A DNA stretch of 61,763 bases. It comes from Candidatus Moraniibacteriota bacterium (GTDB taxonomy: Bacteria > Patescibacteriota > Minisyncoccia > Moranbacterales > UBA2206). The DNA lies in assembly GCA_003543115.1 (NCBI GenBank), contig DPJH01000004.1, positions 1 to 61,763 of the forward strand, in the 5' to 3' direction. A model generated the notes under the pieces. That model was not told where the DNA came from. It saw nothing but the letters and a program-made list of their open reading frames with translations, and searched no databases. Both the position numbers and the translations under genes were made by a program. Positions 1 through 61,763 of this stretch are shown here, one piece after another (position 1 is the stretch's first letter; every line of letters starts with the position of its first letter).

Positions 1-31
1 TCAGGAGTAATCAGTCATAAAATTCAAAAAT

Positions 32-447
32 ATGTCTATCTATGAAATGCCCAACGGCAACGCAGGCGGTTCAGCTGAGGGTGAAGAAAAAAGACTCGGG
101 TTGGAAAAGAAAAGAATGGCAGAAAGAAAAATCTCTTTGGCGAAAGAGCTGATTGAAAGAGGAGAGCGCCTAGCTTTTCCCGGCATCAATCCCGATAGCT
201 TGCGCGTCTAAAGGCTGATGAAGAGGAATTCCCTGGATTTGCCACTCCTATAGACGAATTGATGGAGAGATTCAAGCGAGAAGAAATGAAGGTGGTTTTT
301 GGAAATGACCATGAAAGCGGAAATGTTTTTCTTGTGCCGTTCGGCAGCGATGACATTGAAAATGACAGTATTTTTCCCAAGCACTTGCAAGTTAGCGATG
401 ATGTTGATGAAAGACTGAGAGAGTTAGTTTTGTTAGATAGAAATTAG
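32..447 (+). pseudogene. Hypothetical protein present as two overlapping frame pieces (32..211 and 199..447); possible frameshift
   Basis: ATG at 32 runs to TAA 209..211. A second open frame starts right after TAG 196..198 and runs to 447. The two pieces overlap by 13 nt and read as one continuous polypeptide if shifted. No recognisable family. Confidence 0.25.
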
Positions 448-635
448 GATACTTGTTAAAATAACAAATGCATAATTATTATATGCACCCTCTAAGACAC
501 TTGCTAGCTTGATAAGTTATTTTTGATCTGGCAAATGTAAAGTAGATCGTAGTAATGGTTGTCAGTGAGAAAAAACTTGCGAATTTTTATAATAGTGATA
601 TAATATCATTGAGTTTATAATAAAAATTCAAAATA

Positions 636-1376
636 ATGAACAGCTATAAAATTCTAGCTATTGATGAAACTGGAAAAGCTAGCTTGAAACATAAATCAAA
701 AAATTTTATATTGTCGGGAATAATTGTTCCGGAAAATTTTAAGCCTCGATTGAGCAAGGCTATGTTCAAACTAAAAGATAAACATTTTGAAGATGCTGAG
801 CTTGTATTTCATTGCCGGGATATGATTCGGAAGAAAGGGCCGTTTGCTTGCTTGCGAGAAAATGCAAAAAAAGAAATCCAATTTTGGTCAGAATTTATTG
901 CCATCTTAAATTCAGATAAGATTTCTCTTGCTTTTGTTATTGTGGATAAGGCCAAGGCTAAAAAATTAGGCTGGAATGAAATAGCTATATTAAGAAAAGC
1001 TTACAACAAGATTTTAGAAGAATTTGTGAAACAACATCTGGGCAAAAAGACTTGCGGAAAAATCATAGTTGAATCGGATCCGTCCCAGGATAAATATTTA
1101 ATAGAAGCGCATACGAGACTGTAAGGAATTGGAATTCCTTCTGTTGGAATCAATGGTTCAAATTATCGGGAAAAAATTACATCCCTTAGTTTAGTGAATA
1201 AATTGAATCTAGATGACGACATTCAGATAGCGGATAGCTTTGCCCTGATGGCAGATATGGTATATGAAATGAAGCTGGGCAAATTGAAGAAAATGACAGC
1301 TGTCGAGAGGATGATGGGAAGATTGATTGAGAGAAAGATGAAAAATAATTTGGGAATTTTTGAGGTATTGGCCTAA
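636..1376 (+). pseudogene. DUF3800-like protein interrupted by a single in-frame TAA (1122..1124)
   Basis: N-terminus YKILAIDETG...FILSGIIV is DUF3800-like. The same frame stays open from 1125 to 1376 and contains the ...IQIADSFALMAD... segment typical of the DUF3800 C-terminal part. Only one stop separates the two parts. Confidence 0.55.
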
Positions 1377-1500
1377 CAAAAAAGCCGGCCATGGCTATCC
1401 GCACATATACCGACTCCTTATATAGAGTATTACATGGATCAGTCAAAAATACAACAAAAAAACCGGCCATGGCTATCCGCACATATACCGATTTCTTATA
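1375..1500. repeat. Two copies of a ~45-bp direct repeat (perfect 29-bp core at 1385..1413 and 1463..1491; 78-bp period)
   Basis: The core ccggccatggctatccgcacatataccga occurs twice. The flanks (aacaaaaaa upstream, cttatat downstream) are also similar. Confidence 0.9.
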
Positions 1501-1562
1501 TTCAAGTTTAGCATATTTTAGGAAAATGTCAAGTACGGCAATTAGTTTGGGTAAATTTTTTT

Positions 1563-2246
1563 ATGAAAGATGAAAATTATAATAGAGTTTTAGAATTTCA
1601 AGAAGACCTTGTAAGAGTGGTGGAAAATTTCAATGCTATTGAGGAAATTGAATATTCATTTACTAGGGATTTTTTAATTGAAAAATATCCAAATAATGTG
1701 CCCACATTTTTAAAAGAGTGTAGAACATTAAAAAATTTTACAAATAGACTTTTAAGCGTTGCATCAGGTAGTGGAAGCTGGCAAGAAAGAAGAAATTTTA
1801 TTTATAATGAGTTTAAAGATTTTTTAAATTTTTTAGAGTTTGGTGAAATCTCTAAATATGATGAAGCGAATATAAATGATGATAATATTAGTATTATTTT
1901 AAGGAAAGAAGTTTTTTCACATGTGAAAGATTTATTAAACAACGAACATTATTTTAATGCAGTCGAAGAATCATATAAAATAGTTAGGGAGAAATTGAGA
2001 GATATCACGGGCAAGGAGAAAGCCCATGAAGCTTTTGCAGAAATAAATTACAATAAAATTTTTGGGCATGATATTAAAAATGAAGCCGAAAAAGATTTTT
2101 TTGAAGGAGTGAAGTTTTTACATATGGCGATTCAGAAACTAAGAAATGAAAAAGCGCATACTCCAGCAAATAAAATTGATAAAAATTTAGCGATTCACTA
2201 TATTGTTTTAGCTAGCTTGGCATACGATTTAATCGATAGGCATTAG
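1563..2246 (+). CDS. TIGR02391 (Hypoth_ymh)-like C-terminal domain protein
   Basis: C-terminal ...FFEGVKFLHMAIQKLRNEKAHTPANKIDKNLAIHYIVLASLAYDLI matches the G...RN..AH......A......S.L pattern of the TIGR02391 family. The N-terminal half is unrecognised. Confidence 0.55.
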   Translation: MKDENYNRVLEFQEDLVRVVENFNAIEEIEYSFTRDFLIEKYPNNVPTFLKECRTLKNFTNRLLSVASGSGSWQERRNFIYNEFKDFLNFLEFGEISKYDEANINDDNISIILRKEVFSHVKDLLNNEHYFNAVEESYKIVREKLRDITGKEKAHEAFAEINYNKIFGHDIKNEAEKDFFEGVKFLHMAIQKLRNEKAHTPANKIDKNLAIHYIVLASLAYDLIDRH

Positions 2247-2268
2247 TAGGATATTAGAAAATAAATAA

Positions 2269-2277
2269 TTATCCACA
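2269..2277 (+). promoter_or_regulatory. Perfect DnaA-box 9-mer TTATCCACA
   Basis: Exact consensus in the spacer upstream of the dehydrogenase gene. Function not demonstrated. Confidence 0.35.
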
Positions 2278-2351
2278 ATAAAAACCATGAAAATTGCAAT
2301 ATTTTGCCAGAAGGCGGATTTTAATGAAGAGCAGCAGGATAAACTTCGCAG

Positions 2352-3233
2352 TTGGGAGAAGTTGTTTATGCGGATAGGTGCGGGGAGCAACCGATTGAGG
2401 ACTGGATAGGTTTAGCAAGTGGTGCGGACATCTTGGCTTTTGACCCTGATGCATTCGGCGGTTTTGAGAAAGCGCAGGATGGGAGATTGATCAAATTGAT
2501 GGACAGTTTGCCGAATTTGAAAGGTGTGGCTTTGGCCACCACTTCTTTCGGCTGGATAGATCTGGATTATTGCAGAAAAAGGAACATTGTCGTGACGAAT
2601 GTGCCTTTCTATTCCACTGAGTCGGTAGCAGAACATGCCACAGGACTGCTGATCAGCCTGGCTAAGAAAATTATTCTGACCGATAGGCGGACACAAAAGG
2701 GCAGTTATCGTTTGGATATGGGATTTGAACTGAAGGGGAAAACTTTGGGCGTCATTGGTCTCGGCCACATCGGAAGCCGGGTGGCGGAGTTGGGAAGCGC
2801 GATTGGAATGAGGGTGATCGCTTTCAACAGGACTGCCAAGCAAAAAGAAAACATTGAAATGAAATCATTGGATGCGGTGTTGGCTGAGGCGGATGCTATT
2901 TCCATCAACTTGGCAGATAGCCACGAAACCAAAAACTTTATTTCAGAAAAAGAAATTGCTAAGATGAAATCAGGAGTTATTGTTGTAAATTTGGCCTCCA
3001 GAGAAATCGTTGATGAAGAGGCAATGGCCAAAGCTCTTCAGTCCGAAAAAGTGTCTGCTTATGCTTTCGAAGGAGAAGATTTGGAAAACGGATCTCTGGC
3101 AAAAATTGAAACAGCTATCGGGCTCCAAGGATTCGGCTGGTACACAAAAGAAGCTTTGGAAAAAGCTATGGAGATCTGGACGAAAAATATTATCGCTCTA
3201 GCTAAAAATGATTCTTCTGATAGAGTGGATTAA
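2352..3233 (+). CDS. D-isomer-specific 2-hydroxyacid dehydrogenase family protein (expected N-terminus lies in another frame from ATG 2287)
   Basis: Rossmann motif GKTLGVIGLGHIGSRVAELG with typical catalytic-domain flanks. MKIAIFCQKADFNEEQQDKLRS is encoded from 2287 in a different frame and would join ...LGEVVYAD. Confidence 0.8.
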   Translation: MGEVVYADRCGEQPIEDWIGLASGADILAFDPDAFGGFEKAQDGRLIKLMDSLPNLKGVALATTSFGWIDLDYCRKRNIVVTNVPFYSTESVAEHATGLLISLAKKIILTDRRTQKGSYRLDMGFELKGKTLGVIGLGHIGSRVAELGSAIGMRVIAFNRTAKQKENIEMKSLDAVLAEADAISINLADSHETKNFISEKEIAKMKSGVIVVNLASREIVDEEAMAKALQSEKVSAYAFEGEDLENGSLAKIETAIGLQGFGWYTKEALEKAMEIWTKNIIALAKNDSSDRVD

Positions 3234-3274
3234 TAAAAAACGGAAGCTTCCTTAGAATCTTCTAAAATAATCTT

Positions 3275-3871
3275 ATGAAACTATTGCTTACTTCAACCGG
3301 TTTGAAAAATGATATAAAGGAATTTTTTGTCTCTTGTTTTGAGAATTTTGAAAATAAAAGAGCTTGCTTGGTTCACACAGTCAGGGAAGAAAGCGATTGG
3401 CAGTGGATGGAATCGTATGATCAAGAGTTGAAAAGCATAGGTTTGGCATATGACGCCATCAATATTTCGGTGGATAAAAATCTTGCCGGCTTGCCGGAAT
3501 ATGACATCTATTATGTCTGCGGAGGCAACACTTTCTATATTCTGGATCGGATGAGGAAAACTGGATTGGACAGGATTTTAATAGAGGCAGTAAGAAAAGG
3601 AAAGTTTTATATCGGTGTTAGTGCCGGAGCAATCATTGTTGGACCGGACATTGAGGCGGCGGGAATCGGTAATGCTGATATAAATGATGTGCATCTTTCA
3701 GATCTGACCGGACTCCGATTGACCGAGCACATCATCACTCCTCACTATTCCGTTGAAGAAGAAAAAGACGTGCAGGATTTCAGAGAAAAAAGAAAGGGCG
3801 AATCAGTGATTGCCCTGACTGATGATCAGGCGGTTTTTATAGAGAACGGAAAAATCACAAAAATAGGATAA
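3275..3871 (+). CDS. Peptidase S51 (dipeptidase E / cyanophycinase-like) family protein, paralog 1
   Basis: MKLLLTSTGL..., YVCGGNTFYILDRMRKTGL and IGVSAGAIIVGPDI (nucleophile-Ser motif) are typical of S51. Confidence 0.75.
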   Translation: MKLLLTSTGLKNDIKEFFVSCFENFENKRACLVHTVREESDWQWMESYDQELKSIGLAYDAINISVDKNLAGLPEYDIYYVCGGNTFYILDRMRKTGLDRILIEAVRKGKFYIGVSAGAIIVGPDIEAAGIGNADINDVHLSDLTGLRLTEHIITPHYSVEEEKDVQDFREKRKGESVIALTDDQAVFIENGKITKIG

Positions 3872-4018
3872 TGCGCGCCATTTTTCATTTTGAATTTAGT
3901 CAGGAGAAAATAAAAGGCGAGTCCTGCTAATTTTGAATTTTCCCTAGCTATTTTTTTATGAAAGATTGCTACATTCTGGATTTTTGCAGAAAGAGATGAT
4001 AATATCTAAATAATAAAT

Positions 4019-4555
4019 ATGGCTAAAATACTATTGATTTCCGGGAGTCCGAGAAAGGGCAATACAGATTTTGTGTTGACCAGCATTTTTGATAAGCTCG
4101 AAAACGATAAAGAGCTGATTTTGCTAAAGGATAAAAATATTAAACATTGCATCGGCTGCTTGAGCTGCCATGGAAAACCGAAATGCATCTTGAGTGATGA
4201 TATGACTGAAATAGGCGAGAAGATGCTTAGCGCGGATATCATAATTGTTGGAACCCCCAATTATTTTGATAATGTTTCCGGGCTGCTGAAAAATTTCATC
4301 GACAGGACACATCCTTATTACAAGTCCGAACTGCTGAAGGACAAGAAATTAATCTTGATTATGGTCGGCGGGGGCGAGATTGATGGCTCTCAGGAATTTT
4401 TGGATCATTGCACATATGGCTTCGTAAAATATCAGAAATTGAAACTAGAGGGATCATATTGTTTCCAAGCTCTCCATCAAAATGATCTGAAAAAAGACCC
4501 TGGCTCGCTTTTGAAAATAGACGAAATCGTTAAGAAAATTAAATCCTTAAAATAA
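4019..4555 (+). CDS. NAD(P)H-dependent FMN reductase / iron-sulfur flavoprotein family
   Basis: KILLISGSPRKGNT, CIGCLSCHGKPKC and IIIVGTPNYFDNVSG motifs. Confidence 0.75.
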   Translation: MAKILLISGSPRKGNTDFVLTSIFDKLENDKELILLKDKNIKHCIGCLSCHGKPKCILSDDMTEIGEKMLSADIIIVGTPNYFDNVSGLLKNFIDRTHPYYKSELLKDKKLILIMVGGGEIDGSQEFLDHCTYGFVKYQKLKLEGSYCFQALHQNDLKKDPGSLLKIDEIVKKIKSLK

Positions 4556-4567
4556 GAGACCTAAAAA

Positions 4568-5152
4568 ATGACAAAATATATTCTTCATGGTGGAGTGACA
4601 AGAGAAGAGAACAAGCTTAATCATGATTTTTTCTCGGAAATTGCCGGCAGTCTTGATGACGGGGACAGTTTGCTTTTGTGCTACTTTGCTCCTTCGATGA
4701 AGCGTGATTATCCGGAAAAAGAAAAGTTCGTAAACGGTGTTAAGCAGTTCGAAAGATATATGAATGGCAAGAAAGTGACGTATGTTTTTGCTGAAAGAGA
4801 GGATTTCATGCGGCAATTGAAAAAAGCTGAGGCCATATATGTCCATGGCGGAGACACGATCAAGCTCCTGGAAGATTTGAAAAAATATCCTGAATTTCCT
4901 GAGGAAATACGAAAGAAAAAGCTGGTGGTAGGAAGTTCGGCCGGAGCCTACGTTTTGGCAAAATATTTCATCAACTACTCGCATGAAAATGATGTTAAGC
5001 AAGGATTTGGCATATTGCCGATTAAAATATTCTGCCACTTCAAGGATGAACAAGGGGAGCTTTTAGAAGAAAAATTTAGAAAAGCAGATGAGGCGGGGGA
5101 ATTAGAAACTGTATTGCTCAGAGATTTTGAAATGAAGATTTTTGGAAAGTAA
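4568..5152 (+). CDS. Peptidase S51-like protein, paralog 2 (divergent)
   Basis: YVHGGDTIKLLEDLKK and VVGSSAGAYVLAKYF correspond to the S51 core motifs. Confidence 0.6.
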   Translation: MTKYILHGGVTREENKLNHDFFSEIAGSLDDGDSLLLCYFAPSMKRDYPEKEKFVNGVKQFERYMNGKKVTYVFAEREDFMRQLKKAEAIYVHGGDTIKLLEDLKKYPEFPEEIRKKKLVVGSSAGAYVLAKYFINYSHENDVKQGFGILPIKIFCHFKDEQGELLEEKFRKADEAGELETVLLRDFEMKIFGK

Positions 5153-5169
5153 ATTAATTTTTTTAAAAT

Positions 5170-6351
5170 ATGGATACTAAAGAAAAAGACAAAAAATATT
5201 TAGGCAGAGATATAGAGGCCGATCAATTGGAAATTGTCGGATCGGATGGCAGCCATCTTGTGGATGCCAAAGGGAAGAAGCATATTGATTTTCTGATGGG
5301 TTGGTGTGTGGGAAATATCGGCTGGGGAAATAATGAAGTTAGAAAAAGACTGAAAAAATTTACGGGTCCAGATTATGTCCTGCCTGGATATTTATACAAG
5401 CCTTGGGCTCAGCTGGCGGAAATGTTAGCCAAGATTACTCCAGGAAAATTAGAAAAAAGTTTTCGAGCAACTGGTGGAACAGAAGCGGTGGAAATCGCTA
5501 TGCAGGCGGCAATGATGCATACAAAGAGGCACAAATTTATCTCGATTGAGGGAAGTTATCATGGGCATTCTATCGGAGCAATGAGTATCGGGATGTCAGA
5601 ATTTCGGAAATGGTATAAAAATTTGCTTTTCCATTGCAATAAGATCGATACTCCGCTAGATGAAAAAGCTATCGTAAAAATAGAAAAGTTATTGGCGCAA
5701 AAAGACATTGCTGCCTTCATCGCCGAACCAATAGTTTGCAATCTCGGCATCGTGATGCCGGAGAGAAATTTTTGGCCAAAAGTGCAGAAACTTTGCAAAA
5801 AATATGGAACACTTTTTATTATGGATGAAGTAGCGACCGGATTCGGAAGAACGGGAAAAATGTTTGCGTCAGAGCACTATGACCTATCGCCGGATATTAT
5901 GTGTTTAGCCAAGGGCATAGCGGGCGGATATGGCGGATTGGGTGTTGCAATAATGACGAAAGAAGTCGCCAGGTCTATGGAATTTGATTTTAGTTTTTAT
6001 TCGACTTTTGGATGGCATCCGTTGGCAGTGGAGGCGGCGCTAGCTAATTTAGAATATTTGGATAAAAATAAGGAAAAAATTCTAAACAATGTTTTGAAGA
6101 TGGAAAAATATCTCCAAGAGCGTTTGAAAAAAATGATCTTCAAATATCCGGCAAAAATCAGGATCAAGGGATTGGCAATTGGAATTGAATTTGATGACGT
6201 GAAATATGCAGGAAAAATTGCAGAAAAATGCATGAAAAACGGATTGCTTGTGGCAACCCTCAATCGAAACATCATCACTCTTTTCCCAGCCTTGAACATC
6301 GACAAAAAAACAGCTAAAGCGGGGTTGGATATTTTGGAGAGATGTCTCTAG
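5170..6351 (+). CDS. Class III pyridoxal-phosphate-dependent aminotransferase
   Basis: GTEAVEIAMQ, FIMDEVATGFGRTGKMFASEHY and MCLAKGIAGGY (PLP-lysine region). Confidence 0.85.
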   Translation: MDTKEKDKKYLGRDIEADQLEIVGSDGSHLVDAKGKKHIDFLMGWCVGNIGWGNNEVRKRLKKFTGPDYVLPGYLYKPWAQLAEMLAKITPGKLEKSFRATGGTEAVEIAMQAAMMHTKRHKFISIEGSYHGHSIGAMSIGMSEFRKWYKNLLFHCNKIDTPLDEKAIVKIEKLLAQKDIAAFIAEPIVCNLGIVMPERNFWPKVQKLCKKYGTLFIMDEVATGFGRTGKMFASEHYDLSPDIMCLAKGIAGGYGGLGVAIMTKEVARSMEFDFSFYSTFGWHPLAVEAALANLEYLDKNKEKILNNVLKMEKYLQERLKKMIFKYPAKIRIKGLAIGIEFDDVKYAGKIAEKCMKNGLLVATLNRNIITLFPALNIDKKTAKAGLDILERCL

Positions 6352-6415
6352 GTGTTTCTCCAGAGGAGAGGAATTATTTTATATAAATTAAATACTCAAA
6401 CTAAGAATTATTATT

Positions 6416-6922
6416 ATGAAATGGATCGCTATTAGCGGAGGTTGGAGAAATAATAATCGACAGACGGAAAGTGATGTCAGGCGAGAAGTGCAAGAAATTA
6501 TTTCTCGCGGAGACGGCATCGTGTCTGGTGGTGCATTGGGCGTGGACTATTTTGCTACGGATGAAGCTCTCAAGCGGGATGCGTCAGGGAAAAGCATCAG
6601 AATATTTTTGCCTGCAACACTGGAACTATATGCGGAACATTATCGAAAACGTGCTGGCGAGGGTGTCATCACTCAATCGCAAGCAGAAAGATTGATAGCG
6701 CAATTGGAAAAATTGAAGGCAATTAACGCGGAGTCGCTTCAGGAAAATAGGGGAAATTCAGTGATAGACAAAACTGCCTATTGGAAACGGATCGAAAAGA
6801 TAGTGGAGGCGGCGGATGAATTGGTAGCTTTCCACATCAATAAAAGCCCTGGAACGCAATATACGATTGATCAAGCTAATGCTAAAAAAATACCCGTTAG
6901 AATATTCGAATACATTTTATAG
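6416..6922 (+). CDS. SLOG/DprA-like Rossmann-fold protein (DUF2493/YpsA-like)
   Basis: IVSGGALGVDYFATDEAL resembles the GGxxGxD nucleotide-binding motif of SLOG/DprA-type folds. Weak call. Confidence 0.4.
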   Translation: MKWIAISGGWRNNNRQTESDVRREVQEIISRGDGIVSGGALGVDYFATDEALKRDASGKSIRIFLPATLELYAEHYRKRAGEGVITQSQAERLIAQLEKLKAINAESLQENRGNSVIDKTAYWKRIEKIVEAADELVAFHINKSPGTQYTIDQANAKKIPVRIFEYIL

Positions 6923-7025
6923 TAAGTTTAACATAATAAAAGAAACGTGGAATGAAAGCTTTTCCTGTTCAATTTTAAGGATTAAGAAAGATAGAATAAA
7001 TATATTAATTTTTAAAAATAATCTT

Positions 7026-7685
7026 ATGAAACTATTGCTTACTTCTGCTGGGCTATCAAACCAATCAATTTCCGACGCTCTTTTAGAAATGATCGGAAAA
7101 CCATTTTCTGAAACCACTTTGGCTTTTATTCCGACTGCGGCCAATGTTATGGAGGGGAACAAAGATTGGATGATAGATGATTTGGTTAACTGTAGAAAGG
7201 CGGGGTTTAAGTCAATTGATATTGTTGATATTTCAGCCTTGGAAAAAGAGGTGTGGCTACCACGCTTTGAGGCGGCAGATGTGCTTTTGTTTGAAGGCGG
7301 AGATACTTCATACCTTATGTATTGGTTCAAGAAATCAGGACTCAAAGAACTCTTGCCGGAGATGTTAAAAACAAAAATTTATATCGGAATCAGCGCCGGA
7401 AGTATAATTATGTGCAAGGGCTTGGATTCTGACATAGTTAATGAATTATATAATGAACCGGTTGCTCATCCAGAAGAAAATGAGGGGATGGGGTTTGTTA
7501 ATATTTTATTGAGGCCGCATTTGAATAATCCTGATTTCCCTAATATAAATTTAAAGCATGCGGAAGAACTTTCTAAAAAATCTCCAGAAACTTTCTATGT
7601 CATTGATGACAACACGGCTATCAAGGTTGTTGATGGAAAAATAGAAATAATTTCTGAGGGAGTTTGGAAGAAGTTTAATCAGTGA
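7026..7685 (+). CDS. Peptidase S51 family protein, paralog 3
   Basis: Start set at ATG 7026 (MKLLLTSAGL), not the 6867 start in the ORF track. The 31 nt around this ATG are identical to the start of paralog 1. Motifs: FEGGDTSYLMYWFKKSGL, IGISAGSIIMCKG. Confidence 0.75.
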   Translation: MKLLLTSAGLSNQSISDALLEMIGKPFSETTLAFIPTAANVMEGNKDWMIDDLVNCRKAGFKSIDIVDISALEKEVWLPRFEAADVLLFEGGDTSYLMYWFKKSGLKELLPEMLKTKIYIGISAGSIIMCKGLDSDIVNELYNEPVAHPEENEGMGFVNILLRPHLNNPDFPNINLKHAEELSKKSPETFYVIDDNTAIKVVDGKIEIISEGVWKKFNQ

Positions 7686-7749
7686 TTGCTCTGACTGATG
7701 ATCAGGCGGTTTTTTGGAGGACGGAAAGCTTATTAAGATAGGATTTTAA
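7679..7749 (+). pseudogene. Remnant 3' end of a paralog-1-type S51 gene
   Basis: tcagtgattgctctgactgatgatcaggcggtttttt... aligns almost base-for-base with 3803..3871 (ESVIALTDDQAVFIENGKITKIG*). It lies after and overlapping the stop of paralog 3, with a 1-nt shift in the T run. Confidence 0.6.
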
Positions 7750-7814
7750 ATTTTACGGGACAGAAATTTTTTAAACTTTGATATTATACGTAATTAGTAA
7801 TATTTTTTAAAATT

Positions 7815-8224
7815 ATGAAATTTAAACATACTGAAATAAATCTGAAAAAAGAGAATAAATATCCCAAGCTTGTGAGGGACAATATTCTGGAAGTAGTGAA
7901 AAATTTGACAGGAAAAGAGGTTAGGACCAGGATATTGGAAGATGATGGAGAATATTCAGATTTTTAATGAAGAAAGTCGAAGAAGAGGCTCATGAATTGG
8001 CTAATGCGGATAGCAAGGAACACGTGGCCGAAGAAGTCGCTGATGTTATGGAGCTGATAGGGGCGATATTGGATTTCAACGGACTTGATTGGGAGACAAT
8101 CGGCAAGATCCAAAAAGAGGATTCTTATGCTGGAAAAAGTCTGATTTTTTTAAGAGCTTGGCAAATAGACATTTTTTGTTATTGTGATTTGAAAAAATCA
8201 CGCGGTTCTTTACAAACACAATAG
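7815..8224 (+). pseudogene. MazG-like nucleotide pyrophosphohydrolase split by a frameshift in a T5 run (about 7961..7965)
   Basis: Piece 1 (7815..7967) carries YPKLVRDNILEVV. Piece 2 (7967..8224, other frame) carries KKVEEEAHELANA...EEVADVMELIGAIL. One extra T would join ...EYSDF to LMKKVEEE. The C-terminal tail also looks out of frame. Confidence 0.6.
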
Positions 8225-8285
8225 AGAGTTAATGAGTTTCCGCGAGACGGAGCAAATAACAATCCAAAACAACAGGAGGACTGGC

Positions 8286-9041
8286 ATGGAAAAAGAAAAG
8301 CGGAAGTTCGACCTGATGGGTACGATTGATGATTTAGGAGAGATTGAAATTATTCATGGCGCAAATGGCAATCTTACGGTTATTTACCCGACTGAAGCGG
8401 TTTTTGAAGCGCAAAAAGCGTGGATGGAGGATAGGTTGAAAGAGAAAGAGTGGATAAGCGGTTTGGAGGATAGATACGGGGTAAAAATGATTGACAGTGG
8501 ATTTATTTGCAACGGTGGGAAATATTCATTGTCTATAATAATCAATATTCCACGGAGCATCAGATGGGATGTCATACAAGACGGAGGTTTCCTATTAGAA
8601 CTTTTCATGGTGGTGCGTAAATATTTTGCCGAAAGGATTATCAAAGACTATCCTTTGCCGTTCAGCCCGGATTTCAAGCATATTCCCTTGAAACCTTATG
8701 TCCGGTGCAAGTATTGCTTTTCCTATTATCATTCCTGCCCCACAGCGCTTCCCCGTCACGCAATCTCGATCATTGCCGAAGAAAAATTCAGAGAAAGCAT
8801 GAAAGAGGCAATCGAAGGAAACGGTAGTTTCTTTTTGGATATTCGGATAGGCAAAACCAGGAAAAATAGCCAGGTTGCCTATCTGGAGCTGACAAGAAGG
8901 ATTGAGACAACTCTGAAGAAAGGGTCTCCTGGAGGTTCTTGCGAAAATGATGCTTTGAACATAGCTCTGAGCGGAGTGTTGAGGAATTTTTTTGGAGATA
9001 GGATGGCTCTCTATCCTTGTTGCGAAAAAGACATTGGCTGA
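8286..9041 (+). CDS. Hypothetical protein
   Basis: Long ORF. The ATG at 8286 is preceded by acaggagga (SD-like). The stretch is visibly GC-richer than its surroundings. No recognisable family. Confidence 0.5.
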   Translation: MEKEKRKFDLMGTIDDLGEIEIIHGANGNLTVIYPTEAVFEAQKAWMEDRLKEKEWISGLEDRYGVKMIDSGFICNGGKYSLSIIINIPRSIRWDVIQDGGFLLELFMVVRKYFAERIIKDYPLPFSPDFKHIPLKPYVRCKYCFSYYHSCPTALPRHAISIIAEEKFRESMKEAIEGNGSFFLDIRIGKTRKNSQVAYLELTRRIETTLKKGSPGGSCENDALNIALSGVLRNFFGDRMALYPCCEKDIG

Positions 9042-9068
9042 TTTTTGTTTGGCATAACACTGCTATCT

Positions 9069-9099
9069 GTCGTGGGTTCATCTGATCCCACGACTTTTT
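9069..9099 (+). terminator. Rho-independent terminator
   Basis: gtcgtggg-ttcatctga-tcccacgac followed by ttttt. Confidence 0.7.
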
Positions 9100-9263
9100 C
9101 ATTGACTTTATGGCTGTTTTGATATAACATTCGATATCAGGTCTTTTGCAATTGAATATATTATATTTAAGCTTTAAGTTTGGGACGAACACAGGAGATC
9201 AACTCTTAATAAATTTCTCCGGCAAACTCTTTTGCCGGAGAAATAAACTTTCGATTAAGGAGG

Positions 9264-9623
9264 ATGGTTATGCTGATAATCGGAATAACAGGGATTAGAA
9301 GAAGAGAAGAAGCTTGTCATTTTCTCATCGCTGATTTGAAGACTGCAGTCGCTGGAATTAAAGAATTGGGGGTTTCTTCTGAGGAGGTTAGAATATATGT
9401 CTTTGACTCCACCCAAGAAGATAGAACAGAGGTGATTGCGGTTGTGACAAATCTTGCCAGGGGAGAAGTTCGAGATCCGGAAGTCCAGCAGCGCCTGGTC
9501 GATGTGGTTTACGAAGAACTGAAAAAATTCATCCAAGGCAGTAGAATTACTTATGTGAGTGGGATTACTGTGCTTCCTGAATTCAGGAAAGATGGTTATC
9601 GCAGTGAGCGAATTCACTGGTAA
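9264..9623 (+). CDS. Hypothetical protein
   Basis: ORF with a strong SD (taaggagga) about 7 nt upstream and a terminator immediately after. No recognisable family. Confidence 0.55.
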   Translation: MVMLIIGITGIRRREEACHFLIADLKTAVAGIKELGVSSEEVRIYVFDSTQEDRTEVIAVVTNLARGEVRDPEVQQRLVDVVYEELKKFIQGSRITYVSGITVLPEFRKDGYRSERIHW

Positions 9624-9646
9624 AAACAACGAAGCGTCAATTATGA

Positions 9647-9688
9647 GCGGTGCAGGAAACAGGATTTCCCGCACCGCCTTTTTATTTT
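9647..9688 (+). terminator. Rho-independent terminator
   Basis: gcggtgcaggaaa-cagga-tttcccgcaccgc (12-bp stem, one mismatch) followed by ctttttatttt. Confidence 0.8.
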
Positions 9689-9752
9689 CCGCGCTGGATT
9701 TTCAATGGACGGGATGGTAAAATAAAAATAGATATTGCTGTTTATATGGGAT

Positions 9753-9826
9753 TGGAGCATCGTTTTAATATGGCAAGACGGCAAAATTTGAATTTGCATT
9801 TCGGGGTTCGACTCCCTGTGCTCCAG
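9753..9826 (+). tRNA. tRNA-Gln (anticodon UUG)
   Basis: Hand-folded 74-nt cloverleaf. Acceptor tggagca/tgctcca (U1-A72, G73, as in bacterial tRNA-Gln). D stem gttt/agac with GG in the loop. Anticodon stem gcaaa/tttgc, loop a-t-TTG-a-a. T arm cgggg-ttcgact-ccctg. CCA is not encoded. Confidence 0.85.
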
Positions 9827-9861
9827 CATCTTCCCTAAGAAAAATTATTCAGTTAAAAATT

Positions 9862-10401
9862 ATGAAAATTCAGGGCGAGAAGATATATCTCAAAAAAGGA
9901 CTGGAGGAAGAAAATTATCCTCTGCTTTTGGCATGGTTCCATGATTTGGAAGTAATGCGGTATATCGGCTGGGTGAAGAGGGGAATGGCGCTTAAAAATA
10001 TTGGAGAACTGAAAAAATTTATTTCAGAATTAGAAGGCGGAATTATCTTTGGAATATATAGCAAGCAAGATATTTTTATCGGCTACGCTTCATTTAGTGA
10101 TTTTCGGGAGAAAGAGGAATGTGAGTTCGGAATATTCATTCTTGATAAGAATTATCAAGGCAAAGGCATCGGAAGGGATGTGACGAGACTGATGTTGGAA
10201 TATGGTTTTGGCGAGTTAAATATGAAAAAAATAATTCTGAGCACCAGTGAATTCCACGAGAATGCCATTTCTCTCTATGAGAAGGCAGGATTCAAAAGAA
10301 CCGAACTGATTCCCAATGACAGAACAATCTTTCGCAACGGGGAATGGGTGCTGAGCGGAACGGTGGAAATGGAAATTACGCGAGAAGAGTTTTATGCTTG
10401 A
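9862..10401 (+). CDS. GNAT family N-acetyltransferase (RimJ/RimL-like)
   Basis: ...FGIFILDKNYQGKGIGRDVTRLMLEYGF... and ...AISLYEKAGFKR motifs. Confidence 0.85.
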   Translation: MKIQGEKIYLKKGLEEENYPLLLAWFHDLEVMRYIGWVKRGMALKNIGELKKFISELEGGIIFGIYSKQDIFIGYASFSDFREKEECEFGIFILDKNYQGKGIGRDVTRLMLEYGFGELNMKKIILSTSEFHENAISLYEKAGFKRTELIPNDRTIFRNGEWVLSGTVEMEITREEFYA

Positions 10402-10477
10402 AATTTTATTTTAAGCTGTATTATTGGGTTGAATAATAGGAAAATAAAGATTTAACTTTTTATAGCAATATAAACAC

Positions 10478-11344
10478 ATGACCTGGTTTGTTTTTAGTGT
10501 CCTCTCGGTTTTTGCTTTGGCTGTAGCGGAGTTGATGCAGCAACATTTGCTAAATTTGAAAAATGCTTTTAATGCTAGAACAAGCGCTGTTTTGACTTTT
10601 CTTTTTCAATCCATTCTTTCTATACCACTTCTTTTTGCACTTGGCATATCTGATCAGATATCATCAATTTTTAACGCAACTGTTTTTCCAAAAATTATGA
10701 TAGTCAGTTTCCTGGGATCCTTGGCTATGATTTTCTATCTAAGAAGTTTTAGAGTAAAAAGCATTAGTATTTCGGCAATTTTTATCTCTTTGTCCGCAGT
10801 AGTTTCGACTTTTTTAGGAATCATATTTTTTTCCGAGTCAGTCAGTTATCTGAAATTCATCGGAATAGCTTTGGTTTTGGCGGCAATTATTGTGGTGAAT
10901 TATAAAAATGCTATTTTGGAGAAAAATAATTTATATGGATTGGTTGCTGGAATCATTTTTGGAATATTATACACTTTGGACAAAAGTATTGTGCTTGATA
11001 TTCATCCGCTTATTTATATTTTTTGGTCTTTCTTTATGCTGTCTCTTTGGGGTTTTGTTATGGGAAGAAAAGATGTTATAAATTCCGTTAGAAAGAAAAA
11101 TTTTTCTGCCTATAAGCCAATCATGGCTTCGGCAGTCGGATATTTTTTGTATAATTTTTTCACTTTTACAGCCTATCGATTTGGAGGGGAAGTAGGCAGG
11201 ATAGATGCTATAAATAATTCACAAATATTCCTGATTATTTTGTTTGAATTTTTTATCCTGAAACATACAAAAGGAATCGCTAGAAAATTATTAGCCGCCA
11301 GCTTAGCGATAGCGGGAATTTTTATTTTAGGCTTTACTCGTTAA
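10478..11344 (+). CDS. EamA/DMT family transporter
   Basis: About 10 hydrophobic segments in two halves, typical of the drug/metabolite transporter superfamily. Confidence 0.75.
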   Translation: MTWFVFSVLSVFALAVAELMQQHLLNLKNAFNARTSAVLTFLFQSILSIPLLFALGISDQISSIFNATVFPKIMIVSFLGSLAMIFYLRSFRVKSISISAIFISLSAVVSTFLGIIFFSESVSYLKFIGIALVLAAIIVVNYKNAILEKNNLYGLVAGIIFGILYTLDKSIVLDIHPLIYIFWSFFMLSLWGFVMGRKDVINSVRKKNFSAYKPIMASAVGYFLYNFFTFTAYRFGGEVGRIDAINNSQIFLIILFEFFILKHTKGIARKLLAASLAIAGIFILGFTR

Positions 11345-11432
11345 AATTTTTAGAAATTTTGAAAAAGAAGCGACATTTGAACATTTGAATAATTTTCATT
11401 ATACTGAAATTATAATTATAAACTTAAAATAA

Positions 11433-12029
11433 ATGAAAAAAGCATGGATCATTTTGCCGATCATGGCTGGCGCAGTTTTTTTGGGAGGATGCGGAAAGAA
11501 AGATGAAGCTCCAAAAGCGACAGAGAAAAACAATTCAGTCGAGGAGAAGAGCGCAGGAGCAAAAAAAGAAAATGTCTCTGACAGGATTGCCGGCGGTTTG
11601 AAAGATTTGCTGTCGATGGGAAAGACAATGGAATGCGTTTCGCTGGAAAATGGAGTGGAAACCAAGGTGTATATTAAAGGAGAAAAATATAAATCAGTTA
11701 CCAAGTCCAAAGAAACAAGCATGGTAGGAATTTTTGACAGCGAAGCTTTCTATGGCTGGGACACAAAAACCAAGGCTGGAACAAAAATGACCATGGCTTG
11801 CATAAAGGATTTGGAAAAAAACATGCCAAAATCAGCAGAAGCCAAAGACGAAGAAATTTTTAGCTCGGCGGACGAATTGATTGAAGAGGAAGCTAAGAAT
11901 GACAATTGCAAAGAGGCAAGCGAAGATGTTGATTTCTCCATTCCGACTGACATAAGTTTTGTCGATCAATGCGCTATGCTAAAGGGCATTTCTGAGAACA
12001 TGAAGGATTTCCAGATTCCAACAGAGTAG
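11433..12029 (+). CDS. Putative lipoprotein
   Basis: MKKAWIILPIMAGAVFLGGCGKK: signal peptide with the lipobox L-G-G-C. Confidence 0.7.
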   Translation: MKKAWIILPIMAGAVFLGGCGKKDEAPKATEKNNSVEEKSAGAKKENVSDRIAGGLKDLLSMGKTMECVSLENGVETKVYIKGEKYKSVTKSKETSMVGIFDSEAFYGWDTKTKAGTKMTMACIKDLEKNMPKSAEAKDEEIFSSADELIEEEAKNDNCKEASEDVDFSIPTDISFVDQCAMLKGISENMKDFQIPTE

Positions 12030-12048
12030 AGAAAATATTCGAATAGAC

Positions 12049-12076
12049 AAAAAAAGGAGACAATCTCCTTTTTTTG
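12049..12076. terminator. Bidirectional terminator between convergent genes
   Basis: aaaaaaggaga-caa-tctccttttttt. Confidence 0.75.
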
Positions 12077-12089
12077 TTTGAATTATTTT

Positions 12090-12731
12090 TTAGAGAAGTT
12101 TTTTCAACGCCTCTTGGATATCTTCGGTCAGGTGATTTATTTTCTCATTTTCTTCAGGAGAAAATCTTTCTAGGACGAAATCACCCGCTTCGACTCGCGG
12201 AGACCGCTCGTCGACGCGAGGCGGGTGGACGCCCATGCGGCATGAAGGCGTGTCTGTTTCGGTTTTTCTCCCGATGCCTATGCGCAGGCGAGTGAATTTT
12301 TGCGTGCTAAGATTGTCGATAATATTTTGGATTCCGTTGTGTCCGGCTGATCGAGAATCGGTAGAGATTTTGAAAGTCCCGATTTCAATATCCACTTCGT
12401 CTTGAATGACAATAATTTCCTCAGGCGCGAGTTTATAGAAATCAAGCATGGCTCGGACGGCAGTGCCGGAGAGATTCATGAATGTCTGAGGCTTTACCAA
12501 AATTAGTTTATGGTTCTCAGTTTTCCCGCCTGCCGATGAGGCAGGTAGTTTTCCCGCCTGCCGATGAGGCAGGTAGTTGCCTTCGGATATTTCGGCATTG
12601 AATTTTTTGTTAAAAGTAAATTCCGGAAAATCAAAATCTTTCTGCAGTTTTTCTACAATTTCAAAACCGATATTGTGGCGGGTGCCCTCATATTGCTTTC
12701 CCGGATTCCCTAGGCCTATTATGATTTTCAT
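12090..12731 (-). CDS. pth: Peptidyl-tRNA hydrolase with two GC-rich in-frame insertions
   Basis: MKIIIGLGNPGKQYEGTRHNIGF, LVKPQTFMNLSG, GHNGIQNI and RLRIGIG match Pth. There are extra segments compared with my recollection of the E. coli Pth sequence. Confidence 0.9.
   Translation of the reverse strand: MKIIIGLGNPGKQYEGTRHNIGFEIVEKLQKDFDFPEFTFNKKFNAEISEGNYLPHRQAGKLPASSAGGKTENHKLILVKPQTFMNLSGTAVRAMLDFYKLAPEEIIVIQDEVDIEIGTFKISTDSRSAGHNGIQNIIDNLSTQKFTRLRIGIGRKTETDTPSCRMGVHPPRVDERSPRVEAGDFVLERFSPEENEKINHLTEDIQEALKKLL
12521..12578. repeat. Tandem duplication (28-bp period) of a GC-rich hairpin element inside pth
   Basis: ttttcccgcctgccgatgaggcaggtag occurs twice in a row. Each unit contains the hairpin cctgcc-gatga-ggcagg. 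It is related to the element at 56147..56196. Confidence 0.85.
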
Positions 12732-12771
12732 GATTTGAAATTTAATCTGAATTAAGAATTGAAATTAAGGA

Positions 12772-14370
12772 TTATTTATCCAGCAAATTTATGTACATCT
12801 GATCGTCTTGGGCGGCATTGAGCTCATCCAATGTAGCTTCTTCCATATTATACCTCTCAACTAAATCTTTTCCAATGACAATGGTCATATCGAATTCTTT
12901 TTTCCCAAGAATCTTCGAATAGTCTTTATCCATATCATAGGAAACGTCAGCCGGAAGCTTAACAGCCAGTTCATCCAGGGTGAAAGGTTTTTGCCCATCA
13001 GTAGAATCATAGACAAGCGTATGTTCAATTATTTTTTTCGCAGGGTCGGAAATCAGTTCTACGTTTTTATAATTCAAATTATCCTGGAGCACCTTTTTTA
13101 TTTTGGAAATTATATGAAAATCACCGCTTTGATTGATAATAACCAGTTTGGCATTTTCTTTGGCAATTTCTTCTTTTCTTCTTTTGATCGTATTGAGGTC
13201 AAAAATATTTTTAGCTACATCATGAATCTCGCTATAGTTTCCCACGCGAGGAATGAGCACAAAGGCCCTGATGTCTCCATATTGGACATGGGAAACCTTA
13301 AGGAGGCTATCCTTGTTCCAGGCATCCACCACTACATTGTTAATATTATTAGTATCTAGTTTTTTGGCTAACTCAAAAAAACCGGGGAATTCTTCAACAT
13401 CAATATTGGTTTTAATATTGTCACCTAAGGTGTTGAAAAGATCATTGAGGGTAAAAACATTCATAAGGGTATTGGCGGAAAAAACTTTATTTTTGGCAGC
13501 TTGCATTATTTGTTGTTGTCTTTTGGCGCGGCCAAAATCTCCTTCCGGGTCGTCATGGCGCTCGCGCGCATATTTGAGCGCGGTGGCTCCATCCAGGTGG
13601 TTGAAACCTTTGGAAAGCTTGAATGTTTCATAGCTATAATTCGGTCCTGGGTAGCGTTCATCATAAATATCCCTTTCGCTGATCACATTTATTCCTCCAA
13701 TATCATCAATCGCTTTTTGGAAACCATCAAAATTTAGAATAATATAATAGTCAATGGAAAAACCGGTTACATGCTCAATGGTTTTTTGGATAACTTCAGC
13801 GGCTTTTTTTTCATCGTTTCCCGAGGAGGATAAGCCATATTGATAAACGGAATTTATTTTAGTGTTGATTTTGGCATCGGGAACAGGGACGTACAAATCT
13901 CGAGGGACAGACAGAAGCGCTACCCGATTAGTTTTAGCATCAATGCTGGCCACCATAAGGGTGTCAGTCAGATTCTGGCCAGGCTTTCCTTTGCCAGCCG
14001 TACCCAAAAGAAGAATATTGATTTGATCGTCATCATTGCCCTTGATAGGAGGCAAGTTTTGGTTAGCTATGGATTTTATGGCATTGAGGATTGATGAACT
14101 CGGATGGATTTCTGGATTCATTTTTTTCCCAATGCTATAGGTTTTATAGATGAAAAATCCGCCGTAGAAAATTCCGTAAAGAATAAAAAAGGAAAAAAGC
14201 CATAAAAAAAAGTTATAGACAATTTTTTTTACAATCGGCTTTTTAGGATTTTCAGCAAGGGGAGCAATATTTAAAATTGGACGGCGAACATCGCCCATGC
14301 GAGACATGTCTTTTGAGATGTGATTTGTTCTGTTTTCTTTTTTGATTATATCCATTTTTATATTTGTCAT
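12772..14370 (-). CDS. LytR-CpsA-Psr (LCP) family protein
   Basis: N-terminal TM segment, then INILLLGT...NLTDTLMVASID...ALLSVPRDLYVP and the later LCP core. Confidence 0.85.
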   Translation of the reverse strand: MTNIKMDIIKKENRTNHISKDMSRMGDVRRPILNIAPLAENPKKPIVKKIVYNFFLWLFSFFILYGIFYGGFFIYKTYSIGKKMNPEIHPSSSILNAIKSIANQNLPPIKGNDDDQINILLLGTAGKGKPGQNLTDTLMVASIDAKTNRVALLSVPRDLYVPVPDAKINTKINSVYQYGLSSSGNDEKKAAEVIQKTIEHVTGFSIDYYIILNFDGFQKAIDDIGGINVISERDIYDERYPGPNYSYETFKLSKGFNHLDGATALKYARERHDDPEGDFGRAKRQQQIMQAAKNKVFSANTLMNVFTLNDLFNTLGDNIKTNIDVEEFPGFFELAKKLDTNNINNVVVDAWNKDSLLKVSHVQYGDIRAFVLIPRVGNYSEIHDVAKNIFDLNTIKRRKEEIAKENAKLVIINQSGDFHIISKIKKVLQDNLNYKNVELISDPAKKIIEHTLVYDSTDGQKPFTLDELAVKLPADVSYDMDKDYSKILGKKEFDMTIVIGKDLVERYNMEEATLDELNAAQDDQMYINLLDK

Positions 14371-14499
14371 AATAATAACCCCACTTAACTATATCGGTCA
14401 AATTTTTGGCTTGTCTCAAGGAAAAAATACTATTGCCAAATGCCTTATTTTGTGCTAAACTGCGTGTAAGTTGCTTAATTAACCGTAAATAAAATAAAA

Positions 14500-15123
14500 G
14501 TGAAAAATATTCATCCTTCTAATGCCCTTGAGGAAGGCTATTATGGCGTTGGCGGTTTCATATTAGAAATAATGAAAGTTTTTTTGTTGGCTTTGGTAAT
14601 AATTATTCCTATTCGAGTTTTTCTTTTTCAGCCTTTTTTTGTTCAAGGAGCTTCCATGGAGCCTAATTTTGAAAATAATCAATATTTGATTGTAAATGAA
14701 TTCGGTTACAAGAAAACTAACGTGGGAATCGGAGATAAGAATCTCTTTACCGTAGAGCCTTTCAAGGATTTGGAACGTCAGGAAGTGATTGTTTTTCGCT
14801 ATCCGAAAAATCCCAGCCAATTTTTTATTAAAAGAATAATCGCTCTTCCCGGGGAAAGGATGGAATTAAAAAATGGAAAGGTTACCATATTCAACCATGA
14901 GAATCCCGATGGATTTGTTTTGGATGAAAGCGGTTATCTTTCCACTTCCGTAAAAACGATGGGAGATATGAATATCACGCTTAAAGATAAGGAATATTTC
15001 GTAATGGGGGATAACAGGATGTTCAGTTCGGATTCTCGTTCTTGGGGGCCTGTCGCGGAAGAAAATATTACAGGCAAGGCTTTTGTTCGAGCTTGGCCTT
15101 TAAATAAGGTCGCAGTATTTTAG
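14500..15123 (+). CDS. lepB: Signal peptidase I
   Basis: GASMEPNF (Ser box), KRIIALPGE and GDNRMFSSDSRSWGPV. GTG start. Confidence 0.9.
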   Translation: MKNIHPSNALEEGYYGVGGFILEIMKVFLLALVIIIPIRVFLFQPFFVQGASMEPNFENNQYLIVNEFGYKKTNVGIGDKNLFTVEPFKDLERQEVIVFRYPKNPSQFFIKRIIALPGERMELKNGKVTIFNHENPDGFVLDESGYLSTSVKTMGDMNITLKDKEYFVMGDNRMFSSDSRSWGPVAEENITGKAFVRAWPLNKVAVF

Positions 15124-15157
15124 TTTCGGATATCTAATTTTAACTTAAAAGCTTAAT

Positions 15158-15195
15158 ACTTAGTTTTCCATTCCAGGGAGTGGAAAACCAAGATC
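15158..15195 (+). repeat. Leader hairpin related to the ribosomal-operon heptamer family
   Basis: acttagttttcca-ttccagggag-tggaaaaccaagatc: perfect 8-bp core gttttcca/tggaaaac. The right arm aaaaccaagatc resembles the CTAAGAAC-type arms. Confidence 0.5.
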
Positions 15196-15210
15196 ATAAA
15201 TTACATCAAT

Positions 15211-16662
15211 ATGGGTAAAGATAACAAGAAAATTGTAAAAAAGCTAAAACCTGCAAAATTAGTGAAAGCAACAAAGAAAGAAGTGGTTAAAGCTGTTAAA
15301 ACGGAAAGAAAAACTAAAAATCGCAAAGAGGCTGTTAAAAAAGAATTGGAACCGATTGTTTTACAAGCCCCGAGGGGCATGAAAGATATTTTGCCGGAAG
15401 ACCAGCCATATTGGGAGCAGACAAGGAGAGTAACGGAAAAATTAGCCAGAGATTATGGATTTTCTCGAATTGATACTCCTCTTGTGGAATTCAGCAATCT
15501 CTTCAATCGCAGTATTGGTGATGGAACAGATGTTGTGGAAAAAGAACTATATAGTTTTACTACTAAGGGCGGCGATAAAGTAGCTCTAAGACCTGAAATG
15601 ACAGCGGGCGTTGCCAGAGCCTATATCCAACACGGCATGAACGTTTTGGGAAAGCCGGTAAAACTTTTTTCTACCGGACATGTTTATCGTCATGATAGGC
15701 CTCAGGAAGGAAGGCAGCGGGAATTCTATCAAATCAATTATGAGGCTTTTGGCGAACAGGATCCGATTTTGGATGCGCAAATGATTCAAGTGGCAACAAG
15801 AGTGGTGCAAAGTTTAGGCATCAAGGCTGTTCAAATCCAAGTGAATTCAATCGGTTGTCCGGTTTGCCGCAAGGATTATAAGGATCTTTTAGTGAGTTAT
15901 CTTGAATCTAAATCCAATAAATTGTGCGTGGATTGCAAAAGAAGATTGGATGTGAATCCGCTTCGTGTTTTGGATTGCAAAGAAGACAAGTGCTCTCAAG
16001 TAGCCGCTTCAGCTCCGCAATCAGTCGATCACTTGTGCGAAGAATGCCGCGTTCATTTCAAGAATCTTTTGGAATATTTGGATGAATTGGATTTGCCGTA
16101 TACTATCAATCCAAGATTGGTTCGCGGATTGGATTATTATACCAAAACAGTTTTTGAAATTTGGTCCGGTTCGGAAGAGGGAAGAAAAAGCGCTTTGGGC
16201 GGAGGAGGAAGATATGACGGATTGGTAAAATTGCTGGGAGGAGAGGCTACTCCTGCGATCGGCTTTGCGCTGGGAGCAGAAAGGCTCATTATCGAAATGA
16301 AGAGAGTCCAGGCAAAATCTTATAAAGGATTGAAGCCAAAGATTTTTCTAGCCCAGCTCGGTGAGATGGCCAAGAAAAAGAGTTTGCGTCTTTTTTCAGA
16401 ATTGGAAAAGAATGGAATTTTGGTGGCGGAGAGCTTCGGACGAGGAAGTTTGAAATCTCAGCTTCGGGTAGCCAATAGATTGGGAGTGGAAATGACTTTG
16501 ATCTTGGGACAAAAAGAAGCGCTGGACGGAACGGTGATCATTAAAAACATGATCAGTGGAGAACAGGAGACAGTCAGTTCTGCCAAGCTGATTGACTTGG
16601 TAAAACGAAAACTGAAAAATGACAATGTGGTGGTTTATCATGATAACCACGATAACCATTAA
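15211..16662 (+). CDS. hisS: Histidine--tRNA ligase with a Lys-rich N-terminal extension of about 50 aa
   Basis: APRGMKDILP, LRPEMTAGVARAY, RQREFYQ and GGGGRYDGL class II motifs. Confidence 0.95.
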   Translation: MGKDNKKIVKKLKPAKLVKATKKEVVKAVKTERKTKNRKEAVKKELEPIVLQAPRGMKDILPEDQPYWEQTRRVTEKLARDYGFSRIDTPLVEFSNLFNRSIGDGTDVVEKELYSFTTKGGDKVALRPEMTAGVARAYIQHGMNVLGKPVKLFSTGHVYRHDRPQEGRQREFYQINYEAFGEQDPILDAQMIQVATRVVQSLGIKAVQIQVNSIGCPVCRKDYKDLLVSYLESKSNKLCVDCKRRLDVNPLRVLDCKEDKCSQVAASAPQSVDHLCEECRVHFKNLLEYLDELDLPYTINPRLVRGLDYYTKTVFEIWSGSEEGRKSALGGGGRYDGLVKLLGGEATPAIGFALGAERLIIEMKRVQAKSYKGLKPKIFLAQLGEMAKKKSLRLFSELEKNGILVAESFGRGSLKSQLRVANRLGVEMTLILGQKEALDGTVIIKNMISGEQETVSSAKLIDLVKRKLKNDNVVVYHDNHDNH

Positions 16663-16673
16663 AATAAATATAT

Positions 16674-17027
16674 ATGGACGATTGTATTTTTTGTAAAATT
16701 ATCAAAAAAGAAATCCCGTCAGATATTATCTACGAAGATGAATACGTGCTGGCCTTTAAAGACAGAAACCCCATAGCGCCAGTCCACATTTTGATAATTC
16801 CAAAAAAACACATAGCCATGATAAGCGATTTGGATGAAGGAGATGAAAAGATAGCAGGAAGATTGATTATGACTGGGAAAAAAATAGCCCAAAATTTGGC
16901 AATTTCACATAAGGGGTATAAATTGCTGTTTCGGGTAGGCAAGGGTGGCGGCCAGGAGGTAATGCATATTCATTTGCATTTGATAGGAGGAGCTCGGCTA
17001 TATGAAGAAATAAGGCCGATTAGTTGA
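16674..17027 (+). CDS. HIT (histidine triad) family protein
   Basis: CIFCKII...APVHILIIPKKH...HIHLHLIGG. Confidence 0.9.
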   Translation: MDDCIFCKIIKKEIPSDIIYEDEYVLAFKDRNPIAPVHILIIPKKHIAMISDLDEGDEKIAGRLIMTGKKIAQNLAISHKGYKLLFRVGKGGGQEVMHIHLHLIGGARLYEEIRPIS

Positions 17028-17085
17028 CATTAGGGCAGATAACATGCAAAATGTTAATAGATAAATTAGGAAAGGAGGTTTTATT

Positions 17086-17340
17086 ATGATCGAAGTAAAA
17101 AAGAAAGACAGAGAAACATCTGAGAGTTTGATCAGGCGTTTTTCTCGTCGAGTGCAGCAAAGCGGAGTTTTGGTAAAAGCGAGAAAAACAAGATTTAGAA
17201 CGGATGAAAAAAGCAAGATTGAACTTCGCCAAGGCGCAATGTATAGGGCTAAAGTGAAAAAAGTCGTGGATCGTTTGAAAAAAATGGGCAAATTTGATGA
17301 TGAAAACTTCAGGCAAGCTAAGAAGAAAATCGTTAAATAA
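17086..17340 (+). CDS. rpsU: 30S ribosomal protein S21
   Basis: ESLIRRFSRRVQQSGVLVKARKTRF..., strong SD aaaggagg upstream. Confidence 0.85.
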   Translation: MIEVKKKDRETSESLIRRFSRRVQQSGVLVKARKTRFRTDEKSKIELRQGAMYRAKVKKVVDRLKKMGKFDDENFRQAKKKIVK

Positions 17341-17343
17341 CCA

Positions 17344-17412
17344 AATGCGAATAGTCGCGAATGTGAAGCGAATTTATTCAAAGGCATATAATTTTAATTA
17401 TTTGCGACAATC
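17344..17412 (+). repeat. TCGCGAAT...GCGACAAT leader element (family 2)
   Basis: aatgcgaatagtcgcgaatgtgaagcgaattta ... tatttgcgacaatc. The left and right ends are imperfectly complementary. Confidence 0.5.
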
Positions 17413-17415
17413 AAT

Positions 17416-17865
17416 ATGTTGAAACAAAAAATTTTTGAAGATCTAAAAGCTGCTATGAAAGCCGGAGAGACCGAAAAACGCGATGTTCTTCGCATGCTTG
17501 ATTCTATGATAAAAAACACTGAGATCGAACTTAAAAAAAGAGAAGAAGGACTCAGTGATGAACAAGTGTTGGAAGTCATTGGGAAAGCAGTCAAGCAAAG
17601 AAAAGATGCTATTACCCAATATCAAGAAGGCGGACGGCCGGAACTGGCTGAAAAAGAAAAGACGGAAGTGGAAATCCTTATGGCCTACATGCCTGAACAG
17701 CTGAGTGAAGAAAAAGTGCGAGAAGCTGTGTTGGAAATTATTGCCCAGACCGGAGCTGTCAGTAAGGCTGATATCGGGAAGGTGATGGGACAAGCCATGA
17801 ACAAGCTAAAAGGACAAGCTGATGGCAATGTGGTGAAAAAAATCGCAGAAGAGTCTTTGCAATAA
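17416..17865 (+). CDS. GatB/YqeY domain-containing protein
   Basis: LKAAMKAGE..KR.VLRML.S.IKN.EI... and QRKDAI.QY..GGRPELAEKE pattern. Confidence 0.85.
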   Translation: MLKQKIFEDLKAAMKAGETEKRDVLRMLDSMIKNTEIELKKREEGLSDEQVLEVIGKAVKQRKDAITQYQEGGRPELAEKEKTEVEILMAYMPEQLSEEKVREAVLEIIAQTGAVSKADIGKVMGQAMNKLKGQADGNVVKKIAEESLQ

Positions 17866-17879
17866 AGATTTTCAAATAT

Positions 17880-17912
17880 AAAAAATCCTTGGTTAACCAA
17901 GGATTTTTTTTG
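17880..17912 (+). terminator. Rho-independent terminator
   Basis: aaaaaatccttggtt-aaccaaggatttttttt. Confidence 0.85.
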
Positions 17913-17938
17913 TGTTATAATAATCACATTGTGAATTA

Positions 17939-18394
17939 ATGAAACAAATGAAATTAGATATTGAAGTCAATAATAAAACCAAAAGTCCTGTGGCTGATGA
18001 TTTTTTTGCAATGGTAGCTGAAAAGACGATACGGATTGCCGGCCATGATTTTTTGCAAGAAAAAAATGTTTCTATCAGCGTAGCTTTGGTTTCTGAGGAA
18101 GAAATGCAAAAAATAAACAGAGAAAGCAGGCATAAAGACAGCGTCACCGATATCTTGTCTTTTTTTGAATATGAGAACATTGAGAAGATAAAAAGCGCCA
18201 AGGAGAAAGAAATATTTTTAGGAGAGCTTATATTGTGTTATGATGATATAGGGAAATATGCGCACAAGGAAAACATAGAATTAAAAAAAGAATTGACAAA
18301 TGTTATTTCACACGGAGTGCTGCATCTTTTGGGCTTCTCTCATGGAGAAGAAATGTTTTCGATTCAAAAAAAAGTAATCAATGAAATTTGTTAA
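17939..18394 (+). CDS. ybeY: rRNA maturation RNase YbeY
   Basis: HGVLHLLGFSH zinc-binding motif near the C-terminus. Confidence 0.9.
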   Translation: MKQMKLDIEVNNKTKSPVADDFFAMVAEKTIRIAGHDFLQEKNVSISVALVSEEEMQKINRESRHKDSVTDILSFFEYENIEKIKSAKEKEIFLGELILCYDDIGKYAHKENIELKKELTNVISHGVLHLLGFSHGEEMFSIQKKVINEIC

Positions 18395-18398
18395 TAAT

Positions 18399-18758
18399 AT
18401 GAGAAGGTTTAAAAGTTTCGCCATAAGTTTGAGGCATGCAATCAATGGACTGAGTTATGCCGTTTCCAATGAGAAAAATTTTCAAAATGAAATCATTGTG
18501 GCTTGTCTGGTTATTGCGGCTATGATTTTCTATAAGGTCTCTCCCAGTGAAATGATAGTTTTATTTCTGGTTATCATGGGTGTTTTGGTGATGGAGCTTT
18601 TGAATACTGTGATGGAAAGGATAGCTGATATACTCAAGCCCAAGGTGCATCCTTACGTAAGAGTGATTAAGGATTTGATGGCAGCGAGCGTTCTTGTTTC
18701 TTCATTATTGGCAATAATTATAGGTTTAATTATTTTTATTCCTCATATAATGGCATAA
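18399..18758 (+). CDS. dgkA: Diacylglycerol/undecaprenol kinase family protein
   Basis: FKSFAISLRHAINGL...EKNFQNE...ELLNTVMERIAD. Small 3-TM protein. Start could instead be 18381. Confidence 0.8.
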   Translation: MRRFKSFAISLRHAINGLSYAVSNEKNFQNEIIVACLVIAAMIFYKVSPSEMIVLFLVIMGVLVMELLNTVMERIADILKPKVHPYVRVIKDLMAASVLVSSLLAIIIGLIIFIPHIMA

Positions 18759-18836
18759 GAAAATGTCAGGAATTGCAGAATAAGGGTTTTTATAATATAA
18801 TTTAAAAATGAATATAATACTCTAAAACAAAAAATC

Positions 18837-20099
18837 ATGGCAAGTCGTGATATTGTTGTTGGCATTGATATTGGCTCAACGAGCGTAAGAACTGTGATTG
18901 CGCAAGTTTTTCCTGAAGAAGAGAAACCACGAATAATCGGGGTTGGTTTAAGTGCGTCTTCAGGAGTGCGAAAAGGAGTGATTGTTGATTTGGAAGAAAC
19001 CATAAAATCAATCAATGATTCGGTTGAGCGTGCGGAAAGGACGGCTGGGGTTGCGGTTAATCAGGCAGTGGTGAGTATTGGAGGCAGCCATATCACATCG
19101 CAAAATTCCAAGGGAGTGATTGCGGTCGGAAAGGCTGACGGAGAGGTAACCGAGAGTGATATAAATAGGGTCATAAATGCCGCTCAGGCAATTTCCATTC
19201 CCGCCAACAAAGAAATTATCCATATAATTCCTGAAAGTTATTCCTTGGATGATAATAAAAATATTAAGGATCCGTTAGGAATGAATGGCGTGCGCCTAGA
19301 AGTGGATGCCATTATCATCGAGGGATCGACTCCTTTTATTAAAAATTTAACCAAATGTTTTGAGCAAGCTCGCATCAATATTTCAGATTTTGTTTTGGCG
19401 CCGCTTGCAGCCACTAAAGCCACTCTCACTAAAAGACAAAAAGAGCTAGGTGTGGTTTTGGTAGATATCGGAGGAGGGACAACTTCAATTGCTGTCTTTG
19501 AGGAAAATAATCTTGTGCATACGAATATTTTGCCTATCGGAGGAAATCATATCACTAATGACATCGCCATAGGTTTGCGTACTTCAATTGATGTGGCAGA
19601 AAAAGTCAAGCTTGAATATGGAAATGCCTCTCCTAGAGAAATCAGTAAGAAAGAAGAAATCAACTTAGCTGAGATAGATGCCAATGAAGAGGGAATGGTT
19701 TCTCGTTATCATGTGGCGGAAATAATTGAAGCGAGATTGGAAGAAATTTTGCTGCTGGTCAATAAAGAATTAAAGGAAATTGGCAGAGAAAAACTTTTGC
19801 CGGCTGGCGCTGTTATCACCGGAGGCACGGCAAAACTGCCAGGAGTAGTTGATCTGGCGAAAAATATTTTAGGTTTGCCTGCGCAAACTGGTTTCCCTAT
19901 GCAAATGGGGGGGTTGATCGATAAAGTAGATGATCCAACTTTTGTGACCGCTGTAGGGTTGGTTTTGTGGGGATGGGAAAATATGTCAGTATCCAAATCG
20001 AGAGGGATAATTGATGGAAAATTGGGAGAAAGATTTTCAAGTAGCGTGGGAGGATCAATCGGAGGATTAAAAAAATGGCTAGGTAAATTTTTGCCATAA
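18837..20099 (+). CDS. ftsA: Cell division protein FtsA
   Basis: IVVGIDIGSTSVR, VLVDIGGGTTSIAVF; actin-like ATPase adjacent to ftsZ. Confidence 0.95.
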   Translation: MASRDIVVGIDIGSTSVRTVIAQVFPEEEKPRIIGVGLSASSGVRKGVIVDLEETIKSINDSVERAERTAGVAVNQAVVSIGGSHITSQNSKGVIAVGKADGEVTESDINRVINAAQAISIPANKEIIHIIPESYSLDDNKNIKDPLGMNGVRLEVDAIIIEGSTPFIKNLTKCFEQARINISDFVLAPLAATKATLTKRQKELGVVLVDIGGGTTSIAVFEENNLVHTNILPIGGNHITNDIAIGLRTSIDVAEKVKLEYGNASPREISKKEEINLAEIDANEEGMVSRYHVAEIIEARLEEILLLVNKELKEIGREKLLPAGAVITGGTAKLPGVVDLAKNILGLPAQTGFPMQMGGLIDKVDDPTFVTAVGLVLWGWENMSVSKSRGIIDGKLGERFSSSVGGSIGGLKKWLGKFLP

Positions 20100-20361
20100 A
20101 ATAACAACAATAAATTATTTATTAAGGCTAAAATAAAGCTAAAATAAAAGACCTTTGCATTTTATTCAAACTCATATATAATTGTAATTAGACCGTTACA
20201 GTGAGAACAAAAAATGATTTGAAAGGCGGCAGGCGGACAAAAACAAATACATAAATGCGTAATTTGACACATAGTTATTATATGTGGTAAATTTACTTAC
20301 TAAAGAACTAGAAAAGATAGCCAAGAAAATTCATTAAATTTCAAATTTATACAAAAAATAT

Positions 20362-21639
20362 ATGGCAGAAATAAAACCACCGGTAGAAACATTTGCTCGC
20401 ATTAAAGTCATTGGAGTTGGCGGTTCTGGAGGAAACGCAATTAGTCGTATGATAGAGGCTAAGTTTAAGGGTGTGGAATTTGTTGCGATCAATACGGATG
20501 CACAAGATCTGCATCACAATAAGGCTCAAGAAAAAGTCCATGTGGGAAAAAATTTGACCAAAGGATTAGGCGCAGGAATGAACCCGGATATCGGCCGTCA
20601 AGCAGCGGAAGAAAATCGCGATGAAATTCAAGAAGTAGTGAAAGGAGCTGATATGGTTTTTGTCACTTGCGGCTTGGGCGGAGGAACAGGATCGGGAGTA
20701 GCGCCGATTGTAGCTGAAGTGGCCAAGGAATCAGGAGCATTGACTGTAGCGGTTGTTACCAAGCCATTTGCCTTTGAAGGAGCGCAAAGAAGAGCTATCG
20801 CTGAAGAAGCTTTGGAAAACTTGCGTGAAAGAGTGGATACATTGATAACAATCCCAAATGACAAGCTGCTTCAAATTATTGATAAAAAAACAACCTTGAT
20901 CAATTCTTTCAAGATCGTTGATGATGTTCTTCGTCAAGGTGTGCAGGGAATATCTGATTTGATCACAAAGCCAGGAATCGTTAATGTTGACTTTGCAGAT
21001 GTGCGTGCCATTATGTCCAACAGCGGATCAGCCCTTATGGGAATTGGAATCGGATCAGGCGAAAACAGGGCGGCTGACGCTGCTAAAGCTGCTATAAATA
21101 GTCCGCTGCTCGAACTTTCTATCGATGGGGCGAAAGGAGTCCTGTTTAATGTCAGCGGTGCCTCTGATTTGACCATGCTTGAAATCAATGAAGCGGCTAA
21201 TATTATTACGGAATCAATCGATCCTAATGCGAAGGTCATTTTTGGAGCAGTAGTGGATGAAACAATCAAGAAAGGCGAATTGCAAATTACCGTAGTGGCC
21301 ACTGGCTTTGATGCGGACAAGGTAAAGGAATCTCCATTGGAAAAAATGTCAAGAATGTCCATAGCTCAATCAAAAGCTGTAGCTGGCGCTATTTCTCAGA
21401 ATAATAATGCTCACAATAATATTTCTGTTTTGAAAAACACTTCTCAACTGGAGAAAGAGGATGAAATCGAAGAGCCAAAAATAACTTTCCCTGAAAAGTT
21501 TGAATCCAGAATGATAATCAAGGAAAAGGTCCAGCCGAAACCCACTCGACCTGCTTTCAGCGCTATGGAAAAATCTTTGGAGGATGATGATAGCGAGCTT
21601 GAAATCCCGGCCTTCATCAGGAGGAAGATGGGGAAATAG
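20362..21639 (+). CDS. ftsZ: Cell division protein FtsZ
   Basis: [37 protein letters not shown] and the C-terminal [10 protein letters not shown] peptide. Confidence 0.97.
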
Positions 21640-21660
21640 AATTTCAAAACTTTTATAATA

Positions 21661-21697
21661 AAAAACACTGATATGAAATAATCAGTGTTTTTTATTT
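21661..21697 (+). terminator. Rho-independent terminator of ftsZ
   Basis: aaaaacactgat-atgaaata-atcagtgtttttt. Confidence 0.85.
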
Positions 21698-21774
21698 TTA
21701 TAGGCAGCTTTTAAATACAAGATTCTTGTTGTCAAGTTATGTCCCTTGAATAAATCGCTGCTTTTGCAATTTTA

Positions 21775-21783
21775 TGGTATAAT
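21775..21783 (+). promoter_or_regulatory. Extended -10 promoter element TGGTATAAT
   Basis: tggtataat sits 33 nt before ATG 21816. An identical block lies upstream of the next paralog. Confidence 0.5.
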
Positions 21784-21815
21784 AAAATCAATTAAAACAA
21801 ACTTAAAAAAATACT

Positions 21816-23762
21816 ATGCAAAACAAAAAACTAAAAGCTATCATTCTGGGGTCGCTCTCAATTGCTTTGTTTGTGGCGACATATGTAGCGATAAGCAATA
21901 AAGCAGGTAACAAGAGGTCAATCACAGACCAGCAAGAATTGTCTCAAGGTAAAGAGGCGGACCAAGGGTTGTATAAACAAGCTTTGGATGAATATGATGT
22001 CAGGATGTGCGAACAGATAAGCGATGAATCAATAAAAAACAATTGCTTGGCAGCAATTAGAAATTCGAAACCGACGGTGGGTCAGATGATAATGTTATCC
22101 CAGAAGGGAAACTATTCATTTAATGAAGATGATTATGCCGATAGATCGATTGAATTTCTGGAAGATTTTTTAAGGAGCAATCCTAATGACGTTGATGCTC
22201 TCATTGGTATGGGATATGCCTATGAGACAAAAAGGGATTATGTCAAAGCTTTGGAATATTATAATAAGGCTCTTAATCTTAACTTAGAGTATGCTGCAAC
22301 ATATAATCGGATAGGGCATGTCTATGATTTGATGGATGGGGCGAAGAAGGCAGAGTCATATTATAAGAAATCTTTAGAAATCCAGCCAGACTATCTTGAC
22401 CCCAGTTTAAATTTGGCGAGGATTTATTATCGCAGAGATGAGGTTGAAAAAGCTAGGATTTATTTTGAAAAAGCTTATTCAAATCCCGGTGTCAACAACA
22501 GAACCAAGGCCGAAATCGGGTATTTGTTTTCAATAATCAGTCTTGATGCAGGTGATTTAGCTAAAGCTAGGTCTTATGTGGATCAGGCAGTTAAAGATGA
22601 CCCTTCTTTTCCTATGGGATGGGTTGGGAAAGGTCAGGTGAGATTTTCTGATACCAAAACAGCAAAATCTCTTCAAGAAGCAGAGGCGATGTTAGCTGAG
22701 GCGCTTTCCTATTTTGATAAAGCGATAGCGCTTAATAAGAATCAAACATTCGCATATTTGAATAAAGGGAGAATATTGAGTGCAGTAGGAAGGACACAGG
22801 AAGCTGTAGACAGCTTTAAGCAGGCTAAAAATATTCTCAGTCAAGACACGACTTTAATGGGAGATGAAAAAAAGATAGTCGAAGATACTCTTAATAGGCT
22901 CTTGTTGGCAACAGGAAAAACATCTTTCTTTAATGGCCTATTCATTGAAAACGTTTATGCAAGTGATGATTATCAAGATGCTTTCAATTGGTGGGTTGAT
23001 AAAGTTCATGAGCAGCTTCCTGATAGACCTGGACACACTTGGGTTATTCAAGGCACTACAGCAGTGTGTGTTCCAAATGGAGCTACGGTTGGTTTCACAT
23101 ATAATCCGCCTGCACCTTGTGCTCCATCTTGGGGGGCATGGGGTTCTTGCAACTGTTCGACGGGAAAACAATCGAGGTCGGATGGCTGTGGCGGTTCTGA
23201 AACGCAAGACTGTTCTTGTGATGGAGCTTGTGGAACGGCTAGCGACTCGCCTAATTATTCTGCTGAAGCATCATTTCCTGGATCCCGTACTACTTGTAAT
23301 CCAGGTACAGCAAACGATTGGTCAAACTCCAGCCATGATCCGCAAGTGGGAGGATCTGTTAGCTGGATATGTCTTGGGGTAAATGGCGGTCGTTCAAGTG
23401 GCACGTGTGTCGCAAATAGAGATTATTACCAGTGCAGAAATTCAAGCTTGCCAAGCAATTCCATAGCTTGTCCCATAGGTGGCAATCAGGTAGCTTCATC
23501 TGCTAATGCTAATTATGTCCTGGCAGAATCTTGTAGCGGCAATAGCACGAGATGCGAATCCAAATGCAATGACTCCCAAGGAGGCCAGTGCGGTAATCGG
23601 GTCTATACTTATCGTAATGGCTCTTGTCAAGTCTGCACGCCGAACTGTTGCGAGAAGAATACCTGTATCGGACAGAGCTGCGATAATGGATGCGGCAACA
23701 GCGGCGTAAGCGGAATCAAGGATTGTCGCAATGAAAACTGGCAGGAAGTGAGTCCGAATTAA
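21816..23762 (+). CDS. Signal-anchored TPR + TSP1-like + Cys-rich module protein (paralog 1)
   Basis: Basic N-terminus plus one hydrophobic helix. TPR-like repeats (ALIGMGYAYETKRDYVKALEYYNKALNLN...). APSWGAWGSCNCSTGKQSRSDGCGG (degenerate TSP1). Cys-rich C-terminal third ending KDCRNENWQEVSPN. Confidence 0.8.
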   Translation: MQNKKLKAIILGSLSIALFVATYVAISNKAGNKRSITDQQELSQGKEADQGLYKQALDEYDVRMCEQISDESIKNNCLAAIRNSKPTVGQMIMLSQKGNYSFNEDDYADRSIEFLEDFLRSNPNDVDALIGMGYAYETKRDYVKALEYYNKALNLNLEYAATYNRIGHVYDLMDGAKKAESYYKKSLEIQPDYLDPSLNLARIYYRRDEVEKARIYFEKAYSNPGVNNRTKAEIGYLFSIISLDAGDLAKARSYVDQAVKDDPSFPMGWVGKGQVRFSDTKTAKSLQEAEAMLAEALSYFDKAIALNKNQTFAYLNKGRILSAVGRTQEAVDSFKQAKNILSQDTTLMGDEKKIVEDTLNRLLLATGKTSFFNGLFIENVYASDDYQDAFNWWVDKVHEQLPDRPGHTWVIQGTTAVCVPNGATVGFTYNPPAPCAPSWGAWGSCNCSTGKQSRSDGCGGSETQDCSCDGACGTASDSPNYSAEASFPGSRTTCNPGTANDWSNSSHDPQVGGSVSWICLGVNGGRSSGTCVANRDYYQCRNSSLPSNSIACPIGGNQVASSANANYVLAESCSGNSTRCESKCNDSQGGQCGNRVYTYRNGSCQVCTPNCCEKNTCIGQSCDNGCGNSGVSGIKDCRNENWQEVSPN

Positions 23763-23790
23763 AAAATATTTTTTCACTTCCAATAGCCAT

Positions 23791-23824
23791 AAAAAACGCT
23801 GATTCCATGTCAGCGTTTTTTTAT
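23791..23824 (+). terminator. Rho-independent terminator
   Basis: aaaaaacgctga-ttccatg-tcagcgttttttt. Confidence 0.85.
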
Positions 23825-23889
23825 TTTAATTTTTGGTAATGTTATTTCAAGTTATCCCCATTGGCTAAAGTGCTGCTTTTGCAATTTTA

Positions 23890-23898
23890 TGGTATAAT
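23890..23898 (+). promoter_or_regulatory. Extended -10 promoter element TGGTATAAT
   Basis: Same conserved block as at 21775. Confidence 0.5.
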
Positions 23899-23930
23899 AA
23901 AACCAATTAAAACAAACTTAAAAAAATACT

Positions 23931-25967
23931 ATGCAAAACAAAAAAATAAAAGCTATCGTTTTGGGATCGCTTTCAGTCATCCTATTCATAGCGACATATG
24001 TGGTGATAAGCAATAAATCAGATGAGAAGAAACAAATTGCAAATCAACAAGGACTATCTCAAAATAAAGATGCATCACTGGAAAAAGAGACAGACTTAAA
24101 TTTGTATAAACAAGCTTTGGACGAATATGACGTTAATTTATGCAACAAGATAAAAAATGAATCAAAAAAATCAGAATGTTTTTCGGCAATCCAAAATTCA
24201 ACTCCTACCCTAGAGCAAGCCATTGCATTGTCCCAAAAGGGAAGTTATAATTTTCAAGAAAAAGATTATGGACAGAGAGCCGAGAAAATATTCCAGAGCA
24301 TCTTAGAAAAAGACAAGGATAATTTAAATGCTTTGCTTGGTATGGGATATGCTTATGAAATAATGCAAGACTATGAAAAAGCTTTGTCATACTACAATAA
24401 AGCTTTGGCTTTGGCTCCTAAGAATGCTGCTGTCTACAATAGAATAGGACATATGTACGATTTGAGCGAAGGGATGGAGAAGGCGGAGTCATTTTATAAA
24501 AAATCTTTGGAGCTTAATCCTAATTTCCTTAATGCTAAAATCAATCTAGCTAGAGTTTATCTAGGTCAAAACAAAAATAAAGAAGCGGCGGATATATTAT
24601 TGGAAGCGTATGTCAGTCCGGACATGAATGCCAGGACCAAGGCTGAAGTCGGTTATATTTTATTTGCAAATGCTTTTGATAAAGGTGAATACGATCTTGC
24701 AAAAAAATATATAGATGAAGCCATGGCGGCGGATAATAGTTTGCCGATAGTGTGGGTTGGAAAAGGCATGTCCGTTTTTTCTGAGATAAAAAAGCTATCT
24801 TCGCCTGAAGGCACTCAAAAGATATTCGAGGAATCTCTTGGTTATTTTGATAAAGCGGCACAAATATATCCATATCAGACAGCAGCATATTATTGGAAGG
24901 GAAGGATTGTGCTGGCAGCGGGAGATAAGGCAAGCGCAGAAAGCCTGTTTAGGACGGCGCTGGAAGTTATTGAAAAGGATATAACCTTGATGAAGGATCA
25001 AAGAGCAATGTTTAAGGGAGAAATTGAGGGATATATGGCACAGGCTAAGGTATCGATAGACTATAAAAAGAAGTCTTTTATGGATAATATCTTTATACAA
25101 ACTGCTCAAGCCGCTACATGCTGTAGCTATTGGGGCTATAACAGCAAAGGACAGTGGGTAAATCATAATTCTTGTGTTACATGGTGTACTACTCAGGCAC
25201 AGGTAAACAACATTTATAATGAATTGGTGGCATTGGTCAACAGCAGCGATCCAAAACATAAGGCTAAGGTTTCTGGCAATACAGTTACATGTAATAATGG
25301 CAATTCGGCTACTTATGTGCCGATTGACAATCCTGCTCCTTCATGCAGTCCAAGCTGGGGAGCATGGGGAGCTTGCAGCAGGACATGCGGAGGAGGCACT
25401 CAATCTCGGGGGGATGGTTGCGGTGGTTCACAAAGCCAGGCATGCAATACGCAAGCGTGTATCGAGGACGGCGCCTGTGGAACAAATGTCAACACTTATG
25501 CAGCAGCAACATCAAATTGGCCAAGCTCCAATACTGTAGATTTTTGCTCTGAAGGAGCTGGTGTCAGAGGAGGTGGTACGCCTGTTTTTCCGAATCCGGG
25601 AGCGTCAGTTGACTGGTTTTGTTCTGGATCAAGTGGCGGAAGAGACAGTGATATTTGCACTGCATCAAGAGAATATTATCAATGCAATGGGACTTTTGCT
25701 CACGCCAATTCCTGTTTAAACGATAGAGCCAATCTGACAACTCCTACAAATTCAATTTTAACTGATTCCTGCGAGGGATCCCGCCAATGTAAGTATGTGT
25801 GCGATGCTAGCCAGGGATATCAGAAACAAGGCCAGTCATGTGTCTGTACTCCGTTTTGCGCAGCTCAAACTTGCATAGGACAAAAATGCAGCGATTGCGG
25901 AGGAAGCAATCAAGATGGCACCAAAGATTGTCGCAATGAAAATTGGCAGGAAGTGAGTCCGAATTAG
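23931..25967 (+). CDS. Signal-anchored TPR + TSP1 + Cys-rich module protein (paralog 2)
   Basis: Same architecture as paralog 1. SPSWGAWGACSRTCGGGTQSRGDGCGGSQSQACNTQAC fits the W-x2-W-x2-CS-x-TCG-x-G-x-Q-x-R TSP1 signature. Same C-terminal tail KDCRNENWQEVSPN. Confidence 0.85.
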   Translation: MQNKKIKAIVLGSLSVILFIATYVVISNKSDEKKQIANQQGLSQNKDASLEKETDLNLYKQALDEYDVNLCNKIKNESKKSECFSAIQNSTPTLEQAIALSQKGSYNFQEKDYGQRAEKIFQSILEKDKDNLNALLGMGYAYEIMQDYEKALSYYNKALALAPKNAAVYNRIGHMYDLSEGMEKAESFYKKSLELNPNFLNAKINLARVYLGQNKNKEAADILLEAYVSPDMNARTKAEVGYILFANAFDKGEYDLAKKYIDEAMAADNSLPIVWVGKGMSVFSEIKKLSSPEGTQKIFEESLGYFDKAAQIYPYQTAAYYWKGRIVLAAGDKASAESLFRTALEVIEKDITLMKDQRAMFKGEIEGYMAQAKVSIDYKKKSFMDNIFIQTAQAATCCSYWGYNSKGQWVNHNSCVTWCTTQAQVNNIYNELVALVNSSDPKHKAKVSGNTVTCNNGNSATYVPIDNPAPSCSPSWGAWGACSRTCGGGTQSRGDGCGGSQSQACNTQACIEDGACGTNVNTYAAATSNWPSSNTVDFCSEGAGVRGGGTPVFPNPGASVDWFCSGSSGGRDSDICTASREYYQCNGTFAHANSCLNDRANLTTPTNSILTDSCEGSRQCKYVCDASQGYQKQGQSCVCTPFCAAQTCIGQKCSDCGGSNQDGTKDCRNENWQEVSPN

Positions 25968-25996
25968 AATTGAAAAATATTTTAAGCCTGAAACAA

Positions 25997-26030
25997 GAAA
26001 AGCTGATTATACGAATCAGCTTTTCTTTTA
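25997..26030 (+). terminator. Rho-independent terminator
   Basis: aaagctgatt-atacg-aatcagcttttc tttt. Confidence 0.8.
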
Positions 26031-26115
26031 AATTGCGTATAAATATTAAATATTGGAATAATTTTTTTATTAAAAAATGTTATAATAAAATCAGTTAAAA
26101 TATATAAAAAATAAA

Positions 26116-27015
26116 ATGGAAAGAAAAAAGAATAAAAAATTTTTCATCATAATGTTCATTCTAATTGTTTTCTTTGCAGTAAGTTATATGATTTTGAAGA
26201 ATAAAATGGATGGTGATGAGCAAGTTGCAAGCCAGAGAAAAGAACTACCAAATAAAAAAGTAGCCCCTCAATCAGAAAGAATAGCATGCGACACTTATTC
26301 TTCTGAGAAAGAAGTTATGGAAAGCGCTATAAGCACCGGCAACGAGAAAATATGCAGCTGTGTTAGGGATAAAAGCTTTAAGGATGCATGTCAAGGTGTT
26401 GTTTTGGATCTGAATTTGTATAGTCAAGCCTTGAGGGGACATGATGAAAATTTGTGCAATGAAATGGTCAGTGAGTCAAGAAAATCTGCCTGTTTTGCAG
26501 CAGTGAAAAATTCAATTCCTGATTTATATAAAAGCGACGTAACCCAGTGGTCTTCTTGTGAGAATGGAAAGCAGCTGGCTATGAATTGGACAAACAAAAC
26601 TAGAGACGGAGGAGAGAATGAAGATATAGACTTAACAAGAGATTGCAATGGAAAATGCGGAACAGCTAATGCAAAGGAATATAATGCGACTGATTCCAGC
26701 TTTGGCGAATTTCAGCCTTGCGCCGTAGGAACTTCTAATCCCTCTAATCCTTTTCCGGAGCCAGGGAATAACAACACTTGGATTTGTGAAGGATTGGATG
26801 GAGGAAGAAATAGCGAGAATTGTGTAGCATCAAGAAAATTTTATACATGTAGCGGAGATTTCCCTAATGCAACGCCTTGTTCTGGCGATAGCGGTGATCT
26901 GATAGTGCCCACAAAGTCAATTTTGGTCGATTCTTGCAATGTCAATCAGAAATGTAAATATGTGTGCGATTCTAGCCGGGGATATCGCAGACAGAATAAT
27001 ATATGCGTTAAATAG
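26116..27015 (+). CDS. Signal-anchored Cys-rich module protein (paralog 3, lacks TPR and TSP1 parts)
   Basis: N-terminal TM helix. Shares the Cys-pair module (NLYSQALRGHDENLCNEM...SACFAAVKNSIP) and the C-terminal module (KCGTANAKEYNATDSSF...TWICEGLDGGRNSENCVASRKFYTC...KCKYVCDSSRGY) with paralogs 1 and 2. Confidence 0.8.
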   Translation: MERKKNKKFFIIMFILIVFFAVSYMILKNKMDGDEQVASQRKELPNKKVAPQSERIACDTYSSEKEVMESAISTGNEKICSCVRDKSFKDACQGVVLDLNLYSQALRGHDENLCNEMVSESRKSACFAAVKNSIPDLYKSDVTQWSSCENGKQLAMNWTNKTRDGGENEDIDLTRDCNGKCGTANAKEYNATDSSFGEFQPCAVGTSNPSNPFPEPGNNNTWICEGLDGGRNSENCVASRKFYTCSGDFPNATPCSGDSGDLIVPTKSILVDSCNVNQKCKYVCDSSRGYRRQNNICVK

Positions 27016-27136
27016 TGGTGGTTAGAAGAGTGTTTGTATAGAACAGCAACAACTCCTGTGGTTTCCTGGTTTGATTGGATTTGGAACTACAATGGAGCAG
27101 CGGTAGATGCTTTCGATGATGCTTTGAATTGAAAAA

Positions 27137-27166
27137 ACACCGGTTTTTGGTAACCGGTGTTTTTTG
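27137..27166 (+). terminator. Rho-independent terminator
   Basis: acaccggtt-tttggt-aaccggtgt followed by tttttt. Confidence 0.85.
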
Positions 27167-27208
27167 ATTTATCAGAAATTGAAGGGCTATGCCTGGGGAT
27201 AACTTATT

Positions 27209-27237
27209 GTTGACAGTGATAGCGGCGGTGTTATAAT
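27209..27237 (+). promoter_or_regulatory. Sigma-70-type promoter of lexA (TTGACA-17 nt-TATAAT)
   Basis: Perfect -35 at 27209..27214 and perfect -10 at 27232..27237 with a 17-nt spacer, 29 nt before the ATG. Confidence 0.7.
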
Positions 27238-27265
27238 ATCAGTATAAATAGTAAAAACAAGTGCC

Positions 27266-27928
27266 ATGGAAAAATTAACATCCAAACAAAAAATGATCTT
27301 AGATAAGATTCGAGAAATAATTGATCAAGAAGGAGGAAACCCGACCGCCTATAAGCTCCATAAATATCTTGAGAGCCAAGGAATTGAGTCAGGCAGCTTG
27401 AAAGGAACAATGCAAGTGATTGAAGCCTTAGAAAAAAAAGATCTTGTGAAAAGGGATGAATCAAAGAAATTATTTTTGGTGGAAAATGACAATTATGCCA
27501 ATTTTGAAAATATATTTTCTATGCCGATGTATGGCTTAGCTTCGTGCGGAGAAGCTTTGGCATACGCTGATGGCAATGTGGATGGATATCTTCAAATTTC
27601 CAAGAGTCTTTTTAGGAAGGCTGATCCAGCTAAACTTTTTGCAGTGAAAGCTTTGGGAGATTCAATGAATAAAGAAGGGATTGGCGATGGAGATTATGTA
27701 GTATTTGAAAAATGCGAGGATTGTGATTGCGAAGGAAAGATTGTAGTAGCTGTAATCAATGGCATGGCCACAATTAAGCGGTATAAAAAACTTCCGCACG
27801 GCATGATAGGTCTTTTTCCCCAATCAACCAATAAAATCCATCAACCCATATACCTGGATGAAACAGATGCAATTCTCGTGGCGGGCGTGTTTCGCAAGGT
27901 TCTTCCAGTGGCTTTTGTAAGTTTATAA
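27266..27928 (+). CDS. lexA: LexA-like repressor (winged-helix + S24 peptidase)
   Basis: N-terminal LTSKQKMILDKIREII...; C-terminal AVKALGDSMN...GDYVVFEK...VVAVINGMATIKRYKK (Ser/Lys dyad region). Confidence 0.85.
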   Translation: MEKLTSKQKMILDKIREIIDQEGGNPTAYKLHKYLESQGIESGSLKGTMQVIEALEKKDLVKRDESKKLFLVENDNYANFENIFSMPMYGLASCGEALAYADGNVDGYLQISKSLFRKADPAKLFAVKALGDSMNKEGIGDGDYVVFEKCEDCDCEGKIVVAVINGMATIKRYKKLPHGMIGLFPQSTNKIHQPIYLDETDAILVAGVFRKVLPVAFVSL

Positions 27929-28016
27929 AAACCTCACAAAAGACATTGATTACGAACGAATCAATAACAATTTATTTGTATATTATTGCCAGATAATTAA
28001 TGGTGCTTATGCGGCA

Positions 28017-28025
28017 TGTGGATAA
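28017..28025 (-). promoter_or_regulatory. Perfect DnaA-box 9-mer (TTATCCACA on the minus strand)
   Basis: tgtggataa in the lexA-nrdR spacer. Confidence 0.35.
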
Positions 28026-28052
28026 CTTTTAATAAAAATTGAAAATTTCTAG

Positions 28053-28091
28053 GAAAAATTCGCCATTTGACAAAAATTTGGCGAATTTTTC
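28053..28091. terminator. 13-bp perfect inverted repeat; probable bidirectional terminator (or operator)
   Basis: gaaaaattcgcca-13 nt-tggcgaatttttc. GC core ttcgcca/tggcgaa flanked by an A run and a T run. Confidence 0.5.
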
Positions 28092-28116
28092 AATTGTGGT
28101 ATAATGGTATTAAGCT

Positions 28117-28132
28117 ACACTATATATAGTGT
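28117..28132. promoter_or_regulatory. NrdR box
   Basis: acactatatatagtgt is a perfect 16-bp palindrome matching the NrdR-box consensus acaCwAtATaTwGtgt. It lies between two TATAAT hexamers (28100..28105, preceded by TGg; and 28132..28137). Confidence 0.7.
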
Positions 28133-28210
28133 ATAATAGTTAAAAAGCCAACAAAATAATATGTTTGAAAGCTGATAAATAAATGCAAAAAGACAAAAAT
28201 ACTTTTCTGG

Positions 28211-28238
28211 CTAGCAACTATAAACTAAGAACTAAAAA
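28211..28238 (+). repeat. Four in-phase heptamers CTANNAA directly upstream of nrdR
   Basis: ctagcaa ctataaa ctaagaa ctaaaaa ends 8 nt before ATG 28247. Same unit as the right arms of the ribosomal-operon hairpins. Confidence 0.7.
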
Positions 28239-28246
28239 AATAATCT

Positions 28247-28702
28247 ATGAATTGTCCTTTTTGTAACTACACGGAGACAAAAGTAGTTGATTCGCGAGAT
28301 ACCAATGAAGGAAAAATAACTCGTCGAAGGCGCGAATGCATAAAATGCGAAGGAAGATTTTCAACTTATGAAGAAATAGAGCTCTTGCGGCTATCTGTTC
28401 TCAAAAAGAATGGACAGAAGGTTGATTATGATAAATCAAAGATCGAAACTGGAATTCGAAGAGCTTTAGTGAAAAGACCAATAACTGAAGATCGTACGAT
28501 AAAGCTCTTGGGAGATATAGAATATGCCATCAAATCACTAGAAAAAACAGAGGTAACAAGCAAAGAGATCGGCAAGATAGTGCTAAAAAAATTGAGAGAT
28601 TTGGATGAAGTGGCTTATGTAAGATTTGCGAGTGTCTATAAATCATTTGGAAGCGTAGAAAGCTTTAAAAAGGAATTGGATAAATTGGACATGAATAATT
28701 AA
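28247..28702 (+). CDS. nrdR: Transcriptional repressor NrdR
   Basis: MNCPFCNYTETKVVDSRDT...RRRRECIKCEGRFSTYE zinc ribbon plus ATP-cone. Confidence 0.95.
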   Translation: MNCPFCNYTETKVVDSRDTNEGKITRRRRECIKCEGRFSTYEEIELLRLSVLKKNGQKVDYDKSKIETGIRRALVKRPITEDRTIKLLGDIEYAIKSLEKTEVTSKEIGKIVLKKLRDLDEVAYVRFASVYKSFGSVESFKKELDKLDMNN

Positions 28703-28782
28703 TAACAAATTATGGCACCTGTCTGCCTTTAGGCAGGAATCAGTCTAAGGCTGAAATTAATTTATATTTAATCTGAAAATCT

Positions 28783-30909
28783 ATGCCGCAAAAAAACAAA
28801 AATCTATCTGCAGAAAAGGGGAAAAGAAAAGCTAACAAAGCTGTTAGCAGAAAAGTTGAAACAAAAAAAGAAGAATTGCACATGAAAGTAGTGAAAAGGA
28901 ACGGAAGTGTAGTGAAATTTGATGCTAGTAAAATTGCTAAGGCTGTGGAAAAGGCGCTTTTGGCTACTGAAGAGGGTGGGAAAAAAGAAGCTGAAAAAGT
29001 AGCCAATAAGGTGACGAGGCTTTTGGAAAAAAGCTACAAAAAAGGCTATATCCCACAGATTGAAGAAATACAAGATTTAGTGGAAAGAGTTTTAATGGTT
29101 TTGGATTTTGAAGAGACCGCCAAATCATATATTCTTTATCGTGAGCAGCACAGAAAGATTCGCGAAACAGAAGAGTCTTTGGATGAAGCGGTTAGTCTGG
29201 TTGATAAGTACATGCAGGAGATTGATTGGCAAGTGAAGGAAAATGCCAACATGGCCTATTCTTTACAAGGATTGAATAATTATATAGCCTCTAGCGTTTC
29301 AGCTAAATATTGGACTAATAAAGTTTATCCAAAGGAGATTCGAGAAGCTCATGATGATGGCGATGTACACATCCATGATCTTCAACTAATTGCTGCATAT
29401 TGTTGCGGTTGGGATTTACAGGATCTTTTGAGGCGTGGATTTACCGGTGTTTCGGGAAAAACTGCCTGTAAACCGGCCAAGCATTTTGGTTCAATTCTCG
29501 GGCAAATGGTTAATTTCATCTATACTCTCACTGGAGAAGCTGCAGGTGCACTTGCCTTTTCTAACTTTGATACATTGCTTGCTCCTTTTGTCCGCTATGA
29601 CAAGCTGACATATGGTGAAGTGAAGCAAAATATCCAGTCTTATGTTTTTAATATGAATGTGCCGACCAGGGTTGGATTTCAGACTCCGTTTTCCAATATC
29701 ACATTAGATGTCATGCCACCCAAGACATTAGCCAAAGAAGCGGTTGTTATAGGCGGTGTGCCACAGAAAGAAACTTATGGACAATTCCAGGAGGAAATGA
29801 ACATGATTAATAGAGCCTTTGCTGAAGTTATGACAGAAGGGGATGCTAATGGAAGAATTTTTACCTTTCCGATCCCGACTTATAACATAGATAAAAATTT
29901 CAAATGGAATGACAAAAAATTCAATCCGATTTGGGAAATGACTGCTAAGTACGGCATTCCGTATTTTGCTAATTTTGTGAATTCAGATATGGATCCTGAT
30001 GACGCGCGCAGCATGTGCTGCCGGCTTCGCTTGGATAATCGTGAATTGCGAAAGAGAGGTGGCGGTCTTTTTGGAGCCAATCCTCTTACCGGCTCAATCG
30101 GAGTGGTTACATTGAATATGCCTCGCATCGGCTATCTCTCTAAGAATAAAGAAGAATTTTTTCAGAGACTGGATAGGCTTATGGATTTGGCCAAGAATGC
30201 TCTTGAGATCAAAAGAAAATTTATTGAGGATGCGACAGAAAAAGGATTGTATCCCTATTCTAAATTCTATTTGGATGCTATTAAGACGCGCCGAGGAGAA
30301 TATTGGGCTAATCATTTTTCAACTATCGGATTGCTTGGAATGAATGAAGCGCTATTGAATCTTAATGGCAAGGACATAACAACGAAAGAGGGTCAAAAAT
30401 TAGCTGAAGAGGTTCTTTCTCATATGCGCGATAAAATGATTAAATATCAAAAGGAAACTGGCAATATGTATAATCTAGAGGCTACGCCGGCCGAAGGTAC
30501 TTCTTATCGTCTGGCAAAAAAAGATAAGAAAAAATATTCGGATATCATATTTGCCAATGATCAGGCTGTAAGAAGCGTCGATGCCGAACCTTATTATACC
30601 AATTCTTCACAGTTGCCTGTACATTTTACTGAAGATATTTTTGAAGCTCTGGATCTTCAAGATAAACTGCAAACAAAATATACTGGAGGAACAGTTTTGC
30701 ATGGATTCTTAGGCGAGAGAATGATGGATATCGAAGCAACAAAAAAATTAGTGCGAACGATCGCAGAAAATTATAAGCTTCCATATTTTACGCTTACGCC
30801 GACATTTAGCATCTGTTCGACGCATGGATACCTGGTGGGTGAGCATAAGAATTGCCCTAAATGTATAGCAGCTCAGGATGGAAAAAATTATCTGAAAGCT
30901 GGAAAATAA
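28783..30909 (+). CDS. nrdD: Anaerobic (class III) ribonucleoside-triphosphate reductase, large fragment lacking the glycyl-radical C-terminus
   Basis: ATP-cone (KVVKRNGSVVKFDASKI...), then the class III core (...DGDVHIHDL..., ...FANFVNSDM..DARSMCCRLRLD...). Ends ...CSTHGYLVGEHKNCPKCIAAQDGKNYLKAGK without the RV.GY motif. Start may be ATG 28882 instead; the 33-aa Lys-rich leader is uncertain. Confidence 0.9.
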   Translation: MPQKNKNLSAEKGKRKANKAVSRKVETKKEELHMKVVKRNGSVVKFDASKIAKAVEKALLATEEGGKKEAEKVANKVTRLLEKSYKKGYIPQIEEIQDLVERVLMVLDFEETAKSYILYREQHRKIRETEESLDEAVSLVDKYMQEIDWQVKENANMAYSLQGLNNYIASSVSAKYWTNKVYPKEIREAHDDGDVHIHDLQLIAAYCCGWDLQDLLRRGFTGVSGKTACKPAKHFGSILGQMVNFIYTLTGEAAGALAFSNFDTLLAPFVRYDKLTYGEVKQNIQSYVFNMNVPTRVGFQTPFSNITLDVMPPKTLAKEAVVIGGVPQKETYGQFQEEMNMINRAFAEVMTEGDANGRIFTFPIPTYNIDKNFKWNDKKFNPIWEMTAKYGIPYFANFVNSDMDPDDARSMCCRLRLDNRELRKRGGGLFGANPLTGSIGVVTLNMPRIGYLSKNKEEFFQRLDRLMDLAKNALEIKRKFIEDATEKGLYPYSKFYLDAIKTRRGEYWANHFSTIGLLGMNEALLNLNGKDITTKEGQKLAEEVLSHMRDKMIKYQKETGNMYNLEATPAEGTSYRLAKKDKKKYSDIIFANDQAVRSVDAEPYYTNSSQLPVHFTEDIFEALDLQDKLQTKYTGGTVLHGFLGERMMDIEATKKLVRTIAENYKLPYFTLTPTFSICSTHGYLVGEHKNCPKCIAAQDGKNYLKAGK

Positions 30910-30989
30910 ATTTTTTTATATAAATTAAAATAAAAAGTAAATGTGTTTCTGCTCAAAGTTTGAAAAACGTTGAACAGAAAAGAAAAAAT

Positions 30990-31250
30990 ATGGAGAAATA
31001 TATTTGCCACGATTGTGGAAAAGCCATTGGAAAAAACGAAGAATATATGCCCTATAAAGTAGGTAAGGATTTGTATGTAAAATGTCGGGCATGCCATGAA
31101 ATTGATCCGGTTTTGAAAAATTTTCAAAAAGCGGAAGTTTATTCAAGAGTGGTCGGATACATCAGGCCGGTAGCTCAGTGGAACAAAGGAAAACAGGCTG
31201 AATTTGGCGATAGAAAAGAATATTTAGTGGAACAGGCTTGCTGTTGTTAA
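30990..31250 (+). CDS. Stand-alone NrdD C-terminal domain: Zn-ribbon + glycyl-radical motif
   Basis: CHDCGK...x22...CRAC followed by AEVYSRVVGYIRPVAQWNKGKQAEFGDRKEY, the conserved class III RNR glycyl-radical segment. Separate ORF in a different frame, 80 nt after the large fragment. Confidence 0.8.
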   Translation: MEKYICHDCGKAIGKNEEYMPYKVGKDLYVKCRACHEIDPVLKNFQKAEVYSRVVGYIRPVAQWNKGKQAEFGDRKEYLVEQACCC

Positions 31251-31318
31251 GTTTAGAGTAAAAAGATAGCGGGGCGACTTGATTGAGAGATTAAGTCGCC
31301 CCGATTTAAAATAATATT

Positions 31319-32014
31319 ATGATTTTAGGCGGTTTTCAAAAGTTAACATTGATAGATTATCCGGGAAAAATTGCTACTACTGTTTTTACGGTGGGATGCA
31401 ATTTTCGCTGTCCCTTTTGCCATAATCCGGAATTGGTAGATTTGCGATTGACGCACAACGAAGAGTCCGAAAAAGATTTTTTTGATTTTTTGCAAAAACG
31501 AAAAGGCAAGTTAGAGGGAGTGTGCATTACCGGAGGAGAGCCGACCATTCAGCCGGATATTATCAAATTCATAAAAAAGATAAAAAAAGAAGGTTTTTGT
31601 GTAAAATTGGATTCTAATGGAACCCGTCCGGACATTTTGAAAAAACTGATTGATCAAAGCCTGATTGACTATATCGCTATGGATATAAAGAGCTATCCAG
31701 ATGCTTATGTAAAAGTAACGGAGACTGAATCAGATAAGGATCGTATACGGATAAGCGTTGATCTTATTCGAAATAGCGGAATTGATTATGAATTCAGAAC
31801 AACTGTGGTTCCTGGTCTTCATGATGAAAAGGATTTTGTAAAAATTGCCCAGTGGCTTGAAGGATCGAGGGCATATTATCTCCAGGAATATCGGGAAGAG
31901 CAAAAAATTCTCAATCCCAATCTAAAAAAGAAAACCAAAGGGAAAAAAATTAACTTGGAAAAGATAAAAAAAGATATCGAGAAAAGTTTTGGAAAAGTGG
32001 AAATTAGGAGATAG
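31319..32014 (+). CDS. nrdG: Anaerobic ribonucleotide reductase activating protein (radical SAM)
   Basis: GCNFRCPFCHN CxxxCxxC cluster and GVCITGGEPT. Confidence 0.9.
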   Translation: MILGGFQKLTLIDYPGKIATTVFTVGCNFRCPFCHNPELVDLRLTHNEESEKDFFDFLQKRKGKLEGVCITGGEPTIQPDIIKFIKKIKKEGFCVKLDSNGTRPDILKKLIDQSLIDYIAMDIKSYPDAYVKVTETESDKDRIRISVDLIRNSGIDYEFRTTVVPGLHDEKDFVKIAQWLEGSRAYYLQEYREEQKILNPNLKKKTKGKKINLEKIKKDIEKSFGKVEIRR

Positions 32015-32075
32015 TCTCTGCTGGTTCCCATATTGATATGCCAATGTTTTTTCTTTGTAGCTTGAAGATAATTAT

Positions 32076-32294
32076 ATGAGAATCTATATCAAAGTCTCTC
32101 CGCGGTCATCTAAGAATGAAGTGACTAAAATCGCAGAAGGAGAATATAAGGTGCGCCTGACTGCCCCTCCTGTGGATGGGCAGGCCAACGCCATGCTTAT
32201 AAAAATATTGTCAGAGTATTTTGATATTCCTAAAAGCTCTCTGCGCATTATTGGCGGCAAATCCGCTAAAACTAAAATAGTAGAAATTGATTGA
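32076..32294 (+). CDS. DUF167 (YggU) family protein
   Basis: IKVSPRSSKNEV...VRLTAPPVDGQANAMLIKILSEYF...IGGKSAKTKIVEI. Confidence 0.85.
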   Translation: MRIYIKVSPRSSKNEVTKIAEGEYKVRLTAPPVDGQANAMLIKILSEYFDIPKSSLRIIGGKSAKTKIVEID

Positions 32295-32364
32295 AAGCTA
32301 TAACTAAACTAATCTGATCAGCAAGTAGGCCGATATTTGCTTTAATTTTTTGTATAATCAAAAA

Positions 32365-33849
32365 ATGAACAAAGCTAAAATATTTTTCTATAGTAGCCTC
32401 AGTTTTATTTTGGGAATTTTTAGCGCTTCCTTCTATTATCCTCAGGCATTATCTGATATTTGGCTGTTTCTTGTTTTGATCGGGTTGCTGATCATATCAT
32501 TTGTTTTTTATAAAAATAAAAAAATTCTTTTGCTTTCATTCATTTCAGTGTTTTTTCTGAGTGGAGCATGGTTGACTGCCAATCGCTTGGAAATGATAAC
32601 GGGTTTAAAAAAAGAAACGCAAAATTTTTACGGCTCTGTTGAAGTCATCAGGGAACCGCAAATAAAAGATAGAATGCAGAAAATTGTGGTAGCATCTGAT
32701 GACATGAAATTTTTGATTATCGCTAACTCCTATCCGACATATGAATATGGGGATAGGCTAAAAGTTGATTGCGAATTGGAGATTCCTCAAAACAAAGATG
32801 GTTTTGATTATCGGATGTATCTGGCTAAAGACTCCGTTTTTTATATTTGTAAAAGTGCTAAGATAGAAAAAATAGCTCCTGCTGGCGGAAACAAGGGATA
32901 TGCAATTATTTTAAAAATTAAAAATAGGATTGAGCAGAATATTAATCATCTTTTGCCTTCTCCTCAGTCCGGTCTTCTTCTGGGGCTTCTTGTAGGAGGA
33001 GATGACAGATTGTCTCAAAAAGAGAAGGATAATTTTTCTCAAACTGGTCTTACTCATATTGTGGCGGTGTCTGGCTATAATGTGACTATTATAGCTGAAT
33101 ATCTGATGCTTCTAGGTATCTTTTTGGGATTGTGGAGAAAGCAAGCTTTTTGGTTTTCTATTTCTGGAATTTTTATTTTTGTGATTTTGGTGGGATTTCC
33201 GTCCAGTGCTATGCGAGCCGGAGTGATGGGCGGACTTATCTTGTGGGCTATGAAAAATGGAAGACTGGCGAATGCTCAAAATTCCATTCTTTTTGCCTGC
33301 AGCGCAATGCTTTTGGCAAATCCGCTCCTTTTGCGGTGGGATGTGGGTTTTCAACTTTCTTTTTTGGCTACTATCGGCATCGTTTATTTTTATCCTATAA
33401 TAGAAAAATATTCTATCAAAAAAAATGGCATATCTTTTTTCAGTGAGATTCTTTTTCTGACATTGAGTGCGCAGGTTTTTGTTTTGCCTATAATTTTGTA
33501 TAACTTTGGCAATCTTTCCATTGTCTCTCCACTGGCTAATCTTTTGGTTTTGCCGGCAATTCCTTTGACAATGCTTTTGGGATTTTTGATGCTTGTTTTT
33601 TCTTTCCTAATTCCTTCTCTGGCAATAATTTTTTCTTGGCTGACATATTTGACGCTTAAATATATTACAGGCATAGTGGAATGGATGGCAGGTTGGCGGT
33701 TTTCTTCTATTGAAGTGGATAATTTTTCTTGGCTTTGGGTCGTTGGGTGGTATTTGATATTGGCAAGCTTCACTTTTCTTTCCAGTTCTAAAAGGAAAAT
33801 TCAAAACGATCAAAACATGCTAATCAAAAGTATTATTAAAGAAGTTTAA
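32365..33849 (+). CDS. comEC: ComEC/Rec2 competence channel, membrane part
   Basis: Multi-TM protein with GLTHIVAVSGYNVTII (competence domain). ATG 32365 preferred over the TTG at 32350. tgtataat lies 7 nt upstream, so the mRNA may be leaderless. Confidence 0.85.
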   Translation: MNKAKIFFYSSLSFILGIFSASFYYPQALSDIWLFLVLIGLLIISFVFYKNKKILLLSFISVFFLSGAWLTANRLEMITGLKKETQNFYGSVEVIREPQIKDRMQKIVVASDDMKFLIIANSYPTYEYGDRLKVDCELEIPQNKDGFDYRMYLAKDSVFYICKSAKIEKIAPAGGNKGYAIILKIKNRIEQNINHLLPSPQSGLLLGLLVGGDDRLSQKEKDNFSQTGLTHIVAVSGYNVTIIAEYLMLLGIFLGLWRKQAFWFSISGIFIFVILVGFPSSAMRAGVMGGLILWAMKNGRLANAQNSILFACSAMLLANPLLLRWDVGFQLSFLATIGIVYFYPIIEKYSIKKNGISFFSEILFLTLSAQVFVLPIILYNFGNLSIVSPLANLLVLPAIPLTMLLGFLMLVFSFLIPSLAIIFSWLTYLTLKYITGIVEWMAGWRFSSIEVDNFSWLWVVGWYLILASFTFLSSSKRKIQNDQNMLIKSIIKEV

Positions 33850-33850
33850 A

Positions 33851-34714
33851 ATGAAAAGTAGAAAGTTGAAATATATTTCAATAGTCATCCTTTTGGTGTT
33901 TAGTCTGATTCTAGCTGCCATTATTTTTTATGAGAAGAATCAGGAAATGAAAATCATTTTTCTTGATGTGGGGCAGGGAGATGCGATCTTGATTGAGCAG
34001 GGAAGCAATCAGATCTTGATAGATGGCGGGCCGAGCGAGCAGATTCTTTTGGAAAAGCTAGGGAAATACGTTCCCTTTTGGGATAGAAAAATCGAGTTGG
34101 TGATCGCCACTCATCCTGATCAAGATCACATCCAAGGTTTGATGGGAGCCTTGAAAAATTATCAGGTCGAAAATCTTATGGAAACAACAATCAGAAGCGA
34201 GTCTCAACTATATCAGAAATATGAAGAATTGATTCAGAATAGAAGTATTTCAAAGATTATGCCAGATAGCGAGACGACAGTCAGAATAGGCGGAGCTGAA
34301 ATGAGCATTCTCAGTCCTCTGGGATTGGTGCCTGATTCAATAGTAAAAGATACAAACAGTTTTAGTATTGTAAGTAGGTTGGTTTTTGGCGACAGTTCGT
34401 TTTTGTTTACGGGAGATTTGCCGGAAAAAGAAGAGTTAAAGCTGGTTAAAAGAGAAGTTGATGTACGAAGCAATGTTTTGAAAGTTGCTCATCATGGATC
34501 GAAATATTCCAGTTCCGATGATTTTCTCAAGAAAGTGCATCCCCGAGAAGCCATAATTTCTTCAGGAAAAAACAATCGTTTCGGGCATCCTTCAATGGAA
34601 GCTATGGAGAGATTAAAAAGCAATAATATTGAAATTTTAAGAACTGATGAGATGGGAGACATAGTGTATGCATGTAAAAATTTGGAAAAGCGCTGCCAGT
34701 TGGTTGCCAACTGA
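33851..34714 (+). CDS. ComEC-type metallo-beta-lactamase domain protein (separate ORF)
   Basis: TM anchor, then FLDVGQGDAILIE, ATHPDQDHIQG, VAHHGSKYSS. Starts 2 nt after the comEC stop. Confidence 0.85.
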   Translation: MKSRKLKYISIVILLVFSLILAAIIFYEKNQEMKIIFLDVGQGDAILIEQGSNQILIDGGPSEQILLEKLGKYVPFWDRKIELVIATHPDQDHIQGLMGALKNYQVENLMETTIRSESQLYQKYEELIQNRSISKIMPDSETTVRIGGAEMSILSPLGLVPDSIVKDTNSFSIVSRLVFGDSSFLFTGDLPEKEELKLVKREVDVRSNVLKVAHHGSKYSSSDDFLKKVHPREAIISSGKNNRFGHPSMEAMERLKSNNIEILRTDEMGDIVYACKNLEKRCQLVAN

Positions 34715-34766
34715 TTATCTTTATGATAAAATAAATTTCAGTAAATAATTAATATTTTTTAAAAGT

Positions 34767-35372
34767 ATGGCAAATCCAGCAACAAAAGAAAGATCACTTG
34801 TTATTCTTAAACCGGATGCAATACAAAGATCTTTAATGGGAGAAATCATTAAAAGAATTGAGAGAACCGGACTGAAATTTACCGCGATGAAGTTCACTAT
34901 CTTAGAAGAGGAAACGCTTTGGAAGCATTATAATAAAGATGATGCATGGTTTGAAAAGAAAGGTGGAAATATAGTACGTGAAATGGAGGAAAGAAATATG
35001 GCCATAGAAAAGCCGGCGATTGAATATGGAAAGGATATTTTAAGGCATTTGATAAGTTTCATGACCTCGGGTCCTGTGCTGGCAATGATTGTTGAGGGTA
35101 ATGGAGCAACCGGCATAGTGGCTAAAATTGTCGGCGGAACTGAGCCGTTGACTGCTGACATCGGAACTATTCGGGCAGACTTTACGCTTGATTCATATGC
35201 TTTAGCCGGCCTTGATGGAAGAGCCGTTCGCAATCTGGTGCATTGTTCGGAAAATCCTTCTGAAGCTGAAAGAGAAATCGCTTTGTGGTTTAACGAGAAA
35301 GAAATTCTCAAATACCGATTGGTTCAAGAATCTATTTTATATGATGTGAATTTGGATGGAATTTTAGAATAA
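34767..35372 (+). CDS. ndk: Nucleoside-diphosphate kinase (long form)
   Basis: ERSLVILKPDAIQR, LVHCSENPSEAEREIALWF. Confidence 0.85.
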   Translation: MANPATKERSLVILKPDAIQRSLMGEIIKRIERTGLKFTAMKFTILEEETLWKHYNKDDAWFEKKGGNIVREMEERNMAIEKPAIEYGKDILRHLISFMTSGPVLAMIVEGNGATGIVAKIVGGTEPLTADIGTIRADFTLDSYALAGLDGRAVRNLVHCSENPSEAEREIALWFNEKEILKYRLVQESILYDVNLDGILE

Positions 35373-35393
35373 AATATAAATTTGAAAATAGCT

Positions 35394-35422
35394 AAAAAAA
35401 CCGGGATCGCTCCCGGTTTTTT
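35394..35422 (+). terminator. Rho-independent terminator
   Basis: aaaaaaaccggga-tcgc-tcccggtttttt. Confidence 0.85.
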
Positions 35423-35505
35423 GCTTGACAAAAATCGATTTATGATATATTATAATCTCAGTATAAGGGCGTTCTTTGTGATTATTTTTTACAAGGGGAT
35501 GGCAA

Positions 35506-35709
35506 ATGAGTGGACGTAGCGGGTGCTTGGAAAATTGTATGTGCGTTGTTTGTCAGAGAGAAATGAGAGAAAACAAAAAGGCAGAAATGAAAAGAAGAGG
35601 ATCAATGACAGAAAAGGGAGAATTTATAGGCAATGAAGACTTCATGAGATCTATGAGGCAGTTGCGTGGAAACACAACCTTCAGAAAAATATGGAGAGCT
35701 CTCGCCTAA
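35506..35709 (+). CDS. Hypothetical small basic protein
   Basis: ORF with TTGACA (35425) and an AT-rich -10 region upstream, aagggga SD-like, and a terminator after it. Confidence 0.45.
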   Translation: MSGRSGCLENCMCVVCQREMRENKKAEMKRRGSMTEKGEFIGNEDFMRSMRQLRGNTTFRKIWRALA

Positions 35710-35721
35710 TCGCGGTAATTA

Positions 35722-35758
35722 GGGGGAATTGGACATGTCCGGTTCCCCCAACTTTTTT
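35722..35758 (+). terminator. Rho-independent terminator
   Basis: gggggaa-ttggacatgtccgg-ttccccc, then aactttttt. Confidence 0.7.
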
Positions 35759-35775
35759 ATTAAATATGATAAAAT

Positions 35776-35808
35776 AAAAAATTCTTGGTTTTTCACAAGA
35801 ATTTTTTT
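35776..35808. terminator. Bidirectional terminator (serves rpmB on the minus strand)
   Basis: aaaaaattcttg-gtttttca-caagaattttttt. Confidence 0.7.
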
Positions 35809-35829
35809 ATACATAATCCCATCCAAGGA

Positions 35830-36003
35830 TTATTTTGTTTTCGAAAGGGTTTTGATGCAACGGGTGCAAACTTTCAATCTTTCTCCATCAACTTTTTTAG
35901 TTTGCAGATTGATGCCAAATTTTCGAAGAGTGGCAATGTTGGAATGACTTCTTTTGTTTCCGGTTTTTCCTCCACGCTCACAAATTTCACATACTCTACT
36001 CAT
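35830..36003 (-). CDS. rpmB: 50S ribosomal protein L28
   Basis: Not in the ORF track (57 aa). Minus-strand translation MSRVCEICERGGKTGNKRSHSNIATLRKFGINLQTKKVDGERLKVCTRCIKTLSKTK matches the bL28 pattern. It overrides the + strand ORFs 35729..35947 and 35785..36021. Confidence 0.85.
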   Translation of the reverse strand: MSRVCEICERGGKTGNKRSHSNIATLRKFGINLQTKKVDGERLKVCTRCIKTLSKTK

Positions 36004-36090
36004 AGTTTTATAAATGTCTAAATTTAGATCAGTATTGATTAGTAACAGAATTTAGAGTATCATATATATATTAAGTTGTAAAGTTTGATT

Positions 36091-36786
36091 ATGCCTAGCG
36101 AAATTGTTCTCATATTTTTTTATATCGTAATTCTATTATATTCCGTTATTGTTCATGAAGTAGCTCATGGCGTGATGGCTCTTTGGCTGGGTGATTCGAC
36201 TGCCAAATATGCCGGCAGACTAAACCTTAATCCTATAAAACATATCGACCTATGGGGCTCTATTATTGCTCCTGTAATGATGCTTCTTCTGTCTAATTTT
36301 CGTTTTGCTTTTGGCTGGGCTAAGCCGGTGCCATATAATCCATATAATCTCAAGAATCAAAAGTGGGGTCCGGCTTTGGTGGCATTTTCAGGTCCTTTAT
36401 CGAATATTTTACTGGCTCTTATTTTTACTGCGGTTGCTCGTCTCATTGCCATCCCGACAGCTGCTAAAGCGGATATTATTTTAAATTTCAATGATTGGTC
36501 CAATATTTCTACCGTAGTGGCTGGGTCATTCAGTTCGATTATGTTCGAGTTGTGTATTATTATAATTTTTTGGAATGTTCTTCTGGCTTTTTTTAATCTG
36601 ATTCCCATTCCGCCATTGGATGGATCAAAGCTTCTTTTTTCAGTTTTTCCCATTAAAATAGAAACTCAAGCTCTTTTGGAACAATTTGGATTTATATTCC
36701 TTTTGTTTTTTGTTATTTTCTTTTCCGGGCCTATGGGAATTTTTCTTAATTTCATGCTGAACATTTTTTTGGGCATGGCGCTATAA
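36091..36786 (+). CDS. Peptidase M50 (site-2 protease) family protein
   Basis: HEVAHG zinc motif in the first TM region, NLIPIPPLDGSKL later. Confidence 0.85.
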   Translation: MPSEIVLIFFYIVILLYSVIVHEVAHGVMALWLGDSTAKYAGRLNLNPIKHIDLWGSIIAPVMMLLLSNFRFAFGWAKPVPYNPYNLKNQKWGPALVAFSGPLSNILLALIFTAVARLIAIPTAAKADIILNFNDWSNISTVVAGSFSSIMFELCIIIIFWNVLLAFFNLIPIPPLDGSKLLFSVFPIKIETQALLEQFGFIFLLFFVIFFSGPMGIFLNFMLNIFLGMAL

Positions 36787-36795
36787 TAAGATATA

Positions 36796-36824
36796 TTGAC
36801 ATAAAATAAGAAATCCCTTATGAT
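36796..36824 (+). promoter_or_regulatory. Sigma-70-type promoter upstream of rpsL (TTGACA-17 nt-TATGAT)
   Basis: -35 at 36796..36801, -10 at 36819..36824. Confidence 0.55.
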
Positions 36825-36921
36825 TATTGTGCTAGTCGGTTTCTAGCAGTTTTTATTTAATTAAAAAATTATTTTAGGCTTAAGTTAGTCGTTCTGATAG
36901 CTTTCCGCCTTGAAAGACAAA

Positions 36922-37341
36922 ATGCCAACAATCAACCAATTAAAAAGAAAAGTCAGAAAATCAGTTAACAAGAAAACAAAATCACCGGCTTTTCGAAGTG
37001 TTTTTAATACACTGAAAAACAGACCAATTGAAACAGTCAGCCCATTTAAACGAGGGGTCTGCTTGAAAGTGAGCACAACCACTCCAAAAAAACCAAACTC
37101 AGCTCTTCGAAAAATTGCAAGAGTTAAGCTTACTAATGGAATGGAAGTAACAGCTTATATTCCAGGAATAGGACATAATTTACAAGAGCATTCTATTGTC
37201 ATGCTTCGTGGTGGAAGAGTGAAGGACCTTCCAGGAGTGAGATATCATATTGTGCGCGGAGTGCTTGACAGCGCTGGAGTAGCTAATAGGAAACAAGGCC
37301 GCAGCAAATATGGAGCAAAAGTGGAAAAAGCTAAAGAATAA
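36922..37341 (+). CDS. rpsL: 30S ribosomal protein S12
   Basis: MPTINQLKR...[10 protein letters not shown]...; ATG 36922 preferred over TTG 36910. Confidence 0.95.
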
Positions 37342-37350
37342 TTAAATACT

Positions 37351-37428
37351 AATGTTCGCGAATGGGTAAAAAATGAATGCGAATGATCTATTTCGGATAC
37401 ATTTGTTTAAACATTAGCGACAATTTGC
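37351..37428 (+). repeat. TCGCGAAT...GCGACAAT leader element (family 2)
   Basis: aatgttcgcgaatggg...gaatgcgaatg...acattagcgacaatttgc, ending 5 nt before the rpsG ATG. Confidence 0.5.
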
Positions 37429-37432
37429 ATAT

Positions 37433-37900
37433 ATGCCAAGAAGAAAAAGAATTTTTAAGAAAAATGTTAAACCAGATTCAAAATTTGGTAATTTGCTAGT
37501 GGGAAAATTTGTCGGATATATCATGAAAGAAGGAAAAAGGACTACTTCTGAGAGAATTATGTATGATGCTTTTGATATTATTCACGAGAGAACTAAAAAG
37601 GGAGGACTAAATACTTTTGAACAAGCGATTAAAAACGTAGCTCCACTAGTGGAATTGAAATCAAGAAGAGTCGGTGGTGCTAACTACCAGGTTCCGGTTC
37701 CTGTTTCCGGAGAAAGAAGAACAACTTTGGCTATGCGTTGGATAAATGTGGCTGCCAGTTCAAAAAAAGGAAAAAAAATGGCGGAAAAATTAGCGGATGA
37801 ATTCATTGATGCTTCTAATAAGATTGGAGCTTCCATGAAGAAGAGAGAAGATGTGCATAGGATGGCTGATGCTAATAAGGCTTTCGCTCATTTCGCATAA
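37433..37900 (+). CDS. rpsG: 30S ribosomal protein S7
   Basis: MPRRKR...PDSKF...VELKSRRVGGANYQVP. Confidence 0.95.
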   Translation: MPRRKRIFKKNVKPDSKFGNLLVGKFVGYIMKEGKRTTSERIMYDAFDIIHERTKKGGLNTFEQAIKNVAPLVELKSRRVGGANYQVPVPVSGERRTTLAMRWINVAASSKKGKKMAEKLADEFIDASNKIGASMKKREDVHRMADANKAFAHFA

Positions 37901-37972
37901 TATGAAATTATAATAATTTTTCAGCTATAGTGCCATCTTTGTGGCATTTGGCTTTATAAAATAACAAAAAAA

Positions 37973-40063
37973 ATGGCAAGACAACACACAATGGATCATC
38001 TTCGAAATATTGGGATTATAGCCCATATCGATGCAGGAAAAACAACTACGACTGAGCGCATTTTGTTTTACACCGGAATTACTCATAAAATTGGTGAAGT
38101 GCATGAAGGGGAAGCAACTATGGACTGGATGGAGCAAGAAAGAGAAAGAGGAATTACTATCACTTCAGCAGCGACTACTTGTTATTGGAAAGACCATCAA
38201 ATTAATATCATTGACACCCCTGGACACGTAGACTTCACAGTAGAAGTGGAAAGATCTCTCCGTGTTTTGGATGGAGGAGTGGTTGTTTTTGATGGAAAAG
38301 AAGGAGTAGAGCCGCAATCAGAAACAGTATGGAGACAGGCTGATAAATATGACGTGCCTAGAATTTGTTTTATCAACAAAATCGACAAGGAAGGCGCTGA
38401 TTTCTATTATTCTTTTGATACTATAGGAGAAAGATTGACTCCAAATGCGGTAGCTATTCAGATTCCTATTGGAGAAAGAGGAGATTTTGCAGGCGTGGTA
38501 AATTTGATGAATATGAGAGCCTATACATTTACCGGAGAAATGGGAGAGCAAGTGATTGAAGGTGAGATTCCAGCTGAATATTTGGATAAGGCTAAGGAAT
38601 GGAGAGAAAAGATGGTAGAAAAAATTGCTGAAAATGATGATGTTTTGGTAGAAAAATATTTAAACGGAGCAGAAATTTCCGAGCAAGAATTGAAAGATGC
38701 TCTTCGAAAAGAAGTTATTGGAGGAAAAATTTATCCTGTGCTTACTGGAACCGCTCTTCGAAATAAAGGAGTGCAATTAGTTCTGGATGCTGTTATCGAT
38801 TATCTCCCAAGCCCATTGGATGTTCCTGCTATCAAAGGAACAGCAGTCAATGATGAAACAAGAGAAATCCCAGTTTTGCCAAAAGATGACGCTCCTTTCG
38901 CCGCTTTGGCTTTTAAAGTAGCGACGGATCCATTTGTGGGGCAATTGACATTTTTTAGAGTGTATTCAGGAACAGTCAAGGCTGGATCATATGTTTTGAA
39001 TTCATCCAAGGGAGAAAAGGAAAGAATCGGAAGAATATTGCGCATGCATTCCAATCACAGAGAAGAAATTGAAGAATTGCATGCTGGTGGAATCGGAGCG
39101 CTTGTAGGAATGAAAAATACTACTACAGGAGACACGCTTTGCGATGTGGACAATCAGGTGCTTTTGGAATCAATTACTTTCCCAGATACTGTCATTTCCA
39201 TTGCTATCGAGCCAAAGACCAAGGCTGACCAAGAAAAGATGGGATTTGCTCTTCGCAAATTAGCTGAAGAGGATCCAACTTTCAAAGTGAGAACTGATGA
39301 AGAAACAGGGCAAACTATTATTTCCGGAATGGGCGAGCTTCATTTGGATATTATTGTGGATAGGATGAAAAGAGAATTTAAAGTTGAAGCAAATGTTGGA
39401 CAACCTCAAGTAGCTTATCGTGAAACTATCAAGATGGAGGCTCAGGCTGAAGGAAAATATATCAAGCAATCCGGAGGACGCGGTCAATATGGCCATTGTT
39501 GGATCAGGCTTGCTCCTCAAGAGCCTGGAAAAGGATTTGAATTCGCTAGTGAGATTAAGGGAGGTGCGATTCCTCAGGAATATATTGCCCCAATTGAAAA
39601 AGGAGCAAAAGATGCTATGGATAACGGAGTTTTAGCGGGATATCCAATGGTGGATATAAAGGCAACTGTGTACGATGGATCATTTCATGATGTTGACTCT
39701 TCTGAAGCCGCTTTTCGTATTGCTGGTTCAATGGCTTTCAAGGAAGCGGCTAAGAGAGCTAATCCGGTTATTCTGGAACCTATTATGAAGGTCATTGCCA
39801 TTACTCCGGAATCATTCATGGGAGATGTGGTAGGAGACTTAAACTCCAAGCGAGGAATCATTCGTGAAATGAATGATCGGGGAACAGGAGCATCAAGCGT
39901 GAAAATTATTGATGCAGAAGTTCCGCTTTCATCAATGTTTGGTTATGCCACACAGCTTAGATCTATGACTCAGGGACGCGCTAATTATTCTATGGAGTTT
40001 TCTCATTATGCGGAAGTGCCAAAGAATGTAGCGGAAGAAATTATCAGTGGAAAAAAGAAATAA
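37973..40063 (+). CDS. fusA: Elongation factor G
   Basis: [32 protein letters not shown]. Confidence 0.97.
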
Positions 40064-40076
40064 AGCTTTTTGGAAT

Positions 40077-40111
40077 AAAAAAATCCTTTGCCTGTTGGTG
40101 AAGGATTTTTT
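40077..40111 (+). terminator. Rho-independent terminator of fusA
   Basis: aaaaaaatcctt-tgcctgttggtg-aaggatttttt. Confidence 0.8.
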
Positions 40112-40129
40112 AATTTATAATTTATTGAG

Positions 40130-40138
40130 TTATCCACA
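40130..40138 (+). promoter_or_regulatory. Perfect DnaA-box 9-mer within the 13-nt direct repeat GAGTTATCCACAG
   Basis: gagttatccacag at 40127..40139. An identical 13-mer occurs at 45848..45860. Confidence 0.35.
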
Positions 40139-40254
40139 GAAGATGATTTGACAGTGATGAACACAGTGATATAATATCATCAAGAGAGCGCTGCAGCCTT
40201 TCTTAACTAATAACTTAATATGTCTGCGCTTGAGGTGCAGGCACGACAAACAAA

Positions 40255-40503
40255 ATGCAACAGCAACAAAATGCGCAGTCTTTTGCGCCGGCCCAAGAAA
40301 AAGTTTATGGACAGATGGTAAAAGCGGGAAATAAAACATATTTTATGGATGTGAAAAAAGCCACAAATGGAAGCAACTATCTGACCATCGCCGAATCATA
40401 TAAAAACCAAAAAGGAGAAAAAGTCATCAATCGAATATTGCTTTTCAAAGATCATTTCCAAGAATTTATGGGAGGACTGGAAGAAGTAAAAAAATTTTTA
40501 TAG
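40255..40503 (+). CDS. PUR-alpha-like ssDNA/RNA-binding protein (DUF3276 family)
   Basis: ...KAGNKTYFMDVKKATNGSNYLTIAESYKNQKGEKVINRILLFKDHFQEF... matches the bacterial Pur repeat pattern. Confidence 0.65.
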   Translation: MQQQQNAQSFAPAQEKVYGQMVKAGNKTYFMDVKKATNGSNYLTIAESYKNQKGEKVINRILLFKDHFQEFMGGLEEVKKFL

Positions 40504-40540
40504 CAAATTTCAAGTTTGGATTGCTGAATTGATAAAAAAG

Positions 40541-40580
40541 AAAAAGCGAAGCTGGGATAACACCCAACTTCGCTTTTTTA
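40541..40580. terminator. Bidirectional terminator between convergent genes
   Basis: aaaaagcgaagctggg-ataaca-cccaacttcgctttttt. Confidence 0.8.
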
Positions 40581-40587
40581 GCTCCCC

Positions 40588-41181
40588 CTATATTATCTTA
40601 TAAAATGCTGAACATTGGCGATGATTTGTAACTCTGCCTTCATTGGAGATAAATTCTCCATTGAATCGCGGACATTTTTTCAATTGTTGTCCAATTTCTT
40701 TGACGCCGGTTTTTTCTGGCGGACAATAGGAGCAGCAATAGTTAAATACATTTGGAGGAAGAAAATTTCGGATGTCCGTCATTTCTTGGAAATTTGCATG
40801 TCTTGCCACTCTTATCATTCTGATATTAGTGGTGGTAAGAAAAAGACACTTTTCTCCCTTGCTTACATTCTCTTCTTGATAACGATGAATTATTTCGAGA
40901 AAGGCGCGTTTTCCTTTTACCCGAAGAATCTTTTCCGGCTCCAGATTGCAAACCATCCTAATCTCAACAAATTTACTATGAGGAGTTGACATGAACGCAA
41001 CAATAAAGCGAGGCGTGCCATTCGACATCTCTACCCAAGTTATGCCATCATTGATAATAGAAATTATTTCTTCCGGAGTTTCTGTTAAGAGAGAAGAGTT
41101 AGGTTCCCGGCTAAGATTCCAGATCTTGTCGGCTACTGCTAGTTTCTGTTTGGCTGTAAGCCGGATCCCATTAATTATCAT
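40588..41181 (-). CDS. Hypothetical protein (possible acetyltransferase-like fold with Cys-rich C-terminus)
   Basis: ORF with SD aaggagagg. C-terminal CCSYCPPEK...CPRF...C cluster. Family not recognised. Confidence 0.5.
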   Translation of the reverse strand: MIINGIRLTAKQKLAVADKIWNLSREPNSSLLTETPEEIISIINDGITWVEMSNGTPRFIVAFMSTPHSKFVEIRMVCNLEPEKILRVKGKRAFLEIIHRYQEENVSKGEKCLFLTTTNIRMIRVARHANFQEMTDIRNFLPPNVFNYCCSYCPPEKTGVKEIGQQLKKCPRFNGEFISNEGRVTNHRQCSAFYKII

Positions 41182-41585
41182 ATATCCTCTCCTTTGATTG
41201 AGGTTTGTTGGTAAAGAACGTTGGTTGTATATTATGAAATAAAAAACCCCGCTTTTTACGGGACTATCTTTTTGATTTTTTCAAAACCTAAAGATAATTC
41301 CCTATGGGACTCTCTTCAAGAGTTGGATTGTCATCAATATGCTTTTCATAATGTTGGACGTATTGTAGCAGAAATGAATATGCTTGTCAATTTGAGTTTT
41401 TCATCTATAATAGGAGATGCCGATAGATTTTTTGCTTGAGGTAGTTGATTTTATTTCACCAAGCAAAAAATCTAAAACTTCTTAAACCTTCAGTTTTATA
41501 ATCTTCATACAAATATAATTTTTTGTATTTCAGTTCTTATAAAAATTATGCATTTACCCATTAATCACACTGAGGAGAAAAAGTC

Positions 41586-41999
41586 ATGTTTTTGTCGGAA
41601 TGGGAGGAAAGCCCGCAGAAGAGAAAAGTTGCCTCTGTTAAAAATGAAAATGGCATCCACTGTGATTATTATTGGATGCCAGAAATAGATGGTAGGATTT
41701 TCGTGCATTGCAATGTCGGCACAGAAACCCCCCATTTTTGGTTACTCGAATTTTATTTAGACGATAATGGAAACTTTCTTCATAAGAGTCTCATGAGCAG
41801 CAGGGATGGCGGTATATGTGGAATAAGACTGGGATTTGTTGGGTGTTGCAAAAAAAATGCAATAAGGTGTATCGTAGAAAAGATTATCGATACAACCTTG
41901 TTGGAAAAAACAGAAAGAGAAATCGAGAAGCTTAGAAAAAATCTCGAAAAAATTCTTTCGTCCATGAAATTTCGTGAACGAGAAATGAGTTATTGCTAA
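41586..41999 (+). CDS. Hypothetical protein
   Basis: ORF with SD gaggag 8 nt upstream. No recognisable family. Confidence 0.5.
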   Translation: MFLSEWEESPQKRKVASVKNENGIHCDYYWMPEIDGRIFVHCNVGTETPHFWLLEFYLDDNGNFLHKSLMSSRDGGICGIRLGFVGCCKKNAIRCIVEKIIDTTLLEKTEREIEKLRKNLEKILSSMKFREREMSYC

Positions 42000-42186
42000 G
42001 CCTTTATTTCTGGAAAAATCAGCCCAGGCGCCATACTGAAACAACGGTATTGCGCCTTATTTAATTTATAAAAAAAACACGCTCTTGCAAGATGGAAAAA
42101 AGAAACTTCAATTATTTTTTGTTGCAATTAGCATGCCGGGCAGATTTTTTAATTTGGTGGTATAATAGGAATATAAAATTAAAAAC

Positions 42187-42420
42187 ATGGAAAAAAATAA
42201 AAAAGTGACTTGTAAAACAGGGCTCAAGAAAAATATCTTGAAAAAGGATGTCTTTGATCGAGAAATGGCACTTTGTAAGAAACTAGCTCAAGAAAATGGC
42301 AACAAATGCGGGTGGGGAGTTTGCGCTAAATGCGGAGTTTTGCCGCTCCTCTATAAGCTTCATAAAGGAATTTTACTGGAAAAACCGGAAGAAATAAAAG
42401 AAATTAAAAGCGCGCTTTAA
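42187..42420 (+). CDS. Hypothetical small Cys-containing protein
   Basis: KCGWGVCAKCGV motif, preceded by tggtataat. Confidence 0.45.
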   Translation: MEKNKKVTCKTGLKKNILKKDVFDREMALCKKLAQENGNKCGWGVCAKCGVLPLLYKLHKGILLEKPEEIKEIKSAL

Positions 42421-42490
42421 AAAATGCATATTTTTTAATTAAGCATTTTTTGGTATATAATGACAACAGTTAATAAAAATTATTAAAAAT

Positions 42491-42655
42491 ATGCAAAAAA
42501 TAAAAGTTGAACAACATGGCTTCACCGCTTTCTCGTGGTTTGCCGGATGGCTTTTCACCATCGGCTTTCTTCATCTGGCTTTTTGGAAAGGAGTCTTAGC
42601 TGTGGTGCTATGGCCATATTATATAGGACTGGCAGTGAGCAATTTAGTCCAATAG
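42491..42655 (+). CDS. Hypothetical 54-aa two-helix membrane protein
   Basis: Not in the ORF track. MQKIKVEQHGFTAFSWFAGWLFTIGFLHLAFWKGVLAVVLWPYYIGLAVSNLVQ, preceded by ttggtatataat. Confidence 0.4.
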   Translation: MQKIKVEQHGFTAFSWFAGWLFTIGFLHLAFWKGVLAVVLWPYYIGLAVSNLVQ

Positions 42656-42677
42656 GTTTGTTTTAATTTTTCACCAC

Positions 42678-42944
42678 ATGAAAAATAATCCTCAAAATGA
42701 TTTACAAAAAATTCCCGGAGTCGGAAAGAGCATTGCCGAAGATCTGATAGCTTTGGGAATTTTTTCGGTAGACGATTTGAAAGGCAAAAACCCTGAGGAA
42801 CTCTATGAGAAATCCAATGCACTGGCAGGAATGAAACAGGATCGCTGTCTGCTCTACGTTTTTCGAGAAGCTGTTTATTTTGCTGAGACAAAAAATCCCA
42901 AGCCGGAACTTCTGAAGTGGTGGAATTGGAAAGATAAAAAATAA
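42678..42944 (+). CDS. Helix-hairpin-helix domain protein (Cdd1/pathogenicity-locus-like)
   Basis: LQKIPGVGKSIAEDLIALGIFSVDDLKGKNPEELY. Confidence 0.6.
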   Translation: MKNNPQNDLQKIPGVGKSIAEDLIALGIFSVDDLKGKNPEELYEKSNALAGMKQDRCLLYVFREAVYFAETKNPKPELLKWWNWKDKK

Positions 42945-42960
42945 TTTTTAAAATAAAAAA

Positions 42961-43311
42961 ATGAAAGAAGTCATCAAAGATAAAAATTTAGTAGCCTATT
43001 GCGGATTGTATTGCGGAGCCTGCAAAAGATATTTGAATGACAAATGTCCGGGATGCCAGAAAAATGAAAAAGCCAAATGGTGCCAGTTGCGCTCTTGCTG
43101 CATAGAGAGAAGCTTCAGTAGTTGCGCTGATTGTCAGACTTTTTCTGATCCTATGGAGTGCAAAAAATTCAATACTTTTTTTTCCAAAATATTCGGTCTC
43201 TTGTTTAAATCAGATCGAAGGGCTTGCATAGAGCGAATCAGGGAAATAGGTGTGGAAAATTATACTCAAGAGATGGCAGAAAAGAAAGTTCATTCTATCA
43301 AGAAAAAATAA
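42961..43311 (+). CDS. DUF3795 domain-containing Cys-rich protein
   Basis: AYCGLYCGACKRY...CPGCQ...C.LRSCC...SCADC pattern. Confidence 0.65.
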   Translation: MKEVIKDKNLVAYCGLYCGACKRYLNDKCPGCQKNEKAKWCQLRSCCIERSFSSCADCQTFSDPMECKKFNTFFSKIFGLLFKSDRRACIERIREIGVENYTQEMAEKKVHSIKKK

Positions 43312-43333
43312 TTTATTGGAGAGAAACAAAAAG

Positions 43334-43537
43334 ATGGAACAGGAAATACTAAAAAAATTAGAAGAACAAGACAAAAAAATCGAGTCCATTTGGGGAAGCG
43401 TAGAAAAAACTAGAAAATATTTTCTAGCCACGATCATTTTGACAGTGGCAATGACAGTCTTGCCTTTGATCGGTCTTGTCATTGCTGTTCCTTTTATCCT
43501 GAATACATTCTTTCAGGCTTACGGAGGATTATTATAG
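43334..43537 (+). CDS. Hypothetical small membrane protein
   Basis: MEQEILKKLEEQDKKIESIW... followed by one long hydrophobic segment. ATG 43334 chosen within ORF 43250..43537. Confidence 0.4.
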   Translation: MEQEILKKLEEQDKKIESIWGSVEKTRKYFLATIILTVAMTVLPLIGLVIAVPFILNTFFQAYGGLL

Positions 43538-43552
43538 ATTTAGGATAAAAAA

Positions 43553-45160
43553 ATGCTAGAAAAACAACTGGAAAAATATTTTAGCTTTTCTCAATTCCGT
43601 TCGGGACAAAAAGAGATAATCGAAAGTATCTTGGAAAAAAAAGATGTAGTGGCTCTGATGCCGACTGGCGGAGGAAAGTCTTTGTGCTATCAACTGCCGG
43701 CAATTTTAAGTGAAAATACAACCGTCATTATTTCACCGCTCATTGCTCTTATGAAAGACCAGGTGGATTCTCTGGCGGCTCGAGGAATTCCAGCTACTTT
43801 CATCAATAGTTCGCTGGAATTTCCTGAAATGGAGAAGCGGTTGCAAGACATTCGTTTGGGAAAAACAAAAATTGTTTATATTGCTCCGGAAAGATTTGCC
43901 AATATTTCTTTTCGCAAGTTGTTTTCCACTTTGGAAATTTCACTTTTTGCAGTAGATGAAGCTCATTGCGTTTCGCAGTGGGGCCATGATTTTCGTCCGG
44001 ATTATTTGGAGATAGGAAAATATATAAAAACACTTCCAAAAAGGCCGTCTGTAGCAGCATTTACTGCGACTGCTACTCCGGAAGTAAAAGATGACATCAT
44101 TGCCAGATTGGATTTGCAGGATCCCCGGATTTTTATCCGTGGCTTTGACCGTCCGAATATAAAATTTTTTGCTCAGGCCAATCTCACTCCAACCCAAAGA
44201 CTGGATGAGGTCTTGCGTATCATAAAATCGCTTGATGGTTCGGGAATTGTCTATTCTCTTTCTAGAAAAAACGCGGAAGACATCGCTAGATATTTACAAA
44301 AAAACAATATTAGCGCTCAAGCCTATCATGCCGGCATGAATGCTTCCCGGAGAGAGAAAATTCAAAATGACTTTATGGAAAACCGATTTAAAGTGATTGT
44401 GGCGACAGTGGCTTTTGGCATGGGAGTAGATAAAGCTGATATTCGCTATGTCATCCATTGCGGCATGCCGGGCAGTTTGGAAGGTTATTATCAGGAAGCA
44501 GGAAGGGCGGGCCGAGACGGAGAAAAATCTTTTTGTATCCTTCTTCATGGTAAGCGAGACGTGACCACGCATAAATATTTTATTCGAATCGATCGGCAAA
44601 ACATGATGGCTCAAGGAAAGAGCTATGGTGAAATTTCTCGAGTTTTGGATATTAAATACAGCCGATTAGAAAAAATGATTGATTATGCTACCGCAAAAAA
44701 ATGCCGAAGAAAAATAATTCTTGAATATTTCAATGACCCGGATATGGAAGAAAAAGAAGAAAATTGCAAAGGATGCGATGTATGCCTTAATTGGAAAAAG
44801 ATAGAAGATAAAAAATCAAAGGATCGAAAAAGCAAAATAAGAAGAAAAGATGAACTTAGTGAGACTGTTATGGAAACAGTTCGTTTATATGGTCAAGGAT
44901 ACCCGCCGGATAAAATTGCCAAAATCAGAAGCTTAGGAGCGAGCACTATTTTCAATCATCTTGTATTATGGTATTTGGGAGGCGGAGATTTTCCGATAGA
45001 AAAATTTGTCAGTTCTCAAGAAGAAAAGCAAATTTTGGAAGTGTTGCCGGATCTAGGTAGTCCTCATATCTTGCGAGCTATCAAGGATCAACTTCCAGAA
45101 GACATCAGTTATGAAAAAATCCGCTTGATCATTGCTAAGAGGCAGAAGAATAGATTATAA
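43553..45160 (+). CDS. recQ: ATP-dependent DNA helicase RecQ
   Basis: [71 protein letters not shown]. Confidence 0.93.
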
Positions 45161-45164
45161 AATA

Positions 45165-45494
45165 ATGAATAATATGAAAAAAATAACTGAATTTCAAAAA
45201 TTAGTTTATAAGGAAACAAAAAAAATTCCATATGGAAAAGTTTCTACCTATGCTCAAATTGCAAAAAATATTGGAAATCCTAAAGCGTCGCGGGCCGTCG
45301 GCAACGCTTTGAATATAAATCCCTTTGCACCTGTTGTTCCATGCCACAGAGTAGTGAGAACCGGTGGAAAAATCGGAGGTTTTGCTTCTGGGGAAAAAGA
45401 AAAAATAATTATATTGAAAAAAGAGGGCGTATTGGTGCGTCAGGGAAAAATAGTTGATTTCACCAAGGTATTTTTTAAAAAGAAAATTAAATAA
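45165..45494 (+). CDS. ogt: Methylated-DNA--protein-cysteine methyltransferase family (DNA-binding/active-site domain only)
   Basis: IPYGKVSTYAQIA...ASRAVGNAL..NP...VPCHRVV. Confidence 0.85.
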   Translation: MNNMKKITEFQKLVYKETKKIPYGKVSTYAQIAKNIGNPKASRAVGNALNINPFAPVVPCHRVVRTGGKIGGFASGEKEKIIILKKEGVLVRQGKIVDFTKVFFKKKIK

Positions 45495-45570
45495 AATTTC
45501 TTTTACAAATCATCTTTAAGTGGTATAATTTTAATTAAGAATAGAAATTTAATTGTGTAAGTAAATTTTT

Positions 45571-45846
45571 ATGTTAGATAAAAAACTTAGAGAAGTTATG
45601 GAGCTTTTGGGAGGGAAAGCGGTGATAAAAGAAGGCGATCAGTTTTTTGTAGTCATGAATCTGCGAGAATTCAAGAAAATAAAACAAGAGAGTCTCGAAG
45701 GTTTGACAAAGCAAGACTTAATTGATAAAATCAATAATAATATTGCAACTTGGAAATTCATCCAAGAGCAGAAACAAACCGAATCGATTGAGCTTGAGGA
45801 ATTGGGAGATATTCCGGATCAGGAAATAGTGTATGAGAAGGCGTAG
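45571..45846 (+). CDS. Hypothetical protein
   Basis: ORF preceded by tggtataat. No confident family (faint antitoxin-like N-terminus only). Confidence 0.4.
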   Translation: MLDKKLREVMELLGGKAVIKEGDQFFVVMNLREFKKIKQESLEGLTKQDLIDKINNNIATWKFIQEQKQTESIELEELGDIPDQEIVYEKA

Positions 45847-45850
45847 AGAG

Positions 45851-45859
45851 TTATCCACA
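45851..45859 (+). promoter_or_regulatory. Perfect DnaA-box 9-mer within the 13-nt direct repeat GAGTTATCCACAG
   Basis: gagttatccacag at 45848..45860, in the spacer upstream of tuf. Confidence 0.35.
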
Positions 45860-45920
45860 GGAAAATAACAGGAAAAAACTTGCCAAGATTTAAAAGATAT
45901 TATAAAATAGATTTTGTTAA

Positions 45921-46020
45921 GTAAAATAATAAATTAATTCGAATTTATTTGCGAATCCGGGTTTTTAGTTCGGATTTTCCGTTAATTGGCGGAATGTCAA
46001 ATAAACGAATATATAATAAA
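45921..46020 (+). repeat. GCGAAT-motif-rich leader upstream of tuf (family 2-like)
   Basis: attcgaat ttatttgcgaat ... ttggcggaat ... aacgaat: four (Y)GCGAAT-like motifs. Confidence 0.4.
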
Positions 46021-46024
46021 AAAT

Positions 46025-47218
46025 ATGGCAGCAGCACAATTTGAAAGAACCAAACCTCATGTAAACGTCGGCACTATCGGACACGTTGATCATGGGAAAA
46101 CAACTCTAACAGCAGCTATCCTCCATGTGTTGGCTTTTAAAGGCCAAGCAAAGGAAAAAGGGATTGATGAAATTGACAAAGCTCCTGAAGAAAAGGAACG
46201 CGGAATCACTATTGCAACCGCTCACTGTGAGTATGAATCAGAAAAGAGACATTACGCTCATGTGGATTGTCCGGGACATGCTGACTACATCAAAAACATG
46301 ATTACTGGTGCTGCTCAAATGGATGGCGCTATCTTGGTTGTGGCTGCAACCGATGGTCCTATGCCGCAAACCAGAGAACACATTCTTCTTGCAAAACAAG
46401 TGGGCGTGCCTGAAATCGTAGTTTTCCTTAATAAAGTTGATATGGTGGACGATGAAGAGTTGGTTGAATTGGTTGAAGCTGAAGTAAGAGAACTGCTTAC
46501 AAAATATGAATTTGATGGAGATAACGCTAAAATTATCCGTGGTTCAGCCTTGAAGGCTCTTGAATCTAAATCTGCTGATGAAGATGCGGCTAAACCAGTC
46601 TTGGATTTGATTGCTGCTATTGACGAAAAGATTCCAGATCCGGTTCGTGAAACTGATAAGCCATTCTTATTGCCAATTGAAGATATTTTTTCAATTGAAG
46701 GTCGTGGAACGGTAGTAACAGGAAGAATTGAAAGAGGAACAATTAGCATTAATGAAGAAATTGAAATTGTTGGTATTAGACCAACTGCAAAAACTGTAGT
46801 AACAGGCATTGAAATGTTTAATAAATCTCTTTCTGAAGGAAGAGCCGGAGATAATGCAGGACTTCTTCTTCGGGGTATTAAGAAAGAAGATGTAGAAAGA
46901 GGTCAAGTTCTTGCAAAAACCGGATCAATTACCCCACACACTGAATTTGAAGGAGAAGTATATATTCTAACCAAGGAAGAAGGTGGAAGACATACCCCAT
47001 TCTTCAAGGGTTACAAGCCTCAATTCTATGTTAGAACAACTGATGTAACAGGAGAAGTTTTTCTTCCAGAAGGAACTGAAATGGTAATGCCAGGAGATAC
47101 GATTAATTTCAATGTTAAACTTGGAGCTCCTGTGGCTATGGAAGAAGGAATGAGATTCGCAATTCGAGAAGGAGGCAGAACAGTTGGAGCTGGAGTAGTT
47201 ACTAAAATCATAAAATAG
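46025..47218 (+). CDS. tuf: Elongation factor Tu
   Basis: [34 protein letters not shown] 46025 preferred over TTG 45986. Confidence 0.97.
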
Positions 47219-47317
47219 GTTATTCTTTGAGCCGCTTAATCAAAAAACTTGACATAAGCGGCTTTATAGAGTAAATTTTATAAATACACTAAATAAAGAA
47301 AATTTTTCATTAAAAAG

Positions 47318-47644
47318 ATGATAAAAAAGGAAGAAGAAGCAAAATCTAGAATTAGGATAAAGATCAGAGCTTATGATCATAAGATTATCGATCAATCAGC
47401 AAAACAAATTGTTGAAACGGCAGAAAGATCTGGAGCTACAATTACCGGACCTGTTCCGCTTCCTACTGAAATCAGAAAGTTTACTGTAAACAAATCAACT
47501 TTTGTTCACAAGGATGCAAGAGATCAGTATGAAATGAGAATGCATAAGAGAATTATTGACATTTGGAGTCCAACACCAAAAACAATTGATAGCTTGACCA
47601 ATTTAGATTTACCAGCCGGAGTTGATATAGAGATAAAGATGTAG
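47318..47644 (+). CDS. rpsJ: 30S ribosomal protein S10
   Basis: [27 protein letters not shown]...GPVPLPT. Confidence 0.95.
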
Positions 47645-47878
47645 TTCGCCGATTGGCGGAAGAAATAAATAAAACAACTAGTTAAAGTCCCGAATGCTCG
47701 GGATACTCAACCAGAAAAGTTTGATCGGGTAATATATAAGCCCTATGACTAAAATAACTGGCTTGTAGAGACTCGGTTTTTTATTTGCTCAGAAGTTTTA
47801 TAAAAAAGAAATTCAAATAGAAAGTATTAAATAGATATCGATCACATTCATTGATTGTGAGGTTTATAAAAAAAGAAT

Positions 47879-48442
47879 ATGGGAAAATTCATATTAGGAA
47901 AAAAACTTGGAATGACAACTATATTTAATGAAAAAAGCGAGGCACAGAATGTGACATTGGTTGAATGTGCAGCAAAAGTTTCTGATGTTAGAAATATAGA
48001 AAAAGATGGATATAATGCAGTTCAGGTTGCGATAGAAAAAACAAAAAATAAGACTGTAAAGAAAGAATTTAGAATTGAAAATACTGATGTAAAAATTGGA
48101 GATGAAGTGAGTGTAGATATTTTTGCAGTTGGTGATGAGGTGAATGTGACTGGTCTTGGAAAAGCTAAAGGTTTTCAAGGAGTGGTAAAGAGACATGGAT
48201 TTGGCGGAGGAAGAGCTACTCATGGAAATAAGCATGCGCTTCGCGCTCCTGGATCAATTGGATCAGGCTATCCGGAACATGTTTTGAAAGGCAAGAGAAT
48301 GGCGGGAAGAATGGGAGGAAAAAGAGTTACTAACAAGAATATTAAAATAGTTTTAATAGATAAAGAAAAAAATTTGATGGCGCTTAAAGGAGCTGTTCCT
48401 GGAGTGCCGGGTGCTGTAATTGAGATTTATACGGTTAAATAA
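47879..48442 (+). CDS. rplC: 50S ribosomal protein L3
   Basis: ILGKKLGMTTIF...; GKGFQGVVKRHGF. Confidence 0.93.
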   Translation: MGKFILGKKLGMTTIFNEKSEAQNVTLVECAAKVSDVRNIEKDGYNAVQVAIEKTKNKTVKKEFRIENTDVKIGDEVSVDIFAVGDEVNVTGLGKAKGFQGVVKRHGFGGGRATHGNKHALRAPGSIGSGYPEHVLKGKRMAGRMGGKRVTNKNIKIVLIDKEKNLMALKGAVPGVPGAVIEIYTVK

Positions 48443-48447
48443 AAAAA

Positions 48448-49083
48448 ATGGCAAAGGTTAAATTATACAACACACAAGGAAAAGAAGTAAAGGAGGTAGA
48501 TCTATCTGACAAAGTTTTTGGGTTACCTAAAAATGATGATTTGGTTCATCAAGTATTTGTTTCTCTTGGAGCTAATCAAAGACAAGTTTTGGCTCATACA
48601 AAAACCAGAGGAGAGAGAGCTGGGTCTGGAATCAAACCATGGAAACAAAAGGGAACAGGAAGAGCTCGAGTAGGATCTGTACGAACTCCAACCTGGAGGG
48701 GTGGAGGTATAGCCTTCGGTCCCACAAAGGAAAGAAATTTCAAAAAGAAAATCAATAAGAAGATGAATGCTAAGGCCATTATGACTGTGCTCAGTGCTAA
48801 ATTAAGAGAAGGAGAAATGATTGTCTTAGACAAATTAGCGCTAAAGGATAATAAGACCAAGGAAATGGCACAGGTTTTGAAAAGTCTTCCTGTGAAGGGA
48901 AGGATGTTAGTGAGTTTTTCTTCTGAAGAAAGAGAGATGCGCCGCTACAGCAGAAATATTGAAAATGTAAACAATATTTTAGTGGAAAGATTGAATGTAT
49001 TGGATATGTTGAATAATAAAAACTTGATTATTTCTTATGATTCAATCAAATATTTAGAAAAAAAATATCAAGTTAACGCATAA
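48448..49083 (+). CDS. rplD: 50S ribosomal protein L4
   Basis: KPWKQKGTGRARVGSVRTPTWRGGGIAFGP. Confidence 0.95.
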   Translation: MAKVKLYNTQGKEVKEVDLSDKVFGLPKNDDLVHQVFVSLGANQRQVLAHTKTRGERAGSGIKPWKQKGTGRARVGSVRTPTWRGGGIAFGPTKERNFKKKINKKMNAKAIMTVLSAKLREGEMIVLDKLALKDNKTKEMAQVLKSLPVKGRMLVSFSSEEREMRRYSRNIENVNNILVERLNVLDMLNNKNLIISYDSIKYLEKKYQVNA

Positions 49084-49092
49084 TAAAACGAA

Positions 49093-49428
49093 ATGAAACA
49101 GACAAGTAAAAAAGTGAATAAGGTTAAAGGAACTGAAGCAAATAGCATCGCATACAGAATTTTAATTGAACCCATCATTACGGAAGCTGCCAGTCTTGCT
49201 ATTGAAATGAACAAGTATACTTTTAAAGTGGCGGACAATGCTGATAAAATTCAAATCAAGAAGGCAATAGAGGATTTATACAAAGTAAAGGTTATAGGAG
49301 TTAATACTTCTAACAGAAAAAGAAAACCGGTTAGTTATGGGAGAACTCCTGGATTTAAGGCTGGAAGCAAGAAGGCTATAGTAACATTAAAAGAAGGTGA
49401 TTCAATAGAATTATTTAAAGGAGCATAA
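49093..49428 (+). CDS. rplW: 50S ribosomal protein L23
   Basis: ILIEPIITEAAS...KYTFKV...A.K.QIKKAIEDLYKVKV, and operon position. Confidence 0.9.
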   Translation: MKQTSKKVNKVKGTEANSIAYRILIEPIITEAASLAIEMNKYTFKVADNADKIQIKKAIEDLYKVKVIGVNTSNRKRKPVSYGRTPGFKAGSKKAIVTLKEGDSIELFKGA

Positions 49429-49434
49429 AAGAAA

Positions 49435-49503
49435 GTTGGTAGTTGGTAGTTGATAGTTGGTAGAAAGAAAAGTTCTATAAACTACAAACTAAAAACTAAG
49501 AAC
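49435..49503 (+). repeat. Heptamer-repeat inverted hairpin (rplW-rplB spacer)
   Basis: Left arm gttggtagttggtagttgatagttggtag, right arm ctacaaactaaaaactaagaac. 17 of 22 positions pair by hand. Confidence 0.7.
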
Positions 49504-49514
49504 GAAATAAGAAA

Positions 49515-50348
49515 ATGGCAATTAAAGTATATAAAAAGAATAACGCTGGAAGAAGGAATATGTCGATTGTAAAATCGGCTGATGTTTCCAATAAAAAACC
49601 AGAGAAAGCACTTCTTGCTCCCATGAAAAGCAAGGCTGGTAGGTCTCATGGAAAAATTTCTGTGCGCCATCAGGGTGGCGGAGCCAAGAGACGTTATAGA
49701 ATAATTGATTTTAGACAAGATAAATTTGATATTCCTGGAAAAATTGCAGCACTCGAAAGAGATCCGAATCGTTCTTCTTTCATCGCTTTAGTGCATTATA
49801 AGGATGGAGAAAAGCGCTATATTGTTGCTTCAGAGGGCATGAGGGCTGGCGTGGAAATTTTAGCTTCAACCAAGGCTCCAGTCAAACTGGGAAATAGAAC
49901 GCAAATAAAGAACATTCCAACCGGAACTATTATCTCCAATCTAGAGCTTTTTCCTGGAAAAGGTGGCCAGATCGTACGAAGCGCAGGATCGGGGGCAATT
50001 TTAACCGCAGTAGATGAAAAAACCGCTCAAGTAAAGATGCCATCAGGAGAAATTAGACTCGTAAGTAATGAATGTTATGCTACAATAGGACAGGTGAGCA
50101 ATTTTGAACATAACACTATAAATATAGGTAAGGCTGGTAGAAAAAGGCATATGGGAGTTCGTCCTGGAGTAAGAGGAACCGTAATGAATCCAGTAGATCA
50201 TCCACATGGAGGAGGAGAAGGACGTCAGGGAATTGGACTTAAACATCCGAAGACTCCTTGGGGCAAGCCGGCTCTTGGAAAGAAAACTAGAAAGAAAAAG
50301 AGATACAGCAATAAGTTTATAATCAAGCGAAGACAAAAGAGAAAATAA
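49515..50348 (+). CDS. rplB: 50S ribosomal protein L2
   Basis: GRRNMSIV...RHQGGGAKRRYRIIDF...MNPVDHPHGGGEGR. Confidence 0.97.
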   Translation: MAIKVYKKNNAGRRNMSIVKSADVSNKKPEKALLAPMKSKAGRSHGKISVRHQGGGAKRRYRIIDFRQDKFDIPGKIAALERDPNRSSFIALVHYKDGEKRYIVASEGMRAGVEILASTKAPVKLGNRTQIKNIPTGTIISNLELFPGKGGQIVRSAGSGAILTAVDEKTAQVKMPSGEIRLVSNECYATIGQVSNFEHNTINIGKAGRKRHMGVRPGVRGTVMNPVDHPHGGGEGRQGIGLKHPKTPWGKPALGKKTRKKKRYSNKFIIKRRQKRK

Positions 50349-50354
50349 TTTAAA

Positions 50355-50420
50355 AGTTTATAGTTGGTGGTTGGTAGTTTGTAGAATGAACTACGAACTA
50401 AAAACTGCAAACCAAGAACT
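50355..50420 (+). repeat. Heptamer-repeat inverted hairpin (rplB-rpsS spacer)
   Basis: agtttatagttggtggttggtagtttgtag-aatga-actacgaactaaaaactgcaaaccaagaact. 30-nt arms with 21 Watson-Crick and 4 G-U pairs by hand. Confidence 0.75.
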
Positions 50421-50426
50421 AATAAG

Positions 50427-50768
50427 ATGACAAGAAGTTTAAAGAAAGGTCCATATGTGGACAATAGATTAATAAAGAAAATTCAAAACAAGCCGGCTGG
50501 CGATAAATCAGTTGTGAATATTTGGGCTAGGGCGAGTGTTATTTCTCCTGAAATGGTTGGGTTTACTTTTGGAGTTCATAATGGAAGAAAACATATCCCG
50601 GTCTTTGTCACTGAAGAAATGGTTGGTCATAAATTTGGAGAATTTTCTCCGACTCGAACCTTCTATAAACATGGAGGTAAAATGCAGAAAGAAATTGAAC
50701 AGAATGCCAAACAAAAAGAATTAGATGCTGCCAAGGCTGCTAAAGCTGGTGGTTCTACTAAGAAATAA
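50427..50768 (+). CDS. rpsS: 30S ribosomal protein S19 (with K/A-rich C-terminal tail)
   Basis: SLKKGPYVD...[33 protein letters not shown]. Confidence 0.95.
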
Positions 50769-50792
50769 AGCTATTATATAAGATAAACTATC

Positions 50793-51362
50793 ATGAAAGT
50801 ATCAGCAAAATTAAACAATTTAAGAATGCCCAATCGAAAGGTAAAATTAGTAGCCGATCTTATTATTGGAATGGATGTTGCGGACGCTATTAATCAGCTG
50901 GATGTTGTTGCAAAAAAAAGCAGTCCTTTCATGGTAAAATTATTGAACAGTGCCATTGCTAACGGAGAAAATAATTTTGGAATCGATAGAGATAATATGT
51001 ATGTTTTTGATGTTATTGTTAAAGAAGGAATAACACTAAAAAGATGGATGCCAAAAGCTTACGGCAGGGCTACTCCAATCAGAAAAAGATCCTCACAAAT
51101 TGAAATAGTTATTGAAGAAAGAGAAGAAGGAAAAAATAGAAAAACTCAGGATCAATTAGAAAAAGAAAAGAAAGCCAGAATTGCTGCGAAGAAAAAAATA
51201 GAAAAAGAGGCGGCTAAGGAAAGCGAGGTTGAGAAGGAAGAGGTAGCAGAAGGAAGTGTGAAGGAAGTGAAGAAAAAAGAAAAAGCGGGGGTGAAAAAAG
51301 ATGCAGCTGCTCCTAACGCCGGATGGGCTAACAAAATTTTCAGAAGAAAATCAGGAATGTAA
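50793..51362 (+). CDS. rplV: 50S ribosomal protein L22 (with K/E-rich C-terminal extension of about 70 aa)
   Basis: LRMPNRKVKLVADLIIGMDVADAI.QL and operon position. Confidence 0.92.
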   Translation: MKVSAKLNNLRMPNRKVKLVADLIIGMDVADAINQLDVVAKKSSPFMVKLLNSAIANGENNFGIDRDNMYVFDVIVKEGITLKRWMPKAYGRATPIRKRSSQIEIVIEEREEGKNRKTQDQLEKEKKARIAAKKKIEKEAAKESEVEKEEVAEGSVKEVKKKEKAGVKKDAAAPNAGWANKIFRRKSGM

Positions 51363-51368
51363 TTAAAA

Positions 51369-51428
51369 TAGGTTTATGGATAATAGTTTATAGAAAAACT
51401 ATAAGCTACGAGCTAAAAACTAAGAACT
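51369..51428 (+). repeat. Heptamer-repeat inverted hairpin (rplV-rpsC spacer)
   Basis: taggtttatggataatagtttatag-aaaaa-ctataagctacgagctaaaaactaagaact. Confidence 0.7.
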
Positions 51429-51438
51429 AATAAAGATT

Positions 51439-52098
51439 ATGGGAAAAAAAGTTAATCCAATTGGACTTCGAATCGGAATCACAAATACATGGAAATCAAA
51501 ATGGTTTGGAGGAAAAAAGGAGTATAAGAACAACTTAAGACAAGATATTGAACTTAGGCAAGCAATATGCAAAAAATGGAAAAATGCTGCTATTGCTGAG
51601 GTTGAAATTGAAAGATCAACTGCTATGATCAAAGTGATTGTAAAAACTGCCAGACCAGGTGTTCTTATTGGAAGAGGCGGAAGCGGAGTTGAAGATATGC
51701 AGACTTTTGTAAAAAATAATTTTTTTAAACAGAAAAAAACTGCGTTGAAAATAGAAGTTCAGGAAGTTAAGAATTTTGAAGAAAATGCATCCCTTATTGC
51801 TCAAAATATTGCAGAGCAGTTAGAAAAGAGAATCCCTTTCAGAAGAGCTATGAAATCCATGCTTGATCAGGTTTCTAAAAACACTGCCATTAAAGGAATT
51901 AAAATCGAAATGTCAGGACGTTTAGGTGGGGCAGAAATGGCGAGAAGGGAATGGTCGAATAAGGGAACATTGCCATTGCATACTCTTCGAGCCAATATTG
52001 ATTTTGCCAGGGCTACTGCCTATACGACATATGGAACATTGGGAGTGAAGGTGTGGCTATATAAAGGAGAAGTTTTTAATAAGGAGAATAAGAAATAA
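51439..52098 (+). CDS. rpsC: 30S ribosomal protein S3
   Basis: MGKKVNPIGLRIGI...KH domain...GRLGGAEMAR. Confidence 0.96.
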   Translation: MGKKVNPIGLRIGITNTWKSKWFGGKKEYKNNLRQDIELRQAICKKWKNAAIAEVEIERSTAMIKVIVKTARPGVLIGRGGSGVEDMQTFVKNNFFKQKKTALKIEVQEVKNFEENASLIAQNIAEQLEKRIPFRRAMKSMLDQVSKNTAIKGIKIEMSGRLGGAEMARREWSNKGTLPLHTLRANIDFARATAYTTYGTLGVKVWLYKGEVFNKENKK

Positions 52099-52127
52099 TA
52101 AACATAGATTTTAGATAGAAAAAGCAT

Positions 52128-52544
52128 ATGTTAATGCCAAAAAAAGTAAAACATAGAAAAGTTCAAAGAGGAGGAAGAATTCGCGGCAATTCGAGTCGAG
52201 GAAATGATGTGAGTTTTGGAAGCTATGGACTTAAATCAGTTGAAACAGGACTTGTTTCTGCCCGCCAAATTGAGTCGGCAAGACGGGCTATGACGAGATA
52301 TGTCCAACGTGGTGGAAAAATTTGGATTAGAATATTTCCAGATAAATCAGTGACGAAAAAAGGATCGGAAGTTCCAATGGGTAAAGGAAAAGGGACGGTG
52401 GATCATTTCGTGGCCGTTGTGAAGCCCGGACGCATTATGTTTGAAATGGATGGAGTGAAAAGAGATGTAGCCAAGAAAGCTATGGAGTTGGCATCCTATA
52501 AATTATGCGTTAAATCAAAATTTGTTTCCAAGGAACAAGAATAA
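52128..52544 (+). CDS. rplP: 50S ribosomal protein L16
   Basis: [15 protein letters not shown]...[13 protein letters not shown]...[10 protein letters not shown]. Confidence 0.96.
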
Positions 52545-52569
52545 ATAAAAGTAAAGTTTTTGCAATATT

Positions 52570-52755
52570 ATGAAAACAAAGGAAATAAGAGAGAAAAATA
52601 AAGAAGAGCTAAAAAAGCTTTTGAATGAAAAGAGAGAGGCTGTCCGAAAGTCAAGATTTGATGTCGCTGCAAAACAAGTGAAAAATATTCGAGAAATGAG
52701 AAATAATAAGAGAGATATAGCAAAAATCTTAACTATTCTTAAAGAAACTAAATAG
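52570..52755 (+). CDS. rpmC: 50S ribosomal protein L29
   Basis: Small helical protein (KEIREKNKEELKKLL.EKREA..K.RF) at the expected operon position. Confidence 0.88.
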   Translation: MKTKEIREKNKEELKKLLNEKREAVRKSRFDVAAKQVKNIREMRNNKRDIAKILTILKETK

Positions 52756-52764
52756 TTTAAAAAA

Positions 52765-53028
52765 ATGGAAAATAATTTAGAAAATATGCCAGAGGATAAG
52801 AAGAAAGTAATTATCAAGAAAAAAGGAATCGTTGTTAGCGATAAAATGACTAAGACGGTAGTTGTGGCTGTTGATAGTTTGAAGACTCATCCAAAATATA
52901 AAAAGAAATATATTTCTACTAAGAAATATAAGGCTCATGACGCCGAGGGAAAATATAAGACAGGAGATGAGGTGGAAATAGTTCCATGCAAACCAATGAG
53001 CAAGGATAAATGTTATAAAGTAATATAG
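52765..53028 (+). CDS. rpsQ: 30S ribosomal protein S17
   Basis: KKKGIVVSDKMTKTVVVAVDSLKTHPKYKK...KAHD....GD.V.I..C.P.SK.K. Confidence 0.93.
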   Translation: MENNLENMPEDKKKVIIKKKGIVVSDKMTKTVVVAVDSLKTHPKYKKKYISTKKYKAHDAEGKYKTGDEVEIVPCKPMSKDKCYKVI

Positions 53029-53029
53029 A

Positions 53030-53101
53030 TTAGTTTGCGGTTGGTAGTTTATAGTTTGTAATAAATACTAGCCATAAGCCACTAACCATAAACCATAAAC
53101 T
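53030..53101 (+). repeat. Heptamer-repeat inverted hairpin (rpsQ-rplN spacer)
   Basis: tagtttgcggttggtagtttatagtttgta ... tagccataagccactaaccataaaccataaacta. Confidence 0.65.
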
Positions 53102-53107
53102 AAAAAA

Positions 53108-53473
53108 ATGATACAAGCAGAGACAAGATTAAAATCAGCTGATAACACAGGAGCAAAAATTATTGAGTGCTTCAAGGTTTTGGGTGGTTCACGAAGAAGA
53201 TATGCTCAGGTTGGAGACATAATTGTGGCCTCAGTTAAATCGGCTGAACCAAGAGGTATGGTAAAAAAAGGAGATAAGGTACGAGCGGTTATCGTAAGGC
53301 AATCTAAGGAGGTTAGAAGAAAAGACGGAACTTATATAAGATTTGATGAAAATGCAGCGGTTATTGTGGATGGAAAAGAGCCGAAGGGAACCAGGGTTTT
53401 TGGTCCAATTGCCAGAGAAATAAGAGAAAAAGGGTTTAATAAAATAATTTCACTTGCTCCTGAAGTATTATAA
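53108..53473 (+). CDS. rplN: 50S ribosomal protein L14
   Basis: [17 protein letters not shown]...GDIIVASVK. Confidence 0.96.
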
Positions 53474-53581
53474 TGATATAAATCGCGAATTAATCCTGAA
53501 TTTGATCAAAAATAGTCGCGAATAAAAATTTAAAGGATATTAGTTGAATAAATTAGAGATTAATTAGAGACATATAACATT
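53474..53581 (+). repeat. TCGCGAAT-motif spacer (family 2) between rplN and rplX
   Basis: aaatcgcgaattaatc ... aatagtcgcgaataaaaa; 108-nt spacer. Confidence 0.45.
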
Positions 53582-53887
53582 ATGAAAATCAAGAAGAACG
53601 ATCAAGTTAAGATACTGGCGGGTAAAGACCGAGGGAAAACGGGCAAAGTTTTGAAAGTTTTGTCAGCTGAAGATAAGATTATAGTAGAGGGTGTTAATAT
53701 TGTGAAAAAACATATCAGACCAAGGAAAGAAGGCGAGCAAGGTCAGAGAGTGGAGATTCCTGGAAAAATCAATACATCCAATGTTATGCTAGTTTGTCCT
53801 AAATGCGGAAAGGCTTCCCGGATAGAATACAAGGTCACCGAGAAAAGTAAATTTAGAATTTGTAAAAAATGTAAAGCAGAATTATAA
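53582..53887 (+). CDS. rplX: 50S ribosomal protein L24 (with C-terminal CxxC...CxxC ribbon)
   Basis: MKIKKNDQVKILAGKDRGKTGKVLKV...; CPKCG...CKKC. Confidence 0.93.
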   Translation: MKIKKNDQVKILAGKDRGKTGKVLKVLSAEDKIIVEGVNIVKKHIRPRKEGEQGQRVEIPGKINTSNVMLVCPKCGKASRIEYKVTEKSKFRICKKCKAEL

Positions 53888-53894
53888 GAAAAAT

Positions 53895-54440
53895 ATGTAC
53901 AAATCAATTAAGGAAAAATATAATAAGGATGTTGTTTCAAAGATGAAAGAACAATTCGGTTTCAAGAGCGCCTTGCAAGTTCCAAGGATAGAGAAGGTTG
54001 TTATTAATGTCGGAATTGGGAAATTCATTAAAGATTCTGCTTTGGTGGAGGACGTTAAAAAGACTATTGTTATGATTGCTGGACAAAAACCTGTTATGAC
54101 ACAAGCAAAAAAGTCAATTGCTGGTTTCAAAATTCGTGAAGGACAAGAGATTGGCATGAGAGCTACGCTACGAGGAAAAAGAAAATGGGATTTCATTGAG
54201 AAGTTAGTGTCTGTCGCCATACCTCGTGTAAGAGACTTCCAAGGAATAAAAGATTCAGCTGTGGATGCTGGTGGAAATTTCAATTTTGGAATTAAGGAAC
54301 ATACTATATTTTCTGAAATTATGCCTGAGAGCGTAAAAAATATTGTTGGGTTTCAAGTAAATATTGTAACGACTGCAAAAAATAGAGAAGAAGGATTAGC
54401 TTTATTTAAATTGATGGGCTTTCCTTTAAAAAAAGATTAA
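53895..54440 (+). CDS. rplE: 50S ribosomal protein L5
   Basis: ...VPRIEKVVINVGIG... and ...GNFNFGIKEH.IF.EI. Confidence 0.95.
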   Translation: MYKSIKEKYNKDVVSKMKEQFGFKSALQVPRIEKVVINVGIGKFIKDSALVEDVKKTIVMIAGQKPVMTQAKKSIAGFKIREGQEIGMRATLRGKRKWDFIEKLVSVAIPRVRDFQGIKDSAVDAGGNFNFGIKEHTIFSEIMPESVKNIVGFQVNIVTTAKNREEGLALFKLMGFPLKKD

Positions 54441-54476
54441 GTTAATAAAAGCATTAGAATTAAGGTTTAAAATAAT

Positions 54477-54662
54477 ATGGCAAAAAAATCTGTTGAAGCT
54501 AGAGCTCGAAAGACACCAAAATTTTCAACACGAATCGTGAGAAGATGTTGGAGATGCGGGAGAAAACATGGTTATATGCGGGCTTTTGATATTTGTAGAA
54601 TCTGTTTTCGAGAATTAGCAAGTACAGGTCAAATCCCAGGAGTAAAGAAATCTAGTTGGTAA
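54477..54662 (+). CDS. rpsN: 30S ribosomal protein S14 type Z (zinc-binding, 61 aa)
   Basis: [26 protein letters not shown]...IPGVKKSSW. Confidence 0.95.
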
Positions 54663-54738
54663 ATTATAAATGTTAATCGTTATCAGTCAATGAACTCAAA
54701 AGGACATTGGCAGTGAACCAATAACTAAGCGAAAAAAT

Positions 54739-55143
54739 ATGTTAGATCCTATAGCAGAAATGTTAACAAGAATAAGAAATGCGCAAACAGCTGGACATAG
54801 TGATGTTGTTTTTGCAGCATCTAAATTGAAAATGGCTATTTCGAATATTCTTGAGAAAGAAGGTTTTGTTGAGTCTGTTTCGAAAGAAAAGCAGGAATCT
54901 TTTGAAAATATAAGAATAGCGCTGAAATATTATAAACTTTCTAATACTAAGAAATTGCCAGCGATAAAAGGATTGAGAAGGATTAGCAAACAAGGACAGA
55001 GAATTTATGTTAAAAATAAAGAAATTAGAAGCGTAAAGAATAATTTCGGTATCTCTATTATTTCTACTCCAAAAGGAGTGATGACCGGTTTTGAAGCAAG
55101 AAAGCTTGGCTTGGGAGGAGAAGTTATTTGTGAAATTTGGTAA
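54739..55143 (+). CDS. rpsH: 30S ribosomal protein S8
   Basis: DPIAEMLTRIRNA...GGEVICEIW. Confidence 0.95.
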   Translation: MLDPIAEMLTRIRNAQTAGHSDVVFAASKLKMAISNILEKEGFVESVSKEKQESFENIRIALKYYKLSNTKKLPAIKGLRRISKQGQRIYVKNKEIRSVKNNFGISIISTPKGVMTGFEARKLGLGGEVICEIW

Positions 55144-55148
55144 TTTAA

Positions 55149-55216
55149 TAGTTTATAGTTGGTTGTGAGTAGTTTCTTGATATATCTAAAAACTACAAAC
55201 TAAGAACCAAAATCTA
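55149..55216 (+). repeat. Heptamer-repeat inverted hairpin (rpsH-rplF spacer)
   Basis: tagtttatagttggttgtgagtagttt ... ctaaaaactacaaactaagaaccaaaatcta. Confidence 0.7.
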
Positions 55217-55221
55217 ATAAA

Positions 55222-55761
55222 ATGAGTAGAATAGGTAAAAAAATAATAATCATACCAGAGGGAGTAAATGTTAGTCTTACAAAAGACAATGTTGAAGTTA
55301 ATGGTTCAAAGGGAACACTTGGTTTCGTTCATCACAAGGATGTCTTAATTGAAATGAATGACAAAGAAATTTCTATAAAAAATGTAGGAAAAACAAAAAA
55401 ATCTAATGCTGTTTGGGGTCTGACCAGAGCAATTATCAACAATATGATAGTTGGCGTTACAGAGGGTTATGCAAAAAAATTGGAACTTCAAGGAGTAGGT
55501 TTTCGTATGAATGTAGCTGGAAAGAAAATAAATTTAGCTTTAGGGTTTTCTCACCCAGTGGTTGTAGATGTTCCAGCTAAGCTGGAGGCTAAAATTGAAG
55601 AGGGCGCATTGATTATCAGCGGTATTGATAAACAGGCTGTAGGTCAATTTGCAGCTGAAGTGAGAGGATTAAAGCCGGTTGAGCCATATAAAGGAAAGGG
55701 ATTTAGATATGCAGGAGAAGTTGTAAGAAGAAAAGCTGGAAAGAAAGCTGCATCCAAATAA
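55222..55761 (+). CDS. rplF: 50S ribosomal protein L6
   Basis: MSRIGKKIIIIPEGV.V...LQGVGFR...EPYKGKGFRY.GE.V. Confidence 0.95.
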   Translation: MSRIGKKIIIIPEGVNVSLTKDNVEVNGSKGTLGFVHHKDVLIEMNDKEISIKNVGKTKKSNAVWGLTRAIINNMIVGVTEGYAKKLELQGVGFRMNVAGKKINLALGFSHPVVVDVPAKLEAKIEEGALIISGIDKQAVGQFAAEVRGLKPVEPYKGKGFRYAGEVVRRKAGKKAASK

Positions 55762-55787
55762 AGTAAATTAGAAGATTATAAAATACT

Positions 55788-56135
55788 ATGAAAAAATTAA
55801 GCAGAAATCAAATAAGATTACACAGAAAAAGAAGAATCAGAGCTAAAATTTCTGGAACTAATGAAGTTCCGAGATTGGCTGTTTTTCGCAGTTTAAGAAA
55901 TGTCAGTGCTCAGGTTATTGATGATATTTCTGGCAAGACCATTGCATCTGCTAGTCTTTTTGAAGTAAAGGGTAAGAACACGGTAGTAGGAGCGAAAGAA
56001 GTGGGAAAGGTTGTAGCAGAAAAATGCAAAACTGCAAAAATCGAAAAGGTTGTCTTTGATAGATCAGGATATAAATACCATGGGAAAGTAAAGGCAGTGG
56101 CTGATGGAGCAAGAGAGGCAGGGTTAAAATTTTAA
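55788..56135 (+). CDS. rplR: 50S ribosomal protein L18
   Basis: RHRKRRIRAKISGT...PRLAVFRSL.......DD..GKT...AS...FDR.GYKYHGKVKA.ADGAREAGL.F. Confidence 0.95.
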   Translation: MKKLSRNQIRLHRKRRIRAKISGTNEVPRLAVFRSLRNVSAQVIDDISGKTIASASLFEVKGKNTVVGAKEVGKVVAEKCKTAKIEKVVFDRSGYKYHGKVKAVADGAREAGLKF

Positions 56136-56136
56136 A

Positions 56137-56258
56137 TAGTTTGTAGTTTGCCCGCCTATCGGTAGGCAGGCCTGCCCGCCGGTAGGCAGGTGGTTTATGG
56201 AAACATCAAGCCCCGCTACATAATCTGCTTACTAAAAAATAAGAACTAAGGACTAAAT
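56137..56258 (+). repeat. Heptamer-repeat spacer (rplR-rpsE) with an embedded GC-rich palindromic element at 56151..56190
   Basis: tagtttgtagtttg | cccgcctatcggtaggcagg cctgcccgccggtaggcagg | tggtttatgg ... ctacataatctgcttactaaaaaataagaactaaggactaaata. The GC block includes the 12-bp perfect palindrome ggcaggcctgcc and shares cccgcct...aggcagg with the pth insert. Confidence 0.75.
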
Positions 56259-56261
56259 AAA

Positions 56262-56774
56262 ATGGCAAGAGACAATAAAAATTTTAAAGGAAAAAAGGAA
56301 AAGCCTGAATTTGATCAGAAGCTTCTTGATTTGGCGAGAGTAACTCGTGTGGTTAAAGGAGGAAGAAGATTTCGATTCAGGGCTACTTTAGTAATTGGAA
56401 ACAGGAAAAGCAAGGTTGGGGTAGGAGTTGGGAAAGGAGCGGATGTATCTGATGCCATTAGAAAGGCTTTTGATGATGCAAAAAAGAATTTAGTTACGAT
56501 CAAGATGACTAAGAACACGATTGCTCATGATATTTATTACAAATCAAGAAGCGCTAAGATAATCCTTAAGCCAGCACTTGAAGGAAATGGAATTATTGCT
56601 GGTGGAGCGATCAGAACAGTGGTTGAATTTGCCGGAATCAAGGATGTTGTTTCAAAGTCCTTAGGAGCTTCAAATAAATTGAGTGTGGCTCGAGCAACCG
56701 TAGAAGCTTTATCAACCCTGAATCAAGCTCGAAGCAGAAAAGAGAGGATCGGCGCGGGCAAGGACGCAAGCTAG
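56262..56774 (+). CDS. rpsE: 30S ribosomal protein S5
   Basis: ...VTRVVKGGRRFRFRATLVIGN...GVGVGKG..V..AI.KA. Confidence 0.95.
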   Translation: MARDNKNFKGKKEKPEFDQKLLDLARVTRVVKGGRRFRFRATLVIGNRKSKVGVGVGKGADVSDAIRKAFDDAKKNLVTIKMTKNTIAHDIYYKSRSAKIILKPALEGNGIIAGGAIRTVVEFAGIKDVVSKSLGASNKLSVARATVEALSTLNQARSRKERIGAGKDAS

Positions 56775-56848
56775 TTTTGATGAAAGACAATCTTAGATTA
56801 AAAATATTTGAATAAATAAGTAGGATATAATTGAATAATAAATAGCAT

Positions 56849-57286
56849 ATGCAGATAAATACTCTAAAAATTAAAACTCCCAAAAAGAAAAGAAAAACTA
56901 TCGGACGTGGCGGGAAAAAGGGAACGTACTCAGGAAAAGGAAACAAAGGTCAAAAAGCTAGAAGTGGGGCAAAGGTGGATCCGCTTTTTGAAGGAGGAAG
57001 ATCAACTTTGATTGATCATATGAAGAAAAAAAGAGGATTCAAATCTATCGTTAAGAAAGCAACTACTGTGGATATCGTTAAATTAGAAGAATATTTCAAG
57101 GATAATGATGTGATAACGATTGAATCTTTGGTGAAAGCGGAAATTATTAGAAAAATCCAAGGAACGGCAAGAGTAAAAATTCTTGGATCTGGATCTATTC
57201 AAAAGAAATTGACAATCGCAAAAGGTATTCAAATTAGCGCTTCTGCCAAAAAGGCTATCGAGGCGGCTGGCGGTAAAGTTGAATAA
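56849..57286 (+). CDS. rplO: 50S ribosomal protein L15
   Basis: GRGGKKGTYSGKGNKGQKARSG....FEGG. Directly follows rpsE with no rpmD between them. Confidence 0.93.
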   Translation: MQINTLKIKTPKKKRKTIGRGGKKGTYSGKGNKGQKARSGAKVDPLFEGGRSTLIDHMKKKRGFKSIVKKATTVDIVKLEEYFKDNDVITIESLVKAEIIRKIQGTARVKILGSGSIQKKLTIAKGIQISASAKKAIEAAGGKVE

Positions 57287-57442
57287 TTGCTATAACACAG
57301 GCTGTAAAAGGGTGGCGCAAGTCCCCTTTTTGCTTTTTTATCCGATGAATATTCCTATTTTCTAAATATGGATATAGATGTTATAATGAATATGCTATTA
57401 ATATTTTTAAACGATAAATCTTCACATTTTTGATGGATGTGA

Positions 57443-58735
57443 ATGGAAGGAATAATAAATTATATGTTTGAGAAAATATCGCAGATTTTCAAGGTAAAAG
57501 AATTACGTAATAAAATTTTATTCATTATTGCAATTCTTGTTATTTTTCGATTGATTGCGGCAATTCCTATACCTGGAGTTAATCAGGATCAATTGAAATC
57601 TTTTTTTGAGAATAATCAGTTTTTTGGATTGTTGAATCTTTTTTCCGGAGGAGGCCTTAGCAGCATTTCTATTGTTATGTTGGGAGTGGGACCATACATA
57701 ACTTCTTCGATCATTATGCAACTTTTAACGATGATTTTTCCGAGATTAGAACAGATCTATAAAGAAGAAGGAGAAGCTGGAAGACAGAAATTTAATCAGT
57801 GGACACGCTGGGCAACAGTTCCATTGGCTGCCATGCAAACTTTTGGAATGATTTCTCTTCTTCGGTCGCAAAATATTTTAGGACAAATTTCTAATTTTGA
57901 AATGTTTTCTATTATATCCGTAGCTGTAGCCGGAACGATTTTATTGATGTGGCTCGGAGAGCTTATCACTGAAAAGAAGATAGGAAATGGAGTTTCTATT
58001 ATAATTTTTGCTGGAATTGTTGCCGGTCTTCCATCAAGTTTGTCCCAGCTTTCTGCTACTTTTGATTCATCGCAGCTTTTTACTTATATCATACTGTTGG
58101 CGGTGGTTATTGCCGCTATTTCCGGTATAGTTACTATAACCGAAGGACAGAGAAATATTCCAGTTTCTTATGCTAAGAGAATTCGTGGTAATAAGATGTA
58201 TGGGGGATCATCCACTCATCTTCCACTTCGCGTCAATCAAGCCGGGGTGATTCCTATCATCTTTGCTATGTCAATTATGCTCTTTCCCGGGATGATTGCT
58301 AATTTTTTAGCAACATCATCAAATGAAGTTGTAGCAAATATCGCCAGAAGCGTAGGAAATGTTTTCCAAAATCAGATATTTTATGGTTCAGCTTATTTTA
58401 TTTTAGTAGTAGCTTTCACATATTTTTACACATCAGTTGTCTTCGATCCTCATAAAATATCAGAAAGCCTTCAAAAGCAGGGAGGATATATTCCTGGAAT
58501 CAGACCAGGAAAGAATACGGCGGAATATCTGTATAGAATTATTAATCGTATAACTTTATCAGGCGCATTATTTCTAGGAATCATTGCGGTTTTGCCTTTC
58601 ATTATACAAGGATTTTCAAGTATTAAATCGATATCTATTGGAGGAACCGGGCTTCTTATTGTAGTCTCTGTAGTTATTGAAACAGTAAAGCAGATCGAAG
58701 GCCAATTGGTTATGAGAGATTATGACGGTTTCTAA
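57443..58735 (+). CDS. secY: Preprotein translocase subunit SecY
   Basis: ELRNKILF..A.L..FR....IP.PGV; 10 TM pattern; GG.IPGIRPGK.T. Start could instead be ATG 57464. Confidence 0.95.
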   Translation: MEGIINYMFEKISQIFKVKELRNKILFIIAILVIFRLIAAIPIPGVNQDQLKSFFENNQFFGLLNLFSGGGLSSISIVMLGVGPYITSSIIMQLLTMIFPRLEQIYKEEGEAGRQKFNQWTRWATVPLAAMQTFGMISLLRSQNILGQISNFEMFSIISVAVAGTILLMWLGELITEKKIGNGVSIIIFAGIVAGLPSSLSQLSATFDSSQLFTYIILLAVVIAAISGIVTITEGQRNIPVSYAKRIRGNKMYGGSSTHLPLRVNQAGVIPIIFAMSIMLFPGMIANFLATSSNEVVANIARSVGNVFQNQIFYGSAYFILVVAFTYFYTSVVFDPHKISESLQKQGGYIPGIRPGKNTAEYLYRIINRITLSGALFLGIIAVLPFIIQGFSSIKSISIGGTGLLIVVSVVIETVKQIEGQLVMRDYDGF

Positions 58736-58740
58736 CATGC

Positions 58741-58808
58741 AAATATTCGCGAACATCGAGTGAATTTATTCGAATTATTTGCTTAATAATTGGCGATAAT
58801 TTGAGAGT
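58741..58808 (+). repeat. TCGCGAA...GGCGATAAT leader element (family 2) upstream of adk
   Basis: aaatattcgcgaacatcgagtgaatttattcgaatt...aattggcgataatttg. Confidence 0.45.
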
Positions 58809-59456
58809 ATGAATATTATTATCTTAGGGCAACAAGGAAGCGGTAAGGGTACTCAGGCTGAAAAATTAGCTAGCAAGTTTGATTTGGTCCATATTGATAT
58901 GGGCATGACACTGCGAGAAGTTGCTAAAATGGACAATGAATTAGGGAGGGAAGTTTATGATATTCAGAATGTGACTAAGACCTTGGTTTCTAGTAGAATT
59001 TTACGTGAAGTTTTGCATCTAAAACTTGCTTCCATTCCAATAAACAAAGGGATCGTCTTTGACGGAGTTCCTCGCACATTGGATCAGACTAGCTACATTG
59101 AAGAGTCGTTGCATGATTTTGGAAGACAATTGGATAAGGTTTTCTTTGTGAATATTTCTGAGGAAGAATCAATAAAAAGAATATCCAAAAGATGGACGTG
59201 CGAGTCATGCAAATCTTCGTTGATAATGGGCAGAGATATCCAATCTGGAAATGAAAAATGCCCTCATTGCGGAGGAAAAATTAATCAAAGAATGGATGAT
59301 ACCTTAGAAGGAATTAAAAAAAGATTGCAAGTTTTTAATGCTGAGACTTTGCCGGTAATCCAATATTATAGTGATAGAAGCTTGGTAGTTGAAATTGATG
59401 GAGAGCAGGATATAGAAAAAGTTTTTGAAGATATTATTAAGAATATGGAAATTTAA
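58809..59456 (+). CDS. adk: Adenylate kinase (zinc-lid type)
   Basis: MNIIILGQQGSGKGTQA; lid CESC...CPHCG. Confidence 0.95.
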   Translation: MNIIILGQQGSGKGTQAEKLASKFDLVHIDMGMTLREVAKMDNELGREVYDIQNVTKTLVSSRILREVLHLKLASIPINKGIVFDGVPRTLDQTSYIEESLHDFGRQLDKVFFVNISEEESIKRISKRWTCESCKSSLIMGRDIQSGNEKCPHCGGKINQRMDDTLEGIKKRLQVFNAETLPVIQYYSDRSLVVEIDGEQDIEKVFEDIIKNMEI

Positions 59457-59512
59457 TAATTTAATTTACAAGAGACTTTTTAATTTTATAAGCCATTGGT
59501 AACTTTTAGAAT

Positions 59513-60277
59513 ATGATAATCATAAAATCTGAAAAAGAAATTGAAGCTATGCGCGAAGGAGGAAAAATCTTGGCTGATATTATGGAAAAAGTGGGAGCCC
59601 AGGTTTTTCCAGGAAAAAACACTTTTGAAATAGATGCTCTAGCAGAGAAGCTTATTATTGAGGCAGGAGGAAAACCTGTATTTAAGGGCTATGGAAAAGA
59701 AAGCGGCAATCCTTTCCCAGGCACTATTTGTGCTTCCATAAATCAAGAGATTGTTCATGGAATTCCGAGCAAAAATGTAATTTTAAAAGAAGGGGATATA
59801 TTGAAAATTGATATTGGTATGAGATATAAAGGAATGATCACTGATATGGCTCGTACTTGGGCAGTGGGAAAAATATCCGAGGAAGCTCAGAAACTGTTGG
59901 ATGTTACTCGTGAATCTTTGAATATTGGGATCGGAAAGTTGCGAGCAAAGGGACAGTTATCAAAGTATTCCTGCGCAGTGGAAGATCATGCAAAGAAATT
60001 CGGATTTTCTCCGGTTAGGGATTTGGTGGGGCACGGAGTAGGGAAAAAATTGCACGAAGATCCGCATATCCCAAATTATAAATCCAAGGAGGATGACGTG
60101 AAACTGAAAGAAGGAATGACACTGGCTTTCGAACCTATGATAAATGCAGGGAAGCCTGAAATAAAATTAGGGGAAGACGGATGGACTTATGTTACGCGTG
60201 ACGGAAAGTTAAGCGCTCATTTTGAAGATACTGTTTTGATTACTAAGGGAGGGGTAGAAATATTAACTCGAAAATAA
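59513..60277 (+). CDS. map: Type I methionine aminopeptidase
   Basis: ...ICASINQEIVHGIP..., DIG......TDMART, GHG.G...HE.P, FEPM. Confidence 0.95.
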   Translation: MIIIKSEKEIEAMREGGKILADIMEKVGAQVFPGKNTFEIDALAEKLIIEAGGKPVFKGYGKESGNPFPGTICASINQEIVHGIPSKNVILKEGDILKIDIGMRYKGMITDMARTWAVGKISEEAQKLLDVTRESLNIGIGKLRAKGQLSKYSCAVEDHAKKFGFSPVRDLVGHGVGKKLHEDPHIPNYKSKEDDVKLKEGMTLAFEPMINAGKPEIKLGEDGWTYVTRDGKLSAHFEDTVLITKGGVEILTRK

Positions 60278-60280
60278 TTT

Positions 60281-60682
60281 ATGGGGAAAATAGAAAAATA
60301 TTTAGGTTTGGATTATGGAAAATCTAAAATTGGACTGGCTATAGCTGACAGTGAGATTAGGATAGCTTTTACTTATAGCACTATCGATAATAATAAGCAT
60401 TTTTTTGACGTACTGGGGAAAATACTTGAAATAGAAGAGATAAATAAAATTATAATTGGCAAGTTGGACATGCCTGGAGCTGGAAAAAAAACTTTTGAGG
60501 CAGAGAATATCGGAGAAAAAATCAAGAAGGAATTTAGCATAGAAATTGAATATCATGAAGAAATGTTTTCTACAAAGATGGCAGAAGGCAATCTCAAAGA
60601 GAAAGGAGTGAAGAAGATAAAAAAACTGGACAATCAAGAGGCTGCTAAAATAATTTTGCAAAGCTGGCTGGATAAGAATTAA
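60281..60682 (+). CDS. ruvX: Holliday junction resolvase-like protein RuvX/YqgF
   Basis: YLGLDYGKSKIGLAIAD...; DNQEAAKIILQSWL. Confidence 0.85.
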   Translation: MGKIEKYLGLDYGKSKIGLAIADSEIRIAFTYSTIDNNKHFFDVLGKILEIEEINKIIIGKLDMPGAGKKTFEAENIGEKIKKEFSIEIEYHEEMFSTKMAEGNLKEKGVKKIKKLDNQEAAKIILQSWLDKN

Positions 60683-60916
60683 GGAATGGTCTTTTTCAGA
60701 AAATCGCTCGCTTGTCTTCATTCTATAGCTGTTGTATAATTTCCATAGAAAGAAAAAAATTATCTTTCTCCAAAAAACAAAAACAAAAAACACAACTAAA
60801 ATGAAAATATTAAATCAAAAAAACTTTCTCAAGAAGCAAATAATAAATGTTTGGTTCTTTTTTGTTTTGAAAAACATTAAATAAAACAAATTTTGGATAA
60901 AAACAAAAATAAAAAA

Positions 60917-61763
60917 ATGAAAAAGATAGTTAAAAATTTAAAAAAAGCAATTTTAGCTGTAATAGCACTTATTTGCTTTATATATGTTGGAAAAGTACAA
61001 GCAGCTTGCGGCACAGATACTGTAACTAAAAATTCAATTACCTATGGAACGGTTATTGGAGCTGATGGTAAATGCTGGTTGGATAGAAATCTTGGAGCAA
61101 CACGTGTTGCCACTGCATACAACGATTCGCAATCATATGGATGGCTTTTTCAGTGGGGCAGAGATGTTGATGGACATCAATCAAGAACAAGCGGAACCAC
61201 GACAATTTTAAGCAGTTCTGATTCACCAGGTCATGCGAATTTTATCAGAGCATTAAATTCTCCCTTTAATTGGCGTTCTCCGCAAAATAATTCACTTTGG
61301 CAGGGAGTTGATGGTATAAATAATCCTTGTCCGTCCGGTTTTCGGTTACCAACAAAACTTGAATGGTCTGCAGTAGCTTCTGCTGAAGGTATAAGTGGCA
61401 CTGTTACTGCGTTCAGTTCCGCGTTAAAATTAACTGTGCCCGGCTATCGAGCCAGCGGAAATGGTTCTTTGTATAGTCAAGGGGCCAGTGGATGGTATTG
61501 GGCGAGTACTATTTCTGGTATAACAGGTGCTCCAATTTTTTATCTTGATACGAACAGTGCGAATACAACAGCATATCCTGACATTAATCGTGCTACAGGT
61601 GCATCTGTTCGTTGTGTTATGGACGCACTACCGGAAATTACTGCCATAGTCAATACTAATTCTGTTTCCGCCATCACTGCAACTACAGCAATAGGCAATG
61701 GAAATATTGTTGATATCGGATCTGGCAATCCGGAACGCCAAATTGAATACGGCACCGTCTCCG
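60917..61763 (+). CDS. Fibrobacter succinogenes major paralogous (FISUMP, TIGR02145-like) domain protein, 3' end outside the window
   Basis: Signal peptide (ILAVIALICFIYVGKVQA), then CWLDRNLGA...YGWLFQWGR...CPSGFRLPTKLEW...YWAST...GASVRCV. The ORF runs off the window end, so it is absent from the ORF track. Confidence 0.8.
   Translation, partial: MKKIVKNLKKAILAVIALICFIYVGKVQAACGTDTVTKNSITYGTVIGADGKCWLDRNLGATRVATAYNDSQSYGWLFQWGRDVDGHQSRTSGTTTILSSSDSPGHANFIRALNSPFNWRSPQNNSLWQGVDGINNPCPSGFRLPTKLEWSAVASAEGISGTVTAFSSALKLTVPGYRASGNGSLYSQGASGWYWASTISGITGAPIFYLDTNSANTTAYPDINRATGASVRCVMDALPEITAIVNTNSVSAITATTAIGNGNIVDIGSGNPERQIEYGTVS

What the first reader, a model, noticed from the sequence alone, without database searches (positions are those of the whole stretch)
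12521..12578. GC-rich palindromic mini-element inserted in frame, as a tandem pair, inside the essential gene pth; related copies in the rplR-rpsE and nrdR-nrdD spacers
Inside pth (minus strand) the plus strand reads ttttcccgcctgccgatgaggcaggtag twice in tandem (28-bp period). Each unit holds the hairpin cctgcc-gatga-ggcagg.

The protein gains about 19 residues here (...EG N YLPHRQAGKLPASSAGGKT ENHKLILVKPQTFMNLSG), at a point where E. coli Pth as I recall it has a short loop.

A clearly related sequence lies in the rplR-rpsE spacer (56147..56196): gtttgcccgcctatcggtaggcagg cctgcccgccggtaggcagg tggtt. It shares gttt-cccgcct...aggcagg-t.gtt. A shorter ctgcc-ttta-ggcagg hairpin follows nrdR (about 28722..28738).

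A GC-rich, hairpin-forming, duplicating unit in an AT-rich genome behaves like a REP/MITE-type mobile mini-element, and here one copy is tolerated within a coding sequence.
Basis: partly seen in the sequence, partly recalled or inferred. Interest (0 to 1): 0.65.

Follow-up and report, generated by a model that had tools for sequence, protein, structure and literature searches.

The report
In-frame palindromic mini-elements in Moranbacteria genes
Two copies of a 21-base GC-rich hairpin sit in frame in a floppy surface loop of the essential enzyme Pth of a groundwater Moranbacterium. They belong to several families of tiny palindromes that recur, nearly always in frame, inside many housekeeping genes of related bacteria, much as the far larger palindromic elements of Rickettsia do.

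Summary
A perfect 28-bp x2.1 repeat lies at 12519-12578 inside pth, and two assemblies and k-mer depth in two samples support it.

The unit is a 21-nt core, CCCGCCTGCC-N5-GGCAGG, not the 28-mer. Two cores lie 7 nt apart inside a 33-nt heptad-repeat loop segment. Each adds 7 codons, so the path from a 14- to a 21- to a 28-residue loop stays in frame. A 28-nt slippage would not.

The same core occurs as a single copy, in either orientation, at this site in other Moranbacteria pth genes. It also occurs in MiaA, MiaB and intergenic DNA elsewhere.

A metagenome scan found at least 120 stretches carrying it, 106 of them unique. Of these, 100 have lengths divisible by 3, and 68 lie inside long ORFs of housekeeping genes. 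The reading frames used are strongly biased towards the least basic peptides, so the elements are probably translated.

Both pth inserts are low-confidence loops in the AlphaFold2 model. The spacer copies belong to a sister 20-nt family, and the nrdR hairpin is weak.

This behaves like Rickettsia palindromic elements, but the elements are far shorter, GC-rich and in Candidate Phyla Radiation (CPR) bacteria. How they move is unknown. I found no prior description.

The parts
12090..12731 (-). pth (peptidyl-tRNA hydrolase) CDS, 213 aa, host of both elements
   Evidence: ORF. PF01195 and Moranbacteria Pth homologs. PDB Pth E=2e-32. AF2 core pLDDT >90.
   Evidence: TRF score 120, 100% matches. Junction unitig at single-copy depth in runs X1 and X2.
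12553..12573 (+). family-B core copy 1, 21 nt, CCCGCCTGCCGATGAGGCAGG on the + strand. Gene-proximal on the sense strand, read as (Y)LPHRQAG, residues about 53-60.
   Evidence: The same core family is in L100, L102, L163/L180, L173, L209 and L210.
12525..12545 (+). family-B core copy 2, 21 nt, read as PASSAGG, residues 63-69
   Evidence: It sits at the same position in the 33-nt loop (after nt 12...CTA|) as the single B core of L209 and the family-A element of L086.
12504..12524 (-). heptad-like repeats on the sense strand, AAAACTG AGAACCA TAAACTA. Together with 12546-12552 (AAAACTA, between the cores) and 12574-12578 (AACTA) they form the 33-nt non-core loop segment.
   Evidence: The non-core length is 33 nt in the window, L209 and L084. 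The heptad sequence follows the host's own Lys-Leu codons (AAACTA here, AAGCTA in L209/L210).
12184..12225 (+). family-A element, 42 nt, CCCGCTTCGACTCGCGGAGAC-CGC-TCGTCGACGCGAGGCGGG. The palindrome extends to 12182-12227. Read on the pth sense strand as PPRVDERSPRVEAG, residues 170-183.
   Evidence: 21-nt inverted arms. 42 nt inserted between CA|T of the His codon relative to orthologs, with no duplication. At least 120 metagenome stretches carry the same left arm.
56151..56190 (+). two adjacent 20-nt near-palindromes in the rplR-rpsE spacer (CCCGCCTATCGGTAGGCAGG and CCTGCCCGCCGGTAGGCAGG), sister 'family C'
   Evidence: RNA fold -29.3 kcal/mol, z = -3.6. No terminator or promoter pattern. L18/S5 flanks.
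28718..28737 (+). weak hairpin CCTGTCTGCC-TTTA-GGCAGG downstream of nrdR, possibly a decayed family-C copy
   Evidence: 4 of 20 mismatches to the spacer unit. -10.7 kcal/mol, z = -1.4, and 20 of 200 shuffles fold as well.

Best explanation
The 60-bp periodic stretch is two copies of a 21-nt GC-rich palindromic mini-element, family B (CCCGCCTGCC-N5-GGCAGG). The two cores lie 7 nt apart, each just after a ...AACTA, inside a 33-nt heptad-repeat segment. That segment encodes the beta-hairpin loop of Pth between strands 46-53 and 74-81.

Each core adds exactly 7 codons. The ribosome reads through both, and the result is 14 extra residues in a disordered surface loop of an otherwise intact enzyme.

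The same gene carries a second element of another family: A, 42 nt, in a second loop.

These are members of several families of very short elements (21-45 nt, length divisible by 3) that are prone to insertion and are probably selfish. They occur in Moranbacteria/Parcubacteria genomes. They land in many places and persist mainly where they are in frame, encode a weakly charged flexible peptide, and fall in a permissive loop or a spacer.

**Shown:** anatomy, recurrence, the in-frame rule, the frame bias, and the patchy distribution.
**Inferred:** mobility and translation.
**Unknown:** the enzyme or process that moves them.
For: **Family B**
- The core recurs in unrelated contexts. L100 has three copies, two of them inside the MiaB and MiaA ORFs. 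Others are in L102, L163/L180 and L173, the last with the same TCATC loop as the window.
- It occurs as a single copy in pth of L209, and in the opposite orientation in pth of L210, at the same loop and flanked by heptads.
- Loop-length classes among 120 Pth homologs are 10, 14, 21 and 28 aa, and the steps from 14 up are 7 aa each.
- The non-core loop is 33 nt in the window, L209 and L084. The net gain is therefore 2 x 21 nt, not 2 x 28.
- A B core is present in 4 of 120 homologs, which needs 4 changes on an NJ tree. None of the 12 nearest relatives has one.

**Family A**
- At least 120 metagenome stretches carry it, 106 unique after collapsing by flanks. Lengths are 39, 42 or 45 nt, and 100 of 106 are divisible by 3.
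- 68 of 106 lie inside long ORFs, and 67 of those 68 have lengths divisible by 3, against 33 of 38 elsewhere (Fisher p = 0.02).
- All 20 hosts I tested have housekeeping Pfam domains: UvrA, UvrC, RecR, GyrB, SecA, AtpA, PNPase, ArgRS, TyrRS/TrpRS, DnaG, DnaE, S10, TatD, RfbB and others.
- Orientation and frame usage over 52 collapsed sites is 33/9/4/3/2/1 (chi-square p about 4e-17). Usage falls as the net positive charge of the encoded peptide rises.
- The same element occurs in the opposite orientation at pth site 1 in L086, and at a third pth position in L154.
- Nested copies sit in the loops of other copies.

**Other evidence**
- Comparing filled and empty sites at pth site 2 shows a clean 42-nt gain with no duplication.
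- AF2 gives both inserts pLDDT <50-70 and coil, with the core above 90.
- At pth site 1, different orthologs carry different palindromes: A, B, C-like, PLLNKERVRGEV, a GAGGCTAAGCCTCC...GGAGGATTAGCCTC type, and RSNLEISNEIA..APRND.
- AtpA shows the same pattern at one loop.
Against: - No transposase, donor copy or insertion event has been seen.
- In the source community, neither the 68-nt B stretch nor the 59-nt A stretch is found at 85% or better anywhere except pth. Neither is therefore a multicopy near-identical repeat in this genome. Lone 21-nt cores would escape that test.
- Family-A flanks show no fixed target sequence.
- Orthologous family-A insertions are 88-100% identical while the 150-nt flanks are only 47-70% identical. 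That test is partly biased, because the search fixed the left arm. The result fits simple neutral selfish DNA poorly. It demands either recurrent gain at the same site or constraint on the sequence itself.
- The two 28-nt units are 100% identical. A recent duplication would also give that, if it were compensated by loss of one heptad.
- No RNA or protein data could be obtained, so translation rests on length and frame statistics alone.
Confidence: 0.7

Rival explanations
1. Local origin only. A lineage-specific loop sequence in pth was duplicated in tandem by replication slippage (28 bp), and no mobile family is involved.
For: The two 28-nt units are 100% identical over 60 nt. The hairpin and the flanking heptad repeats are the kind of sequence that provokes slippage. 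The unit is not found elsewhere in the source community at 85% or better.
Against: A 28-nt step shifts the frame, so alleles with one or three copies would truncate an essential enzyme. The non-core loop length is unchanged at 33 nt, so the net gain is 2 x 21 nt. The same 21-nt core occurs in MiaA, MiaB, intergenic DNA, and other pth genes in both orientations.
Confidence: 0.1
2. The hairpins are functional signals rather than selfish DNA. They might act in the mRNA (stability, processing, ribosome pausing) or in the DNA (a protein binding site), and are kept by selection. The peptides would be a tolerated by-product.
For: Family-A arms are nearly invariant while host flanks have diverged to 47-70% identity. 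Copies lie in operon spacers, such as either side of rpsM in L143 and between rplR and rpsE here. This resembles REP/BIME elements, which stabilise mRNA. The predicted hairpins are strong, at -26 to -29 kcal/mol.
Against: Close relatives differ in presence or absence: 9 of 120 Pth carry A at site 2, needing 8 changes on the tree, and none of the 12 nearest relatives has it. Different families occupy the same loop in different lineages. The positions are scattered across unrelated genes. There is no match to any Rfam family and no terminator pattern.
Confidence: 0.12
3. The inserts are not translated. They are cut out of the RNA, like mini-introns, or bypassed by the ribosome, as in T4 gene 60 or the 'byp' elements of Magnusiomyces mitochondria.
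For: They are GC-rich hairpins in AT-rich coding sequence, like byps (my own knowledge). Family A also lies in the D-loop region of tRNA-like sequences.
Against: If the inserts were removed, neither length nor frame would matter. Yet 67 of 68 coding copies have lengths divisible by 3, and frame and orientation usage is extremely skewed towards the least basic peptides. There is no stop codon at a take-off site and no matching take-off and landing codons around the pth inserts (sequence). The tRNA cases are 5' fragments lying next to intact tRNA copies, not functional tRNAs.
Confidence: 0.05
4. Assembly or sequencing artefact.
For: Tandem repeats shorter than the k-mer and palindromes can both be mis-assembled. 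One 151-nt record in run X6 looks like a fold-back.
Against: Two assemblies give the identical protein. K-mer depths in two samples fit two copies. Related cores appear in many independent assemblies.
Confidence: 0.01

Closest known systems
Rickettsia palindromic elements (RPE-1 to RPE-10)
   Same: Both are hairpin-forming repeats inserted in frame into many unrelated, often essential, genes. Both add peptides at positions compatible with the fold, both also occur in RNA-gene and intergenic contexts, and neither has a known transposase (review PMC10969869).
   Different: RPEs are about 100-150 bp, lie in Rickettsia, and were described as unusual for that genus. The elements here are 21-45 nt, GC-rich in 35-40% GC genomes, in Moranbacteria/Parcubacteria, and unrelated in sequence. 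Several families share one loop, and copy number in this genome is very low.
REP/BIME elements mobilised by RAYT (Y1/HUH) transposases
   Same: Both are 20-40-nt GC-rich imperfect palindromes, often in pairs, found in operon spacers. No target duplication was seen at the one site where a filled and an empty allele could be compared.
   Different: REPs are extragenic, number in the hundreds per genome, and carry a terminal GTAG or CGTC tag (PMC3733652). Here most copies are intragenic and copy number is low. GTAG follows the window's B cores but not other B copies. The window has no recognisable RAYT, though I did not scan it exhaustively.
GC clusters of yeast mitochondria and 'byp' elements of Magnusiomyces (my own knowledge, not checked in the paper library)
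   Same: Both are short, GC-rich, palindromic, apparently mobile inserts in a very AT-rich, gene-dense genome, including inside protein-coding genes.
   Different: Byps are skipped by translational bypassing and need not keep the frame. Here the length and frame statistics argue for read-through. The host here is a bacterium.
Bacterial MITEs (Correia/NEMIS, ERIC, RUP and others)
   Same: Both are non-autonomous elements with inverted-repeat structure that are sometimes co-transcribed or fused to ORFs.
   Different: MITEs are 50-500 bp, have terminal inverted repeats matching a parent IS, and have defined target-site duplications. None of these features was found here.

Membership tests
Rickettsia palindromic elements (RPE) | Palindromic repeat able to form a stable hairpin | tested here: met
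   RNA folds of -26.3 (B pair), -27 (A) and -29.3 (spacer) kcal/mol, z = -2.6 to -3.6. 21-nt inverted arms.
Rickettsia palindromic elements (RPE) | In-frame insertion into many unrelated protein-coding genes | tested here: met
   Family A: 68 of 106 copies lie in long ORFs, and 67 of those 68 have lengths divisible by 3. All 20 tested hosts have distinct housekeeping Pfam domains. Family B lies in Pth, MiaA and MiaB.
Rickettsia palindromic elements (RPE) | Sequence homology to RPE-1..10, about 100-150 bp, genus Rickettsia | tested here: not met
   The elements are 21-45 nt. The host is Candidatus Moranbacteria. No direct sequence comparison with RPE consensus sequences was run.
REP (RAYT-associated) | Extragenic location and high copy number (tens to hundreds per genome) | tested here: not met
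   Most copies are intragenic. The 61.8-kb window holds 2 B cores, 1 A and 2-3 C-like units. The A and B stretches are unique in the source community at 85% or better.
REP (RAYT-associated) | Conserved terminal GTAG or CGTC tetranucleotide | tested here: not met
   The window's B cores are followed by TAG, giving GGCAG-GTAG. Other B copies are followed by TATG, TCAA, GACA or TCTC. Family-A flanks have no fixed tetranucleotide.
REP (RAYT-associated) | A RAYT (Y1 transposase) gene in the same genome | not testable with these tools
   Only one 61.8-kb contig of the genome is available, and the window's ORFs were not scanned exhaustively.
MITE | Defined target-site duplication | tested here: inconclusive
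   Pth site 2, filled against empty: CA|T becomes CA[C..42 nt..GG]T, with no duplication. Flanking direct repeats of 5 nt or more occur in 17 of 106 A copies, against about 4 expected. Many of those flanks are themselves 7-8-nt tandem repeats.
MITE | Length 50-500 bp and terminal inverted repeats shared with a parent IS | tested here: not met
   Lengths are 21-45 nt. Pairs of A copies flank ordinary genes (rfbC, ftsE, rpsM), not a transposase.
Translational bypass elements (T4 gene 60, mitochondrial byps) | Coding gap not constrained in length or frame, with matching take-off and landing codons and a stop after take-off | tested here: not met
   See the divisible-by-3 rule and the frame bias. 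The frame is open through both pth inserts and there is no stop at the boundary.

The most novel reading that the evidence does not exclude
Moranbacteria and related Parcubacteria harbour a class of ultra-short palindromic elements that live inside genes and has not been described. The elements are 21-45 nt, with lengths divisible by 3. They repeatedly occupy the very same codon positions of orthologous essential genes, in lineages whose flanking sequence has diverged to 50-70% identity, yet the elements themselves stay about 90-100% identical. This implies either site-specific homing and precise excision by an unknown enzyme that recognises hairpins, or a function at the sequence level. Hairpin loops appear to be preferred targets: tRNA D-arm fragments and the loops of resident copies.
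Probability: 0.4. Interest if true: 0.8.

Novelty: new variant of a known kind. Interest (0 to 1): 0.7.

Why it matters
In-frame 'protein-coding palindromes' have been treated as a peculiarity of Rickettsia. Finding the same behaviour in the Candidate Phyla Radiation, with much smaller and unrelated elements, has three consequences.

1. It shows that reduced, gene-dense genomes can be colonised by selfish DNA that hides inside essential genes.
2. It explains part of the puzzling length variation and low-complexity loops of CPR proteins. These loops disturb alignments, phylogenies and structure predictions.
3. It offers a natural map of insertion-tolerant loops in core enzymes.

The near-identity of copies at orthologous sites, and the apparent preference for hairpin loops, point to an insertion and excision mechanism that is not yet known and could be looked for.

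Tried and rejected

2. **Viral-contig scans for A and B.** No hits.

3. **Protein search with concatenated PASTRGD... peptides.** Nothing scored, probably because of low complexity. That search was wasted.

4. **RNA runs for pth and for a Hainich locus.** None were served, so translation could not be tested directly.

5. **An inverted allele that I withdrew.** From I first read a record in run X6 as a strain with the site-2 element inverted. One search showed the 151-nt record is rc(12202-12227) followed by 12217-12325. That is a perfect-palindrome or fold-back form at depth 3, and it could be a library artefact. I have dropped the claim.

6. **De novo clustering of GC islands.** It fragmented the elements and was not used for counts.

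7. **Perfect-stem hairpin scan.** It missed the imperfect elements.

8. **CRISPR repeat.** Considered and rejected: there are no spacers and the copies sit head to tail.

9. **DNA uptake sequence.** Considered and rejected: the density is far too low.

10. **IS200/IS605-like targeting.** No fixed flank on the left side.

11. **Composite transposon.** Paired copies flank ordinary genes.

12. **Gene-conversion tract from another pth allele.** The window's site-2 flanks resemble its insert-free nearest relative P0003, not the insert-bearing P0002/P0005 clade.

Full report
**1. What is there**

The window is a whole 61,763-bp contig at 37% GC. It comes from a sediment metagenome. Its Pth and the Pth neighbourhood match Candidatus Moranbacteria, in the Parcubacteria group of the Candidate Phyla Radiation (CPR).

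TRF reports a 28-bp unit, 2.1 copies, 100% identical, at 12519-12578. It lies in the minus-strand ORF 12090-12731, which is Pth (PF01195; PDB Pth at E=2e-32). Each unit holds CCTGCC-GATGA-GGCAGG, a pattern found twice against 0.01 expected.

The repeat is not an assembly artefact:
- An independent assembly of the same run encodes the identical 213-aa protein.
- In two samples, the Logan unitig that spans the junction between the copies has the depth of the flanks (20.1 against 21.4 and 23.1).
- The two 31-mers that occur twice have depth 36.5.
- No single-copy joint is seen.

**2. The unit is a 21-nt core, and the frame logic follows from that**

On the sense strand the region reads:

GGC AACTA [CCTGCCTCATCGGCAGGCGGG] AAAACTA [same core] AAAACTG AGAACCA TAAACTA ATT.

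Since 28 is not a multiple of 3, the two copies are read in different frames (YLPHRQAG and PASSAGG). An allele with one or three copies of the 28-mer would truncate Pth.

The DNA of other orthologs resolves this:
- L084 has a 33-nt heptad-like loop and no core.
- L209 has the same 33 nt plus one core, CCTGCCTCGCCGGCAGGCGGG, after nt 12.
- L210 has the same core in the opposite orientation.
- L086 has a 45-nt family-A element after nt 12.
- The window has 33 nt plus two cores, after nt 5 and nt 12, each following ...CTA.

Among 120 Pth homologs the loop-length classes are 10, 14, 21 and 28 residues. The route 14 to 21 to 28 is in frame at every step.

The heptads copy the host's own Lys-Leu codons: AAACTA here, AAGCTA in L209 and L210. 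They therefore derive from the target, not from the element. How the heptad arrays arise is not resolved. Repeated footprints, or slippage next to a hairpin, are both possible.

A 28-nt duplication offset by loss of one heptad would give the same sequence and cannot be excluded.

**3. A second element in the same gene**

The strongest GC peak in the window is 12173-12262. It is a 42-nt palindrome at 12184-12225, with 21-nt arms. On the sense strand it reads PPRVDERSPRVEAG.

Codon alignment shows a clean 42-nt gain inside the His codon: CA|T becomes CA[C...GG]T. There is no duplication.

The same insert lies at the same codon in L083 and L001, whose Pth is only 57-59% identical to the window's. 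It is absent from the window's nearest relatives. L086 carries the reverse complement of this element at site 1, and L154 carries it at a third position.

**4. The family is large and lives mostly in genes**

After collapsing by flanks, 106 copies remain. Their lengths are 39 (17 copies), 42 (52) and 45 (24), plus nested forms of 63-89 nt. In all, 100 of 106 are divisible by 3.

- 68 copies lie within open frames of at least 150 aa, and 67 of these have lengths divisible by 3. Among the other 38 copies, 33 do (Fisher p = 0.02).
- All 20 hosts I tested have housekeeping Pfam domains: UvrC, RecR, TyrRS/TrpRS, PNPase, AtpA, GyrB, S10, UDG, WecG, ArgRS, TatD, M23 peptidase, UvrA, a Pyr_redox_2 enzyme, SecA, RfbB, CCA-adding enzyme, DnaG and DnaE.
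- Over 52 collapsed sites, orientation and frame usage is 33, 9, 4, 3, 2, 1 (p about 4e-17). The favoured readings are PASTRGDxSSTRGG (net charge +1) and PPRVDExSPRVEAG (-1). The rarely used readings are Arg-rich, at +2 to +5.

Together with the length rule, this is the evidence that the elements are translated. It is statistical, not direct.

The remaining copies lie in operon spacers (for example either side of rpsM in L143), in AT-rich repeat contexts, in the loops of other copies, and after the D-loop GG of 5' tRNA fragments.

One host I checked, AtpA of L093, is again Moranbacteria. Its orthologs carry A, or another palindrome, at one loop. I can therefore claim Moranbacteria/Parcubacteria, not all CPR.

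**5. Family B and the spacer copies**

In about 1 Mb of these loci the B core recurs: in L100 (three copies, two inside MiaB and MiaA), in L102, in L163/L180, and in L173, which has the window's loop.

The rplR-rpsE units are 20-nt near-palindromes of a sister family, CCTGCCTGCCGG[C/T]AGGCAGG. That family is also seen in L099, L114, L162, L173, L047 and L207. They share arm motifs with B but are not the same element.

The spacer structure is strong (-29.3 kcal/mol, z = -3.6). It matches no Rfam family and no terminator pattern. The nrdR hairpin is weak.

**6. Effect on the protein**

The AlphaFold2 model has mean pLDDT 82 and a core above 90. Residues 54-73 and 156-181 come out as low-confidence coil. 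The first stretch lies between strands 46-53 and 74-81.

Solved Pth structures have a 15-residue gap at site 1. The invariant Pth motifs are intact.

**7. What does not fit simple selfish DNA**

- In the source community, the 68-nt B stretch and the 59-nt A stretch are found only at pth.
- No fixed target sequence, transposase or parent element was found.
- Orthologous A insertions are 88-100% identical while their flanks are 47-70% identical. The left arm was fixed by the search, so this test is partly biased.
- On an NJ tree of Pth, admittedly noisy, the 9 carriers of A at site 2 need 8 changes and the 4 carriers of B need 4.

Two readings are possible. Either the same codon is hit, or vacated precisely, again and again. 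Or the sequence is under a constraint of its own. I cannot decide between these.

**8. Comparison with known systems**

The behaviour matches Rickettsia palindromic elements: in-frame palindromes in many essential genes (PMC10969869). Size, composition, sequence and host all differ.

REP/RAYT and MITE membership tests fail on location, copy number, terminal tag, size and parent element (PMC3733652). The length and frame statistics argue against bypass or intron models.

Full-text searches found no description of such elements in CPR bacteria. That is not proof that none exists.

**9. Verdict**

- The finding opens onto a wider phenomenon that appears undescribed.

Noticed in passing
L106:~965-1380, L144, L167 (also L100, L145, L198): A 5' fragment of a tRNA (acceptor, D arm and start of the anticodon stem) carries a family-A element right after the D-loop GG. 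It lies 35-300 nt upstream of an intact copy of the same tRNA (Glu, Leu, Ile or Lys). In three cases an 82-aa GIY-YIG nuclease ORF (PF01541, E=2.7e-12) sits between the fragment and the intact gene. This looks like a tRNA-targeting GIY-YIG cassette that brings a replacement tRNA.
   Followed up: partly
L100:2486-3733 (MiaB) and L100:3755-4753 (MiaA); L162:3735-4940 (MiaB): These proteins carry several different GC-rich palindromic inserts in a row, for example TPSPQPSPEYGRGG, YPSLPSGEMSRCTHRDREG and TCLASRRA. The MiaB ortholog in L162 has a different element (SLPAGRQA) at the same loop.
   Followed up: partly
Pth orthologs P0002/P0027/P0038, P0040/P0049/P0105, P0020/P0054/P0058 (alignment A1): Other insert families occupy pth site 1, encoding PLLNKERVRGEV, RSNLEISNEIA(A/T)SPTAPRND and SSPFGRGCRVLATGEG. 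The first two resemble peptides I have seen in hypothetical ORFs of many phyla (from memory only), so some of these palindromes may be much more widespread than Moranbacteria.
   Followed up: no
L124, L131, L156, L175, L183, L197, L122/L133, L188, L114: Nested family-A copies. A second palindrome, often CGCCCGCTTCGACTC...GAGGCGAG, is inserted in the loop of a resident copy. Most totals remain divisible by 3 (63, 66, 72, 78, 84).
   Followed up: partly
L094:1681-4674: The GyrB gene that hosts a family-A element also contains an intein (PF14890 Intein_splicing, residues 462-757).
   Followed up: no
window 12202-12325 in run X6: A 151-nt record at depth 3 reads as a perfect palindrome or fold-back of the right arm of the site-2 element, joined to the normal pth flank. 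It is either a quasi-palindrome-corrected allele or a library artefact.
   Followed up: partly
L116, L119, L130, L143, L165, L180, L200, L201: Many intergenic family-A copies share a larger conserved AT-rich context made of TTTCGTA-type repeats: TTTTCGTACTTTCG|element|TATTTCGTATTAATTTCGTATTTCGTAA. This suggests a longer composite repeat in spacers.
   Followed up: no
window 9069-9094, 9213-9244, 31270-31303: These are the only perfect GC-rich stems of 7 bp or more in the window. They are unrelated in sequence to the elements and are probably ordinary terminators. A tRNA lies at 9753-9826.
   Followed up: no
AtpA orthologs P0121-P0240, after consensus residue 185 (IDTIINQK|GQD): A single AtpA loop carries, in different Moranbacteria, the family-A peptide, another palindrome-like peptide (PARNA[S/V]HS[D/K]AGG), or a 21-aa insert (YEWDKLKKNGQNPVKSPNGDH).
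   Followed up: partly

Follow-up and report, generated by a model that had tools for sequence, protein, structure and literature searches.

Three tandem cysteine-rich paralogs, probable surface proteins, in a hypervariable ftsZ-nrdR island of Candidatus Moranbacteria

A family of modular Cys-rich proteins downstream of ftsZ

The 61,763-nucleotide stretch of DNA analysed here (the window) derives from an uncultured Candidatus Moranbacteria (CPR), in keeping with the reduced genome supposed by the initial annotation. It contains three consecutive genes whose products, P1, P2 and P3, are probably (about 60%) surface binding or scaffold proteins of the outer surface of this bacterium, encoded in an island between ftsZ and lexA/nrdR. 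Their dominant conserved elements are two Cys-rich modules, modA and modB, and a C-terminal peptide, which the initial annotation had not told apart, rather than the thrombospondin-type repeat (TSR).

Organization of the locus

The genes ftsA (18837..20099) and ftsZ (20362..21639) are followed on the same strand (+) by P1 (21816..23762; 648 aa, 27 Cys), P2 (23931..25967; 678 aa, 29 Cys) and P3 (26116..27015; 299 aa, 18 Cys), exactly where the initial annotation had placed three open reading frames. The island is bounded upstream by ftsZ and downstream by nrdR (28247..28702, +). A LexA-like Peptidase_S24 gene (27266..27928, +), which lies within the variable interval in many relatives, stands between P3 and nrdR. 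The odd Cys counts of P1 and P2 imply that not all of their cysteines can be disulfide-bonded.

A strong hairpin with flanking A and U tracts (z-scores of -5.7 to -7.6 against shuffled sequences) lies behind every one of the three genes, at 23791..23821 for P1, 25995..26027 for P2 and 27132..27165 for P3 (all +), so that the proposal of one terminator per gene holds. ftsZ has a terminator hairpin of its own (about 21657-21696, +). A 38-nt promoter/5'UTR box (repeat family D4, + strand) is common to P1 (21774..21811), P2 (23889..23926) and P3 (26077..26114, TGTTATAAT); the P1 box is 97% identical to that of P2 and 79% identical to that of P3. All three genes have an extended -10 promoter of their own; in P1 and P2 the box includes the extended -10 element TGGTATAAT (21775-21783 and 23890-23898). 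This is the identical element reported earlier for the first two genes; it is indeed shared, but is general rather than array-specific, with 7 occurrences in the window against 0.54 expected. The interiors of P1 and P2 are about 50% identical, whereas promoter (95%) and C-terminal tail (83-91%) are far closer. The three genes are best read as tandem duplicates, each transcribed independently.

Signal anchor and Cys-pair module

As had been noticed, all three proteins begin with a basic N-terminus and one hydrophobic helix. The latter is a single 19-mer within residues 8-27, preceded by 3-5 Lys/Arg (P1, residues 8-26, 21837..21893; P2, 23952..24008; P3, 26140..26196; all +), and no second hydrophobic segment was found beyond it in any of the three. 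From hydrophobicity and the positive-inside rule, P1, P2 and P3 would be type-II (N-in, C-out) membrane-anchored proteins.

The Cys-pair module expected in all three is also present (consensus LYKQALDEYDV..C...........C; repeat family D2), at residues 52-87 of P1 (21969..22076), 58-93 of P2 (24102..24209) and 101-136 of P3 (26416-26523, all +), and the N-termini of P3 and P2 align with a BLASTP E-value of 1e-14. P3 carries an additional Cys-pair-like segment (26305-26409, +). It is thus composed of the anchor, two Cys-pair modules, a vestigial linker, modA and modB, and includes neither TPR repeats, nor the CCSYW domain described below, nor the tail.

TPR array and TPR-bearing relatives

The TPR repeats proposed for the first two paralogs (P1, 22125..22922; P2, 24258..25055; both +) score well over the gathering cutoffs of Pfam TPR families, e.g. 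67 bits against 27 for TPR_2, while P3 gave no TPR match in the Pfam search. In the AF2 model, the P2 region (residues 110-375) is predicted to form a 7-repeat superhelix of 14 helices (pLDDT 80-95), and Foldseek matches it to known TPR superhelices, including Tom71, with E-values down to 2e-12.

The best NCBIfam similarities (40-63 bits) are to the bacterial envelope TPR scaffolds PilW/PilF, Tgl, GltE, MamA and PrsT, with scores far under the family cutoffs (e.g. 62.5 bits against 154 for PilW). These scaffolds are likewise N-terminally anchored and extracytoplasmic, with about 7 TPRs, but lack the Cys-rich C-terminal cassette of P1 and P2. Of the genes that were identified in the surroundings of the array, none belongs to a pilus or gliding system.

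The TPR-fused architecture is very rare, being found in five proteins with differing genomic contexts. In P0157, P0158 and P0159, the anchor, TPR and CCSYW domains are kept at 50-60% identity while the C-terminal cassettes differ. P0160 is a TPR-only homolog, and an overlapping downstream gene encodes a secreted modA protein. This downstream gene runs into the contig end and the C-terminus of its product lies outside the contig.

CCSYW domain and thrombospondin-type repeat

Between the TPRs and the TSR, P2 has a further Cys domain, here called CCSYW (25110..25325, +), which the initial annotation did not include; P1 has a decayed counterpart (22956..23108, +). The following 40-aa, 6-Cys segment of P2 (25341..25460, +) is, judged by its sequence, a shortened thrombospondin type-1 repeat. 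With Pfam TSP_1 (PF00090) it reaches 21.4 bits (E 2.9e-4), 0.2 bits under the gathering cutoff of 21.6. A profile built from this segment and four bacterial relatives was searched against the PDB; all 44 matches were TSR proteins (best 5.8e-10), among them thrombospondin-1, TRAP, MIC2 and CSP. The region is poorly modelled by AF2 (pLDDT below 50). The P1 segment (23115..23219, +) is homologous to it by paralogy, but is decayed and has no profile match, and P3 retains at most a vestige. The earlier reading of a TSP1 segment stands for P2, with a degenerate copy in P1, but that of a three-gene array of such repeats has to be abandoned. Even among relatives, TSRs are rare.

The P2 repeat shares with the TSRs of thrombospondin-1, F-spondin, TRAP and MIC2 the motifs W-x2-W, C-S-x-T-C-G-G-G-x-Q-x-R and a C-terminal C-N-x-Q-x-C, as well as a presumably extracellular context. 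Of its six cysteines, one stands ahead of the Trp motif, a feature of the TRAP/F-spondin type. It differs from them in its bacterial (CPR) host, in its length (40 aa against about 55, i.e. 15 residues shorter), in lacking the central part that separates the Arg strand from the final Cys pair, and in having a single Arg instead of the R-x-R ladder.

TSRs are overwhelmingly eukaryotic, and the matches to thrombospondin-1, TRAP, MIC2 and CSP could suggest a recent acquisition from a eukaryote, the proteins mimicking animal or apicomplexan matrix adhesins in order to bind a eukaryotic host. Such an origin is very improbable. The repeat is a distinct short form in which the middle part of the eukaryotic TSR is missing. 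By BLASTP it is closest (48-63% identity) to other, prokaryote-type secreted proteins, including one with a dockerin domain, and GC content and context both fit the genome. Moreover, it is intact in a single paralog of three and is not found at the corresponding position in the other family members.

modA and modB

The Cys-rich C-terminal module thought to be shared by the three proteins is indeed present in all of them but consists of two independent modules, followed in P1 and P2 by a third, tail element that is missing from P3. modA (4 Cys) has the pattern CG.A...Y...C..G...P..G...W.C.G..GG...C.A.R and lies at 23220..23423 in P1, 25467..25673 in P2 and 26647..26838 in P3. modB (6 Cys), with the pattern C.G..P.NA..C.GD..GL....LV..C...KCEY.C..GY...G..CV, lies at 23424..23636 in P1, where it contains an insertion, 25674..25847 in P2 and 26839..27012 in P3 (all +). 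Over 127 aa of this shared region, P3 and P2 are 43% identical (E 8e-29).

Neither module has a model in Pfam or NCBIfam, and the modules of P1-P3 have no characterised homolog, in line with the earlier statement that no described family could be assigned. However, they are not orphans, being shared by over 500 representative proteins (503 at E<=1e-3, 140 at <=1e-10), with up to 22 copies of each per protein (e.g. P0009, 22 copies). An N-terminal hydrophobic signal is present in 109 of 137 carriers, and the modules are found alongside PKD, cohesin and pilin N-termini. The four Cys of modA are invariant (48/48). Cys2 and Cys3 of modB are jointly present in 26 aligned rows, jointly absent in 6 and mixed in none, an all-or-none pattern that constitutes a disulfide signature and is consistent with an extracellular location. 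The AF2 model of modA plus modB reaches a pLDDT of 96.9, and a Foldseek search gave no match in the PDB. The modules are best read as small disulfide-bonded beta-rich units that form long arrays in many secreted proteins.

In CPR and other uncultured bacteria, Cys-rich secreted proteins with many repeats, such as P0009, are built from the same units and occupy the ftsZ-nrdR island in relatives, as P1-P3 do here. They differ in carrying arrays rather than one copy per module, in having a cleavable signal peptide instead of a signal anchor, and in that their modules are not fused to a TPR domain as those of P1 and P2 are.

The C-terminal peptide

P1 (23637..23759, repeat family D6) and P2 (25848..25964, both +) end with a Cys-knot and the terminal peptide WQEVSPN-COOH (23739-23759 and 25944-25964). 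The motif W[KRQ]E[VI]xP-COOH closes P1, P2 and 17 other Cys-rich proteins, all of which end 0-2 residues past the Pro, and the tail is the best-conserved coding part between P1 and P2 (91% identity at the DNA level). Sorting signals (LPXTG/sortase, PEP-CTERM/exosortase) are also short C-terminal motifs on diverse secreted proteins of one lineage. Unlike these, the present motif is followed by neither a hydrophobic helix nor a basic tail; the absence of a hydrophobic segment after it rules out a signal of the sortase or CTERM type. No NCBIfam sorting-domain model was matched.

The TPRs of Hop and Tom70-71 bind EEVD-COOH, and PEX5 binds PTS1. Here too, a TPR superhelix is accompanied by a short conserved peptide at the very C-terminus. 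Its sequence is W[KRQ]E[VI]xP instead of EEVD or SKL and, unlike in those systems, both elements would be extracellular and can share one polypeptide. It is conceivable, though clearly less probable than the surface-protein reading given above, that P1-P3 are envelope-assembly or surface-display scaffolds and not adhesins: an anchored extracellular TPR might capture W[KRQ]E[VI]xP-COOH ends (DCRNENWQEVSPN-type peptides), tethering or polymerising secreted Cys-rich proteins, P1 and P2 included. The conservation of the tail, its position at the end of 19 distinct and otherwise different Cys-rich proteins, the lack of a following hydrophobic segment, the resemblance of the TPR model to peptide-binding TPRs such as Tom71, the occurrence of the tail in four of the five TPR-family members and the translational coupling of the TPR-only anchor P0160 to a secreted modA protein all argue for it. 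However, TPRs are missing from 15 of the 19 proteins that bear the tail, P0159 has TPRs without such a tail, and the modA gene coupled to P0160 reaches the contig end before its C-terminus.

For surface binding or scaffold proteins, the following arrangement may be proposed. The Cys-pair module would form a disulfide-stapled helical hairpin next to the membrane. Further out, P1 and P2 would expose the 7-repeat TPR superhelix as a protein-docking platform, then the CCSYW domain, the short TSR (intact in P2 only), modA and modB, and outermost the Cys-knot with its end peptide W-Q-E-V-S-P-N-COOH. Anchor and TPRs might retain the protein on the membrane and bring in partner proteins, while the distal Cys-rich modules might bind external ligands, either on the surface of a host or partner cell or among envelope polymers.

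Variability of the island among relatives

The length of the ftsZ-nrdR interval varies between 68 bp and 9 kb across 45 related loci. The interval is under 500 bp in 17, 0.5-2 kb in 10, where only lexA stands between the two genes, and over 2 kb in 18. In 14 of these 18 large intervals, ORFs with modA, modB or the tail encode Cys-rich secreted proteins of differing architecture, which supports the initial suggestion of a variable surface system. The interval from ftsZ to lexA/nrdR is best read as a hypervariable surface-protein island. Its module cassettes may diversify by duplication, module loss and shuffling while promoter, anchor and terminal peptide are conserved.

The position of P1-P3 immediately 3' of ftsA-ftsZ on the same strand, together with the presence of a tail-bearing ORF within the ftsZ-nrdR interval in 7 of the 8 loci having such ORFs (window counted), might point to accessory factors of cell division or the septal wall. 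This is largely refuted because close relatives lack the genes, as the 17 short and 10 lexA-only intervals illustrate. In addition, a strong terminator follows ftsZ itself and every paralog has a separate promoter, the occupants of the interval differ completely in architecture across relatives, and the TPR-family relatives are located elsewhere, adjoining recG or Band_7. A role in division is therefore most unlikely.

The degenerate TSR and CCSYW segments of P1, the missing central half of P3 and the break of one public assembly at the P1/P2 repeat would be expected of duplicated DNA that is non-functional and decaying, or of an artefact of the assembly. We regard this as the least probable explanation of all. 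None of the three ORFs is disrupted, each has a promoter and a terminator, and every module Cys is retained. P2 and P3 are identical in independent samples, and P0015, a P3 ortholog (about 82% identical), keeps the same end.

Organization of the array

P1, P2 and P3 are three tandem paralogs encoding anchored Cys-rich proteins. As read in the initial annotation, they were found on the plus strand (P1, 21816..23762, 648 aa; P2, 23931..25967, 678 aa; P3, 26116..27015, 299 aa), directly downstream of ftsA (18837..20099) and ftsZ (20362..21639). A stable hairpin flanked by A/U tracts follows each of the three genes, in agreement with the individual terminators proposed for them, and another follows ftsZ (-15.7 to -21.5 kcal/mol; z-scores of -5.7 to -7.6 against shuffled sequences). 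The identical element noticed for the first two genes, TGGTATAAT, is located 33 nt upstream of both the P1 and P2 start codons. It corresponds to an extended -10 element and is present in 7 copies in the window (16136, 21775, 23890, 28097, 30593, 42158 and 45521) against 0.54 expected from shuffles. Strong promoters in this genome probably take this form in general. P1, P2 and P3 have a 38-nt promoter/5'UTR box in common (identities of 97% and 79%). Since each gene carries its own promoter box and terminator, the three are separate transcription units derived by duplication. At the DNA level, P1 and P2 are 97% identical in the promoter box and 91% in the tail (the terminal peptide W[KRQ]E[VI]xP-COOH) while the gene interior falls to about 50%. 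Strong constraint would account for such conserved ends around a variable interior, and so would gene conversion at the two ends.

The sole hydrophobic segment of each of the three proteins lies at residues 8-27, after 3-5 Lys/Arg residues (Kyte-Doolittle 19-mer maximum 2.3-2.95, at residues 8-9 only), which corresponds to the basic N-terminus and single hydrophobic helix originally described. The Cys-pair module said to follow was also recovered in P1, P2 and P3 (P3 against the P2 N-terminus, E 1e-14). The Cys-rich C-terminal region of P3 is 43% identical to that of P2 (E 8e-29). P3 is in effect a P2 lacking its central part (the TPRs, the CCSYW Cys domain and the thrombospondin type-1 repeat, TSR) and its last 40 residues, with a Cys-pair-like insert added. 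Past the P3 TAG, 38 in-frame sense codons (WWLEECLYRTATTPVVSWFDWIWNYNGAAVDAFDDALN, 27016-27132) extend to a TGA just before the terminator; the stop-to-terminator spacing is only about 28 nt in P1 and P2. This stretch may be what is left of an exon-like C-terminal cassette that was lost, or else a 3'UTR element. The P3 stop is not recent, since P0015, an ortholog of about 82% identity, likewise ends right after modB, the second of the Cys modules described below. The idea of a pseudogene array was rejected.

A hotspot between ftsZ and nrdR

A life in attachment to other cells is assumed for CPR bacteria and, to our knowledge, few of the molecules making this contact are known. The three paralogs form, together with lexA, a 6.6 kb island between ftsZ and nrdR. 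The relatives of its FtsZ (up to 90% identity) all belong to Candidatus Moranbacteria/Moraniibacteriota or to Parcubacteria-group MAGs. In the 45 loci that show both ftsZ and nrdR, the two are separated by less than 500 bp in 17 (minimum 68 bp), by 0.5-2 kb in 10, mostly with lexA alone, and by more than 2 kb in 18. Proteins bearing modA (the first Cys module), modB or the tail are encoded in 14 of these 18 large islands. They range from 364 to 1346 aa and exhibit quite different domain orders. The content and size of the interval thus differ widely among related loci, and the variable surface system suspected initially gains support from this comparison. The varied occupants and their frequent absence make the ftsZ-nrdR interval a hotspot for variable surface-protein genes, a genomic site where Moranbacteria swap such proteins. 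A divisome role was rejected because island content is not tied to cell division.

The collections searched contain no second island like that of the window. At 90% identity P1 and P2 each form a cluster of one, with exact copies only from the same aquifer population; the contigs that encode an identical P2 or P3 belong to this population and provide no comparative information. Two scans of JGI metagenome contigs with poor peptide patterns found no relatives. No direct repeats flank the island of the window and, over the whole window, Rfam identified only one tRNA (9753-9826), far from the array.

Several other features of these loci were observed. In one of the compared islands (L036), two non-Cys-rich ORFs of 204 and 263 aa (14515-15898) are inserted between two giant Cys-rich genes. 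A toxin-antitoxin or abortive-infection-type pair is one possibility for them, and it would hint at a use of the hotspot by mobile elements as well. In the closest relatives, L002 (4786-7695) and L004 (4475-6964), the island proteins have a cleavable signal peptide and then a domain of about 430 aa, in the center two hydrophobic helices around a basic loop, and after these a Cys-rich half; with two central helices, both halves would be outside the cell. A Logan contig (SRR6486110), an independent assembly of the same population as the window, starts 15 nt upstream of P2. This break at the duplicated promoter and 5' region of P1 and P2 illustrates how short-read assemblies are fragmented by paralog arrays of this kind. 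Throughout the 61.8-kb window, each 2-kb block has a positive GC skew, and close to the array almost all long ORFs are on the plus strand, so that the window apparently lies within one replichore.

The TPR region and its relatives

The TPR repeats attributed to P1 and P2 were readily identified, the Pfam models scoring far above their cutoffs (TPR_2 in P1, 67.1 bits for a cutoff of 27; TPR_19 in P2, 61.8 bits for a cutoff of 25). P3 has no match to the Pfam TPR families. In the AF2 model, residues 110-375 of P2 form 14 helices, or 7 hairpins, with pLDDT values of 80-95. Foldseek comparison of this region with the PDB retrieved TPR superhelices, including consensus TPR and OGT (E 2e-12 to 2e-9). 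The NCBIfam models for PilW, PrsT, MamA, Tgl and GltE gave at best 62-63 bits against equivalog cutoffs of 154-312. The resemblance to named bacterial TPR families is generic TPR similarity only.

A search with the N-terminal 395 residues of P2 retrieved three full-length relatives (P0157, P0158 and P0159, 51-60% identity) and two anchored TPR-only homologs (P0160 and P0161, 32%). Anchor, TPR array and CCSYW domain (CCSYW...NHN.C..WCTTQA...SGNTV.C.NG.SATYVPI) are all conserved in the full-length relatives, where a Pro-rich linker and a different cassette follow. In P0157 and P0158 the cassette includes modA, an Ig-like region and a TSR-like knot with C..ECGGG, and ends with SEWKEV[RQ]P. The cassette of P0159 includes modB, an Ig-like region and a different end. 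The N-terminal Cys-pair module is absent from all three, and their genomic contexts differ from that of the window.

Two genomic contexts of the family associate TPR anchors with Cys-module proteins. On the L089 contig (8950-10829), the P0160 stop (10005) overlaps the start (9987) of the next gene, whose product is a secreted modA protein with repeats of a 'CGSAN' variant. This contig also carries a DsbA/thioredoxin-like gene (4661-5440). On L085 (10001-14431), P0159 is followed by a 787-aa gene homologous to the L004 island protein (E 2e-48). P0159 and this neighbor have their last 100 residues in common (54% identity) and both end with TTDIVENRRPQ, a second common C-terminal end distinct from W.EV.P. 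Some genomes therefore fuse the TPR anchor to the Cys modules whereas others encode the two side by side, and this is evidence that they are functionally linked.

A shortened thrombospondin type-1 repeat

P1 and P2 had both been credited with a TSR, degenerate in P1. This holds for P2, where the repeat is shortened, but the P1 copy is decayed and has no profile match. The isolated P2 segment reaches 21.4 bits (E 2.9e-4), just below the PF00090 gathering threshold of 21.6 bits; its matches to the TSR models of spondin and ADAMTS are weaker. When the 284-aa C-terminal half of P2 is searched, the segment obtains 15.2 bits; in the Pfam searches TSP_1 was not reported on the full-length proteins, and neither the P1 segment nor P3 gave a match. 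The P2 repeat, SCSPSWGAWGACSRTCGGGTQSRGDGCGGSQSQACNTQAC, retains the core motif W-x2-W ... C-S-x-T-C-G-x-G-x-Q-x-R and six Cys (472, 482, 486, 497, 505 and 510). The P1 segment retains W..W..C, QSR and DGCGG while TCGGG is lost. It is a decayed paralog of the P2 repeat, and P3 holds at most a vestige.

An HMM built from 5 bacterial short modules was compared with all PDB sequences. All 44 matches are TSR-bearing proteins: thrombospondin-1 (5.8e-10), F-spondin (2.3e-5), MIC2 (2.9e-5) and TRAP (8.6e-5), and further CSP, isthmin, properdin and ADAMTS13. These PDB-wide matches and the six conserved Cys indicate that the P2 repeat is genuine but shortened. Canonical TSRs are about 50-60 aa long with a middle segment and an R-x-R Arg ladder, whereas the P2 repeat is 40 aa long, lacks some 15 central residues and has one Arg after CGGG. 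Its Pfam alignment spans profile positions 3-37 of 49. In the AF2 model of full-length P2, based on an alignment of 7 sequences only, residues 376-678, which include the TSR, have a pLDDT below 50, and a three-stranded fold with layered Trp and Arg is putative for the repeat.

A word-index protein search with the P2 C-terminal 284 aa retrieved only 3 relatives, all through the 40-aa TSR module (W..W..C...CGGGTQ[ST]R....CG......CNTQAC); among the three, P0001 comes with a precomputed PF00090 match. The same type of search with the TSR alignment returned only seven TSR fragments of 66-70 aa and did not recover the seed proteins. P0081, a modA-bearing protein, contains a TSR of canonical length at residues 805-856, so that long and short forms both occur in the modA protein family. 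A recent eukaryotic origin of the repeat was considered and rejected. The literature, thinly covered here, yielded only papers on thrombospondin type 3 repeats, which are not relevant. With this array, a compact TSR is documented in bacteria.

Two independent cysteine modules

The second Cys-rich module described at the end of all three proteins is indeed common to them but consists of two independent modules, modA (4 Cys) and modB (6 Cys), each identified by its HMM in one copy in P1, P2 and P3. The C-terminal regions of the three paralogs, compared by HMMER with 1.84 billion representative proteins, matched 503 of them at E<=1e-3 and 140 at <=1e-10, overturning the orphan status given to the P2 C-terminal half by the word-index search. 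modA (profile positions 1-69) and modB (71-127) give matches independently of each other, and a single protein can contain as many as 22 such stretches. Of 154 proteins scanned among the top matches, 139 contain modA, with 531 copies in total, and an N-terminal hydrophobic signal is present in 109 of the 137 top matches that start with Met. The co-occurring Pfam domains include PKD, cohesin and the pilin N-methylation motif. Neither Pfam nor NCBIfam has a model for modA or modB.

In a 66-row alignment the four Cys of modA are invariant. For modB, Cys 2 and Cys 3 are both present in 26 rows and both absent in 6, never mixed, an all-or-none pattern that reads as a disulfide signature. With this alignment, AF2 predicts the modA and modB of P3 as two small beta-rich domains (mean pLDDT 96.9). 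Foldseek found no PDB match to this model (best E 2.2, TM <0.25); given its limited power at this size (about 60 residues per domain), the absence of a known fold is provisional. modA and modB are thus two abundant small disulfide modules which fold confidently in prediction and have no match among solved structures. In BFVD the best viral match, A0A6J5SE33 from an uncultured Caudovirales phage, is not significant (E 0.3). Its alignment with the model shows 29% identity over 72 columns (probability 0.91), and this phage protein may carry a related module. A scan of viral contigs for modA and modB was negative.

Each part of these proteins falls into a familiar category, that of TPR scaffolds, of TSRs or of modular secreted proteins. 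The bacterial short TSR, modA, modB, CCSYW, the terminal peptide and the ftsZ-nrdR hotspot are outside Pfam, NCBIfam and the PDB as searched; judged from these domain libraries, they are not known to have been described.

The terminal peptide and possible surface functions

P1 and P2 end with ...KDCRNENWQEVSPN. Proteins at the same position in the closest relatives, with other architectures, end with ...NWREVAPN (L002) and ...NWKEVNPN (L004). Peptides of the W[KRQ]E[VI]xP type include DCRNENWQEVSPN, ITSEWKEVRP and LDLNWKEVNPN. In the window and 80 related loci, 9 of 10,069 stop-to-stop ORFs end with W.E[VIL].P plus 0-3 residues; all 9 are Cys-rich and on the plus strand. As a rough estimate, fewer than one would be expected by chance. 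Including the global matches and the TPR-family relatives, the tail is found in 19 distinct proteins, always 0-2 residues from the end. Sortase and exosortase signals continue past the motif into a hydrophobic helix and a basic tail, whereas these proteins stop 0-2 residues past W.EV.P with no second hydrophobic segment. A sortase/exosortase or CTERM-type signal was therefore rejected, and the NCBIfam sorting models gave no match. The tail may represent a new way to hold proteins on a cell without an outer membrane, apparently with no sortase signal on P1/P2-type proteins.

The invariant and covarying Cys indirectly support an extracellular location of P1-P3, and the topology would be N-in, C-out. 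The TPR array would then form a membrane-proximal docking platform and the distal Cys modules ligand-binding units, in a cassette diversifying under cell-surface selection as expected for episymbiont contact proteins. The main alternative is a display scaffold in which the TPR domains bind the terminal peptide, by functional analogy with TPR receptors that hold C-terminal peptides in their groove through carboxylate-clamp residues. It draws on the co-occurrence of TPRs and a conserved terminal peptide, and we consider it rather unlikely. It is compatible with surface binding by the Cys modules, and the two are not mutually exclusive. A more specific version, in which W-[KRQ]-E-[VI]-x-P-COOH would be a new docking signal of CPR (Moranbacteria/Parcubacteria) secreted proteins, with anchored extracellular TPRs of the P1/P2/P0160 type as receptors, is more doubtful still. 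It would allow a sortase-independent, non-covalent display of interchangeable modA, modB and short TSR modules. Such a signal-receptor pair is improbable and testable, and would be of high interest if true. As P1 and P2 carry both receptor and signal, they could in that case self-assemble head to tail.

Follow-up and report, generated by a model that had tools for sequence, protein, structure and literature searches.

Within the S10/spc ribosomal-protein operon of the window (the whole 61.7-kb stretch of DNA analysed here, from an uncultured member of the Moranbacteria, Patescibacteria), an ~80-nt element is present as alignable copies in five spacers (rplW-rplB, rplB-rpsS, rplV-rpsC, rpsQ-rplN and rpsH-rplF), and a sixth, decayed copy interrupted by a GC-rich palindrome lies in the rplR-rpsE spacer (Table 1). 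Copies run from three to four TAGTTKG units through a short loop to three to four MAAACTA units and a conserved A-rich tail adjoining the ATG, with the consensus TTTAATAGTTTA TAGTTGG TAGTTNA TAGTTTG TAG / loop / CTA NAAACTA CAAACTA AAAACCA AGAACTAATAAA; the orientation is strict, the G/T-rich arm coming first in every case. A full-length alignment of eight copies from four genomes has a mean identity of 72%, loop and tail included. Because the copies have in common a non-repetitive left flank (TTTAAWAGTTTA), loop (GTAGAAAA..TTCTAC) and tail (CCAAGAACTAAT), as well as a unit number fixed at three to four per arm, they align end to end. The most conserved columns are UAG, UU and their spacing, while the arms pair with a systematic G.A mismatch and just 25% of variable positions are paired. 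Three independent public assemblies agree at 99.97-100% identity over 8-21 kb, indicating that the repeat sequence is not an assembly artefact.

Table 1. Copies of the heptamer element and the palindrome nested in one of them
Feature	Position	Strand	MFE (kcal/mol)	z	Covariance model, bits (+ / -)	Remarks
rplW-rplB copy	49429..49514	+	-19.8	-5.4	82.7 / 37.5	ATG at 49515; per7 0.66; left arm AAGTTGG TAGTTGG TAGTTGA TAGTTGG TAG; 7-nt loop; right arm CTA TAAACTA CAAACTA AAAACTA AGAAC, then A-rich tail up to ATG
rplB-rpsS copy	50349..50426	+	-22.9	-5.3	84.4 / 52.6	24 pairs, including 4 G-U
rplV-rpsC copy	51363..51438	+	-14.2	-4.0	56.5 / 27.2	left arm partly degraded
rpsQ-rplN copy	53029..53107	+	-21.2	-3.5	73.1 / 45.7	right-arm variant CCATAAA/CCACTAA
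rpsH-rplF copy	55144..55221	+		-0.8	75.3	eroded, yet matched by the model
rplR-rpsE decayed copy	56136..56261	+			no match	only terminal heptamers ATAGTTTGTAGTTTG ... CTAAAAAATAAGAACTAAGGACTAAATAAA remain; assigned from sequence
GC-rich palindrome dimer, 44 nt	about 56149..56192	.				nested in rplR-rpsE hairpin; inverted repeat; ~20-nt unit CCYGCC-N8-GGCAGG

A preliminary description of this DNA had placed heptamer arms in these six spacers, and a pattern search bore this out: TAGTTKGTAGTT (at most two mismatches) gave 37 matches, nearly all within 49.4-56.2 kb, against 8.3 +/- 2.8 in shuffled sequence, with none of 100 shuffles reaching 37. Identity to the base 7 nt downstream (per7) is 0.55-0.66 in five element spacers and 0.19-0.41 in all remaining intergenic regions of the window. 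The statement that such a hairpin occurs in all spacers of more than about 60 nt proved false, as neither rplN-rplX (53474-53581, 108 nt; per7 0.32, z -1.9) nor rpsN-rpsH (54663-54738, 76 nt; per7 0.39, z -2.0) has heptamer arms, and the architecture attributed to six spacers holds for the five alignable copies, with only the terminal heptamers left in rplR-rpsE. Run over the 61.7 kb with filters off, a covariance model matched the five intact copies only (56-84 bits), each scoring 25-45 bits higher on the sense than on the antisense strand. The element occupies 6 of 20 S10/spc junctions but 0 of 70 elsewhere in the window (p = 6e-5). Copy-to-copy identity is 0.54-0.76 inside the window and 0.51-0.75 between genomes; with copies inside it no more alike than those across genomes, nothing points to a recent burst.

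Predicted folds were more stable than shuffled controls at rplW-rplB, rplB-rpsS, rplV-rpsC and rpsQ-rplN (z -3.5 to -5.4) but not at rpsH-rplF, and the computed rplB-rpsS fold is close to an earlier hand pairing of 21 Watson-Crick and 4 G-U pairs. The rplR-rpsE spacer folds at -43.3 kcal/mol, dominated by the nested palindrome dimer. Covariation between the arms is not significant: six pairs had changes in both partners, and 108 of 500 shuffles reach that count. The arms are also missing from most of the corresponding spacers in the closest relatives. On these two results, two of three preset tests go against a conserved functional RNA, and Rfam returned no family match to the element.

Very small spacers or repeat hairpins of unrelated sequence take the element's place at these junctions in the closest relatives. 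The rplB-rpsS junction is 1 nt long in four of them (L002, L008, L013 and L026), which identifies the copy in the window as an insertion. L001 carries an unrelated ~105-nt palindromic element at rplW-rplB, rplB-rpsS, rpsH-rplF and rplR-rpsE, and L013 a TACGAAT-type hairpin at six junctions. L013 also has a copy of our element at rplF-rplR, where the window and L002 share a conserved 26-nt spacer; this junction is not orthologous to that of the rplW-rplB copy in the window. Retention in place is seen at rpsQ-rplN, where a related right arm is kept in L001 and L002, and at rpsH-rplF, whose copy is orthologous to better-preserved ones in L002 and the metagenome contig L200 (z -4.7 and -4.9), the spacer being 0.72 identical between the window and L002 against 0.48 at 4-fold sites. 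At rplR-rpsE, L002 has a copy decayed in like manner. With four of the six junctions showing no positional conservation in the closest relatives, the element is, to judge from these alignments, dispersed and not conserved in place. Its consensus and periodic G.A mismatches nonetheless persist across genomes with saturated synonymous sites, suggesting that some constraint may act on them.

Among 81 Patescibacteria operons, a period of 7 or 14 dominates spacer repeats (26 of 142 and 14 of 117 spacers, where less than one was expected), mostly as inverted arms. Period-7 palindromes of many different sequences fill ribosomal-protein spacers across the group, which makes this a general phenomenon. 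TAGTT hairpins are spread over many phyla in metagenome contigs: of 122 TAGTT-type inverted arrays, on contigs of GC 0.31-0.70, just two lie inside ORFs, with 56 between co-directional, 20 between convergent and 8 between divergent genes. About 10 matches are on HIP1-rich, cyanobacterium-like contigs, at least one of which (L127) has its hairpin in the S10/spc operon at rpsQ-rplN; L185, of similar GC, has one at rplR-rpsE.

We think it somewhat probable that the copies in the six spacers belong to a single family of small dispersed palindromic repeats, REP/MITE-like in kind, and the best reading is that the element behaves as a small dispersed repeat and not as a conserved regulatory RNA. A self-propagating repeat family, one option of the preliminary description, gains support from copies that represent one element, lie at non-orthologous junctions and are absent or replaced at the same junctions in relatives. 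Copies would have entered intercistronic gaps that were very short at first, persisting or decaying there until, over evolution, other heptamer-periodic palindromes took their place. Each would be co-transcribed with the operon mRNA and adopt an imperfect hairpin in which purine-rich internal loops separate 5-bp UAGUU/AACUA helices every 7 nt. Between the upstream stop codon and the stem base lie 1-15 nt, and 6-17 nt separate the stem from the following ATG, in agreement with the earlier remark that right arms end shortly before start codons; stop and start would thus stay spatially close. Looping out of the inserted sequence in this manner probably explains its tolerance, and a terminating ribosome could open the basal helix. 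The element would also supply its own A-rich leader (CYAAGAACYAAT...), free of a Shine-Dalgarno sequence, which fits the genome's mode of translation start: the motif is lacking genome-wide, as had been noted for these starts, although a weak AAGGA stands 9 nt before the rpsE ATG. Hairpin and leader together would make the element tolerable in a tightly coupled operon, and if it is also of advantage, for example by shielding the upstream message from 3' exonucleases or by serving as a processing site, that role would be a secondary one for which a substitute could be found. Against dispersal, the ~60 ORFs of the window, a small sample at 61 kb, include no transposase, RAYT or other mobilising gene, and the copies show no recognisable target-site duplication, since the heptamers themselves contain TAA and TAG. 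Nor does purely selfish random insertion predict all six copies in the S10/spc operon; this confinement hints at operon-specific selection, local copying or transcription dependence.

The copies might instead be selected intercistronic RNA devices, either RNase III-type processing or stabilising sites, of which the phage T7 early region is an example, or obligatory translational couplers, keeping the initiation region of the next cistron concealed until the one upstream has been translated. Stable sense-strand hairpins (more stable than the antisense fold in five of six copies), strict orientation, placement of the stems close to stop and start, and the strong enrichment in the S10/spc operon all fit such a role, as do an orthologous rpsH-rplF copy kept in three genomes above the neutral level, with pairing intact in L002 and L200, and a family consensus that outlasts neutral expectation. 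We nevertheless regard it as doubtful, given the lack of significant covariation, the four junctions without positional conservation, the several relatives that manage with 1-nt spacers and the eroded rpsH-rplF copy of the window; across all 44 period-7 spacers the sense strand has no advantage (19 versus 24, p = 0.57). Local microsatellite growth, in which replication slippage and intrastrand template switching (quasi-palindrome correction) build each hairpin within its own spacer and nothing moves between sites, is less probable still. Heptanucleotides are the most abundant long prokaryotic simple sequence repeats, with slippage as the proposed cause (Mrazek 2007, as cited in PMC4679880 and PMC4692102), such hairpins are built from many unrelated heptamers in relatives, and many metagenome examples, L140 among them, have perfectly mirrored arms, even in the order of variant units. 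But slippage does not account for a common flank, loop, tail and unit number or for the same element at different junctions in different genomes, and template switching would homogenise the arms to perfect complements, whereas the systematic G.A mismatch is retained.

The UAG triplets bound by HutP recur every 7 nt, as in its model RNA (UUUAGUU)3, and binding destabilises an adjacent stem (PMC2425495). By analogy, the left arm, (KKUAGUU)3-4, could be bound by an oligomeric protein of the HutP or TRAP kind that melts the hairpin and regulates translation of the next cistron; it has the same UAGUU core and period, and its UAG, UU and spacing are the best-conserved columns. We find this very unlikely: no HutP, TRAP or comparable protein is encoded among the ~60 ORFs of the window, the right arm is CUA-based, so that no second XAG-rich site follows past a 12-17 nt linker, and TAGTT hairpins occur in many phyla. 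Moreover, the corresponding junctions of relatives contain unrelated heptamers (TACGAAT, CATAACR, TTTAAAT), so a single sequence-specific protein could not account for the class as a whole. Transcription signals subdividing the operon (intrinsic terminators, attenuators or internal promoters) are the least credible explanation and are contradicted by the sequence. The hairpins are intergenic and T-rich sequence follows several on the antisense strand, but the stems are AT-rich and none is followed by a U-tract on the sense strand. Scans found 5 terminator sites against 5.3 expected and 41 promoter sites against 33 +/- 7, none of either overlapping a hairpin stem.

Cyanobacterial STRR repeats (Calothrix/Nostoc) are tandem heptanucleotides in intergenic DNA whose function is unknown. 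The comparison with them, made in the preliminary description, is supported by the evidence, although STRR have other unit sequences, are described as direct arrays and belong to a different phylum. STRR repeats are also cited in PMC4692102. That paired heptamer arms were undescribed was too strong a claim, for Xanthomonas genomes contain 70-75 pairs each of convergent GGGAATC heptamer arrays with stem-loop potential (Rehm et al. 2015, PMC4692102). Like our element, these are two nearby tandem arrays in opposite orientation, intergenic, mostly between co-directional genes near the end of the upstream one, mostly transcribed, and different in length and sequence among related species; unlike it, they are G-rich, quadruplex-capable, variable in length with as many as 14 units, and scattered through the whole genome of a high-GC proteobacterium (PMC4692102). 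Our element is AT-rich, its length is fixed and its loop and tail are defined; it has conserved periodic mismatches and strict sense orientation, and it fills whole intercistronic gaps, within the 61.7 kb only in the S10/spc operon. Paired inverted heptamer arrays were thus known already; in the literature we found none reported for Patescibacteria or as the filling of ribosomal-protein intercistronic gaps.

TAACTGA direct repeats of Beggiatoaceae, cyanobacteria and Bacteroidetes likewise lie a few nucleotides upstream of starts without a Shine-Dalgarno sequence, including sites inside ribosomal-protein operons, contain stop codons so that intergenic copies alone survive, and are suspected of a mobile origin for which no mechanism was found (MacGregor 2015, PMC4679880). 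They are direct repeats without predicted secondary structure, with one of 170 sets inverted (PMC4679880), whereas every copy here is a two-armed hairpin of a different heptamer. With HutP sites the element shares UAG at a 7-nt period and a UAGUU core beside a stem, there melted by the protein (Gopinath et al. 2008, PMC2425495). That system, however, requires HutP and has two XAG sites flanking a terminator (PMC2425495), and the window has no second site, terminator or HutP; the likeness illustrates a way in which such an array might function and does not make the element a member of that system.

REP and REPIN sequences are, like the element, small multi-copy extragenic palindromes downstream of coding regions, between co-directional or convergent genes, transcribed, with G-T pairs in their stems and coexisting species-specific families that are sometimes nested or intragenic (PMC3733652, PMC3116915). 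A REPIN, a ~100-nt hairpin of two inverted units, is of comparable size (Bertels and Rainey 2011, PMC3116915). REP units differ in being 20-40 bp long, with GC-rich stems of 6-13 bp and loops of 2-3 nt (Di Nocera et al. 2013, PMC3733652), and in carrying GTAG or CGTC as an unpaired terminal tag and being linked to RAYT transposases (PMC3733652, PMC3116915). In our element the arms are tandem heptamers, GTAG is part of each paired unit instead of forming a tag at the end, and there is no known RAYT.

The GC-rich palindrome within the rplR-rpsE hairpin is a small element of its own that inserted there. Its unit recurs at 12525-12577 as well as in L008, L022 and L038, and the pattern gave 18 matches versus 0.4 in shuffles. 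Since the 20-nt palindrome is nested in the heptamer element and in other elements, and lies in frame within pth, small palindromes evidently move in these genomes; the nested copy is more like a classical REP than is the heptamer hairpin around it.

Heptamer arms occupy six intercistronic spacers of the S10/spc operon, which spans 47.3-58.7 kb of the window from rpsJ to secY. In each, the run of TAGTTKG units, the short loop and the run of MAAACTA units reported in the preliminary description are all present. Five copies are intact (rplW-rplB, rplB-rpsS, rplV-rpsC, rpsQ-rplN and rpsH-rplF) and the sixth, at rplR-rpsE, is decayed. Every copy in the window is intercistronic, with arms of three to four heptamer units separated by 0-34 nt. 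Allowing at most two mismatches, TAGTTKGTAGTT matches the window 37 times, compared with 8.3 ± 2.8 matches in shuffled sequence, and nearly all of these fall within 49.4-56.2 kb. The fraction of bases identical to the base 7 nt downstream is likewise 0.55-0.66 in five of the six spacers versus 0.19-0.41 in ~60 other intergenic regions of the window (37% GC). This excess and this contrast indicate that the heptamer signal is not due to chance. Nor is the region an assembly artefact, since three independent public assemblies that encode an identical RplB match it at 99.97-100%; at that level of identity they are uninformative on unit-number polymorphism and compensatory change. The source is a Candidatus Moranbacteria (Moraniibacteriota, Patescibacteria) genome, and its RpsC shares 95% identity with proteins from Parcubacteria- or Moranbacteria-labelled MAGs.

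Period-7 arrays in the window and TAGTT-type arrays in S10/spc operons of non-Moranbacteria metagenome contigs
Feature	Sequence	Coordinates	Location
Period-7 array (TRF)	window	49434-49463	
Period-7 array (TRF)	window	49475-49507	
Period-7 array (TRF)	window	50361-50384	
Period-7 array (TRF)	window	51394-51430	
Period-7 array (TRF)	window	53072-53100	
Period-7 array (TRF)	window	55186-55217	
Period-7 array (TRF)	window	56231-56256	
Non-Moranbacteria TAGTT-type array	L127		rpsQ-rplN
Non-Moranbacteria TAGTT-type array	L185		rplR-rpsE
Non-Moranbacteria TAGTT-type array	L183		upstream of rpsJ

Within the window, all six copies lie in S10/spc, at 6 of its 20 junctions versus 0 of 70 elsewhere (p = 6e-5); for long co-directional spacers, the counts are 6 of 11 versus 0 of 35. 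The arms are not found in every spacer longer than about 60 nt, as had been claimed, because rplN-rplX (108 nt) and rpsN-rpsH (76 nt) are long and have none.

To these five intact copies we added one from rplF-rplR of the related operon L013, one from rpsH-rplF of L002, which with L001 is one of the two closest genomes, and one from rpsH-rplF of the metagenome contig L200. The eight copies align end to end over 94 columns at 72% mean identity, left flank, loop and A-rich tail included, with the consensus TTTAATAGTTTATAGTTGGTAGTTnATAGTTTGTAGnAAAAAAATTCTAnAAACTACAAACTAAAAACCAAGAACTAATAAA. Across this alignment, 89% of cells at core helix positions are paired. At the two variable positions of each heptamer only 25-50% of cells are paired, so the family conserves internal loops, mostly with G opposite A. 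Shifting the partner by 1-3 columns lowers the paired fraction from 76% to 23-49%, which confirms the register of arm-arm pairing. The arms show only weak signs of compensatory covariation: six pairs changed on both sides, a number equalled by 108 of 500 shuffles, and the covariation score was equalled by 13 of 500.

A covariance model built from this alignment, run over the whole window with filters off, recovered only the five intact copies (56-84 bits), with nothing further at E < 0.01. For each intact copy, the sense strand outscores the antisense by 25-45 bits. Over 1 Mb of related operons, strong matches were confined to L002 and L013, and weaker ones were found at rpsQ-rplN of L001 and L002, as well as in L033 and L035. 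Arm order is fixed, with the G/T-rich arm first in every case. Copies inside the window share 0.54-0.76 identity with one another versus 0.51-0.75 with those of other genomes (random, 0.50). Because similarity within the genome does not exceed that between genomes, the family is old, and a recent burst of copying is ruled out.

Four of the intact copies fold on the sense strand more stably than shuffled controls: rplW-rplB (-19.8 kcal/mol, z = -5.4), rplB-rpsS (-22.9 kcal/mol, z = -5.3), rplV-rpsC (-14.2 kcal/mol, z = -4.0) and rpsQ-rplN (-21.2 kcal/mol, z = -3.5). The hairpin claim thus survives this comparison at four spacers and fails at rpsH-rplF, whose sense fold (-11.3 kcal/mol, z = -0.8) is not below its shuffles. 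At rplR-rpsE, the -43.3 kcal/mol fold comes mostly from a nested GC-rich palindrome. The element fold is periodic, with 5-bp UAGUU/AACUA helices and a 2x2 internal loop every 7 nt. Stems begin 1-15 nt past the upstream stop codon (median 6) and finish 6-17 nt before the downstream ATG (median 11). Shine-Dalgarno (SD) sequences precede almost none of the window's genes, and the regions before start codons are simply A/U-rich.

The palindrome nested at rplR-rpsE is a dimer (56149-56192) of a ~20-nt GC-rich sequence of the CCTGCCTGCCGGCAGGCAGG type. Two 28-nt tandem units of the same type lie in frame inside the peptidyl-tRNA hydrolase gene (12519-12578), whose match to positions 1-170 of the 183-position Pfam profile is spread over residues 3-212. 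TAGTTT flanks both window sites. The palindrome also occurs in divergent Patescibacteria spacer elements (L008:1500, L022:2194, L038:8459 and 8794), with variants at rplW-rplB of L001 and rpsE-rplO of L004, and the pattern gave 18 matches versus 0.4 expected. It resembles a mobile REP-like palindrome of very small size.

We compared every spacer across 80 homologous operons. Synonymous sites are saturated even in L001 and L002 (4-fold identity to the window, 0.43-0.48), yet short spacers such as rpsC-rplP, rplP-rpmC and rplF-rplR are 0.86-1.00 identical to those of these two genomes. The hairpin junctions differ from these short spacers: in L001 and L002 the element is absent or replaced at rplW-rplB, rplB-rpsS and rplV-rpsC, and largely so at rpsQ-rplN. 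The rplB-rpsS spacer is 1 nt long in L002, L008, L013 and L026. TTTAAAT-type hairpins stand at rplW-rplB and rplV-rpsC of L002, and L001 has an unrelated ~105-nt palindrome (gcgaaaagcgc...ttcgtag) at rplW-rplB, rplB-rpsS, rplN-rplX, rpsH-rplF, rplF-rplR and rplR-rpsE. L013 has a ~130-nt TACGAAT-type hairpin at six junctions, together with a single TAGTTGG hairpin at rplF-rplR, where the window and L002 have a conserved 26-nt spacer. Apparent orthologous retention is limited to rpsH-rplF (window, L002 and L200) and rplR-rpsE (window and L002). Identity at rpsH-rplF is 0.72, the fold being kept in L002 (z = -4.7) and L200 (z = -4.9) and eroded in the window. Expansion across operons is uneven, occurring almost never at rplC-rplD, rpmC-rpsQ and rplX-rplE and often at other junctions.

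A conserved cis-regulatory leader or operator RNA for ribosomal proteins is not supported by orthologous position, by covariation or by curated families, as Rfam gave no family at gathering score in the window and none at E ≤ 1 in 47000-58000. Terminator and promoter functions are both rejected. The stems consist largely of A and T and lead into A-rich tails, and the listed terminator-like sites overlap no hairpin and are no more numerous than in shuffles. Listed promoter-like sites similarly overlap no hairpin stem, with counts not above shuffles. Stop codons in all three frames do not account for the 7-nt unit, since stop counts per frame in these AT-rich spacers are not above those of shuffles. 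A target-site duplication of the MITE kind would be masked, as the element is an inverted repeat throughout and the TAA beside both ends is indistinguishable from the TAA/TAG that the heptamers contain.

Among the long simple repeats of prokaryotes, heptanucleotides are the most frequent type, and polymerase slippage may be the cause (Mrazek 2007, as cited in PMC4679880). In Beggiatoaceae, cyanobacteria and Bacteroidetes, direct TAACTGA repeats lie immediately upstream of SD-less starts; translation genes are over-represented, sites within ribosomal operons are all internal, and the repeats have no predicted structure and are inverted in only 1 of 170 sets (MacGregor 2015, PMC4679880). Xanthomonas genomes have GGGAATC arrays, of which 70-75 pairs per genome are convergently inverted and stem-loop-capable; they are intergenic, near the end of the upstream gene, mostly transcribed and variable among species, and the authors remark that heptameric repeats are without detailed literature (Rehm 2015, PMC4692102). 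With these pairs the element shares tandem arrays of at least three units, two close inverted arrays forming a stem-loop, placement between co-directional genes and variability (among L001, L002, L013 and the window). The Xanthomonas arrays are genome-wide; in the 61.7 kb of the source genome analysed here, the element copies are all in one operon.

GTAG- and CGTC-tagged REPs (Di Nocera 2013, PMC3733652) resemble the element in their family behaviour and in their placement, which is after coding regions and between genes that are unidirectional or convergent. They differ in size: a REP unit is 20-40 bp long and has a short loop on a stem of 6-13 bp, as against ~80 nt and an interrupted stem of 24-30 positions in the element. 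They also differ in their unpaired terminal tag, since GTAG in the element recurs inside paired heptamers (TTG-GTAG-TTG). REPs and REPINs are associated with RAYT (Y1 transposase). Pfam scans of ~60 ORFs, all from the window, turned up nothing but housekeeping genes; a transposase, RAYT, HutP or TRAP was not among them. HutP binds (UUUAGUU)3 (Gopinath 2008, PMC2425495), and the left arm, UAG-UUGG-UAG-UUGG-UAG-UUGA-UAG, resembles its site of three XAG 4 nt apart and has the core and period of (UUUAGUU)3. The HutP site is followed past a 12-17 nt linker by a second XAG-rich site, whereas the right arm of the element is CUA-based with at most one AAG, and neither the flanked terminator nor the HutP protein of that system was found in the window. 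Our literature search found no description of such elements in Patescibacteria.

Period-7 palindromes are not limited to the TAGTT family. In 27 Moranbacteria operons, 142 spacers are 50 nt or longer, of which 26 have a local tandem period of 7 and 17 a period of 14 (~0.4 expected), with other periods in 0-9 spacers each; in 53 other Patescibacteria operons, period 7 is present in 14 of 117 spacers. The heptamers are mutually unrelated (AGGATTT/TAAATCT, AAAAGTA/ACTTTTA, TTTCAAT/AATTAGA, CATAACR, TACGAAT and others) and are mostly arranged as inverted arms. In each Patescibacteria genome (L001, L013, L020, L021, L069 and others) a multi-copy spacer element of its own predominates, in most cases a palindrome with a 7- or 14-nt period.

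A metagenome scan with TAGTTNNTAGTT...AACTANNAACTA gave matches on at least 120 contigs, all counts being lower bounds and not a census. Among the matches listed, nearly all are true arrays of 3-6 units per arm, on contigs with GC of 0.31-0.70. Only 2 of these 122 arrays lie in ORFs; 56 lie between co-directional, 20 between convergent and 8 between divergent genes, where they typically occupy the whole gap. At least four metagenome arrays are in S10/spc operons, including three outside the Moranbacteria (table). About 10 of the contigs among the matches listed are HIP1-rich and cyanobacterial-looking, and low-GC arrays adjoin ordinary genes (kup, proS, ybeY, gatC, atpF/atpH and cysN). Patescibacteria, Bacteroidota-like and cyanobacterium-like contigs are all represented among the matches.

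Together, these findings describe a discrete, oriented, multi-copy palindrome with heptamer-array arms that has been inserted into originally short gaps, comes and goes among relatives and is a member of a broad class of extragenic palindromes with a heptamer period. From the earlier interpretation, the option of a repeat family is supported, whereas that of a conserved regulatory hairpin gains no support. What is newly seen is an inverted heptamer palindrome of REP/MITE type in Patescibacteria, as a filler of gaps between ribosomal protein cistrons. Such an element would be co-transcribed and fold within the mRNA, looping out the insert and leaving stop and start roughly 10-30 nt apart via the stem base. 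A terminating ribosome may unwind the basal helix, and the A-rich tail, itself conserved, could serve as the SD-free leader used everywhere in this genome. These steps would explain why it is palindromic insertions that survive in a coupled operon.

The hairpins might instead be functional RNAs that act in processing, in stabilisation or as obligatory couplers. Over the 44 period-7 spacers, sense folds show no gain in stability over antisense folds (19 vs 24, p = 0.57), a result that speaks against RNA-level selection as a general signal; only the TAGTT family has a sense bias. The repeat reading, however, gives no explanation for the presence of all six copies in S10/spc, for the consensus and its G.A mismatches kept across saturated divergence, or for the 7-nt unit, and a functional RNA therefore stays alive as an unlikely but serious alternative. 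A wider proposal, which we consider a long shot, is that heptamer-periodic palindromes are general unrecognised intercistronic 'loop-out' modules of SD-independent bacteria, holding stop and start together for shunt-like ribosome passage. The 7-nt period would then reflect a HutP-like reader or a heptamer-specific DNA mechanism, and operon confinement, sense orientation and G.A mismatches would be functional.

If the repeat-family reading is correct, small palindromic repeats turn over even in the operon that is most conserved and tightly coupled in an ultra-small and streamlined Patescibacteria genome, and hairpin-forming insertions are one type that translational coupling can tolerate. A clean, bounded example and a much wider survey, in which 7 is the leading period of spacer repeats across 81 operons and TAGTT-type inverted arrays lie on contigs of 31-70% GC, bear on the old question of why seven, and of the role of heptamer arrays before SD-less starts. 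The elements inflate and diversify spacers at the locus most used for phylogenomic marker extraction, and are handy strain and lineage markers.

All the intercistronic repeat elements recognised in the window lie within translation-related operons. The rplN-rplX spacer (53474-53581) holds a different dispersed element, tgatataaatcgcgaat...attagagattaattagag, also found at rpsS-rplV (L003 and L013) and rplR-rpsE (L021). A third spacer family, cgcgaat...attcgaat...gcgacaat, is present at rpsL-rpsG in the str operon (37342-37432) and at secY-adk (58736-58808), as well as at rplR-rpsE in L007. The rpsN-rpsH hairpin spacer (54663-54738) is 0.89-0.91 identical to L001 and L002, versus 0.43-0.48 at 4-fold sites, and is kept in place in L001-L007, with a 47-nt loop insertion in L003 and L005. 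It is a candidate for a real regulatory RNA upstream of the S8 gene, with no Rfam match. The structured rpsJ-rplC spacer (47645-47878) is present in 28 of 28 Moranbacteria operons examined (median 164 nt) and has a conserved core, actagttaaagtcc-hairpin-ggatactcaac..., and a stem plus U-run at its end. It has no Rfam match at E ≤ 1 and resembles an attenuator placed between the S10 and L3 genes.

An array of right-arm units, AACTATAAACTAAGAACTAAAAAAATAATCT (28209-28246), stands alone directly before the nrdR start (28247) and has no left arm, and a similar sequence, AACTAAGAA, lies 11 nt upstream of the ATG at 6416. These are either leftovers of the element or a sign that its tail motif commonly precedes starts. 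Two adjacent paralogous TPR-repeat genes of 648 and 678 aa each follow a nearly identical upstream region of ~100 nt (…cgctgcttttgcaattttatggtataataaaa[t/c]caattaaaacaaacttaaaaaaatact; 21700-21815 and 23815-23930). The anaerobic ribonucleotide reductase NrdD appears split into a 708-aa ORF (28783-30909) and, after a 50-nt gap, a 96-aa ORF (30960-31250) that aligns with the final ~60 positions of the NRDD profile. As expected in CPR bacteria, rpmD (L30) is absent between rpsE and rplO (56775-56848).
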